A DNA stretch of 62,031 bases, counting the filler, from Sluysia triapertura (taxonomy: Eukaryota): the NCBI GenBank assembly GCA_046118255.1. It is 5 parts of 5 records of this genome, joined end to end, with 100 filler letters (N's around TTAATTAATTAA, not from the genome) between each part and the next. Parts side by side here need not be neighbours in the genome. Positions count along the whole stretch, not along the records: positions 1 to 12,184 come from JBJNIA010131404.1; positions 12,285 to 26,519 come from JBJNIA010002230.1; 3 more parts are not named here. One strand, given 5' to 3'. Both the position numbers and the translations under genes were made by a program. The notes beneath the pieces are model-generated. The model saw only the letters and a program-made list of their open reading frames with translations. It was not told where the DNA came from and did not search any database. Below, piece by piece: positions 1-62,031 of this stretch. How positions within the stretch are numbered: the first letter of the stretch is position 1; each line of letters starts with the position of its first letter.

Positions 1-1099
1 TAGTTCTATAATATTAATTATTAAAATCGAAATTAAAATCAATAAATACCCAATTAATCACACAAAGTCATTTACTGTTCACAGATGATAGTTTTTATAT
101 GAAGAAATTATACGAATAAATGTCGACTATACATATATTAAATCATTTATTATGATAATATTCACATAAATATTATTATACAAATAATGCTGACTATATG
201 TTACTATTAATTTATAATCATTTACTATAATATTAAAAATAATTACTCAAATAATAACTATTTCCAGTTAATCAAATCAATTTATAATATTAAAAAGGAT
301 TTATATCTAATCCGATTTAATATAATATTTTAAACAATGTTCTTAAAATTTGATTTCATATTACTGTTATTGATTCTTAGTTTAAAATAACTTTATTCAA
401 TTATAATGCTTTTAAATAACTTAATCTATTCTATCAAATCTTTAATTTAAGTTAATTTTGACCGAGAATAATGTTATTTATTTTTAATTACATAATAATT
501 CTATTCAATCTGAATTTGAGATAATTTATCTTATGCATTATAATATCCTAAATCCTAAGATAATTTTGATCGACTTTTATGCTTTGAAAGTTTGATTTCA
601 TATTGTTATTATTAATTCTTATTTTAAGATAATTTCTTAACTATAATAGTAAGGTTTAGTGTTTATAAATTTTAATTTCGTATTGTCTTTATTGAATCTC
701 AATATAAAATGATTATTTATACAAATTTAATTTAAATTTGATTGCTATTTGTTCTTAAGTTTTGAAGTTATATTAACTGTATATAAGATGAATAATTACT
801 TTATTAAAAATGAGTTTTATTATTTATTTACAAAATGTTAATAGTAAAAATGGGTATTGTGTTTAAAATTCTTTTACAAAACAAAATATTACATAGACCA
901 AAATATTAAAAACCAATGAAAAATATCTACAATTTAATATTTTAAAGAAATTAATAATAAAATTTATAGAGTTTAGATTGATTGTATCTATCTTTTTAAA
1001 ATGACAGTTAAGAAATGTTTAACTGAAATGAGAATAAATTATATTCCGCTATTTAAAATGCGAAGAAACTTATTAATACTAGTTAATGTCAACTTTTTA

Positions 1100-1780
1100 A
1101 CAAATGCTGAATACTTCAGGAATAATATGTTATGACGAATTTAACAATCGAAATGGAACTGTAGATTGTTAGAAAAAATAAATTTTTTAAATCATGCAGC
1201 CGTTATCGGATATCAATAAATTTTAATTTATTCTGCGCACCACAATTTTATGAGAAAAATCCGATTTGGCCTTATTTAATATAGTAGTATCTCGTTACGA
1301 AATTTTATTCCGATTTACTTTAGACAAATATACTACATAACCAAATTTTTTCCAATGAGTTATTTCGGGCGGAATCTCTTTAGATCACACAATGTTCCAC
1401 AAGACATCTCTGGTCCGGTCCTCCAGGCGTTAATAGATTAAAATCATCTCAAATTAATCATGAAAGATAGAAAAATAAACTTCAATAGAATAATAAAAAA
1501 GACCTCAGAAGACACTGCGAAATAAACTTTTAAAAAATTCTACAGAGTGGAATTCAATAAAGCGATTCAGGAAGATAACTCATAAAATTTTCAAGGAAAA
1601 TAAACTCACAGATTTATGTCACGCGCAGAATGATCATGGACAACTTTTTTCTTATGCTTTGTATCCGAAAAATTCTAATGAATAAGAGAATAAAACATCA
1701 CGAAGTTGTCGTCATTGGTAGAATACATTGTAGCAATTGTAACAATTATATGAAATATTGTTACGATAAGCTGTACTAAA
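1100..1780 (+). mobile_element. Possible highly decayed piggyBac-like transposase C-terminal remnant
   Basis: Fragments YDEFNNRNGTVD (cf. YNxxKGGVD) near 1130-1165 and a Cys-rich tail ENKTSRSCRH...HCSNC near 1685-1745 resembling the piggyBac cysteine-rich domain; many stops and frameshifts. Confidence 0.3.
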
Positions 1781-3861
1781 TTTTTCATTAGACAAAATTA
1801 AGCCATATTTACCTGGTAGATAAAAAGACAAATGAGTTTAAAAAATTATCGGATAAATGAATATTCTATTAGGAATAGAAACTGAGAAAGAAAAAGATCG
1901 ACTGCTTACATCAAAAGTTCTACAAAAAGAAATATAAGTATAGACTGGAAAGAAAAATATTTACAGAATTTAAGAGTATTTAATGATGGATATTTCGACA
2001 TCAGCGAAACAAGTATTCTAAGAAAAATGTTGAAAATATTAAGAAAAACAATAAACAAAAAAGGTTAATATCAAATGTACAAAATCCAAATCAAAAAATA
2101 AAATTAAATAAAACATATAATCTCGAATTCATATAACATAGAGATTTATTAATGCAAAGTACAAAATGAACGAAATTGTTAAAACGGATAATATAAAAAA
2201 GAGGATGAGAAGACATATTACGAAAATTTAAAAATGATACAACTCCAGAAACTAATAATGTTTGTTAAGAGAAACTAACCAATTAACAATTTATCGAATA
2301 ACAATTCTGATGTTAAATTAATAATTATTAATGATATTTGAGGTAAAAATAATTGAAGTACTAATTAAAATAGATACAGTTAAAACATTGTCAAAGATCC
2401 TAAGTTTGAGCCACGCTCAGTCCATTTATAAAATTATTATTTATATTAATAATAAGAATTAATAAAGTATGTTTACAGTTCAATTTATATTGACAAAATC
2501 GAACTGTAAACTTAAACACAGTGTATTGATATTAATTAATTGAAATAATCGATTATTAAAAATAATTATTATCAAAGATGTAGTTCAATTTTTTTGAAAA
2601 TATAAACTTTATTAAAATGTTTAAAACTATATTATTTCATCAATATTGTAGTGGCTCAAATCTCTCTACTTATAATTTTATTACAAAAATTGACAAAATC
2701 ATTCAATATAAGTCAATCATAATTTTACACTTTAAGTTATTGTATATTATTTTTGAGAATAAATTTTATCAATTTTATTCTTGAATTGATATTTTTGAAA
2801 ATTGTATACATAAGAGAACTTTCGGTGACGTTATCAGATTGAGAATATTTTCTGACAAAGTCTTTATTAGAACAATTAACTGAAGTTGTATTATGTCATA
2901 AAATTTTTAAAATTGATGCGAACGCATGAATGTATGGTCAGTATTTCGTATTCATCCAATATTTTAGACTTTTTTCCTCTGCCAAATTGCTATTTACACT
3001 TAAACTTATTGAAACCCGTTCTAAAAAATTCAAGTCATATACTAAAGTTGAAATAGATCTCTATGACACGGTTGGAAACAAGTATAATTTTATCAATACT
3101 ATTAAGATCCAATTAAGATGCAGTGATTTTATTCAAATTGATTATAAATTCACGTTTTTCGTATTTATAAAATAAATACGATGATAATGATGATCACAAA
3201 TTCACAGACTCATTTTTAATGTGATTTTGTTATTTATTAAGCTATTTTTGAAGTATTTTCACAATTCTTTGTTCTGGTTTATTTTCTTAAACTTATAAAA
3301 TCATTCTTTTAATATTTCAAACTTTAATTTACTTTTTAGATGATTGGTACTTTAGATGTAATTGAGATCTTACAAATTCATTATCATCAACGTCATTTAT
3401 ATTAAGAAATAGATTTTGAGTGGCCTTATTGATTTGACTGTCATTTGATTGGATACTGAGATTGTTTCTATTCAATGATTCTGAGCACTTGTAAGTATCA
3501 TCTGAAATTATAATGATTATGAAGATAAAAATGATAATGTTATTGAATTATTTGCTTGAGTTGTTTATGTAACAAGTACAATATTTTCATTCTAGAAATT
3601 CTAATGAGTGGAATTTAGGGAATGATTATAGTGATTATAAAAAAGATGTTTAAAAATTCAAATTATTAAATTATCTTATTAAAATTAATTTATATTAACA
3701 ATAAAATTGATTAAATACACAATTTAAACTCTGAAAAGAAATATTGAATTTTTATATACCAAAAACTTAAATTTATATTATTATTATAGCGCTTAAAATA
3801 AATCATTCATTATAATATTTATGAAATAGTAAGAATTTTGCCCTTTTCTGAAATATTTATT

Positions 3862-4742
3862 TGCTAGGTTGTCATCAAAATCCCTAATATAATGATATTA
3901 TCACAAAAGAAAGCCATTTTTTAAAAAAAGAAAATAAATTTTATAAAAAAGAAACCGAAAATTCTGGAATTTTCGAGAATTTCCATTGATTTTGATTGGC
4001 TGATGACCACTAGATATACTGACATCAGAAACATTTATAATAATTATTTAACAATACAAAATTTAGTTTCACGAATTTTACATAATTTCGCTTAGTTTTA
4101 CAAAACTTTATTTCAATTTAATTTCAATTTAAATTAGTCAAATTATTCCACGACGAAGAAAATTAAATCATTTTTGAAGTACTGTTGATTACTGAATTTG
4201 GATTTCATTCCAAAGGCTCTTAAATTGAAAGTTTACATTAGTAAGTTTTTTTACTGTTAAGGATGGTTCTATTCATATAATCTTAAAATACATGTAAATT
4301 CTTTGTAATTGAAATTTTTCTCAATCCCGATTTAATGAGAGTAAAGATTTATCATTAAAATCCTAGTTATTGAAATTAAATACCTTTATAAATTTTAATT
4401 TTAAAATTCATTTAATAATTTTTCTTCTTTTATCTGAATATCTATTACAATTTTTGGGAAAATCTTTAAAAAATCATCATTGTTTGTATTTTTTGATTTT
4501 GAGAACAAGCTAAGAATGTATAATAGAATATTCAATTCAAATAACAATTCAATTTTAGCCACTTGCGTAATTAGCACCTCACTTTTCAAAATAGTTAATT
4601 TTCGAAAGTTGGTTGTTTAGTTAAGTGTGTTACAAGTGTCATCTACAGTTATAGGTATGCTCACTTTAAGTCACAAGTCACATACTATAACCAAACCCTG
4701 CTCAAAATCATTTTGCCTTAGGTAAAGAATAAAATCACAGCA
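3862..4742 (+). mobile_element. Solo LTR, ~0.8-0.9 kb family (LTR-B), copy A
   Basis: Starts TGCTAGGTTGTCATC, contains ATTGGCTGATGAC followed by a TATA-like motif, ends AAATCACAGCA; same blocks as copies at 19370 and 48757; flanks TATT/TTTT (3/4 match). Confidence 0.7.
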
Positions 4743-5048
4743 TTTTATTCTTCCATTGCAAATACAATTAAATTTGCTTCTCTGTTGGTACTGTTCTCAG
4801 TCGAAGTTTAGTTCCATTTGTTTCTGATAGACGAGATTGAAATGCTATTCTAGTAGTTCAAAATCCAATTAGAAACTGAAATCTCTGCACAAAGATATTT
4901 CATAGTCTCATTTTAATTGTTTAACTACGTTTGATGGCAATGGGCGACAAAAATAAATTTGTGAAATGCGCAGGTGTTTCCTATAAAAGGTAATAAAATG
5001 TTGCTTGCTGACGACTGTTTCTAAAAATACTTTATTCTCTTGATTTTG

Positions 5049-5196
5049 NNNNNNNNNNNNNNNNNNNNNNNNNNNNNNNNNNNNNNNNNNNNNNNNNNNN
5101 NNNNNNNNNNNNNNNNNNNNNNNNNNNNNNNNNNNNNNNNNNNNNNNNNNNNNNNNNNNNNNNNNNNNNNNNNNNNNNNNNNNNNNNNNNNNNNNN
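5049..5196. other. Assembly gap (148 N)
   Basis: Run of N without a linker motif. Confidence 0.99.
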
Positions 5197-5620
5197 AGAC
5201 TAAGTTCTTTCTATTCAAAACAGAATCAGAATACATTTATGAATCATTATCTTATTTATTATATGGATTTGAAGCATGCTATCTTAAGAACAACGTGATA
5301 CTGAGTTTACATAAGGTGTGGAAGATATTAAATAAAAATTGAAAGATCTGCGCCATGTTCTTAGATTGAATTAAATTAATTAAGAATGATGTACCAAGAA
5401 ATTCTGAGGTTGTGATTGTTCAAATTTTTCTAAAGATTGTGTGAAGTATAAATTAAAGGTTAAATGATGAATAACTTTATATTTGAGGTGTAGAGTAATT
5501 AATATAAGCTGATGTTTCAAAAAGTATCGAAATTATGTAGAAAGTAAATTATTTGTTTAGCGTTATAAGGTGATTTTGTTTAAAATGATAGAAGTGTAAG
5601 TTATGGTGGTAGCCTCCACA
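5197..5620 (-). mobile_element. Probable 5' end of a cargo-cassette family element, truncated by the gap
   Basis: Minus strand starts TGTGGAGGCTACCACC and continues as a C/A-rich, G-poor tract like copies at 6204, 14781 and 51879. Confidence 0.4.
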
Positions 5621-6203
5621 GTTGTAATAAATCGGAGTGTCCATAAATATCACGATGTCTCATTTTACTCCATGATTATTTTGGAATTTCAGTATATAAA
5701 TCATTGTATAAAATTAAATTGTACTTTTATAATATTTGATTATTAACGATGATAATAATGACAGTTATTCATGTTAATATTACTTGTACAATGCACATAA
5801 ATTTTATTGTGCAATTATTAAAATAGTGTTCGAGGTAAATATTGAACTTATGCGAAAATTGTACAAAATAAATATAAGTACTTTTTAACAATTTAAACGA
5901 TGTCCGAAATCTGAATTCATACTATGTTTAATTTATTACTTTTATAATTGTTTAAATTTTGAGAGTAATATAAATCACCTGAATAAGTAATGCAATAAAA
6001 TTTATCTTATTCTAAATACGTTTAATTAAGGCACAACTTTGTTATGCTATTATTAATTAAATATTTACTAAAGCTGTAATTTTATCGATATATTGCGATT
6101 ATTTGAAATATCATAAATATAGTAAGTGTTTAACTTTAAAATTTGAAAGGTAAGTTTTATTTCTTATTCATTCTGAAAATTCTCAAGTCGAATTTAAAAT
6201 TTT

Positions 6204-8200
6204 TGTTATGGCCAACCTAACAAATTTTATAAAAAAATTGTTTCTTTTTCTTCCGAATTTAACAAAACCACATTCACTTTCAAAATCTTCAATATATATA
6301 TTAAAACTCATTAAAAACACTTTTATACACAGTTCCATATCAACACAATCAAAATTTTATTTTTCAATATTGCACAATTACCTTCTTCACTTTCACTAAA
6401 CCACACTCTTTTCAATGCATTTTTAAGTCACAACATACTAACACCTAAACAGTACTTTCATTTAAAAAATCCACATAAAACATTTATATTATTTCAAAAT
6501 ATTTAAATCATAAACTTTCAACCGTCAAACTCATCTTCAGTCAAAAACATTAAAATACATTTAAAAACATATTAAGCATTTCCTTCTAACATTAGAATCT
6601 CAACTACACTATAAAATTTCATTACAAATACATAACATTAATCAGTTAATTAACTAGTAGACAATTAACTACTTTAAACTAAGAAATAGATTTTTAAATA
6701 TGTTAATAAATAATACAAGAATAAGAAGGAAAGATAATGTTTATGAGATTTAGAAGATTTATGTTTTATATTAAAATAATAATAATAACATTACAATTAT
6801 TATTGTTATTATCACCATTTTTAATTTTTATCATTTTTATCATTCAAATTATTCAATTTATTATTCAATTTAGTAGCTACCATCGTCAATGCCGACACTT
6901 TTAGTTCATGTGTACAGTCAGCGTCATTAGTGATGGTGGTCGTGATGACAATTCATTATGTACTAAATTAGCTTAAATTATGTATTTTTATTGACTGCCC
7001 AATTGAAATCATTAATCTTGGTTACGTTACGTGTTTTAATTAGCAGCCACTAGTATTGCGAAACAGATGAAACAAAATTTTTATTACAAAGGCGGCATTT
7101 TTAATTAAGCAGCCAGACACAACAACTAAAATTTATTATTGACTACTACGACACAATTTTATGATTAAGCAAAAAGTTAAAAATTCTTGTCGCTGAAAAT
7201 TAAGACAAAATCGTTTCAATAATCGTCTCATATTAATGTCAAAAGTTATATCAAGTTTATGAAAATTCACACAAAGTATGTAGACTTAAATTATGAAATG
7301 ATGGAATTAAATATTCATAAAGAAGGAACTTGTGGTGAAGAAAAGATAAAGGCGTTCTCTCTCTTTGAGGAAGCTGAAGTTTATAATCGTCTAATAAGTG
7401 AAGTTCAAAATCCAGATAATTCAATCCCGATCGATATTAATTCTCATGAGTGTAAAGAATCCGAATTGTTAAAAGTAATAGTTGATAATAAAATTCAAGA
7501 ATTTGTAATGTGAAAACTGGAAAAAGGTGAATCAAGGAACGAAAACACGAAATTGTCAGAAGAGTGGCTTCAATTAAAGCAATTTGCTGACTACATGAGT
7601 AAAGAAAATGATGTAATTACAAATGAAACTAATTGGTTACCTCTATACTATGTTCATGAAATGATTATATTACAAAGTAAGAATGCCATGTACGGTCAGT
7701 CATCATTAGATGTAAATAATGTAATAGATATAGTCAATGTATTATTAAAGACTCCAAGGAGGATTAATAAAATGCAAAGCAAGTGTATCAAACAGAAGAA
7801 AGGAATAAAGTACTTGATCAATGATGTTTTTAAGTTGCTATTGATGTTTATTAATAATCAAAGGACAAAACGCAATCTTCTAAAAATAAAAGATGAAGTT
7901 TAATCAGTGTACAAACTGAGTTATTCAAAGTATACGTTACAAATGGTGAAAACGTTATTAATATTACCGAGTCCAAGATCAACACAGAATTAGGATTCGA
8001 CAATGTTTTTACACGATGTCATCAGTCAAATTCATTAAGGATTCTCAATGAATGCTTTGATTTCCTACAATCAATGGAACATATTAAGAACTTAAAGGAT
8101 GGAGCTGCCAATATTACTAGGAAATTAAAAGTAACTGACTTTCCTTATATTTTTAAAATATTTATCATTGTTAATTTTGATTTTTATTATTTTATTCCTT
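6204..8200 (+). mobile_element. Cargo-cassette family element, copy I (3' end not defined)
   Basis: TGTTATGGCCAACC start, C-rich arm ~6260-6640, TTA-rich tract, hairpin block 6873-6941, GCAGCCAC motif ~7043, then a decayed ORF from 7259. Confidence 0.55.
7259..8160 (+). pseudogene. Decayed ORF of unknown function (cargo of cassette I)
   Basis: ORFs 7259-7513 and 7553-7903 are in the same frame, separated by one TGA; after a frameshift a reading frame continues (LFKVYVTNGENVINITESK...MEHIKNLKDGAA). Confidence 0.5.
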
Positions 8201-10879
8201 TTAGTATAGTAAGAAGCGTGAATTCAAAACTAGTTCAATATCGTGTTATAAATGAACAAAATTCTAGATTAACATTTAAAAAATTTGATAAATTTTATAA
8301 AATTCGTTATGAATTGTCTTTTATTATTTTTCAATGTTGTGTAACGTTTAGAATTTTTAAAAAACTTAGTACTATATAAAGTTAATAAATATTCAAATGC
8401 TATAAAAATAAACAATTTCAAAGTTTTGCTTAATGAAGACCAATGTAAATTAAAATTAAAAACTGAAAACAACTTAAAACATTTAATACCACAACAATTT
8501 ATTCGCCTTAAAATAAGTTCACGTCTGATCTGGCTGAACGACACAAACTTTTGTACATATGCACTTATAACATTTTCTTGTTTTTACTTTCGAAAAGCAT
8601 TGTAATATTTTAATTTCTGACGCAAGATTATAATCATCTATCAATATTTCAATAATAAATTTTTTAGTTATTAAAATTATTTCTTAGATTTTTGGTTAAA
8701 CTATTTAGTTGAGCACTTTAAAATTTTCTAATTAAACTCTGTTTCATTTTTTAATTCAAAACTGAGTAAATCAAAATAAAATTCAACCTGAATAATATTT
8801 TCTGTTACACTAATATTACATTTAACAATTACCACAATGCACATAAAGTAATATGAAAAAAACAAAGTAAATGTTCCAAATAAATGTTATAACTACGAAT
8901 GTAAATCAAATATCAATTAAGTAACAATTAGATTATACAGAGCACCAATAACGTAAAAATTATTAAATGCAGCAAGGGTGACAACTCATCAGAACTTAAA
9001 ATGTTAGAGAGCAAGTTTAGTCTTTGTTAAACTAAGAAGAATTAGATTATACTGAAATTATAATATCACAAGATTAAAACTATCAAAGGACAAAAATTAA
9101 ATTAAAATGGGGTGTATCCTAAAAATATTCAAAAATATTTAATCATATTATAAGCCCAAATGACAAAGGTCAAAATACAATTTACAAGGGCAGCTTCCTT
9201 AAAATATTAAAAATCAATATTAAAATTATTATTTTAAAATGTAATAAAATAATAAAGATCCAAAGTCTACCAAATGCGTGAATTATGAATCTTCATTGAA
9301 TGTTGTGGTAACTATTGTTATTGCTGTTGTCTCTGTTATTGTGTTAAAAATTTTACAGCTTTAATTTTTTACTTTCTCATTATCCATCACTCCTGATTTC
9401 TGCAGTTAAACATTTTCTTACACAAGTCATTTGAACATCCTTCGAGAGCTGAGCTCATAATAACAGCTCCGAAATTTATTTGGTATTACTTGTCAGACTT
9501 TATTAAACAAGGAACATAACATAAGGGTCAACAATAATTTTTCTCTACTATACTCGACTTATTTTCTCCAAAATTATTTCTCACAATAAGATAACAATCA
9601 TTAGTATTATAGGCATTCATAAAAATAATGATTTTAACTTTAGTTTTTAGAATTTAATTAATTTTTAGTTTTTCACACTCCATGTTCTTAGTCTCAAACA
9701 GAACAATTATTTTCTTTTGCGTACACTTTTACATTTCAAAACATTTTAAATTCACAATCTTACATCAAAATCAAACTTACATCCAAAATCATTAATACAT
9801 TTAAATTTCATTTAGGACATCTTAACTCATAATCTCAGAACATTAGACTACAATTTACATCTTAAACTATCAAATATACATGTGAAACTAATTCAATACA
9901 TTTTAATGTTCCAATCTTCTAACTTCCAAACCTTCCTTTCTTTCAAAAACATCAAATTCATACAAAACACTTCCAGTTCATATCTTACAACATTAAAATT
10001 ACATTCAAGTTCAAATCATTAATGCACATTAAAACCTTCAAAATAATTCAAAACTTCTCAAAATCACTGCCACTTTCAGAAGTAACGGTCTATAAATAAA
10101 AACTTCATAAAAACATTTTATTCCCAATATAAGCCGCATATGCAGCCTAAAAAACTCTCTAAGTTCACTACTCTTTAATTCTCATTCACACTAAGAAAAT
10201 CAACTATATTAAGATAATTTAAATATGTTAAGAAATAGAAATACAAAGAACTAAAAGAATGATTTTTTGTTATTATCATTTTAAAAAGTTTATGCGATTT
10301 ATAATAATAATAATAAGATTAATATTATTATTACTATCATCATTTTTATTTTTGATTATTTTAAATAATAATTTTATTTATCAACTGTGTAACTACCACT
10401 ACATGTGATGACATTATTAATTCACAATTATAGTTTAATGTCACTACTGATAGTGGTTATTTTATTCAACACACAAAAAGTTGTATATTAGTTAACTTGC
10501 CATCAATCGACAGGTAATTTTAATCAATTAATGTTGCTTTACTAACTGTCGACTGATGACAGCTGATTGCATTTATGATCAATATTTCTGATTAAAATTA
10601 TCAATACCGTTTGCTTTTCGAGTTTTGATTGGGCAGCCACTCATAGTAAAAAAGAATTATCATCAAATTTATTAATACAGTTAACAATTTATAATGCTAT
10701 TCAACAGTCTATTATAAGAGTTATTCTGTATATTATTGAAAAACACTCATCAATATCGTATATTCGTCTTACCCTCGCTTGTGTGCAGCAATATTTGATA
10801 TTCTAATAGGAAAATTGCGAAATAAGAAACTAACTTTAAAGATTTGATATTTTATAAAGATACAAAAATAGTCCACGGA

Positions 10880-11850
10880 CTAAATTTAGATGCTTAATTA
10901 ATGATAACGAACACATCAAGCTTAGATTAGAAGCTCTTTCAGAATCAACAAATGTCGGAATTAAGGATGAAGAAAATGTTGAAATAACTATTCTACGAGT
11001 TTATGCTACAACTGATGTCAACAGAGTACAAGTACAGGCGAAATAGATATCGAAAGATGTGGTTTAAGTATTATTCATTAATATTAGATGATGATGGTTT
11101 CATGTATGTCTAATTTGGTAATACTAAAGATTTGGAAAATAATATTATTCGCTTTGTTGGAAACATTGTTAATCGAATTCAAGAAGATTATTTAAGTATT
11201 TTATCATATTTTAGATTTTTTGAAAGAATTCCGGAACAATCCGATTCACGTGTTGAAGAAATTTTATCTAATGCCAAACAAAATGCCGATGGTCTAAAAA
11301 TTATTAGTGCTGAACGTACTTAGTCAGATGTAACTAAAGTTATTAAAGGTAGATATGCATGTGATTTATTTATTTTTTGTGATATGTTTATTTTGTAAAA
11401 AATGATTTTGAAACTATAAAAAAACAATTTTGTGAGCTTTAAGTAGACGTACAGAGAGATGATGTTTAGAGTGTCACTCTTTTTAGTTTAAATATTGATA
11501 ATGAAAACGAATTAGAAATTATTCATAAGCATTTTAAGTTAAATATTAATGACGTAATTTTTAAATGTTATTTATTTGACAAACGTGATTCGAATATCAC
11601 ATTAAAGAATTCACAAGAGGTTTTCATTGTGTTGGAAATAAAAAAACGAATTAAACATAATCGATTACATATATCAATTAGAATTGTTGAAATCGTTAGC
11701 AAGACCGGAAATAATTCGGGAGCTTAGAACTTCGACGCCTCCAGAGATTCCAGTCAGTGGCAATATACTTTTTAAAATTGCCTTTGAAAGAGCGTTTTTC
11801 AAGTTGATACGTCCACTAACGAGGCTCAAAGGACAAGATCAGATCTGGAT
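10880..11850 (+). pseudogene. Intronless decayed CCA-adding enzyme (class II tRNA nucleotidyltransferase, TRNT1-like)
   Basis: Collinear motifs EENVEITILRVYATTD (cf. EENFEITTLRIDVTTD), IDIERCGLSI (cf. DAERRDLTIN), DLENNIIRFVG...RIQEDYLSILSYFRFF...GLKIISAER (cf. RFVG..RIQEDYLRILRYFRF..ISGER) and PPEIPVSG (cf. PPFPVSG); several stops and frameshifts, no introns seen. Confidence 0.85.
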
Positions 11851-11880
11851 GATTAGTAACGACACTCCAAGTCTGGTTTG

Positions 11881-11946
11881 TGCATGTATGCTGTGACTCC
11901 AGACGGACAATGTACAAAGTATGGCAATAATTGTATATACGCACAC
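11881..11946 (+). pseudogene. CCCH zinc finger coding segment (C-x9-C-x6-C-x3-H) directly 3' of the TRNT1-like region
   Basis: KSGL-CMYAVTPDGQCTKYGNNCIYAH-NTTEL; the CxxYGxxCxYAHxxxEL pattern is typical of TTP/ZFP36-like CCCH fingers. Confidence 0.75.
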
Positions 11947-12107
11947 AATACAACTGAACTAACGGACAACTTCTCTTGGATTTGGAACTTAACAAACCAT
12001 TTTCATAGAATAAAACAATTGTTGTCATCATTGGACACAAGGCCATTCGATTGCAATAATCATCATAACTCAAAAGCAATTGTTAATTTTAATCTGATTT
12101 ATATTAT

Positions 12108-12184
12108 TGTTAGACTTCGTAAAATGGACTGACCGGGGATCGAACCCGGAACCATCGCTGCGCAGTTCGAATGCTCTACCACTG
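12108..12184 (-). mobile_element. tRNA-bearing mini-LTR (LTR-A), truncated by contig end
   Basis: Minus strand: CAGTGGTAGAGCATTCGAACTGCGCAGCGATGGTTCCGGGTTCGATCCCCGGTCAGTCCATTTTACGAAGTCTAACA. Strand is given in tRNA sense. Confidence 0.85.
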
Positions 12185-12284
12185 NNNNNNNNNNNNNNNN
12201 NNNNNNNNNNNNNNNNNNNNNNNNNNNNTTAATTAATTAANNNNNNNNNNNNNNNNNNNNNNNNNNNNNNNNNNNNNNNNNNNN
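12185..12284. other. Artificial contig spacer
   Basis: 44 N + TTAATTAATTAA (stops in all six frames) + 44 N. Confidence 0.97.
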
Positions 12285-14780
12285 TATATATAATTATTAC
12301 ATTATTATAAATTATGCTCAATAAATTTTCATGTAAACGTTTTTATATTAATTAATGATTATTTTTCAAAATCTAATAAATATCAATTTATACAATTCAA
12401 TTAAGAAGTCAAAAAAATTCAAACTTAATGAAATGTTGTAGCAACAAGTGTGTTGTTATTTACGATCCGAATAAAAGAATAAGATTAAAATTAATCAATA
12501 CAATCAATAAAAAGAATATTATATTAAGTGTTAAAATATCGAATATAAAACTACCTAAAAGTGATTCTAACCTTTCTAACATAATTCTTTCGCTGCAACC
12601 GACTTCTAATGTTTTTCTCTATATTAGACTTGATAACGCCCTCTTAACTTCATTAGAATTTATCAACACTCTTATGTATCGTACACTTACACCTTTGAAG
12701 ATAAGGTATAAATCGTGTTATACAAAACCATATAACAAATTTATTCACAAAATTTTAATACTTATAACACGATCCTACCACAATTCTCACAGCCAAAATT
12801 TCTATCAAACACAACCCTCTATAAGCATCCAGTAGCAAAATTAAACATTTTATTTTTATTGGATAAAATTTACGATTATTCAATTTCAGAGACTTTCATC
12901 TAATCATCATCATAAAACTTATTTTACTTTTTATTACAATGAAATCCGTTTAAAAATACAATATTACTTGTTGAAAAGATATAATTTGTCCATTCTGATG
13001 TCCAGATATGAAAGATTCAAGAGAGACTTCTTTCTTTTGTTCAGAAATTTTTTTTCATTATTTAAGAACTTTAAATAAGTAAAACTGAAAATATATCGCC
13101 ATATTGTTTTAATATACAATTATTTATACGGATAAGAAAATTGTTCATTATATTCTCGAAATAATGTTTGAGATCCATAATTATTGTAAATATTGTTGAA
13201 AATGACTTGAAAGAATTTTAATGATATTACTAAAAAAGGTTTTTTTTACAACTTAAAAAGGGCAAAAACTTATCTTCATTAATATCAAAAAATTACTAAG
13301 AAACATCCTTAACCAACAAAGTAGAAGTTGGAAAATATTAAACAAACAAAAATCTATCGCACTTAAAATGTAGCCGATAAAACACGGAAAAATTGCTATC
13401 AAGTACATAAACTAATAATATGAAATATAGTAATTGATGAAAATGTAGTAACAACAATGAAACGTGAATTGTAATTAATGAGTATATAGAGAATCTGGCT
13501 CTACACCCATGATACAAAACTCTGCACGTATCAATTTATATTGAATTAAATTAGTTAAGATACTGATTAGAAGGAAGTTATAAATATTGAATAGTTAAAC
13601 ATGGTACATAAATATCAGAAAATTATTGAATATTACCTGGAACAGTTGCCTTTTTAATAATCTTTTGTACAAATTGCTATTTCAGTATTATATTTTGAAA
13701 AATTACTATTTATATACTATTGTAACAAATTGTTTTAACAATGTCAAAATGCTTATATAATAAATACCGTAAAGATTGTGCATTATATTGTATTTTAATA
13801 AAATTTTACCATTTATTTGTGGAAATAGTACTTAATTTTATTTTATTTAGTTTCAAAATAATATAATTTAATTTATAGTGGATTATTTTAACTATGAGAC
13901 AATTAAAAACTTGAACTTGTGCCGAAAATCGAACTTTTACCTCTGCTAAATAACAAACGAGTCAATAAATTGAAATAAAATTAGTAAAAACAATCAAATA
14001 ACAAATTTGACTAAAATAATAAAAATATAAATTATCCTTCAATTCATTGATTCAGAAATATATGATTGAATTTGAAATTCATTTGTTGAGCTAACGCATA
14101 TCCGGAATATCGATTGTGAACAAGAGGCAAACTTATCTTCCTTTTATCTAATAGAACAATTTATGGATTTCTAAATTATGCAAAATATCAGTAAATATTT
14201 TGTTTCCACTTTTTCCAAGTTAGAATTTTCCATACTCAATAAATATTAATTAGCATTAGCTGAATGTTGATTATTTTTATTTATTGTTAGACTTTTTCGC
14301 TATATTTATTGAAATACAAATCATTAAAATTATATTTTAAATCATTTATATAATTCAAAGCTTTGTTTTTTTTCACACTGAATATTTTCACTTATTTTAT
14401 TCACATTTTTTTATTATCATATTATAATTGTTAAACACATTGTCATTAACAGTATTTTTTAGATCAATTATTGGAATATAAACCTGAGTGATGCGTCTAA
14501 AACATAGAAAAGTACTTTATTTATTTCCTGAATTAGTAATATATCTAGTAAATATTTTATCACAAATTTATTAAACATTTCTTAATTAATTTTAATTTCT
14601 TTTCCAATTTATTATTATTTTAATTAAATTTATTTAAGTATTAAACCTTGTTAATTGGTTTTGTTTTATTTTAATTATTTTGTGAGTGGCTTTAATCTTT
14701 GTTTATATTTAAACAAACTAGTCTATATCAAACTAAAAAATCAATTTTTTGCTTAAATTTAAAAATTTATCATTGTGCAA

Positions 14781-17500
14781 TGTAGTGGCCAACCCCTTAA
14801 CTTAAAAATAAAATAAAATTCACCACATAAAACAACACCACTCATCACACCCTTCAAACATAAAACACCACTCAACTCATTTCATAAAACAATAAAATAC
14901 AATCTTAACACTTCACCAAACTACATCTCACAATAAATTAATCCATATCTGAACATCCCAACTCAATAAACTCTTACATTCATCTCAACAACTCAAAACA
15001 CTCACTCACTAAACACCTTATCAAAATTTACAACATCAATTCATCAAACACTTCACCAACCAACTCACAACCATCACATAAACCCCAAAAATCATAAACA
15101 CAAGAACATGCAAATCATACTCGTAACCATTTCAGAAATAATACCATTCTACTCAAATTTCACGCAACAACAACACTCAAAATCCACCTTACACAACAAA
15201 CTCATCATCTACAATCATCTCAACAACACTACAACATATACAAAATTATTTCGCAATAATCTTTATAAAATCAATTTAACTTCAATCTTTCCAATAAATA
15301 GTTCACACCTTGTGCGTGCATCTTATTCTCAGCCATAAACCTTTTTCAATAAACCTCTACTAAACTTATTCCACATTTCCATCCTTCTTTATCACTTTCA
15401 ATCATACTTTTATTTCACTGTTCTAAATATGTAGAAAATCCAAATATTTTAAGAAAGAGAAGATCATGTAAAAACATAGCAAAGGATTTATGCATTAAAT
15501 TATTGTTATTATCATTATTATCTTCTTTTATTATTCCTTATTATCCTTATCATTCTCTATTACCTTTTGTTATTATTCTTATTATTACTGTTATTATTAT
15601 TCTTTCCTAATTATTATTATTATTCCCTAGCAAATTATTATTATTATTCTTTGTTTTCCCTATTATTATTATTATTTTTCAACATTATTATAATTCTTAT
15701 TTTTATTCGTCATTTTCTCTTTTATTATAACCGTTTTACATCTGCACTTTTATTACAAATATTAGTCACTCCTATTACTATTCACTACCATTGTTAATCA
15801 CATGCGTAAATTTATTTATTACATAATAATTGACAACACATAGAGTGCACGATCGGATGGAGTCAGAATTGATTTCAATCAGTGATGTTCATTTTGGCAC
15901 ACCACAGTGCATGAAATACTTCGATCGTGACAAATGAAATAGTACAAAAAATCGATTTGTCACAGCATTGTATAATAGTCTAAACACATGCCTTCTAATC
16001 TTATGCTCATTGGTTAAAAAATAAGAGGGTAGTTTATTTCAACATTAAGCGATTAAAAATAAAAAACATTTGATTAGCCAACCATTCACAGGTTAAAAAC
16101 AAAAAATCAATACAGACAAGAAAGGCAGACAGAAGATACACAACAAAAAAATTAATAGTTCGTCAGCCATTTTGATAAAAATTAATTTAGACGTTTCTTT
16201 TCACAATATTGTAAATTAATCAGACAGACGAAAATTTCAAAAACAATCTCGGCATCCAAATTTTTTAAAGACGATTTTAATCATAATAACCCATATGATG
16301 AATGATTTTAGTCATCATGCACGTTCTGTTGAAGTTCCAGATATCGTTACTGGCAAGAGTGGTGACAAACTAAAATGGAATAAAGCAGTAGTCGGCCGTG
16401 TCACATTTTCTGATAGTATGGAAGATGCAGTTAAAGAAAACCAAGCAAGATATGAGAACCGCGAATGTTTATTTTCCACAGACGGTTACTATACCAACTT
16501 TACAAACAGTGAATTAAATAAAATGTTTAATTGTCAATACGATGTTATAAGTCGCCAGTTTGTATTTCACTATCGCTCTGAATGTTATGATCAAGCTCAT
16601 TCAACAATCAAGGTTAACTGGGAATGTTTAAAACCGTCGGATAGCTTTAGATGTGATACACGACCTGTTAAAGTTTCAGATATCGTTTCTGGCAAGGTCG
16701 GTGATGTACTACAATGGAATAAAGGAGGAGTCTGCAAAGTTACAACTTTAGTGATTACAGAAGTTTCAGTAAAAGAGAGTCAAGCAAGATGCGAAAACCG
16801 AGATAATTTCAGCCAATTCTTCAACCGCAATTACAATACTCTAAGCTACCAGTTTGCACGCTATTATTCCTGTGAACCTCACGATCAAGCTCGTTCAATG
16901 ATTAAGAATAATTTAAAATGTTTAAAGCTGAATGAAGCAAATGAAATTAATCAAGGCAAGTATAACGTAGTGGATTTGACCTACGATGATATGTCAGACT
17001 TAAAATGCGTAGATGATTTAGAGTTATGTAAGTACAGTACGATCAAGTCTGTGGATGTTTGCCGCAACGTATCACGATCAAAAGGTTGTCAGCTGTTGGA
17101 ACACTGGGAAACACTACGCGCTGGCCGTGTTACGTGCTTCGTCCAGTTCAACCGTTCCTGCGAATCCTCCAGAAAAAGAAGGGTAATGTCGATTGTTTTC
17201 ACGTTACATTTTTATCATATTAATTATTTAAATCATTTAATCATTGTTTTGATAGAATATTATAAAAACTGTTTAATTGAACACTCATGTCATCTTTTAT
17301 ATTACAGAAAAATTATCCAGTGCATTGGCGAAGGTGGATCGTTGGAAAAAGAAAAGAGCTGTCACAGGATGAACACTAGATCAATTGTGGACAAACTGAA
17401 AATCTTATATAAATTAATAAATTTTATGTCTATAACTACTTTGTGTCGACCTATATATTTGATAATAAATAAATTTAATATTAAACCTTTCAAATTTCTT
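14781..17500 (+). mobile_element. Cargo-cassette family element, copy III, probably in a DYNC2H1 intron, antisense (3' end not defined)
   Basis: TGTAGTGGCCAACC start, extreme C/A-rich and G-poor arm 14800-15420, TTA tract 15500-15730, ATTGG/GCCAACC motifs ~16010-16085, cargo ORF from 16295. Confidence 0.55.
16295..17379 (+). CDS. Uncharacterised tandem-domain protein; likely exons 16295-17182 and 17308-17379 (319 aa)
   Basis: Long open frame with two ~100-aa homologous units (V(P/S)DIV(T/S)GKxGDxLxWNK...VKExQARxENR...QF..xY..ExxDQAxSxIKxNxxCLK) and a partial third; GG/GTAATG donor at 17183 and TTTTATATTACAG acceptor ending 17307 give an in-frame last exon KNYPVHWRRWIVGKRKELSQDEH*. Confidence 0.6.
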
Positions 17501-17767
17501 TTTAAAATATATACGGGGTTCAACCAATCCTATTTAAATAGATTATTTATAATTTTTGTGGAAACCCTTGATGTAAGGTCAGAACAAACCTATGTAACCA
17601 TAGATTACGAGCCGATTAAACTTTTGAATCCGACGTTTCCTGATAATAAGTTTAAACGCCCTCAATTCGTTCATCAACCATATTATAAAAATTCTCCAAT
17701 TAATTTTTTAAATTTTTATAATAAATCTCGACCCAAGACAACGACCTCACCCATACAAGAAGAGTCC

Positions 17768-17870
17768 CGTGAGTCAATTGACGTAAATGCTTGCAATTGG
17801 TTGATACTTTCAGAGTGTGTTGGAATTAAGGTTATGACATTACTCAAATATGTCAATTGACTGTTTTGGT
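17768..17870 (-). mobile_element. Internal fragment of the piggyBac-type MITE family seen at 50154
   Basis: AATGCTTGCAATTGGTTGATACTTTCAGAGTGTGTTGGAATTAAGGTTATGACAT is the near-exact reverse complement of ~50250-50306. Confidence 0.7.
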
Positions 17871-18431
17871 GGTAAATTTTATTATGAATTTTTTAATGAT
17901 TGATTTTATGTTATCCTTATTATAATTGTTATAAGAAGTTATGTAATAAGGTGTTCCTTGTCTTCTAATTTGGATATAAATGTAAAATCACATAAAAGTA
18001 AAAGTAAACATGAAAATAAAAGCAACACCAAAGTAAAATAACGTATGAAAGTAAAAGGCAGCATACGATTAAAAAGAAATATAGTGTAAAATCAAGTTTG
18101 AAGGTTAGAGCAAAACATAAGAGTGAAGATAAGCCTAAAGACGGAGTATAAAAGCGAGATCAGAAGAACTAGAAACGAAACCTTAAGTAAGCAAGTTAAT
18201 TAATTAATGAAGCATTAAAGATGATAAAATAGATCTAGTCGAAGTATCAAAATTGAGGAAATAAAATATAAAGACATAAGGAATATCGACCTTAAGCCGG
18301 CTATTTAAGCGAAGTATAGTAAACACCCTCAAATTCCTAAATCATTATAATTATCTATGATTTGATGACATTCACTAAGTTCATTGAATATTCATAATTA
18401 GAATGTACTTATAAACATATTTTAATTTTAC

Positions 18432-18715
18432 CTGAAGTAAGGACTCTTCCATTTTTGCTAATTCTATTTTTAATTGTTCTTCTTGATGTAAAAGTGCTGT
18501 TTTACGTTCCTCTAATTTTGGTTTTACATGCTGAATAGTGATAGCTAATAATTGACCACGTAATCCGGCACGCGTAGTAGTAAAATTGATTGGTGATACA
18601 CTAGCCGCTGCATCTGGTGTTAATAATAAGGTACTATCTCTAGTAGCTAGCAGAAGTCTAAATTCTGGATTGAAATCTAATTGTTTATCACCGATAGTTA
18701 TTATCTGTCTAGTAC
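18432..18715 (-). CDS. DYNC2H1: Cytoplasmic dynein 2 heavy chain 1, internal exon (AAA5 region)
   Basis: GTRQIITIGDKQLDFNPEFRLLLATRD...PDAAASVSPINFTTTRAGLRGQLLAITIQHVKPKLEERK...QEEQLKIELAKMEESLLQ matches recalled DYNC2H1 (NFTTTRSGLRGQLL...LAKLEESLL); AG acceptor and GT donor, phase fits the upstream exon. Confidence 0.93.
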
Positions 18716-19179
18716 CTATTAAATTAAGCAAAACATAATGATAATACTAAGTTATTTAAAAACCTACTCATTAACATATATTATTTTTTAAGTTTTTAAA
18801 AATTCTACCTTTTAAATATTGCTAAAAGTGAAAATCATTCAAAAATATTTGTTTCAGATTACATAAAGTACTTGAGGTTTTTGAAGTTGTAGTGATCAAC
18901 GAAGACAGATTTTTAAAAACGAAGTATTTCGTATAGAAGAAACAGTGACCTCAATAAATAAATGTGCATCTTACAATCAATCAAAGATATTTGTTTTACT
19001 AATTAGGCTTCTATTATCTAATGGAATTTTGATTTATAATACTTTTTATATGCATTTTAATTATATTAATATAGGATTTTTAGTTAGTTTGGGGGTTGGG
19101 AAATATTTCTACGTTCTGAACATAAAATATAATAATGTGGTATAAATTTTTATTTGGAAAAAATTAGATTGATTGCGTA

Positions 19180-19270
19180 CACTCAAACCTGTTTTTATTT
19201 GTGCGTTTTTTGTGCGATTGTAATTAAACTATGAGATCGCACAAAAAATCGCATAAAACAGGTTTAAGTG
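19180..19270. mobile_element. Palindromic Tc1/mariner-type MITE (91 bp)
   Basis: TA-CACTCAAACCTGTTTT...AAAACAGGTTTAAGTG-TA; almost the whole element is an inverted repeat; TA TSD. Confidence 0.75.
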
Positions 19271-19369
19271 TAATTTGTTTTCAACTGAATTTATTTTCGT
19301 GCCTTTTGCATATTTTGTTTTACTACTGAATTATTAATTCTTTTTGGAATTAGTCATTGTGTTTCGTAT

Positions 19370-20155
19370 TGCTGTGGTTTTCTCAATTTCTAATCTACGG
19401 CAAAATAAAATTAAGCAGGGTCCGCTTACAGCGTTCCTGTAAATATAACGAACGCTAATGATTATTTGCTTTATTGGAAATGGAGGGCGGTTTATAGCTT
19501 AATTCGTTAATTTTCTAATCAATTGATTCTCAACAAAACTTTACTTAACTCTATAAAATTATCAATATTAATAAAATGAACACAACATAGTTTATTAATA
19601 CAGTGCTTAAACAGTACATATATATATATATATATTACAATGTAAAGATGGAAAATCAAGATTATATAATGTAATTTATAATTGCAATATAAATTGTATC
19701 TTTAATAAACTTTTATGAGTTTATTATAAATTTTTTCTCCTCATTACATCGGGATTTTGAAAATATAATCCACAAAGATTTTACGTATTTTTATTTAATA
19801 TTTTTATTTCCTCGATGGAAAATAAAAACGCCTTATAAAAACAACTTATGGATGACATGGAAATTTGGAATAAAGATGGATTAATCAGCAACTTGTCGAT
19901 GAACAAAATAGAGAAGAATTAATCAAAATTGTTTTAGAATAAAAAAGGAGACTGCAAATTTTTATGTTTACATTAACTGTGGCTATTTATATAAACCAAT
20001 AGCCAATCAAAGGAAAGTCGGATTCCAGAATGTTCAAGAACATACTAGAAGCTTATTTTCTATTTTTAGTAAGAAATTTTCTTTTCGAGAAATGAAGATA
20101 AATTAATGGTGTAAGTTGTTTTTGTAGTATTAAATGATTACATGACAACCTAACA
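19370..20155 (-). mobile_element. Solo LTR, LTR-B copy B, in DYNC2H1 intron
   Basis: Minus strand TGTTAGGTTGTCAT...AAAACCACAGCA, internal ATTGG boxes plus TATATAAA; perfect 4-bp TSD GTAT (19366-19369 and 20156-20159). Confidence 0.85.
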
Positions 20156-20181
20156 GTATGTACATTTTACTTTATATATTG

Positions 20182-20326
20182 CAGGGATGGGCAACTTAGA
20201 CTAATAACAGGGTCAAGAATATCATACTTAATTTAAAGTTTTTATTAAATATGAATAGAGAAAATATAGGGAAAATAATACAGACTCCGTATTATAGGGC
20301 CACAAAACTTTATGAAAAGAGCCACT
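20182..20326 (+). mobile_element. hAT-type terminal fragment
   Basis: CAGGGATGGGCAAC terminus with downstream GGGCCAC/GAGCCAC subterminal motifs; no partner end found. Confidence 0.4.
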
Positions 20327-20507
20327 TTATATTACTAATTATTATGTTATTCAATTTGAAAAATATTGTCAATTATGAATATGAAAATTATATTTTTAGA
20401 GTTAAAAATGAAATCGCAAATATTCAATTCTTTATATATTTAACAATAATAATTGTTTAACATAAATAATTAGACAATATGCAAATAATAATAATAATAT
20501 TAATAAC

Positions 20508-20631
20508 CTTGCGTTACCACTTCCTTACGTAATATCGGATAAAGAATCGGTTCTACTTTATCCAATTCTTGAATAACCAAAGTTTTTCCGAATCGAATAG
20601 CAAGCTCTAATGCAGTATTAAAATTAGAATC
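20508..20631 (-). CDS. DYNC2H1: Cytoplasmic dynein 2 heavy chain 1, internal exon (absent from ORF track)
   Basis: [41 protein letters not shown](G), cf. recalled DSNFITALELAVRFGKTLIIQEMDGVEPVLYPLLRRDLVAQG; TTTAG acceptor, GT donor, phase 1 joins the 18715 exon. Confidence 0.93.
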
Positions 20632-21858
20632 CTAAATCCAAAATAATTATATAAAATTAACATTATTTTATTAATAATAATAATTTAATAATAAAAATAC
20701 ATATTACTAGGACATTTCAATAGCAATACATCTTTTATAAGTTCAGATAAAGCATATTGTACCTAATTTTGTGTACTTAATTGAGAATTATGCTACAGAA
20801 TATTTTGTTAAAGAAAATAGTAACGTCGGCGCTATATTTTCATTATTTTTGAAGGTTCTTTGAGAAAAAAATATATTCATTTGTTACATATTTCAAGGCA
20901 AGAAAAATAGGCATTATATGGTGAATATGAAAATATGAACAATAAATTAAATCGATACAAATTGTTATGTGGTAAATTAAAATATTTAAATATAATTAAT
21001 AATAGGGTAAATAAACTAATTAATTAAAAATAATAACAAGAAATTCATTGCACTACTTTCTTAAAATTGCGATAACAGATAGTTAAATATTACGAAAGAG
21101 TTATTGTGATAAATAAATTTGTTTAAAAATTTAAACATTGTAACATTTTATTTGTACTATATATATGGTATACTTTATTACAAATTTAAATATTAATAAC
21201 CTTTCGAAGTTGCTTCGCTGCTTAATTAGTACTAATTTTTACTGTGCGTCGTTAGAATTTCGAGGTTGCGTTGTTTTGGTTGCGAGTCTAATTTTTTTGA
21301 AATTTTCTTTTTTTCTAAAAGATGGCACAACTTTTGTTTCTAATTGCGCCATGCCATCAAAACTCAGGGATTCCCTTTCTAACTGAAAATCAACGCAATT
21401 TTATACAGTTTTATTTTCACTTTGTTTTGCTAATTTTAGAGTTTATGTAGTGTGTTGTGCTTTTTTAAAAGAGAATAAATTTTGATAAATTTTTACGGGT
21501 TGTTTCTGGTTACAAAAAAGGTATTTTCGTAACCTTAGAACCTACCTTCGATCTTTACATGGTTTGCTATAGAAAATCTTAATTCACTTCGCGTCGTGTT
21601 TTTTGGAACGTAATCCCTGCGCAAAGTGAGGTATTGGTGTATACTTTTCAAAAGAAAATAAATTATAAATCAATAAAGGGCATTCAAAATTAATAATAAT
21701 TAAAAACATAATAAATGTTAATCTAAATAAAAATAAATAACAAGTTCACAAAGAAGTATTATTAAATTATCAAAAAAGACGTAAAAATGATGAAAACATT
21801 ACCTTAATAAATTACAACATAAACGAAGATCAAATAACAGTAGTAATTAACTATAATG

Positions 21859-22246
21859 TAAGGTGACCAAACGTCACGCTTTTCGCGGGACAGTCCCGAT
21901 GTTTCACAATTTGTCCCGCGTCCCGCGTCCCGCGACGTTTTTCAAAAGTCCCGACTTTTAGAATTAAGTTAAATTTTATATTTATTTAAATCATTGTTTT
22001 GCGTTCTAAGAATCCTACGGGCTACTAATATATTGCTTTTGCTACCCAGTTACATTGTATTTGTCTCTCAGATGATACAAATAAATATTACAAATCTGCT
22101 ACTTACCATAGAAAATTAAGGTAAGTCTTATGCTAAACATAAAAAATATTACGATATTATTTTTATTCTGTATGAAAATTTTTGTTGATACTTCCCCCTC
22201 CTTCGGAGTTGTCCCGCTTTGCCCATCTAAAAATCTGGTCACCTTA
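21859..22246. mobile_element. hAT (Blackjack-like) non-autonomous element
   Basis: TIRs TAAGGTGACCA / TGGTCACCTTA with multiple GTCCCG subterminal repeats; TSD not preserved. Confidence 0.75.
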
Positions 22247-22394
22247 TTTTTGAAGAAAGTAATTTATTATTTATTGACAACCCTCTAAAATTATGCAATA
22301 TATCATTAAAAAACTTTCAAAAATATTTATTTTCCAAAAAAGTAGAAGCTTCTAGAATGTTCATATTGGCTGATGATCTAGCATCGGTTCAATT

Positions 22395-22472
22395 ACAATT
22401 TAAACACACAATTTAAACACACAATTTAAACACACAATTTAAACACACAATTTAAACACACAATTTAAACAC
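22395..22472 (+). repeat. 13-bp tandem repeat (ACAATTTAAACAC)x6
   Basis: Six consecutive copies read directly. Confidence 0.9.
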
Positions 22473-22731
22473 AATCGCTTTATCATAACTGCTTTATTAC
22501 GGATTCATTGAAGCAACTCCTTTTTTAAATTTTATGTGAAGACGGTTTATTCAATCAAATCGGATTTGATTTATTCGTTTTCAGACAGTTTCAAAGGCCT
22601 TATTCCAATCATCTAATTGGTTGTTTGATAAGATTTATTATTATAAGGAAGTTTCAATCTGAAAAATTGAAATAATAAAATACACTCAAATTAACCTCGA
22701 TCTAGTTGAGGAGAACGTTTATAATTTAAAT

Positions 22732-23205
22732 CAGTGATTCCTCCAGGGTTCGATTACAACCTGCAAGTAGTCTACCTGGGCGAAAAAAATTGGGAGTCTG
22801 TGAAATGAAAATGGGGGTCAATGGCAAGAAAATTCAAAAATTGCAAAAAACAGTATAATTGATATAATTTTGACATTAAAAAATTACAAAAATATAATAT
22901 TATTAATATAATTAATATCGTGGGTCTAAAACTGCTTTCACTTGATCTCGGGGCATTTTATACGCGTCTCACTCACTCCAGTGAGTCTTCTAAATGCGCG
23001 AAAATAACTACGCATCGAATCGACTCATAAATTTTAAATTTAATTAATAAATGTATAAAAGTGTGTTGTTTTTTTACTTTTTCACATTATAGGTACTTCG
23101 CTACTGTTAGAAATTTAAATAATTTCAAGGTGAATAGTAGAGGGTCTATCTAAAATTAAAAACATGACAAGGGGTCTACCAGAGAAAAAAGTTTGGGAAA
23201 CTCTG
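22732..23205. mobile_element. hAT (Charlie-like) MITE
   Basis: Ends CAGTGATTCC / GTTTGGGAAACTCTG; 8-bp flanks ATTTAAAT and ATTTAAAA (7/8). Confidence 0.75.
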
Positions 23206-23590
23206 ATTTAAAATAATATAGGTTAAAATCAAAGATCTTAAGATTTTGATTTCAAATTGATAGATTTTTTTAAGACTTGATCTAATAACTGAACTTTTGT
23301 CTTTTTATTAGTAATTTGCTGATTTTTTAATTAATAGATTTTAATTACATTGATTAATTAAAGTGATTAAGAAGACTCTCTAATTTCATTAATAGGTTTT
23401 ATTTCAAGCTTGTGTGTTAAAATTAACTTAGTATTACTTAGAGAAACTCCATCTTTATGACATAAGAAGTTTACTGTAACCAGACCCTGTTCAATTTTAT
23501 TTTGCCGTAGGTTAAGAATTAAAAAAAACCACAACAATTTATTTATATAATTTTTTAAAATGGGAAACTCTAAGCTTATTTTAACTCTTA

Positions 23591-23656
23591 TAGAATAATG
23601 ATAGTATAATTGACTATAATAAATTGTATTGTTAGATGGGGCTGACAGCTCAGTGG
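23591..23656 (+). mobile_element. LTR-A fragment (AT spacer plus tRNA 5' half)
   Basis: TAGAATAATGATAGTATAATTGACTATAAT...TGTTAGATGGGGCTGACAGCTCAGTGG. Confidence 0.75.
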
Positions 23657-24349
23657 TCCCGCCTCCCTAGACACATTTGTAGATGTAACTCTTGGTTCTT
23701 GGGAACCAGAAAATGATTCTGTCTTTAAAAAGTTAGGTTTCCGTAAAGGTGATATTACTGGGTTGGCACGCCAGTGTATCGAGCTATTCCTAGAATCTTC
23801 CTTTAATATCTATAAAGACCATTCTCTTCAATATTAATTCTCGTGCCTTTGGGTTTCATTTCCTTTTTTGTGACGAATAATATTATGATTCTTTCTTTAT
23901 CTCCCTTTAATACATTAATAAAATCCTTTGAATTTTCCAATGCAACAACCATATTATTTCTTCTTCTTTTTAAATGCTTGTAAATCTTCCATTTTCCCCT
24001 CTATATAATGAATTTTTAAATTATTCCAATCTTTTTCTCTCTTATTTCTTATAGAAAATTGTTTTTATTTGAAAATTTAATTAAGGTTAATGGAATCAAA
24101 TTAAAGAATTTATTTTTATCTTTACAATGTCATTAAGATAACAGGTAAAACATTTATTTACAAAATAAGCTAATACACTATTTGGGTTTATAACAGTATC
24201 GCAGAGTAATAACGAATAAAGTTCTTCAATTAAACTGAAATATGCCATTGTCTTAGCTTCACATCTTTTTCTGAAAGAGAAACAAACTATGTGATAATTG
24301 TAATAATTATTCTCAAAATGTAAAATAAAAATAAAAATATAATTTACTT

Positions 24350-25130
24350 TGGAAAAAATTGTAATGTCGAAGTATCTTAATGATGTTGGTTTAACTTGAG
24401 ATTGATCGAATGGCGAGCACCAAGAATTGATTACTTCGAGAACTGGAATTGGCATTAATTCCTATAATCCATGTGCATAAGGACATGATTTGCCATACAT
24501 AGTACATAGTCCTGTTGTTGAAGTTTCGTAGATGTATATAGCAGATTTCATATAATATGATTTAATTTGACAGCATTTTTTCCATGGTTTATCATGAGTC
24601 GGATTTTAGATGAACATCTGTAGTTGATAAAACATGATTATTGCTAATTACACCAATGGAAGAGTCAGAGTTGAAATTGAATTGCCTTAACATGGCTAAT
24701 GTTTACACTCTAAGTATTAGGTAATAAAGTTACAATGTTATTATCAGTATTAGTGATAGCTAACGAATTACATTGACATACAGGATGTTGTAGTGATTGT
24801 TTGAACATACTAAGTTGATTTTTTAAAATAAGGTCTTTATTTCTTTTTGTTAACTCATAATGATAATCAATAATCTTTAATAACGTTACTGAAAGAAACA
24901 TGTTAGCTATCAAAGTTTGAATATAATCTCGTAATTCTGAACAATAACTTTTATTAACAGCTCTTCGTTTGTTTCTGCTTGATTAGTGTGATATTTTCTA
25001 AATTTACTGACAATTAATACCTGATCACGCTTTATGACTTTAAATGCGTATTATCATAGTCATAATAATCTTCATACTCATAATGATCATTATACAAATT
25101 GTCGTCAAAATTATTATTAAATTTTTCATG
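24350..25130 (-). pseudogene. Decayed ORF ending in a CCCH zinc finger homologous to the one at 11881
   Basis: 24536-24471 encodes (KSAI)YIYETSTTGLCTMYGKSCPYAH(GL*EL), same x9/x6/x3 spacing with the first Cys codon as TAC; broken upstream frames include ORF 24710-24913; CCAAT box at ~25292. Confidence 0.6.
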
Positions 25131-26095
25131 AGATTTTTAGAAAATCAGAGTTTGCTTTTAGAAATGGAATTTAAAATTTTTTAATTTGTGAATATAACTT
25201 GTAAAATTGTAGTAACCATGGTTTTCTAATTAATCATTCAAATTCTATTGAGACCAACAAAATAATGTAAAAATGAGACTGTGATTAGACAGCCAATCAG
25301 AGAACATTGTCGAACAACTAATTTGTTGCTATGTTTATTTTATATTCTGTCATTAACATCTGTCATTATTGAATATAATTTTATATAATTTTATATAATG
25401 ACAGGCATGAAATTAAATATTTTTTAATGTTAAAATAAATAATGATAATAAATGTAAAGGTATAAAATTTTATTTTGTTTTTGTTTTTATGTTTTATATT
25501 TTATTTTGTAAAGTATTATAAAAACGTATTAAAAAATTACAAAAAATGTTATTATTTAAAAAAATATAAAAATTATAAATAAAATTTAAAAAAGAATGTT
25601 CTGGAACCAAATTGTTTTGTAAATTAAATTCAAAAATATGAATCTTTATAGTCACATGACTATATAAGAACAAAGAGCAGTAGAACCATCATATTGATAT
25701 TTTCAAATTATTAGTCGCCATTTTGTTATCGGTCATATTAATTCCATTCATCATTTATGGTTCTCTTCGGTGCTCAATTAATTAGATTTCGCGTGTTCGA
25801 TTAGAGAAATCTCAAATCAAATTCATTTCGATCCAGTTAAATATTCAAAAAAGTTTGTAGACTCGCAAGTGTTAAAATATTCACCTAACATATCTAGTTT
25901 TCAGTTGTCCCCTAAGTCCAATTATAAAATCATTATAGATAGTTCTTTTATTACAATTAATTCATTATCGTTATTATATTTTTATTATTATTGTTCTACT
26001 TGAAATGTTACTCGTATTATCGAATTAATAATGTTATTTTAATTTTTGTGTATAATAAATCTTTGTAAATTTTTAATAAATATAAGAGACTTTTT

Positions 26096-26144
26096 GATAA
26101 CTCAGTGTTCGATCCCCGGTCAGTCCATTTTATGAAGTCTAACA
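26096..26144 (+). mobile_element. LTR-A fragment (internally deleted tRNA part plus terminus)
   Basis: GATAACTCAGTG-TTCGATCCCCGGTCAGTCCATTTTATGAAGTCTAACA. Confidence 0.8.
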
Positions 26145-26519
26145 TTATTGCTTATAACAAAACCTCATAATAAAACATCTAAAGCCAAATAATCGATTGT
26201 TTGTCAACTAATTTTTGACTTGTATAAAAATGTAAATACGAAGTGATAGAATTTATTATCAAAAATAAAATCGAATATTTCATATTGCACATTCAAATTA
26301 TATTTATATATTAAGAGAGAGTACGGTAAAAAAAAATATAGCTTTATAATTAGTTATAAGTCTTATGCTGCATTTTTATCATCATAACTAAGTAAACAGC
26401 CACAGTAAACAATCACTTCAGTACAATAATGTTAAATATTCGCCTTTTTAAAGACAGTGTGTACTCAATATTTCACCAATAACATGTATTCATATATTGA
26501 TGATAAAATATATGTATAT

Positions 26520-26619
26520 NNNNNNNNNNNNNNNNNNNNNNNNNNNNNNNNNNNNNNNNNNNNTTAATTAATTAANNNNNNNNNNNNNNNNNNNNNNNNN
26601 NNNNNNNNNNNNNNNNNNN
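26520..26619. other. Artificial contig spacer
   Basis: 44 N + TTAATTAATTAA + 44 N. Confidence 0.97.
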
Positions 26620-28919
26620 GTAATTTTAAAATTAAAATTAAATAATTTGTTTTTGATTAATGGTTGTAATTTTGTTATTAAACGTTTGAAAAAAAATAAA
26701 AATACAATTAATATATTCGAGTTAAGTAATTTTTCGCTCTCAACAATAACAAATTAAATAATTTTTACAAAGTTTTTATTCGTACTTCACACACACTGCT
26801 GACAAATATATATATAATTTGATTTCATCGAAATAAATATTTTTGTGTCTGATTTGCTATTTTGATTGAATCAAGGAGAATTGAAAATAGAGCACTACAG
26901 AAAAGTTAAGAAGAATATAAAATGAATATGAAAAGAAATTGAAGTTTTATAAGGTGAAATAAACTTTAAAGTACATTCAAATAAACAGAGAAATTTAAAT
27001 AAAATTCGTAAAATTTCAAAAGATAAATTGTTAAGCACTTCCATCTTGAACATTGAGACGAGTGTAAGACCAGCGATATTAAAAGATAAATATTTTAGAT
27101 TGAGTTAAATTTTAAACAAGTTAGGTAATTTAGTACCTATATAACTAAAAGAACTCAACTTAGTACAACCCAATAAGCATATTAAAAATTAAACTATGAT
27201 ACACAGAAACTGTAAGGGATTATAATTTTTGAGAATCTAGAGTACAATTCTAAAATACATTTAAATCTTTAAAGAATAAATAATTCTTTTATTTTAAGTT
27301 GTATTAAAATCTTTTAAGAACAAAAATTTAATTAGTCGAGATACTACGTAAAGACTCTCATATTAAAATACGTTTGAAAAATCCTATGGATATGCCACCT
27401 TACGCATAAATTGTAAATAGTAGGTGAAGCTTAAGTAATAGCGTATTTGCACAGTTATGAATAACATTTGGATTAAAACCAAATCGAAATAGTAACAAAC
27501 TTATCTTCTCTTTGAATTCTTTTTAATTAGTTTTTGTTCGTTCGTTCGTTTCTGTGAAGTCTTGCTTTACCCAATATACTTAACATATGAAATTTTTTTT
27601 TATATCTTTATTATGATACTAAAAATGAATAGTAATAATTTTCTGCAAGATTTATTATAATAAAATTTCAAAATTTATAATACTCTAATAAAATATAATT
27701 CTACATAAACATTTATTACCTAAAACGAGACGATACTTTTTATTTTTCTTTATTTATTTCCTAATAAAGTTTTATTTTAATTCAAAGTTTTATAGTTTTT
27801 ATGCATTATTTTGAAAGTCGTTTTAGAATTAATGTTTCTTTAAAATTTCTTTGATTAAGTATGTCTAAGTATTATTATTAATGTTGGTTTTTTAATTTTT
27901 CATTTAATAGTAATGCGAAACGTGAATGCCCCATGATCCTAGATTTACACACATAAGTACTAGTCTGTAGGTATCAGCAAGAATAATAGTGGTTTATTTT
28001 TTAATTTAACTATTGTAGTAAATCCTTAAATTTGTCTTTTAGCTTATTAATGATAATTAGATACAATTAATTCTTTAATCAAAGAATGAGTAGTAATTAG
28101 TAATTTAAGTAGGATTTTGCTACCGTGTAATTAAAGACGGTATTCCTTATTAAAGTTCTTTATCAGTTAAATTACAAATTCTAATAATCGAAAGTACTCA
28201 GTGACAAAAAATTATTTAACAATTTAGATACATAAAAATTACAAATTATCAATCATAATATATTTAGAAAATAAGATTTACTGCATTAATATCTAATTAA
28301 AAAGTAAATGATTAATTTTAATAAATATTTTAATTTACAAGACCAATTTAAAAGGTCTTTTAAAGAAATTTTCGTAGATTTTTCTACCTATTAAAATAGT
28401 TACAACTTATTAACATAAACTAATGATACATTATTATTTTCAAAGAAGCAACAAACGTCTTGAATGCGGTTCACTATTCGAAGAAATCCCTTAGAATAGT
28501 TATTTTAGACTTAATTTGCTAATTGTAGAAACCGCCGAAAATTTGTGGAGTTATTTAGATCCAAATTACCAAATGTAGAAGCGGCGACAGATTTAAAGGT
28601 TTTTTACAGATAAGTAGTAAATTGTGTGTTGAATTTTTAGATAGTTATAGCTAGTGGTTTTATTGAATTTGTTATGCAGTTTAAAGAAAATATTTAATTT
28701 ATAAAATAATTGGTTTGCAAACATGGTGTATATTTAAATTTACATAGTTAAATAAAATTTACATTAATTAAAATTTTAAATTCATAAATAATTTGCATAA
28801 TTAGCATAAATAATTAAATCCTAATTATATTTAATTGACATAAATACATAAATTATGTACACATATTTATACATAAACTTTGTATCTTTAATAATTTAAC
28901 TTATAATTTAACATATGAT

Positions 28920-28932
28920 ATTATTATTATTA

Positions 28933-28987
<55 letters not shown>

Positions 28988-28989
28988 TA
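28920..28989 (+). repeat. (TTA)n microsatellite
   Basis: Near-perfect TTA run. Confidence 0.9.
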
Positions 28990-31764
28990 GTTTTTGTTTG
29001 TTACTATTTGTATTTGTTTTTATTGTTAATTATTATTGTAATTGTTTATTTATTCACAAATTTTATATTGCTGCCGTTTCTTCTAATAATCTATCCAACA
29101 TAAATTGATTTTAAAAATTTATGAGTTCGGCTATGATACATGACTTACTCAGTTAAGGGCTTTCCTACATTATTTCTAGTTATCATTGAAATCAAGCATA
29201 ATGATATATGCTAATCTTAATGCTATTGGAAAGTATTTTAAGTCCTTCTTTAGAATAAGACTTGAAAGATCTATTTTGTGGGTTTATTTAAAATAACGCG
29301 TTAAACAAATGACGTATTGATATTTCAGATTTAGGGTTATTATTTTAATTGTATGTATTGCGAAGGTTTTAATCTTACAAGAAACCTAACTAGCAAAATA
29401 TTCTCTGAAGGTCAGTTCTACTAATTAGGCACGCTTTAAATCTGAACGAAGACGTCCTAATTAGATTTAAGTACTTAGGTGTGTTGTACAAAAAATTGTT
29501 ATCTAAGATAAATTACGTTTATAAGTTACGTCTACATGAATAAGATAAGTCAGCCTTTTTACAGTTTGGCCAAATATGAATGATTTTTTAATAACAATAT
29601 TAAAAATTGGGATAAATAATAGTTTTATTAAACACAAAGTACAGCAATAAGTATAAACAGTATTACACAAAAGGAAATCAAATTGCTATAATATAAATAA
29701 CTAATTTACCGACTTAAGCCTAGTGCTTAGCCGTGGAAAAATTTGATTTTATAGAGATTTTAACCTAGCCAGTTACGGTCTAGGATCAATAAGAATGATT
29801 TTAAATACCCTATTTTCTTAAAATTAGGGTTTAGTTTAAACTTAATAAAAATATTACTTCTGCATGGATTTTAGGAGATTCCCTAAATCCATGTTGACGA
29901 ATTATTAAATATTTTTTTCTCTTGAAAATTCTGTGTGGTAATTGTTGTGAGTTTAACTTCCCAATTCATATGTTTAAATAAGAGGAATCGCCATAATGAA
30001 AACAAGATTAATTTAAACAACTTGCTATTTATTTAATATTGGGATTTCTTATTGATGACAATTTATTAAATATTTTAATTTATAATAAAAATATACATTT
30101 CTGAAACAATAATAAAAACAATATTAAATCATAAATAAAATAATATTTCGTAAATATAATAATAAATTAAGCAAATATAATAAAATAGTATTAATGTTAT
30201 TGTTATTATTATACTATTATCATTATTATTTTTATTATTAATTTATATTTTTCATTAATATTTTTAATATTTTCCAAAGTCCATTACGTTAGTTTAATAT
30301 TTATGCGAAGTTACAAAGTTGACTATAGTCGACATTCTATTAGACACTTCATAATAATATTTTATTAATAGACATTAATAGTCATTCCATAAAATTAATA
30401 GTCTTTTTACAAAGTTTTTTTAAACATTTTTATTTTTTAATATTATGATGATTGAATTAGGATATTACCAAAGAGTGTTTATGGAAATAGACCAATTATT
30501 ATAATGGTTGAAAACCTAGATGGTTTATTTTAAAGAATGGTATTTTACCATGCTTTATATCAAAAGAAGTGAATAAATTTGTCTCCATGTGATGTTAATG
30601 TATGTAATTACTATGTCACATGATTTGAAATATTTGTTTCGGTGAACAAAATTATGATATAAACGTCGGAGTTGTAAAGCTTATAGAACCTGAATATGCT
30701 GAAAAAAACTTACAAAAATCTTACACCTGAACTTCAGAAAGGATTGAGTTAAATGAATCAGTAATGCGAAAATTTTTAGATTTGATAAATAAGCAAACAG
30801 AAACTATTCAAAATGCTATTGAAAAGACATTTTTTTAAAGATTTAGTGATTAAGTTAATGTATATTTTCAAAGACAATAAAGGTTTTTACAGCTTTATGT
30901 TAACTAAAAGCATTTTTAAAGATTTAGTGATTTTGAAAGACATTAAAGATTTTTTAACTTTATGCTAACTAAAGTCATTTTGCTAAATAAGTTAATATTT
31001 TTTAAAAAACAATAAAAGCATTTATAATATCATGTTAATAAAAGGTGTTTCTCTAAAAGTAGTAAAAGTAATATTTGGAAGTTCATTTCAGATAATTTAA
31101 TAGTTTCTTCTGTTGAGAATGATACGTTAAAATATTTTAAAATTATTCATAATCTCTTGTTATAAATATCTTATTATATTTGTTGTTTGATGGTTTCTGC
31201 ATTCGAAATCATTATGTTTTTAATTTTTTGTCGATGTTGAGTCGTACCAGACCTCAAGCGCCATCTTCGAACAAATCTAATAAATTAAATGTTACGATAA
31301 GATTAAAAAGATCAGAGTGATATTTAGTAAAAGATAGCATTCATGAAAATAGTGGACTCTTGTGATGTAAATTAACACGAAAGTGTTATTTTAATTAAAA
31401 TGAGTCAGGAAATTGTGTATGATGATAGATTAACTTGATAAATTAGAAACATACAATGAAATCTCATTAAGCACAATTCTGAATTTGATGTTTATTTAAT
31501 TAAGAAACGAAACATTGTCTACTACGCACTGTTATTTGAAAGTGAGAAGTATTTATTAAATATATGAAAGAATGTATTATGTAAAGTTAATTAATCACAT
31601 CAATCATTATTATCACATTAGTACGATAACATCCATTAATGACCATATTCATTTTATTGACGATGATATAATTCAATGCTTGTTAAATTACCAATAAAAT
31701 AATTTTAATTGAAATATTCTTACATTTATTTCATGTTATTTTATAAAATTTTGATGCCTGCTTT

Positions 31765-32135
31765 AATAATATATTAATTTATATTGCGCTCATATCTACT
31801 CCAAAATAAGTACTCAAAAGCGCTTAAAGTAAACCACTCACTATAATATTTCTGAAACAGAAACAACTTTATCTTTTTCTTAAATATTCCATAATCATCT
31901 AGTAAATTGACATTCTCTGGTAGTACTGGTTGTATATTTTTGAAACATAAACGGTATACAATCTATTACCTAGCTTGTTAAGATTGTGGATTCTGTATAG
32001 ATTATTATTATGTCTCAATGAAATATTCATCTTGGTTTCCCATTTTTATTATTTCTAAAAGATATTCAAACTACCGTAATGTAAGCATTTGTAAATTATT
32101 CTGATGGTTTTTAATTCCAAAATCTAAAACCTAAA
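31765..32135 (-). mobile_element. L2/CR1-clade LINE 3' end fragment
   Basis: Clear similarity to 42420-42890, including the 3' motif GCGCTTTTGAGTACTT...GATATGAGCGCAATATAAATTAAT on the minus strand. Confidence 0.8.
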
Positions 32136-35100
32136 TAAAATAAATATTAAAAACCCTCGATTCTGTAGGACAGTTTGAATGCAATTTAAGCCTTTTATGT
32201 GCCTATTGCAACTTCTCAAATATTATGGAAGAGTGAGCTTTTATGCCATGATAATAATTTAGATGTTGAGTTACTGCAGTTAGGCCATGTTGAAAACAAT
32301 TTAATAAACATATTTCTTTATTTTAAATATGATGATAAAACTTTGAAACTTATCTTCAATGTGAAATTGTCATTTATTCATCTTAAAACTTCAAATAATT
32401 ATCGAAAAACTTTTGATTTTCATTCTACGTTATCGTTAAATGCGATTTCGTACCTTGTTTCTTATTAAATCGAATTCTCTTAAAGTATCAAGGAGGAAAA
32501 CAAAAAATCAACTAAAATTACTGAGAATTTTATTAAAACTGAAAAGACAAACTAATTTATAATTTTCTCAAAAAGACTTGTTTAATTTATAAAAAAAATT
32601 TTTTATTTTTACAGAATTTTAATCTGGATATAATAATATTTACTAACAAATTTTGAAGTATTCAAAAATGAATTTATCCATAAATCTTTCTTAATTTTCC
32701 TTATTATAAGATTTCATTCTTTATTCATATTCTATTTTTATTATATTTTTCAGTGTAAGTACATTTTTGAAATATTTCTTTTATTAAAAAATTTTATTTA
32801 TTCCATAATTGTTTTATAATAATTATAATATTTTCTTGAAATTCTTTGTAAACTTTATAAAATTATCCCATGAACTTCCAAAAAGCTACATCGAATTATA
32901 ATTTCAAACTTAAATGATGTCGAATAACTTTTAAATTCAAATTAATGTCAATATATAATATGAGCACATTTAACTTGTTTTTTTTCAAATTTTGAATTCC
33001 TTTAAAATATCACTTTACGATGTTCGTTTCAAGAAAGATGATTAATTAAAATCTATTCTCGAATTGTTATTAAATAAAACAAATAACTAAAAATGTACAA
33101 TTTTCTAGAACCCATACATATTGGTGTCTAATTTTTATTGATTTTACCTTAGATATTGTAATATGTACTCTTTTTCATTGATAGTATTTTGTGATCAATT
33201 TCTTGAATTGCGCACTATGATATCTTTTCTGTAATTCAACTCTATTTTATAGCCAGTTTTATTCTATAATTAAATATATACATATGATCATATTCTACAT
33301 ATTTTTGTGATTATATGGCCACTCTTTTTTATATAATAGTTAATTTCATTCTATATTATAATTTTGGCCATATAATGTATTTTTTATATTTGCATGTCGA
33401 AAGTAATATGGATAAAATTTGGAGGTTAAAAAGAAATCTAAACTTATATCTGATGCAAGTATTTATTGCTTTGCTAATGTAAAATGTCTCAAAAGTTTGA
33501 TGAGTAAACAAAGCTGAATATACAATTTAGATTTAATTACATTGAAGGATTTCTAATAACTAATAAATTGCCTACAAAAATTATTTAATTAGATTATAAG
33601 TGTAGTTTAATGTGTGGGTCATAAAAATATCTTGTTCACAAATTATATAGCTGAGGTTTTCTAAACTCGCAGTTTGATCATTTTGTTACTTTTAGTTTTG
33701 TGAAAGATTTATTGAGTTTATATATTATTTGTTTGCTAAGGTGAGACTTCTTTTGCAGATGTTACTTTTTTATTATTTTATAAGTGGAAATTTGCTATTT
33801 TTGTTTTTTATATCTTAATATCTCTTATGTGAGTCCTCTATGCCGCTGGACTTAAACACTTAAGGGCCAGCATATAGATGTCAGCGTCGAAAGATTAATA
33901 TGGAAAAATTGAAGGTAATAAATGCTAATTAGTTTACAATTATCAAAATATCACTATTTCCAAAAATTATTGCGGTTACAAAATATAGTTATACAAAATG
34001 TTATTAAAAATTATTCGTTACTTCCAAAAAACAGTATAATTCTAATATAATATTATTATTAATTTCTTATTAATATTATATCTCGAAATTTATTTCAAGA
34101 CTGCTTTTATTTAGCAATGAAACTTTATAAGAAATTTGATTAAATTTTAAGTTCAATTTATTTTTATATAAAATTGTTATCTTAATATGTAAAAACTAAC
34201 GATTCAGAAAAAGAATAACAATCAAATTGATTCAAGTAATGTGACATAGTGTATCTCGCTTGATCCAAATTAATTTAAATGATAATTTTTTGAAGTATAG
34301 TATGCAATCAATATATCTCGCTGGTAAAAATTAAATTTATAAAAATTGGAGTGTTAATTCTTTAATTTGTATTAAGTATTTATACTAGTTGTATGTTTCT
34401 ATAAACAAATAAACAAAGGATATTGGTTATCTTGGTTATCTCATTACCATAATAATAGCAATAATGATGTTTATAATAATGTCGTTTTATTTAGTAATAT
34501 TATTAAGTGATATTTATTTAGTAATATTAATATTATTAATAATAATAAATAATAAAAATAATTTCAATAAAACAATAATTTATGACAATTTCAATTAATT
34601 TATTTTAATTTTCTAACTTTTTGACAATATATTTCGAATTCTAACTTTATGACAATAAATATATTTCAAATACTTTCATAAAATGACTTACATATTTCTT
34701 TACATACCTAATAAAATTATCGTAAATTGGTAATATTTTTATGAAATGTATATTAATTATTTTCTTTTGAAAGCAATTGTTTTGTAAATAGTATTTTAAA
34801 ATTAATAACATCTTATAGTTTCAATGACTAGGTAATTCTTTTCACTTGTTTAAATTATTTTTTTATAATCCTTTATGAAGTATGATTTTATCACTGTATT
34901 TAAACCGATGTTAAAAAGCGAATATCGAAAGTTATTTCTCTACGTTTTGATTCTTAATTAAGAGAGAATTCAAAGGGGCGATAAATTAGGATATTTTGAA
35001 TGAAAAGTAATATAGATATATAATTTAGACAATTGTTTAATAAGATTTATAATCAGTTATATATAAATTCAATTATTTTAAAATTCAACTATTATAAGTT

Positions 35101-36048
35101 TAAATAAAGTTTATTAGCCTACTTTAAATTCAACAAAAATGTTTTAAATCAAATATTTTCAGTAGATTTTGTGACACCTTTTAAACTTATGCATAATAAA
35201 CTAACGTAACAAGTTTGCAGCAAAATCCTTAATGCTTTTCTCTGTTAGTACCTTGAAAAATTCGGATTTTTTTGTCTTTCTATTATAAAAGCACTTTGTG
35301 TGATTAATGATCATGAGTTCTTTTATTTATACGGTTTTTTTACAACGATGACCTTGTAAGGCCTCTTAATGTACTTTTGTCTGTTGTAATTTTTGTGACC
35401 TTATAAGGTCTTTAAAATAATAATAATCTGTAGTAACCTCGATAGTATGTTAGTATTGAATTTTCATTTCTTTTCAATTAACGTTATATGTTTATATAAT
35501 TAAGTATCCTTGATAATTAAGTAAATTAAGTTCCATTTCACAATCATATTCTGTTTTCGTTTGAAACAACGTGGAGTATATTTTCTTAATTTTAGATTTT
35601 TGAATTTTTCTTCGAGTTTATTATTACAGATATTGGTATTATTTCATTATATATCTTAAAATTTTTCAAGTTTCATTTATTCATTCTACATTTTTTTGTC
35701 TTTCGTTTTGTGAAGTGTTTGCAGCTGAATTTGTTTGGATTCTATGTTGAGTTTCATCCAATTCTTCCTTGTAAATTCTTATAGTAATTAATAAAACTGT
35801 GGGTTATACCAAAGTTTTGAATGAAACATTTTCTTTTAGACATGGATGATATCGGTAAAATGCTGACAAAATTACAGGCTGCTGAACTCGAATTAATTCG
35901 AATGGCAGAAAACGTAAAACATATTCGGCAAAATAGAACAGAATATTGCTTAAAAGAATCATTAGAAGATAATGAACCGATGTATCACTGTTGTGCATGT
36001 GCAGAAAATAATGATGAATATTTGAGTATTGATGAAGATTCTCAATAA

Positions 36049-36050
<2 letters not shown>

Positions 36051-36127
<77 letters not shown>
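36051..36127 (+). repeat. (TTA)n microsatellite
   Basis: About 25 perfect TTA units. Confidence 0.95.
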
Positions 36128-37146
36128 GTAAAGAATAATAATATTTAATTACTTTTAAGACTTAATTACTTTTACATGAAAATATTTAATAAAAATAAAT
36201 TTTTACTCCTCAATAACTGAAGAGCACAATACAAACTTGAAATTTCGAAAATCAAAAAGAATATGATTTTCTTTTAAAAGAAAAATAAGATGGAAGAATG
36301 AAGCTTGCCACACAAACAAAATAAGCTAAAATACAATCATGTGATGTCGCCTGTAAATAAAAATTCAAATCACAGGAAAAAAATTAATGAATAATGTTTT
36401 GAAACAAAGTAAGTATAATTAATTTTGAATATTGTCACTATGTACGAATAAATATCAACGAAATTGCTTTGCAAATATTAATAATTACTAAGATAACATT
36501 AATTATAAAACTTAGGACGAACCGTATAGTACATAAATCCTATAGGTACGTCTATAGGCGAATGCACATTAAGATAATTTTGCATATACCTTTCTTAGAT
36601 AAAAACCTAGCGGATGCTGTATAGGCATGCAACTCCAGTTTCTGATTAATTTCTATACAAGTAGAAATACAATAAGCTCGGAATGCCTGCAATTACAATA
36701 AACTATTTTAAATCAAAAACTAAAAAATCTTTTTTCGATTAATTAATACGAAATCCAGATTTAATATATTACTTACTTAACCAATGAAATTATTCTATCC
36801 ACCCCATGATAAATAACGCGGACATTTCTATAATAATAAAGGATAGCGATATATTATTTCCATTTTAGGACGTGGGCCAAAATAAATATTTAATATATAT
36901 CCAAAACCATTGTATATAAGTGTTAATTTACTTGCTGCATTTCACAAAATCATTATTTCGACAGCAACATTAATATGATGGAAGCAGTAATGATAAAAGA
37001 AGTCTTGCTATTGCGAAACAGATAAAGTAAAATAAGACTACGAAGTACCGATCATATATGATAATCATCATTCGCAAGCGTTAAAGAGGATCACTGTTAT
37101 TCACTTTTGGTCATTGCTTTACTATTGTGATCTAGAGAAGAGAAAT

Positions 37147-37212
37147 TGTTGGGGTAAAAGGCCTAAATGTGCCAACTAGTATAATTGAATATATTGAAAA
37201 TGAAATTGTTAG
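37147..37212 (+). mobile_element. LTR-A fragment lacking the tRNA part
   Basis: TGTTGGGGTAAAAGGCCTAAATGTGCCAACTAGTATAATTGAATATA...TGTTAG. Confidence 0.75.
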
Positions 37213-37356
37213 GCGGGTAATGAAAGTGGCATGTGAAGCGATGCTCATTACATCAAAAGTTTTATATTTCATTGGATTTAACTTGATGTATTATAATATC
37301 AATAACTATTTTTTATAACCATTATGTTAAATTTTAATTTCATTATTTTGAAAAGA

Positions 37357-37710
37357 TAAGAGTTTATTTGTCACAAAACTCATTTTCTTTGGATGCACAG
37401 AAATTAATGTGCACATGTAATTATTAAAATTGGTCCGCATAAAATTGACTCTAAGGAATAAGCATGTATTGTCGATATGCACATAATTAAGTCGATTTCT
37501 CAACTTTATATGAATTATTTATTTAAGTAACCAAATTTTACTACCATAACTCAGATATCTTTGCAATAGTTTTAAATTCTCTTCTGCTGTAAGAAGGCTG
37601 ATAAAATATAATAGCAATATTATGTTTCGTTAGTAATTGGGCTAAAATTTATTATTCATGGTAATGGGGTCTTAAGTTTTTATTGTTATTTGGGTACCAA
37701 CATTTATACA
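37357..37710 (+). repeat. Unclassified dispersed repeat, paralog of 46441-46830
   Basis: Shared blocks TAAGAGTTT(A/G)TTTGTCA, AAAATTGGTC(C/G)GCATAAA..TGACTCTAAG..TAAGCATGT.TTGTCGA.ATGCAC..TAATTAAGTCGA.TTCTC and TTGGGTAC.AAC. Confidence 0.7.
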
Positions 37711-37997
37711 TGTTCTAGTTTTTATATCTATATGAACAATTATAAAACGAAATTTAGAAGATTGAGTCCGCCTACGTTAAACGTTTTATCTTAACTGGAA
37801 GGATGTTTACGTAGGATTTTAGAAAAACTGAAGGTCAAGAAACTCTTTTGTCTATGTGATGCTAACAGTTATTTTACTTAGCAGTTTATTCCTAATTCTC
37901 TATATTCTTAATACTTTTTCTTTAATCAATTTATAATTTTAATCGCAATTTTCTTTTGTTTTAATAAATGAAAATAAAACTCAATATAAACTGGAAA

Positions 37998-38097
37998 NNN
38001 NNNNNNNNNNNNNNNNNNNNNNNNNNNNNNNNNNNNNNNNNTTAATTAATTAANNNNNNNNNNNNNNNNNNNNNNNNNNNNNNNNNNNNNNNNNNNN
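37998..38097. other. Artificial contig spacer
   Basis: 44 N + TTAATTAATTAA + 44 N. Confidence 0.97.
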
Positions 38098-38712
38098 CTA
38101 TTGAAATAATTATTATGTGAAATTAAATTTGTTATAAGTAAAGTAATATTGGAATTATGGAAATAAATAGTATTGGAATTTATTATTGAAAATAGCACAT
38201 AAGAACCAACAAATTGTTATCAGATTTATGTTGAAGATTTACTACAAGTATTATCAGATTTGTAACAATTACATAGAAGACTATTGTTAGATTTTTTGGA
38301 TTAAAACTTTTAATTGTATTTGATTTAATTGACAATAAAGAGAATTCAACAATAAGCTCATTGAATAAATTATAAAATAATATTTAAAATCAACTTTAAA
38401 TTACATGTGGTACTCTTTACTTTATTAAACGTATTTTTTGTTTATATAGTTTTATGGCATAAATAAGTCTTTTTATTTCGTTTAAGTTTAGAAAAGGAGA
38501 AAGTTTGAAATTTTAAATTTATAAAATGACTTGTCGTACTTCTGAGATGAATAGAGATTTCAACCTTCAGATTCACTTTGACATATTTAAGGAATATAAT
38601 TTAAATAATGGAATATAAAGTCAGTAGTAAATAACAAAGTAAAAGTCAGAGGTGAACTTAAAACCAAAAATGAGATTTACAAGTTATAATATAATAAAAT
38701 AATTATAACAGG

Positions 38713-39032
38713 TGTTGGGATACTGTTAGACTTAATAAAATGGACTGACCGGGATCGAACCCAGTACCTTCGCTGCATAGTTCGATTGTTCTACCACTGA
38801 GCTACCAGCCCCGTCTAACAGTTTTATTTTTATTATATTCAATTATACTACTTGGCACTTTAGGCCTTCGTACCCCAACAATACAGGCCTAAAGTGCCGT
38901 AGAATGATAGAATTGACTATAATAAACTAAAATTGTTAGATGGGGCTGATAGTGTAGTGGGTACAACATCGAACTGAGCAGCAAAAGGGTCCGGGTTCGA
39001 TTCCAAATCAGTCAATTTTATGAAGGCTAACA
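38713..39032 (+). mobile_element. LTR-A full copy (older host copy) interrupted after base 11 by a second copy
   Basis: TGTTGGGATAC [insert] AGGCCTAAAGTGCC...TGTTAGATGGGGCTGATAG...GGTTCGATTCC...GGCTAACA; 4-bp TSD CAGG (38709-38712 and 39033-39036). Confidence 0.88.
38724..38880 (-). mobile_element. LTR-A full copy (157 bp) nested in opposite orientation; tRNA-like part 38741-38811
   Basis: Minus strand TGTTGGGGTAC...GGGCTGGTAGCTCAGTGG (A box)...GGTTCGATCC (B box)...TCAGTCCATTTT...GTCTAACA; 4-bp TSD ATAC (38720-38723 and 38881-38884). Confidence 0.92.
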
Positions 39033-40261
39033 CAGGTATAGTAACAAATTTATGCGTACAAACAATTAAATTTAAAATAATGTGCATAATATCGTAAATA
39101 TGATCGAATAGCAACTTCGACACGTTGACCTTTCACAATTTTGTACGACTTTTAATTGTTAAAGTTTTATTATCCTCTTTAATTAACTCTGGAATCTCGC
39201 CATTTTATAAATTACACTTTCCAAATCTGATTCGGTATCAACAATTCGGTTCAATTTATTTGTGGTTAAACGAACTTTTCAATTTGTAGGAAACGTTCAC
39301 TTTGAATTTATCATTTTTATCATAGCATTAATATGATTGGCAAAGTATGATAGTATAACATCCAAATTTATAAAATATTTGTCAGCAACATAATTGTCAG
39401 TAATATTAATATCAAATAAAATCTCTGAATGCTTTAAAAATATTTGATATCATAAAATAATTATATAAAAATAGTAATATAATATGTGAGCATGGTCATT
39501 TTAAATTGAGATTACATAGAAATAGTATGAAGTTAAAATTTATAAACATTAAATATTATGATTGATTATGTGAACAAAATTATTTTAAATTGAGAAATAT
39601 TTAAAGTAATTTTTTTATTCAAAATTTTTTATGTACAAAATGAATGAAAAAATAATAATAATCTATTGCTACGTAAAATTCATGAATGCATGGTATTATG
39701 TACAAAATGAATGAAAAGTAATTTTAACATTAATAATAATAATTTTATCAAAAATAATAATAATAAGTTATTGATACATAAAATTAGGAATAAAACATGT
39801 GTACATGTATGATAGCATGGAACATGCATGATGATAAATATTATTAGTTAATTGAAAAATATCTGACATGAAATGGATTGCGCATAAAAAATGTTTTATT
39901 TAATGGTTGAAATTAAATGAATACAATTTTTTAATATCATGCTTCTGTGTTCTGTGATATTACATCAGAAAGTACATAAGATATATTCGCATTTGAGTCC
40001 AGTTAATGTGTGATGAAGCTTGTAGGATATTAAGTTTGTAAATTTAATTTCAGCCTAAAATTTTTTCATAAAAATTCTCTAAAATATATTCATATTTTTA
40101 TAAATTTTAAATAAATCAATATTTAATTATATTGAATGTTTACTTCTGTTTGTTATTTAGACGTCATAAATTTTTCATTTGATCAAATAAATGTATAAAC
40201 AACTCAAATACTCAAATATTTTCTTTATTTTATAAATATGCCGTAGTTTTTTCTAACACTT

Positions 40262-40942
40262 AGAATAATTTTTGACATGGTAAACGTCTCTGCAACTAAA
40301 TGAGTTAATAATATTACAGCCTTACAATCAAATTTAGTCTGATACTTAATAGGTGTGATCACAAATTTTAATACAACAAACAAAACTAAATTTTCGAAGC
40401 TTTATTAAATAAAAAATTCGACAACACAGATTGAAATAGGAAAATAAAATTCAAATAAATAAGTTTATTATAGTTAAAACTGATTTTCAATCTTTAATTT
40501 TTGACGAAATATAATTTTTCCTCTATTTTAACCCTCAATATATCGCGGAAACCTTACACTTAGATTTTGAGTATATTTTACGATATTAATCTTATTGAAC
40601 AAAATTAATATCAACTTATAAAAAATAAATTACTTTTGACATGGAAATTGGAAAATTTTCTTCAAACTGCAAATCCTTGAATGTATGATTAACAGAGCTC
40701 ACGTACTAATATCTAAATTTGCAGTATGGCGATAATTAAAACGGCAGTTTTCATTAAACTGATGCCAGTTTATACTAGTCAATGGGAATCAATGGAATGT
40801 TCTAGAACGCTCTAGAAGCTTATATTCTATTTTTTTCGAAAAATAATTTCTTGTAAAATAATTATTTTTAAGTGTTTAGAGATTTATAAATAATTTTAAA
40901 GCATTTAATATGGCTTTAGAGGGTCGTAATGACAACCTAACA
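40262..40942 (-). mobile_element. LTR-B copy D (3' truncated)
   Basis: Minus strand starts TGTTAGGTTGTCATTACGACCCTCT and has AAGCTTCTAGAGCGTTCTAGAAC, TAGTATAAACT and ATCGCCATACTG blocks as in copy E. Confidence 0.75.
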
Positions 40943-42357
40943 AATATTTACATTTACAAGATAATTAGTAACAATAATGACGGAGATTTAAATTTCAAAA
41001 GTAAATTTATGTTATAATTTTTAACAAATTTTACGGTGTTGGCACACAGCACACATTATGTATAAATTGGAGATTTTATACCCATTAGACAATCCATTAC
41101 AAACTAAATGATTCAAACGAATCCCGAAGATTCTAACTACAGTTATCCAAATTTCGAAACTAAAATAAAATGACGTTTTAAATGAAAAATAATAACTAAA
41201 AGATAAATTCTGAACTAGAATTTAATAATTGAAAATTAATTTTTGTGTTATACTTTTGTAAGTGTTTTGTTTTATTAATAAATTTTTGGATTTGTGTCTT
41301 CGTTCAAAATTATCAACGATAATTAAACAATTAAATTAACACTTAATTTCGATATATATTTTTAACAATCACAAATTATTGAAATTCAAAGTTACTAATC
41401 ACTGTTTGTATACAATTAATCAATAAAAGAAAAGCCCAGAGGTGATACAACGGGTACATTGTGAATGCCCTTATTAAACAAAATATAAGTGTAATACTAA
41501 GGTTTCGTTAATTACTAAAGATAAATCTTCAATCACACAATGTTTATCTCTCTTATCTGACTTGTCAAAAGAATTTTTTCTTATATAGTAGTTGGGGAAT
41601 TGCTGAAGAGATTAAAATTGGAAAATAGAAATAATTACTTCGTATAATTATTCATTCTTTTGAGTCGGTTATATTCGACAAATTTTTAATAATTAAACTT
41701 CGATGATAATTTCCGTTATTATATTCCGTAATTACCCAAAGATAATGGGTAATTTTTGATGAATAATCATGATTAACATGATAAAATCAAAATTTAATAT
41801 TATTTCTATTGAAATAATACATCAACTTAAAATAAACGTAAAATTAATTAAATACCAAATTACTTTTCTATCAAAAGTATTTATACACTACATCACGCAA
41901 TCAGCGTACGTTACAGGTCGATTTCAATAACCTGTCTGAATTAGTATCTTAATGAGTATCAATTTAATCCATACTTTAATTATACGTAGATATTGTAAAA
42001 TATTAAATTATAAAAATTAATTAAAATAAATAATTTTTACGTTCTCTACGTCAATATTCTTCGTAACATTTCAACATTAGCAGAACTGATGAAATTTATC
42101 ATAAGCAAACATTTTTCACTAAATTATCAAATTAAATTAATTAATAAATGAACTTTTACATTTTAACAAGTAAGCCCTTATAAAGGATTCTCTCTTCGTA
42201 TCCTTCTTTTTTTATTTTGATTCAAATATTTTATACGCTTATTAAATTAACACAATGTGTCGTAATGTTTTATCTTACTTTATTCTTATACTAATTCATC
42301 TTTAACAAAACCCAACAATATATTTCTGATAAAATTGAATGACAAAGTGTGATATAT

Positions 42358-42359
<2 letters not shown>

Positions 42360-42408
<49 letters not shown>

Positions 42409-43460
42409 TTAATATTAATATTAATTTATATGGCGCTCATATCTACTGCAAAGTAAGTACTCAAAAGTGCTTTAAGTAAGTCATTCACTATAATATTTCT
42501 GAAACAGAAACAACATTGCCCGTTTCTTAAATATTTCATAATCTTCCAGTAATTTGACATTCTCTTGTAACTGGTTGTATATTTTTGAAACATAAACGGT
42601 ATAGAACCTATCACCTAGCTCTTAATATCACTGTTAGACTTCATAAAATGGACTGACCCGGAATCGAATCCAAAACCTCTCGCTGCGCAGTTTGATGCTC
42701 TACCACCACTGAGCTATCAGCCCCATCTAACAATCTATTATAGTCAATAATACCATCATGGCACTTTAGGCCTTTTGACCACAACATTATTATGTCTCAA
42801 TGAAATATTTATTTTGGTTTCCACATTTTTAATTATTTCTAAAAGATATTCAGGACTTCCGCAATGTAAGCATTTGTAAATTATTGTCATGATTTTGAAT
42901 TCTATTCTTCCTTTTATTGGCAACCAATGTAATTCTTTGAGATATGGTGTTATATGAGATCTTTTGCCAACTTGGGGAATTACTCTTGCTGCTTCATTAA
43001 TTATTTTTTCACTTTTCTATTGAAATTGAGTACAACAAACTATTGTTAAAATCTATGTTAGCTATCAATGAGTGAACAATAAGTTTAGCTGTTTCTTTAT
43101 CAATAAATTTTCGAATATTTGATATTTTATTTAATTGATATTTACACTTTTTAACAATACAATTAATATTTTCTTCCATGTTCATTTTTGAATACATCTA
43201 GTGTGTCTTACCACCTACAATTAACTTTGCTTCATTTATTTTGATATTGTCTCTATTTTTATTACTGAAGATTACAAATTCCGACTTTTCTTCATTGTTT
43301 ATTTTCAGTATTTTTTTTCCAAACCATTTTATCAATTCAGATACTTGTTCTTCTGTTCTTTGAATAGTATTTTCTATGTTGTTCATTTCAAATTGAGTAT
43401 ATATTTGCACGCCATCAGCATAAATCTGGTATTTAAAATTATATGATTCGATTACATAAA
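42360..43460 (-). mobile_element. 5'-truncated L2/CR1-clade LINE (RT C-terminal half, 3' end, (TTA)n tail)
   Basis: YQIYADGVQIY (degenerate YADD), IKWFGKKILKIN..KSEFVIF, IRKFIDKETAKLIVHSLI..IDFNNSLL, SHITPYLKELHWLPIKGRIEFKI; tail repeat at 42360-42410. Confidence 0.85.
42632..42786 (-). mobile_element. LTR-A full copy inserted in the LINE; tRNA-like part 42649-42723
   Basis: Plus strand TGTTAGACTTC...GGCACTTTAGGCCTTTTGACCACAACA; absent from the LINE paralog at ~31990; no TSD match, with a flanking deletion relative to the paralog. Confidence 0.85.
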
Positions 43461-44464
43461 AGTAGGAATCAAAAACTGAAATGCCTAATATTTGAAAAAT
43501 TAGTACAAATTACTCTCGATGGCACAACACTTGCACGTAATAATGTATTATAATCGATTCATTAAACAATTTGGTCGATAATCTACAAGTTCCATATTTC
43601 TAATTGACGATATATCCGGAGACGGTGGGTTTGATTATGGGCACAAGTTTGAAGGATCTGATTGGTTGTCATCTTAAATTTGGATTTGTTGTGGCTAAAT
43701 TGGAAGTGGTTGCTTTCTTTATTCATTGCTACTTTATGAGAAGCTGAGGAATGATAATTCATCATACATCGATATTATTTTAGGAGTGCAGCCCTAAATA
43801 ATTAAAATACACTTCAACAATGTATCAATAACACAAAACATTGGATATAAAATTGGCCAATGGTAATACTGCGTTATGTACTCTTTAATATGTACCTTTC
43901 TTCATACCAGTAATTTGACACTAATACTGTAATATTGTCGTAGGTCGAATATTTCCGATCTTTGAGATATATTCAAAGCATTTGTTACATCTTTACTTAT
44001 TTCTAATAAGAGAGCATCAAATTGAATTGACATTGTTTTGATTGGTGATGATGGGAATGAGACAGCTTTCTAGATTAATTGAGTAGATCATTTAATTATG
44101 TATCTAATATTACAGTGACTCCTTCACTGTGATGGCGAATAATTTAATTTATCATTTGACCACGATTCTGGTATGCGAAAATATTTTGGTAATCTTTGTT
44201 CTTAATTCATTGCACACAAACAATGATTCAATAGAAATCGCAGATGCTATTATTTACCGCACTTTGCATATGAAAAGAAGACATTTTCTTGTCCATGTGT
44301 GTGCATGCGGAGGTAGAACAAAGAATTTATTTCGTCATTTTTTCATTAATGTGTGCAGGAATAGACAAATTGTTGTGCATACATAAATAGGCACAAATAA
44401 AACATTTTGCGTCATATTAAAAACGCAGATCATATTTCAGGTTATATCAGTTATTGGTTGAAGC

Positions 44465-44484
44465 AGTGTGTGTGTGTGTGTGTG
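44465..44484 (+). repeat. (GT)n microsatellite
   Basis: About 9 GT units. Confidence 0.85.
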
Positions 44485-44763
44485 ACTATTAGGTGATTGT
44501 TCGTTTGTTATTATTGCAAATCGTAGATGCAGAGTTATGAAGTGTGCATGAAACCAGTAGAATATAATTCATATCCAATAAGAATTCAAATTTATTTCAA
44601 AATAATTTTAACTGTCCTACATTATTTGAAGTATAATTCTTTGTGTGTCAATGGTTTTGCCAGTGATAAAGTTGTTATACTTTGAATTAAAGGCGTACAA
44701 TTATTATCTGGTGTCAGTTTTTGATTTGATAATTTCGAGTCAAAAAGTATAAAATTATTTTAT

Positions 44764-44896
44764 TGTTGGGATGCAGGCCTAAAGTGCCATTTAGAACAAT
44801 GATAGTGTAATTGAATATAATAAAACAAAATTGTTAGATGGAGCTTGTAACTCACTGGGTAGAGGAGATCAACGTTCGATTTTATGAAGTCTAACA
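44764..44896 (+). mobile_element. LTR-A copy with internally deleted tRNA part
   Basis: TGTTGGGATGCAGGCCTAAAGTGCC...TGTTAGATGG...TTTTATGAAGTCTAACA; 4-bp TSD TTAT (44760-44763 and 44897-44900). Confidence 0.85.
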
Positions 44897-45184
44897 TTAT
44901 CACTTTTGTGACTTGCAGATGAACCAATAGGAGTTATATTATTTACGTAAAAATATAAAGAAAACAATGCAGTGTTAATGTAGCATTAAAATTTGAATGT
45001 TTGAATATTTTATGAATGATTAAATTTATAAATGTTTTATAAGTTTTCTGTTTTGCAGTTTTGATATTTCTTTATGATAACTTATCTCGTTTGTGGCTTT
45101 ATTTTCTGGGTCAAATTAGCTACTTAGAAAAATAAATAGTACATTGTTATATAAATTATTCATTTAAAATAAAATTTGATTCAG

Positions 45185-45341
45185 CATCAAAAGGAAAGAA
45201 TAAAAATGCAAGAAAAACGTCGTCACAAGCTGCAAGATATTTTTCTTGCCAAAGTGAAATGTGAGAATTTGAAATTGGAAAGTGATATCAAAGAATTAAA
45301 TGTGCAAGTCAATGAAAGACGACACATTAGTTCTGGATTTC
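45185..45341 (+). CDS. CFAP43: Cilia- and flagella-associated protein 43, penultimate coding exon (absent from ORF track)
   Basis: TTCAG acceptor, GTTAGT donor; HQKERIKMQEKRRHKLQDIFLAKVKCENLKLESDIKELNVQVNERRHISSGF coiled coil, phase 1 joins 47451. Confidence 0.85.
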
Positions 45342-45374
45342 GTTAGTTTATTTTTTAAACTAATTAATTTTATT

Positions 45375-45602
45375 GTGAAAATAACGTTTTAGTAGGCTCC
45401 CTGTTGTCTAAGAGATCATAGCGATAATGTCGTTTCATTAAAGAGATAACTCCTTGATCTATAGGTTTAATTGAAGATGTTACATTACGTGATAAAAATT
45501 TTAAAATCAATAAAATTAAAATTGTTCTTAAAATAAATAGATGCGTATTTAAACAATTATGCATTTTCTAAATATTATCCACGGATAATCGGGATTTTAC
45601 TG
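45375..45602 (-). mobile_element. pogo/Tigger-like transposon remnant
   Basis: KFLSRNVTSSIKPIDQGVISLMKRHYR (cf. FLPPNTTSLIQPMDQGVI..FK..YR) and a terminus CAGTAAAATCCCGATTATCCG. Confidence 0.75.
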
Positions 45603-45722
45603 TGTAATAATTCAATATGTTATTTTATTTTATTATTATTATTATTAATAGCATAAAAATTGAAGTTTTACGAAGTTCATTGTAGAAATAATCATTTATA
45701 AGTAGTATTAATACGATGAATA

Positions 45723-45982
45723 TAACGATAATTATCTGAATATTCCACTTTGAAAAATGAAAATCACAATGATACAAAAGCAAACAATGTATTGAGTGGT
45801 CTCCATTTCAAGAATAGTGACTGAAATAAAGTGACTGAAAGGATACTGACAACCCCAACATAGGGAAGAACATGCAGGGTTTCTAACCTATTCTTGAAAT
45901 GGAGACCACTCAATACATTGTTTGCTTTTGAATCATTGTGATTTTCATTTTTCAAAGTGGAATATTCAGATTATTATCGTTA
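45723..45982. repeat. Long inverted repeat: 95-bp arms (45723-45817, 45888-45982), 70-bp spacer
   Basis: Arms are reverse complements with about 2 mismatches. Confidence 0.92.
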
Positions 45983-46440
45983 CATAGATTTACAGCAAAT
46001 TTATAAGTTCATTAATTAATTAATTTAATTAGAATTATTTGAAAATCATTTTTAATCAATAACTTTCGTTATGATGCTTGCACAAGAGCGGGTATCACAC
46101 ATTATAAAACACAATCATGAAATGTATCAATGTTATGAACACTAAGACAGTGTGAAACACGTCAACGTAGAAATATGTAAAATCATCAGTTATAAAGTTA
46201 AATTTCTACGTATTATGATGAACATACATGATAAAAGTATGTATTAAAGTAATGCTCATTAAGGGGTCATTCTAAATATGTTATTGAAATGGACGTGTGA
46301 CGCACTGACCGCGTTGCGTATTGTATCGAAAGTTATTATTAAAATCAAGTTTTATATTCAATTTAAGTTAACCTATCGTTGTATTGATAAGTATTATTAT
46401 AACCATGATCTTAAATTTTATTTTTATTACGTTCAAAAGG

Positions 46441-46830
46441 TAAGAGTTTGTTTGTCATAAAACTAATTATCTTTGAATAAATGTTAGTTAATATTAAGAC
46501 GGAAATTCAACGGAAATTTATGTTCAAATGTGATTAATAAAATTGGTCGGCATAAATCTGACTCTAAGAAGTAAGCATGTCTTGTCGACATGCACGATAA
46601 TTAAGTCGAATTCTCGACTTTCTAGTAATTGTCCAAACACTATGTAAATAACCACATTTTTATATCATTTAACAAAAAATAGAATAGGAAAGCTGATTCA
46701 ATACCGTAGTGGCAAACACTGACTGAGTTTTAAAAATCGGACTAAATTTTATTGTTAAACCCACTTATTTGTGGTTAGTGAGTCGTGGGGTTTTATTCAT
46801 TTATTGTATTTTGGGTACTAACTTTTATTT
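46441..46830 (+). repeat. Unclassified dispersed repeat, paralog of 37357-37710
   Basis: See 37357. Confidence 0.7.
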
Positions 46831-47450
46831 GTGTTTTGTAACCCCCGAGATTGAGTATTATAATTGAATTTTATTTTACTGAATAATTAATTATCATAAA
46901 GGACTGCGTTATATTGACTTAATTATTATTTGATTTTTATTGTGATGTAGTTGTAATATACTGAGACTAGACTCCATTTAATTGTCTTTTATAATTTAAA
47001 GAATATTAAAAAGGTAAAAACACAACTTCTACTGCATTTAACTTAGAGGACCTTGTAAATCAATCAGTGAATTGAATATTGTTTGATAAATCAGTTAACC
47101 GCTGACCACTCTAGTCGGGAACCATCAATCCTGTACAGTACTAGCAGTATCGGTATCTACCGAGTTCTTCTGAATTAAGTCTGTTTTGATAATAAAAAAA
47201 GGAAATATAAGTTAAAATGAACAATAAAAAATATGATGATAATGATGATGCTACAAGAGAAGGGAGATAAATTAAAAATATTCGACAAAAATGAATGAAT
47301 TCGCAATCTCAAAAATATCGAATAAATAAAACTCGAACCATTTGCAACACAAAATATTGATCATGATAAACACTCCACTGACAGTTCACTAACTGCGTAA
47401 TACCGATAGCTCATCATTAACAATCACGATTTTATTTTATTTTATTTCAG

Positions 47451-47620
47451 CCTCGGACTCGGTAAGTGTTAGAAACGCCGAACTGCGGTACCAAAAGATC
47501 CTTCAGCGTCAAAATCTAATCGATCTTGCCAAGTCTCAAGCTCGAGAAGTTGCCGTTCTGAGATCGGAAGTAGAGCGACTTCGTATGCGCACCTTTCCGG
47601 CCTTGGTCCAGCCAAAATAA
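47451..47620 (+). CDS. CFAP43: Cilia- and flagella-associated protein 43, last coding exon (absent from ORF track)
   Basis: T-rich TTTCAG acceptor; SDSVSVRNAELRYQKILQRQNLIDLAKSQAREVAVLRSEVERLRMRTFPALVQPK*, matching the recalled CFAP43 C-terminus EVERLRMKTFPALVQ. Confidence 0.9.
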
Positions 47621-48756
47621 GACAAGTGACGTTTTTCATAAAAATTTACTAATAGTAATCGACCAATTAAATCATGATTATGTTTAATTAAATATGAATA
47701 TAATTAAATAGTTGTATTATGATCCAGGTCTTCTAAAAGAGGATTCAGCAAATGTTGTATATGGAATGTGAATGAGTCTCATTCTCCTGATTTACTTATT
47801 CTTATTATTACTATTATTATTTTACTTAGAGGAATATTGACGAAGTAGCCAATTAGAACTTGGCATTTCTGAGCACCACGTAAAATAAAAATATTCAATG
47901 TAGGAAATAATTTTCTTTGCATTTCGCAAATGAATTCCACTAACATTGACGATGTTAATAATGAAGGCAGTTCTTTTACATGGCCGACAATCGCGATACT
48001 TTCAGATGGATCCACTCCGAAGAATTGGGTGTCGAAATATTTATCCCACAATGAATCGCATAAGCAAATGCGTATAAAAAATTCTGCATTTAAGCAGTTC
48101 ATTGACTTAATGATGAGGTACTATCGTCAGTGTAGAAGAAAGTATAAGACGTACAATTAAAAATTAACTATCGTAAGAACATGTAAGTAACACAATTATG
48201 ACACTCATGGATAATTATTTAAAATGTTTGAATTTTGTGCATCAATACCAAAATTTTAAAACTAACTTAATATAATAATAATGGTATTGTAGTTGCACCG
48301 ATGACATCGAAATAGACAGGTTTATAAATCGCGAAATTAACGATGTAGGATCGCATAAGTGTACGATTTGAGGCACGACAATTTACTAGTGCTTCAATTT
48401 TCGTCGGATCTAACGAATCAACCTCACAAATAATGGACAACTCACTGCAACTCGATCTCAATTTCACAAGTCATTACTAAAAACTTTAATCTCTAAGTAC
48501 AAAAAATGTCATATGTACAAAGACAAAATATAATTTTATGCATAGAATGTAATAAATCTCCGCATACCAAAATCAGCGTTGAACATAATAAGAATTCCAT
48601 TACGATAAAGTATGGAGCTCTACAAATATCCCATAGAAAACATCGGATGTTCTGCTATCGATTGTACAAATTCTCACATAAAGGTGTTCTTTGAAAAATC
48701 TCCATGTTCATTGTTCACGTAAGAACTTTGTCTCATTATTTAGATTAGCATATATT

Positions 48757-49591
48757 TGTTAGGTTGTCATCACAACCCTATGAAATAATTAAAAAACGAC
48801 AGCTTAAAATCAATTATTAATTTTTAAAATTACTTAAGAACAATTATTTTCCAAAACAGAAATTTCTTTTCCAAAAAAGAATAAAATTTCTAAAATAGAG
48901 AATAGGCTTCTAAAAATAAATTAGAAGCTTCTAGAATGTTCTAGAATATTTTAGAACATTTCATCGATTTTCATTGGATGGTGACTAGTATATAAACTAG
49001 CATCTTACAATGAAAATCGCCAATTTTATGGTCGCCATCTTGCTATTTACAGTTAATTGGTAACTTTATTCAAGATAATTGTGAAATTAGTAATCATCAC
49101 AATTACCAGTTATCCGGCAATCAATTGCGGAATTTCTTTCAGATTTTGGTAAATTATACATTTATTAAGTTAGATTTTAACTTTTGAATTAATTTATAAA
49201 ATTTTTAAGTCCCCGATATATTGAAGGGTAAACTCTACTTAAACTACACCAGAAACAGATTAAACGTTCTCGGAGCTTTAATCTTTAAAATTGATTATCT
49301 CATCTTATTCTCATAATCTACTATTCTAAGTTTTTTAGCATTTTGTAGGTTTTTTAATAAACGAGTTAGAGTTTTTGCATTATTTAATTATTAAATTATT
49401 GAATTAAAAATTAAAGTATTTAGTAGTTGTAAGACTCTCCTCATTCATCTTATTAGACAGAGACGTTATTTTTAAGTGATCTTGAACTTATTAGTTACAG
49501 AATGCCAACGATACGTTGTAAGATGCTTACTGTAACCGAAGCCTACTAAAAAATATTTTGCCGTAGGTTAAGTGTAAGAAAAACCACAGCA
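48757..49591 (+). mobile_element. Solo LTR, LTR-B copy E (835 bp)
   Basis: TGTTAGGTTGTCATC...ATTGG..TATATAAA..CGCCATCTTG...AAAACCACAGCA; perfect 4-bp TSD TATT (48753-48756 and 49592-49595). Confidence 0.87.
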
Positions 49592-50153
49592 TATTAATTA
49601 AGAAATCAATGTTTTATTTTTTGTTGTTTGTGATTCTTTTCGATTTAAGATAAAAAGAATTAATTTTACAAAAATCCCTGACAAACTTATTAAATTTGCA
49701 TTTTATGAAATTGATTTAAAACGAGCCTCAACCTCAAATATGCTGAAAAAAATGCAAAGTTTATTACGAAGAATATAATTTTTAGGTGCCTTTGAGAAAG
49801 TATAAACTAATGAGAACCTCAAGCTCGACAACGTATTGCAATAAATTATAGTTGAAAAGAATATCCCCTTACGTTGATAATGAGAAATGAATTAAATTGT
49901 GGTAATTTTATTAAATTCATTATCTGAGTATATTAATAAAATAAAATCTCAAAAATTATATCATAACATGTTACCTGGTAATGGTACCTAGATCAGAATA
50001 ATAAACTTGACATTAGTAACGAATTTTGTTTAATTATTTAAAATCATCATACAGATAAATTTGTATTAAAATATTAATTTCAGTGTTTATATCTAGTATT
50101 TAAATTGTTAATAATATTCCCAAAATGATGGCTCATTTGAAAACACATTTTAA

Positions 50154-50361
50154 CACTAGAAGGACCAAGTTGGTTAATTGACGCAAATGATATATTTGAC
50201 TAATGCCATTATCGGAGTTTACATGGGAAAATTATGAAAAAATACGACGATGTCATAACCTTAATTCCAACACACTTCTGAAGGTATCAGCCAATTGCAA
50301 GCATTTGTGTCAATTATGCACGTGGGCTTTCTAGGTATTATAAATTCTAGTTCTCCTAGTG
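50154..50361. mobile_element. piggyBac-type MITE (208 bp)
   Basis: TTAA-CACTAGAAGGAC...GTTCTCCTAGTG-TTAA: imperfect TIRs and TTAA TSD. Confidence 0.8.
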
Positions 50362-50539
50362 TTAAATACTGTTATAGAATAGAGGATTACCACTGAATTT
50401 TAAAATCTAAGATAATACAGTAGATACCGCTGTGGTGTCACACTTTAACACAACATACATATCATCCATCATCACCATCAATTACACCAACTACATCACA
50501 AACACTAAACACATCAACATATACAATATCAAACTCTAC

Positions 50540-62031: not shown

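Follow-up and report, generated by a model that had tools for sequence, protein, structure and literature searches.

Gene capture by transposons is known, and in animals the cases usually involve few copies. We compared a repeat family of the flatworm Sluysia triapertura (GenBank assembly GCA_046118255.1) with the closest described systems. Animal LTR-mediated retrocopies are partial, can join several genes and are re-amplified inside LTR elements (Tan et al. 2016, PMC5131818). The family resembles these chimeras in carrying host pieces that are incomplete, lack introns and sometimes come from two genes, in a re-copied mobile unit. In the published chimeras, however, a retrocopy present in few copies is bordered by the two LTRs and by remnants of retrotransposon coding sequence (PMC5131818); here neither flanking feature was found, the head is an arm plus hairpins of about 1 kb, and the cargo lies at tens to hundreds of times the read depth of the flank. 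Burro, a giant Gypsy element of planarians whose stated sizes imply multi-kilobase LTRs (PMC6431247), shares with the family a flatworm host, very high copy number and host-like domains aboard. Compared by description, Burro encodes one gag-env-pol polyprotein of about 4,900 residues with MATH, BCL2, BIR and ankyrin domains (PMC6431247); none of these Pfam domains was found in the 27, 12 and 91 frames that we scanned, a subset of the frames of the window. The antisense ORFs that Grande, RIRE2 and Retand carry between pol and the 3′ LTR match one reading of our heads, given below, in having their own promoter and pointing away from the 3′ LTR, but they are conserved, of unknown origin and mainly from plants (PMC7264820), whereas the cargo here is interchangeable host scrap. 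We found no published description of such a family in a search that lay outside subscription papers, Repbase and Dfam.

The window, meaning the whole stretch of DNA analysed, is 62,031 nucleotides long and joins five parts of five records. It holds four diverged copies of a repeat end of about 1 kb, here called heads: c1 at 6204(+), c2 near 9700(+), c3 at 14781(+) and c4 at 51879(-). These and their possible relatives are made up as follows.

6204 to 6695, plus strand: terminal arm of c1, with a TGTTATGG end, G-poor and C/A-rich
6696 to 7140, plus strand: AATATGT..TTTATG block, TTA tract and two degenerate hairpins of c1
9690 to 10220, plus strand: arm of c2, outer end eroded
10221 to 10660, plus strand: block, TTA tract, hairpins (10385-10470 and 10495-10560) and CCAATC box (10632, minus strand) of c2
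14781 to 15424, plus strand: arm of c3, with a sharp TGTAGTGG end and very high depth in run X1
15425 to 16250, plus strand: block, long TTA tract and diverged hairpin/leader region of c3
50980 to 51879, minus strand: head of c4, with a TGTGGTGG end, arm, block, TTA tract, two strong hairpins and two palindromes of 15-17 nt
5197 to 5620, minus strand: c5, a TGTGGAGG end and G-poor arm entering a gap, alike in end and composition only
50431 to 50539, plus strand: c6, a TGTGGTGT end and 109 nt of arm up to a gap, facing c4, alike in end and composition only
24096 to 25450, minus strand: c8, a related cassette with no recognisable arm, carrying a CCAAT box, decayed frames and a second Unkempt-type finger

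The earlier note had proposed a shared 5′ architecture at 6204(+), 14781(+), 51879(-) and, eroded, about 9680(+), and our analysis bore this out. All four heads combine an arm poor in G with an AATATGT..TTTATG block, a TTA tract and a pair of hairpins of about 60-80 nt, and the order AATATGT block, TTTATG word, TTA tract, CTACCA is kept in 4/4 full heads. The terminal letters are TGTTATGGCCAA for c1 at 6204(+), TGTAGTGGCCAA for c3 at 14781(+) and TGTGGTGGCCAA for c4 at 51879(-); c2 has no intact TGTNR end. TGTNR fits all five intact ends, one end only per copy, and those of c4 and c6 match TGTGGYG, which is tabulated for the CsRN1 Gypsy clade. The TGT motif on its own is mildly enriched in the window (6 seen, 2.3 expected). 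A change-point method blind to the motif placed the boundary 8 nt past the TGT in three of the five heads having one, and 19 and 37 nt ahead of it in the other two. The C/A-rich, G-poor arm described before was also found (G 3-8%, C 18-30%): the window has five long G-poor, C-rich blocks, each at one of c1 to c5, and c6 runs for 109 nt before its gap. The view that the heads are mobile-element ends was likewise supported, and TGTNR is an integrase motif common to Gypsy LTRs and Ginger transposons. For the truncated starts proposed at 5620(-) and 50431(+), the TGT end and composition stood; the arm profile recovered neither c5 nor c6.

Likeness between heads at the level of letters is weak yet exceeds local shuffles, so that similarity beyond base composition, on which the earlier note had staked its claim, holds for c1 to c4. 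Against local triplet shuffles, the six arm pairs of c1 to c4 gave z 1.5-3.6, and pairs of AATATGT blocks gave z 2.2-5.0. Past the TTA tract, z was 4.6 for c1-c2 and 5.6 for c2-c4, and -0.7 to 1.9 for the remaining four pairs. A profile of c1, c2 and c4 detected the held-out c3 at E 7.9e-5, with 0.041 for the best reversed-window control. Two arm patterns searched in metagenomes gave no match.

Hairpins in c2 and c4 have z -3 to -6. Across the heads the strand preference of the hairpins is inconsistent, a point against the long-LTR reading given below: 2/8 clearly favour the opposite strand, and the others show no preference or a slight one for the cargo strand. The ACTACCA motif reported earlier is present, but it opens a hairpin or palindrome and is not a stand-alone word. 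Of the reported CCAAT-type motifs, the bare word is at chance level, CCAAT/ATTGG occurring at 1.9 per kb in the window; the longer CCAATC is present, among c1 to c4, in c2 and c4 only, where one c4 pair forms hairpin arms. The word RGTGGY is common to palindromes and ends (15 in heads, 3.7 expected). A scan of the heads matched no known RNA family. Short hydrophobic frames over the TTA tract in c1 and c2 were rejected, given an immediate stop in c3 and c4.

Behind each of the four full heads, within about 0.9-1.5 kb and in the same orientation, lies a decayed or open frame. These frames and the sequences next to them are listed here.

7223 to 8379, plus strand: c1 cargo, a decayed frame with one internal stop and a frame change near 7900
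10897 to 11850, plus strand: c2 cargo, a decayed copy of the tRNA CCA-adding enzyme (TRNT1) with stops and frame changes
11860 to 11961, plus strand: Unkempt-type CCCH finger after the TRNT1 piece in c2 (PF25427, E 4.7e-7, slightly below the curated cut-off)
12098 to 12184, plus strand: tRNA-derived short repeat interrupting c2, followed by an assembly gap
16295 to 17860, plus strand: c3 cargo, an open mosaic frame of 521 codons
50759 to 51016, minus strand: c4 cargo candidate, a short frame cut into by a LINE-like fragment and a gap
17773 to 17860, plus strand: internally deleted copy of a fold-back module, near the multi-copy limit of c3
50150 to 50345, minus strand: full fold-back module of about 190 nt, 92% identical to that of c3 over 66 nt

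The cargo is host-type and partial and differs from head to head, in agreement with the interchangeable cargo proposed earlier; the TRNT1 and CCCH pieces were confirmed in c2, and the other heads carry different frames. The TRNT1 match (E 6.3e-12) is collinear in spacing and lacks an intron over the 122 residues placeable on the human chain. The later c2 pieces, past 11320, had no match to TRNT1 and are tentatively assigned to it by resemblance. A protein search with the c2 finger found no match among longer proteins. A second Unkempt-type finger in c8 (24465-24605; PF25427, E 5.5e-7) aligns with that of c2 at z 5.3, and this finger recurs behind two different upstream frames. The c1 cargo matched nothing in Pfam or PDB, and a 129-residue piece of it matched none of 1.84 billion representative proteins and folded from single sequence at pLDDT 49. 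Intron-like stretches lie in c1 (8131-8204, AT-rich, in frame and read through), c3 (17183-17255) and c8 (24347-24271), and they could not be aligned with each other. We rejected a Cys pattern of c3 and c1 that resembles a finger, neither alignment nor Pfam supporting it. What had been called an 18-amino-acid repeat protein in c4 does have 2.4 copies of 54 bp, but it is a frame of 85 codons with no Pfam match and is weak as cargo.

The "tandem-domain protein" of c3 turned out to be duplicated fragments of mRNA cap guanine-N7 methyltransferase, in a 339-nt tandem repeat followed by sequence with no identified match. The human RNMT match (E 4.6e-10) covers residues 14-143, and the methyl-donor motif GCG is altered. 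The frame had no match among proteins of 286-912 residues, nor its protein among viral contigs; a frame at 12380-12835, considered as a relative of the c3 tail, did not match it. Among 68 scored differences, 18 were synonymous (17.9 expected at random), giving no synonymous bias, and none was a stop (3.7 expected, P about 0.02); these are 68 of 573 listed rows, each scored singly, which makes the open-frame evidence thin. Tandem-unit joints in other copies measure 156, 339 and 495 nt, each preserving the frame; as 495 is 156 plus 339, just two joint lengths are independent. A variant joint at 17245-17403 places a stop codon in the frame, and an additional base is present at 17813 in 10 contigs. 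The product would be an inactive mosaic; openness of the frame is probably maintained for the benefit of the RNA and not of the protein.

For c3 we drew on contig depth in one public run, X1, which may be the source of the assembly; such depth was used for c3 only and is not a copy number. Runs X2 to X4 have the same profile as X1 at a level about 300-700 times lower, and we did not treat them as independent. In X1, the left flank is matched with 0 differences by a 931-nt contig of depth 11.8 that ends at 14780, a break that hints at an allele without the insertion. Summed depth is 0.4-1.3 million over the arm (14836-15237), falls to 110-680 across the TTA tract, and is 5,000-12,000 over the methyltransferase repeats and 630-1,870 over most of 17250-17833. 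Parts of 16359-17737 are covered by five contigs that have 0-1 differences and depths of 97-185, or 8-16 times the flank. The cargo is therefore multi-copy, in several subfamilies, next to a low-depth flank reaching 14780, which places it inside the multiplied unit. The arm exceeds the cargo 100- to 1,000-fold and the depth falls across the TTA tract, so the c3 cargo is absent from most arms. The earlier placement of the ORFs within the repeat boundaries thus stood by depth for c3, and the cargo of c1, c2 and c4 would by inference also lie inside the element.

Multi-copy depth in c3 stops near 17864 at no recognisable terminus, and gave no right end; c2, c4, c5 and c6 enter gaps or later insertions. 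Zero depth at 17958-18174 was discounted as evidence because records were filtered. The sequence ...TTATGACA, shared at 17839 and 50251, was rejected as a 3′ end: 6 contigs run past it and it lies near the fold-back centre. A search for a target duplication (ACA plus flank, over 9 kb and 6 starts) gave chance-level matches only. By eye, TGG stood directly outside 0/5 ends, where a primer-binding site would show it and solo or 3′ LTR ends would also lack it; TGG follows CTACCA in 1/4 heads. No second LTR or polypurine tract was seen in the window, and the 27, 12 and 91 scanned frames, a subset of those in the window, held no gag, reverse transcriptase or integrase of the element. With no right end, target duplication, primer site, second LTR or gag-pol found, membership in Burro is unsupported.

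At just short of an even chance, we take the heads to be the termini of a flatworm mobile element present in very large numbers, which likely derives from a Gypsy-type long-LTR element, is non-autonomous and carries captured pieces of mRNA. We observed directly the sharp TGTNR end, the module order, the host-gene cargo and, in c3, an arm and cargo that are multiplied while the left flank is not. Host-gene pieces, likely mRNA-derived, would follow a constant module of arm and hairpins and would later have been copied together with the element. Integration would be by a Gypsy-type integrase from elsewhere, capture by template switching in reverse transcription, and the hairpin/CCAAT module would drive transcription of the cargo. 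The opposite strand of a head presents hairpins, a shared CATAAA, a U-rich stretch, 0.45-0.65 kb of G/T-rich DNA and then CATAACA, CACTACA or CACCACA. Within the LTR model there are about even odds that the head is the right half of an LTR, the arm being its U5 end; the cargo would then be a gene in antisense, transcribed from a 3′ LTR or a solo LTR.

We consider it somewhat unlikely that the family is a Ginger-like or foldback-type DNA transposon, in which two long inverted arms surround captured DNA or inserted retrocopies and the palindromes are transposase sites. Ginger1 and Ginger2 likewise have TGTNR ends (PMC2836005), and RGTGGY, a possible transposase site, is present in both ends and palindromes; the intron-like stretches of c1, c3 and c8, which would vanish from sense RNA, are kept. 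All of these count against the LTR reading. Multicopy Pack-TIRs, inverted-repeat transposons that capture gene pieces, occur in animals (PMC8277862), and c6(+) and c4(-) converge across a gap like inverted ends, which likewise counts against the LTR reading. However, the flanks of c4 and c6 differ and their arms align weakly (z 2.6, 5 of 200 shuffles), a strand-switch joint is absent among 15 of 26 joints, and tabulated Ginger inverted repeats of 40-297 bp (PMC2836005) are short against heads of about 1 kb. Ginger has 4-bp duplications and an integrase-like transposase besides (PMC2836005), and Pack-TIR captures are made at the DNA level with a median of 224 bp (PMC8277862), features not shown here. 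The scanned frames in or beside the heads held no transposase, which non-autonomous copies would lack anyway. A DNA route also leaves an open junk frame with no reason.

Quite unlikely, in our judgment, is that plain solo LTRs or short elements, lying by chance before retrocopies, make up the heads and lend a promoter to cargo outside them. Most arms do lack the c3 cargo by depth, no right end follows the cargo, and the c8 cassette has no recognisable arm, but this reading is opposed by c3 cargo that is multi-copy in several subfamilies beside a low-depth left flank, by same-orientation frames behind 4/4 full heads and by the recurring Unkempt-type finger. Helitron-type rolling-circle elements carry mosaic host fragments, capture and amplify gene pieces and retrogenes, and insert without duplicating the target (PMC4224331), and c3 has a fold-back near its far end; already disfavoured on termini, such an origin is improbable, for it needs a TC start and a short stem-loop with a CTRR end (PMC4224331), whereas here 5/5 ends are TGT, or ACA reversed, and the family extends beyond a fold-back of about 190 nt. 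Chance likeness among low-complexity AT-rich DNA is the least probable reading of all: blastn links the heads over the TTA block alone, several head pairs fall within shuffle range and bare CCAAT is at background, but the module order, the held-out c3 match, the c2 and c4 hairpins and the depth step at 14780 refute it for c1 to c4; for c5 and c6 it may hold.

Returning to the long-LTR element, a more specific form of it, which we hold to be unlikely, is a flatworm retroelement lineage, so far undescribed, in whose long terminal repeats a two-hairpin promoter precedes an antisense "cargo slot", filled and refilled by host mRNA scraps and selected for translatability (for example, escape from mRNA decay) while the amino acids drift. 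If true, such a lineage would be a mill of mosaic genes across the whole genome. With very-high-copy arms and mosaic cargo amplified by factors of tens to hundreds, the family would be a large source of new chimeric flatworm genes that lends itself to testing, and it would show whether selection can act on an open frame without acting on the protein.

The window is AT-rich, with a G+C content of mostly 19-33% and five gaps. Its host genes include the following:

20503-20631 and 18381-18746, minus strand: dynein heavy-chain exons
47393: CFAP43 exon
53635: F-box gene

The search with the F-box protein gave 84 candidates, of which 23 passed; two were unnamed and the other 21 were named proteins of flatworms (flukes, tapeworms and Macrostomum; 46-62% identity). 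Since all the named relatives are flatworm proteins, the sequence identifies the host as a flatworm, probably a free-living one. A Tc1/mariner-type DDE_3 transposase fragment (55593-56228(+), E 9.6e-8) lies within the F-box gene region.

We scored the modules of the heads (repeat ends running from a TGT end through a G-poor arm, a block and a TTA tract to two hairpins) pairwise against local shuffles. The window holds five long G-poor blocks, which are heads c1 (6204(+)), c2 (about 9700(+)), c3 (14781(+)), c4 (51879(-)) and c5 (5620(-)). Among c1-c4, the arms gave z values of 1.5-3.6 (six pairs) and the block 2.2-5.0, while the post-TTA region was strong in c1-c2 and c2-c4 only. Blastn joined c1, c2 and c4 over the TTA block only, at about 71%, and a profile built from these three recovered c3 (E 7.9e-5). 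From the shuffle tests and this recovery, we infer that c1-c4 are relatives, old and diverged, with a letter-level likeness that goes beyond base composition. Head c6 (50431(+)) reached z 2.6 at most, and c5 had no significant similarity to any head against local shuffles. The 5' architecture proposed in the earlier note therefore holds for c1-c4 and, by these comparisons, is limited to end and composition in c5 and c6. The two hairpins beyond the TTA tract (60-80 nt) differ in letters from copy to copy; c2 and c4 have strong ones (z -2.4 to -6.4), c1 and c3 weak ones. The reported ACTACCA motif is present, not as a separate motif but as the opening arm of the first hairpin, and in the second hairpin some of the reported CCAAT words make up the arms.

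Other repeats were also seen. After a further TGTAGTGG word at 2647(+), the DNA shows neither a G-poor composition nor an alignment with the arms. An A/G-rich stretch starting TGTAATA (17943-18370), which separates c3 from the dynein exon and to which no contig of the public sequencing run X1 extends, is possibly another element end. A 110-nt separate repeat (9538-9647 and 61326-61429, 73%), whose minus strand carries decayed coding-like sequence, stands back to back with c2 in its first copy. Short tRNA-derived repeats starting TGTTAG lie at 12098-12184, 26101-26143, 38714-39040 (two inverted copies) and 42622-42790, and a MITE-like inverted repeat at 45720-45985 (98 nt, 97% complementary, 70-nt spacer). 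Fragments at 42756-43509(-) and 50640-50790(-) resemble the last part of a LINE reverse transcriptase and had no Pfam match; one of them truncates c4.

The cargo of c2, the host-gene-like frame behind this head, is a TRNT1 piece that keeps the order of residues 75-196 of the human chain in 8cbm, shows no intron there and is followed by an Unkempt-type finger, in agreement with the TRNT1+CCCH assignment in the earlier note. A second Unkempt-type finger (24465-24605(-)) follows a frame other than TRNT1. The c3 cargo (16295-17860(+)), formerly described as a tandem-domain protein, does contain a 339-nt repeat; it is a 521-codon frame opening with cap-methyltransferase fragments in that repeat. 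With a changed methyl-donor motif and no C-terminal half, the predicted methyltransferase is likely inactive. Protein and domain searches gave no identity for the c1 and c4 cargo. A 151-codon open frame after a gap (12380-12835(+)), with a C/A-rich end and no match to Pfam or the c3 tail, is possibly another cargo end. Three AT-rich, GT..AG intron-like stretches of 73-77 nt (8131-8204(+), 17183-17255(+) and 24347-24271(-)) are each in phase 0 after lysine/arginine and lack stops when read through; splicing any of them would close the frame within 16 codons.

X1 contains 65% of the sampled c3 words and is possibly the run from which the assembly was built. Summed contig depth is not copy number, and we use the following values as orders of magnitude only. 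The left-flank contig (depth 11.8) stops at 14780, and the first 450 nt of the c3 arm have a summed depth of 0.4-1.3 million. Summed depth is 110-680 in the leader and the late part of the TTA tract, 5,000-12,000 in the methyltransferase repeats and about 630-2,100 in the remaining cargo; past 17865 depth is about 20. Five near-identical cargo contigs (0-1 differences) have depths of 97-185, and variants 11-17% diverged have depths of 224-452. To an order of magnitude, the arm is extremely abundant, and the subfamily that includes c3 is young, with roughly 4-16 copies that are nearly identical. In c3, arm and cargo are multiplied from the TGT onward, with this cargo inside the multiplied unit, and the left flank is excluded, which favours transposition over segmental duplication. 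Leader depth is low, so no contig directly bridges head and cargo in other copies, and their linkage is read from this window, not from X1 contigs of other copies. A candidate 3' end near 17840 was rejected because family contigs extend past it, with the same letters as 50250-50200(-), within a 190-nt fold-back; c3 itself is deleted where they continue, and no terminus is visible on its far side in the X1 contigs.

In a random sequence with the composition of the c3 frame, about 39 of the 521 codons would be stops. We considered 80 of 573 listed differences, 12 of them outside the frame, and scored the other 68 individually. Of these 68, 18 were synonymous (17.9 expected) and none was a stop (3.7 expected, P about 0.02). 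By codon position, the two repeats in the window differ equally (14, 14, 15), and joints that return to the repeat preserve the frame (156, 339 and 495 nt, two independent lengths). However, one variant joint introduces a stop and one variant a late frameshift. The pattern is no more than suggestive of a frame kept open without constraint on the protein.

All five intact ends fit TGTNR, which PMC2836005 gives for Gypsy LTRs and Ginger transposons alike. LTR-mediated retroposition, as outlined in PMC5131818, matches in its intron-less, partial, multi-gene, re-amplified cargo; read forward, no primer site lies between head and cargo. Read backward, the heads run from hairpins through CATAAA (4/4), a U-rich part and a long G/T-rich stretch to ..ACA, resembling LTRs, in which a poly(A) signal is followed by a GT-rich part and then the end. 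In such a reversed LTR the cargo would lie antisense to the element, as do ORFs of Grande and Retand in PMC7264820, and copying would leave any introns of the cargo in place. A primer site is absent outside all five ends, so each of them would belong to a 3' or a solo LTR. The strand bias of the hairpins does not decide orientation. A long-armed DNA transposon is a strong competing reading: c6 and c4 point towards each other from the two sides of a gap, and palindromes and ends have a word in common. Assignment to LTR elements or DNA transposons is provisional. A Helitron is disfavoured, as the heads do not have the termini that PMC4224331 gives for this group.

New here are the depth evidence for multiplication of arm plus cargo, an identity for the c3 cargo, the grounds for discarding one candidate 3' end, and a reading of the heads as reversed LTRs. 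Searches of openly available literature found no such family described in flatworms. The literature consulted also covered PMC6431247, PMC3601003, PMC8277862, PMC11410931, PMC8532177 and PMC13238120. The element family is real, a variant of transposon-mediated gene capture that is new in form.

What the first reader, a model, noticed from the sequence alone, without database searches (positions are those of the whole stretch)
10880..11965. Mobile-cassette cargo: CCA-adding-enzyme-like gene apparently fused to a CCCH zinc finger
Seen: an intronless, decayed but collinear TRNT1-like sequence (EITxLR, ERxxLxI, RFVG/RIQEDY/YFRF, ISAER, PVSG) starts ~250 bp downstream of the cassette's ATTGGGCAGCCAC motif. 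A CCCH finger begins about 40 codons after PVSG, roughly where TRNT1 normally ends. Known: animal TRNT1 is a housekeeping class II nucleotidyltransferase without a CCCH finger, and CCCH fingers bind RNA. Inference: a transposon captured a spliced TRNT1 copy and joined it to an RNA-binding finger, giving a possible RNA-targeted tailing enzyme (primer tRNA repair or element RNA 3' modification). The fusion crosses a frameshift and stops here, so it needs an intact copy to confirm.
Basis: partly seen in the sequence, partly recalled or inferred. Interest (0 to 1): 0.82.

Follow-up and report, generated by a model that had tools for sequence, protein, structure and literature searches.

The report
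Dead repeated TRNT1 copy with CCCH finger
This is a broken copy of the animal enzyme that finishes tRNA ends, followed directly by a real RNA-binding zinc finger; it belongs to a family of tens of copies in this genome, but it shows no recognisable catalytic part and no single reading frame joining enzyme and finger.

Summary
From about 10885 to 11875 (+) there is a collinear sequence like the CCA-adding enzyme TRNT1. Its best piece scores E 6e-12 against human TRNT1 and E 8e-26 against my own TRNT1 profile. It has no room for introns, changes frame five times and has at least five in-frame stops.

Directly after it, at 11860-11958, lies a genuine Unkempt-type CCCH finger (Pfam E 4.7e-7, same C-x9-C-x6-C-x3-H spacing as Unkempt finger 3).

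It is not a lone pseudogene. In the one public run that holds the stretch, 23-47 different contigs cover the TRNT1 part. About 33 cover the junction and about 10 reach beyond the finger. Nearly all of them lack the two stops that stand just before the finger here.

No catalytic head (GGxVRD, DxD) is detectable, and two active-site motifs are altered. Enzyme tail and finger lie in different frames. No transposon gene or element end was found.

None of 270 TRNT1 relatives in hand has such a finger.

Verdict: a dead member of an amplified, TRNT1-derived chimeric family. A working RNA-tailing enzyme is not supported, and an intact fusion elsewhere in the genome remains untested.

The parts
10434..10770 (+). 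Possible, unproven relic of the TRNT1 head.
   Evidence: These are weak tblastn look-alikes, collinear with TRNT1 residues about 45-88. Hypsibius TRNT1 has an intron at the matching place, followed by GAT TTG GCG ACC ACC = DLATT. My profile gives no significant hit here, and MAFFT misplaces these pieces. One contig of another copy joins 10648 to 10895, a skip of 246 = 3 x 82 bases.
10885..11043 (+). TRNT1-like piece in frame 1 (..FRCLINDNEH..VEITILRVYATTDVNRVQVQAK), ending in a stop at 11044.
   Evidence: Profile positions 99-137 match at 10915-11031, E 0.22 alone but collinear with the other pieces. tblastn with many animal TRNT1 proteins gives 42-52% identity over 10960-11037.
11040..11078 (+). 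Motif B region, shifted to frame 0 (EIDIERCGLSIIH). RRD reads RCG.
   Evidence: Translation. Its position between the two neighbouring pieces fits the TRNT1 sequence DA.RRDLTINSMF.
11075..11395 (+). Core TRNT1 piece in frame 2. It reads SLILDDDGFMYV, stop at 11111-11113, then FGNTKDLENNIIRFVGNIVNRIQEDYLSILSYFRFF..ISAERT, stop at 11321-11323 at the place of a conserved Trp, then SDVTKVIKGRYACDLF.
   Evidence: Human TRNT1 in the PDB, E 6.3e-12. Own profile, E 8e-26. Whole-library phmmer gave 584 hits, the best 51-55% identical. tblastn gives 41-48% identity over about 100 residues.
11416..11640 (+). TRNT1 body region in frame 1 (..SVTLFSLNIDNENELEIIHKHFKLN..), with in-frame stops at 11440-11442 and 11467-11469.
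   Evidence: Profile positions 288-348, E 0.013. tblastn with P0153 and P0031.
11642..11875 (+). TRNT1 tail in frame 2 (..ELLKSLARPEIIRELRTSTPPEIPVSGNILFK..LTRLKGQDQIWMISNDTPS). It reaches the conserved L..LK..W..S motif, roughly 15-40 residues before TRNT1 proteins normally end.
   Evidence: Profile positions 350-386, E 0.064. P0130 (Octopus) aligns over 11642-11860, E 5e-4. MAFFT alignment.
11854..11859 (+). Two stop codons (TAG TAA) in the finger's frame, immediately before it. They are private to this copy.
   Evidence: Of the contigs laid here, 32 and 33 read G at 11854 and C at 11858. That is 1830 of 1901 and 1893 of 1944 units of summed depth (table 3).
11860..11958 (+). Single Unkempt-type CCCH zinc finger in frame 1 (RHSKSGLCMYAVTPDGQCTKYGNNCIYAHNTTEL). 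The Cys and His codons are at 11881, 11911, 11932 and 11944.
   Evidence: Pfam PF25427 zf-CCCH_UNK, E 4.7e-7, 30.0 bits against a 31.1 cut-off. PDB 5elh Unkempt finger 3, E 0.0066, and tristetraprolin, E 0.038. Chance expectation is 0.02 per window.
11959..12132 (+). Open tail after the finger, with no recognisable similarity, ending in a stop at 12130-12132. Its last bases overlap the abundant repeat that starts near 12108.
   Evidence: ORF list. No Pfam or PDB match beyond the finger. About 9-10 contigs of other copies still cover 11984-12001.

Best explanation
This is a dead member of a moderately repeated family (tens of copies). The family's founder carried an intronless, TRNT1-derived sequence, from about residue 80-100 of the enzyme to near its end. 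A single Unkempt-type CCCH finger took the place of the enzyme's last residues.

The founder most likely arose as a chimera, either a retroposed or captured TRNT1 copy joined to a finger-coding fragment. It was then multiplied, either as passenger DNA of a mobile element or by segmental duplication. That origin is inferred.

The copy in the window cannot make a protein, and this is shown directly: it has five frame changes, at least five in-frame stops, no detectable catalytic head, and altered motifs B and D.
For: - TRNT1 homology is collinear and without intron-sized gaps.
- The finger is real and starts within 12 bases of the last TRNT1-like residues.
- Multi-copy status comes: 23 contigs at 10999, 47 at 11250, 29 at 11629, 32-33 at 11854/11858 and 9-10 at 11984/12001. 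Most differ from the window. Summed depth is 300-1900, against 12-23 for single contigs of this locus.
- The repeated stretch runs without a break in coverage across the enzyme-finger junction.
- The majority of copies lack the two stops before the finger. At 11250 they read His, as human TRNT1 does, where the window reads Arg. So the founder was less decayed than this copy.
- The closest named relatives are animal TRNT1 proteins, at only 44-55% identity.
- None of 270 TRNT1 relatives has a CCCH pattern. The 120 best profile hits carry only PF01743 and PF12627, some also PF13735.
Against: - No copy other than this one could be read base by base, so one frame for enzyme and finger was never observed.
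- Here the two are one base out of register. No majority insertion or deletion at the junction was listed, although 40 indel rows were not shown.
- No transposon hallmark was found in the 12 kb.
- Summed contig depth is not a copy number, and at 80% likeness in 25% G+C DNA some laid contigs may be spurious.
- The host's own TRNT1 gene was not seen. Its intron content and its lack of a finger are inferred from other animals.
Confidence: 0.7

Rival explanations
1. The TRNT1 fragment and the finger are two unrelated gene fragments that a non-autonomous DNA transposon (Helitron-like or Pack-type) picked up side by side. They were never one reading frame, and the family has always been non-coding cargo.
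For: The enzyme tail and the finger are in different frames, and no junction indel is reported for the majority of copies. The catalytic head is missing, as expected for a captured fragment. The finger's frame has no ATG upstream of the finger. Chimeric capture of host gene fragments is well described for Helitrons, for example in PMC4778049 and PMC2575219 as listed.
Against: DNA-level capture usually keeps introns, yet the TRNT1 part has none over about 300 codons. The finger starts exactly where TRNT1 homology stops, with no spacer. No Helitron or terminal-inverted-repeat ends were found.
Confidence: 0.25
2. The host has a lineage-specific, expanded gene family of working TRNT1-CCCH proteins, RNA-binding or RNA-tailing. 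The window holds one dead member of that family.
For: There are tens of related copies. The majority lack the stops just before the finger and are closer to TRNT1 at 11250. The finger replaces the enzyme's extreme C-terminus cleanly.
Against: Active-site motifs are changed and the head is undetectable here. No related protein closer than 55% identity exists among 1.84 billion cluster representatives. No RNA run holds the stretch. Most laid contigs are 5-20% diverged, as in neutrally decaying repeats.
Confidence: 0.15
3. This is an ordinary single processed pseudogene of TRNT1, with a chance CCCH-like pattern next to it.
For: The sequence is intronless and decayed, and may lack its 5' end, as pseudogenes made by LINE (long interspersed element) retrotransposons often do.
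Against: It is multi-copy. The finger matches a curated profile and Unkempt finger 3 with identical spacing. The pattern is expected 0.02 times per window. No poly(A) tract follows.
Confidence: 0.04

Closest known systems
Animal TRNT1 (class II CCA-adding tRNA nucleotidyltransferase; Pfam PF01743 PolyA_pol + PF12627 PolyA_pol_RNAbd)
   Same: The neck, body and tail regions are collinear, from ..EITTLR.. through RFVG..RIQEDYLRILRYFRF, ISGER and FPVSG to the L..LK..W..S tail. Identity is 41-48% over the core.
   Different: - No detectable head with GGxVRD and DxD.
- Motif B reads RCG and motif D reads EDYLS.
- Frameshifts and stops are present.
- The last residues are replaced by a CCCH finger.
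- It is multi-copy.
None of 270 TRNT1 relatives has such a finger.
Unkempt-type CCCH zinc fingers (Pfam PF25427; PDB 5elh)
   Same: The spacing is the same, C-x9-C-x6-C-x3-H, as is the lead-in R-x-x-K-[ST]-G-[IL]-C. The residues CTK.G..C..AH....L are shared.
   Different: Unkempt has six fingers in two clusters plus a RING domain. Here there is one finger, with no other Unkempt-like sequence. The score is 1 bit below Pfam's cut-off.
Host gene fragments or retrocopies amplified as passengers of mobile elements (Helitron or Pack-type capture, chimeric retrogenes)
   Same: The sequence is host-derived, incomplete, joined to foreign coding sequence, present in tens of diverged copies, and decaying.
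   Different: The carrier element is not identified. No ends, no transposase or Rep/helicase and no reverse transcriptase were found in the window.
Zinc-finger-bearing RNA tailing enzymes (TUT4/TUT7 with CCHC knuckles; Trf4-Air in TRAMP). This is from general knowledge and was not tested here.
   Different: Those enzymes are Pol-beta-type non-canonical poly(A) or poly(U) polymerases of another class, with CCHC or C2H2 fingers. Here the catalytic part is not detectable, so the resemblance is only conceptual.

Membership tests
TRNT1 / class II CCA-adding enzyme | Sequence homology to PolyA_pol and the RNA-binding neck and body | tested here: met
   PDB human TRNT1, E 6.3e-12. Own TRNT1 profile, E 8e-26, plus three collinear weaker hits. 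Pfam itself did not report PF01743 or PF12627 on the short pieces.
TRNT1 / class II CCA-adding enzyme | Catalytic head, motif A (GGxVRD and DxD carboxylates) | tested here: not met
   No hit to profile positions 1-98 on either strand of the window. The only candidates read ..TKSC ILVNLPSID and SFDWAAT, and are not significant.
TRNT1 / class II CCA-adding enzyme | Motif B (RRD) and motif D (EDxxR) intact | tested here: not met
   This copy reads ERCGLSI at 11052-11072 and QEDYLSIL at 11180-11203. The state in other copies is unknown.
TRNT1 / class II CCA-adding enzyme | Uninterrupted reading frame | tested here: not met
   The frame path is 1>0>2>1>2>1. In-frame stops lie at 11044, 11111, 11321, 11440 and 11467.
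CCCH (C3H1) zinc finger, Unkempt type | C-x(n)-C-x(n)-C-x3-H with the family's spacing and flanking residues | tested here: met
   PF25427, E 4.7e-7, 30.0 bits against 31.1. Spacing is identical to 5elh finger 3.
Processed (retroposed) pseudogene | No introns where the parent gene has them; poly(A) tail; target-site duplications | tested here: inconclusive
   There are no intron-sized gaps over profile positions 99 to about 415. Hypsibius TRNT1 has three introns in that span, but the mite Brevipalpus has none. The host's own gene was not seen. No poly(A) tract follows, and duplications cannot be sought without knowing the ends.
   Multiple copies: yes. Shared ends or element enzymes: none found. 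The motif ATTGGGCAGCCAC is single in this piece.

The most novel reading that the evidence does not exclude
Somewhere in this genome there are intact members in which a TRNT1-derived tRNA-binding body, with or without a working head, is translated together with the CCCH finger. They would be carried and multiplied by a mobile element. That would be a class II nucleotidyltransferase scaffold turned into an element-encoded RNA-binding or 3'-end-modifying protein.
Probability: 0.12. Interest if true: 0.7.

Novelty: new member of a known kind. Interest (0 to 1): 0.33.

Why it matters
As it stands, this is one more case of a host housekeeping gene copied, joined to a foreign domain and multiplied until it decayed. 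It is useful for repeat annotation, and it warns that TRNT1-like hits in this genome are mostly pseudogenes.

It would matter more if an intact copy exists. No CCA-adding-enzyme relative with a CCCH finger appeared among the 270 relatives examined. A mobile element that carries a tRNA-end-binding module would be a new kind of cargo.

Tried and rejected
- **Exact look-up:** eight window ORFs were looked up in the 15-billion-protein collection, and none was found.
- **Word searches:** the finger piece and the unknown ORF piece 7514-7900 gave no candidates.
- **'Cassette motif' as a repeat end:** the only other near-match, 6991 (-), has no homology around it. The self-comparison found only a 152-base, 74% repeat (6693-6837 and 10218-10362) and small AT-rich repeats.
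- **Internal duplication:** I tested whether one could explain the two IRMIN..EKH look-alikes. The DNA alignment score was 27, against a shuffle mean of 28.8, so I rejected it.
- **Short intron between enzyme tail and finger:** no in-phase GT..AG pair of workable length exists between 11780 and 11872, by reading the sequence.
- **The +AG insertion at 11788:** two contigs carry it. By reading the sequence, it leads to a stop, so it does not join the frames.
- **Pfam scans:** 25 other open pieces across the window gave nothing below E 0.01.
- **Literature:** no report of a TRNT1-CCCH fusion or of TRNT1 captured by an element turned up.
- **Phylogenetic placement:** not attempted, because the sequence is equally distant (44-55% identity) from all animal TRNT1 proteins and is decayed.

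Full report
**Setting**

The piece (1-12184) has 24.8% G+C and one N run, 5049-5196. Only one public run holds the stretch. Its organism is coded, it is kept as contigs, and no RNA run holds the stretch. The closest named proteins to the coding relic are animal TRNT1 enzymes: tardigrade, mite and cockroach, then molluscs, insects, chelicerates and vertebrates. So the source is most likely an AT-rich invertebrate genome.

**Checking the observation: the TRNT1-like part**

- The piece 11114-11320 (FGNTKDLENNIIRFVGNIVNRIQEDYLSILSYFRFFERI...ISAERT) matches human TRNT1 structures at E 6.3e-12.
- Against 1.84 billion cluster representatives it finds 584 relatives, the best only 51-55% identical.
- I built a profile from 72 full-length relatives and ran it against every stop-free piece of both strands. 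Four pieces on the + strand hit in the right order:

| Window | Profile positions | E-value |
|---|---|---|
| 10915-11031 | 99-137 | 0.22 |
| 11114-11317 | 170-236 | 8e-26 |
| 11473-11661 | 288-348 | 0.013 |
| 11675-11785 | 350-386 | 0.064 |

- The distances in DNA equal the distances in the profile to within a few codons. There are therefore no introns between about residue 99 and the tail.
- MAFFT places the tail piece on the conserved FPVSG ... L..LK..W..S end of TRNT1.
- The reading path goes frame 1 > 0 > 2 > 1 > 2. In-frame stops lie at 11044, 11111, 11321 (at the place of a conserved Trp), 11440 and 11467.

**Checking the observation: the finger**

RHSKSGLCMYAVTPDGQCTKYGNNCIYAHNTTEL (11860-11961, frame 1) matches Pfam zf-CCCH_UNK at E 4.7e-7. 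The score is 30.0 bits, one bit under the curated cut-off. Its best solved relative is finger 3 of Unkempt, with identical C-x9-C-x6-C-x3-H spacing and the same R..K[ST]G[IL]C lead-in. Tristetraprolin is next. The bare pattern occurs once in the six frames of the window, against 0.02 expected. The finger is real.

I laid the contigs of the one run on 6200-12184 at 80% likeness or more, and 14,744 contigs were placed. Much of that belongs to three very abundant short repeats, at 9600-9799, 10200-10399 and from about 12108. The TRNT1 part is covered by many different contigs that disagree with the window:
- 23 contigs at 10999
- 47 at 11250
- 40 at 11274
- 29 at 11629
- 32-33 at 11854 and 11858
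- 9-10 at 11984 and 12001

Single contigs of this locus have depth 12-23, whereas the sums are 300-1900. By contrast, one contig alone covers 9185. The TRNT1-like sequence and its junction with the finger are therefore present in tens of diverged copies, and about ten copies still match beyond the finger.

Two majority letters are telling.
- At 11854 and 11858, nearly all other copies read G and C. The two stops that stand directly before the finger in its own frame are thus private to this copy.
- At 11250 the majority codes His, as human TRNT1 does at that column, where the window codes Arg.

The founder of the family was therefore less decayed than this copy.

**What argues against a tailing enzyme**

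- The profile finds nothing for positions 1-98, the catalytic head with GGxVRD and DxD, anywhere in the window. This is normally the best conserved part.
- In this copy motif B reads RCG for RRD, and motif D reads EDYLS for EDxxR.
- The TRNT1 tail is in frame 2 up to at least the Trp at 11846-11848, while the finger's lead-in begins at 11860 in frame 1. The two are one base out of register within about 12 bases.
- No in-phase intron can bridge them.
- The finger frame has no ATG upstream of the finger.
- No majority insertion or deletion at the junction is listed, although 40 indel rows were not shown.

**The 'cassette motif'**

ATTGGGCAGCCAC occurs once (10628). The only near-match, at 6991 (-), has no homology around it.

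In frame 1 the motif reads (F)DWAAT. Together with ILVNLPSID at 10485-10511 and a GT..AG-bounded gap at 10514-10622, it lines up with TRNT1 ..ILMNIVPV|DIDLATT... In Hypsibius an intron sits at just that place, and the next exon begins GAT ATT GAT TTG GCG ACC ACC. One contig of another copy joins 10648 to 10895, a skip of 246 = 3 x 82 bases.

This suggests that the motif is a relic of the enzyme's own head rather than an element end. The matches are not significant on their own. I give this reading about even odds.

**Mobile element?**

I found no transposase, reverse transcriptase, Rep/helicase, terminal repeat or poly(A) tail. Multi-copy status is the only evidence for mobility. Segmental or tandem amplification would give the same picture.

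**Comparison with what is known**

None of the 270 TRNT1 relatives fetched has a CCCH pattern. The 120 best profile hits all carry PF01743 and PF12627 only, some also PF13735. The literature searches found no TRNT1-CCCH protein and no TRNT1 capture.

The closest known kind is a host gene fragment or retrocopy joined to foreign coding sequence and multiplied as a passenger.

**Verdict**

The best reading is a dead member of an amplified, TRNT1-derived chimeric family. Whether enzyme tail and finger were ever one protein is about even. That intact, working copies exist is unlikely, about 0.12-0.15, but it is not excluded.

Noticed in passing
window 7223-8376 (+): A decayed open stretch of about 385 codons: 96 and 129 codons in one frame separated by one stop, then 160 codons after a frame change. 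It has no Pfam, PDB or word-search relative. It is itself multi-copy in the run (17-31 contigs differ from the window at 7272-8135).
   Followed up: partly
window 12125-12184 (-), repeat from about 12108: A tRNA-like sequence cut by the piece's edge (Rfam tRNA 23.8 bits, below the cut-off of 29). It is followed by TTTT on its own strand. It belongs to an extremely abundant repeat (more than 128 contigs, summed depth about 6e5), probably a tRNA-derived SINE. Its anticodon stem does not pair.
   Followed up: partly
window 9600-9799 and 10200-10399; also 6693-6837: Two very abundant short repeats (summed depth about 1e5 and 4.6e4). 10218-10362 has a 74% identical direct copy at 6693-6837.
   Followed up: no
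window 8519-9649: A single contig with one differing letter covers this stretch, and at 9185 it is the only contig. So at least part of it (around 9185) looks single-copy, lying between repeated blocks.
   Followed up: no
window 337-715: Four diverged copies (70-81%) of a 57-base AT-rich unit, at irregular spacing of 80-134 bases.
   Followed up: no
L002 (Hypsibius exemplaris TRNT1 locus) and L001 (Brevipalpus obovatus): Intron content of TRNT1 differs widely between animals. Hypsibius has four introns within the coding sequence. The mite has none across residues 12-455. So 'intronless' alone does not prove retroposition.
   Followed up: yes
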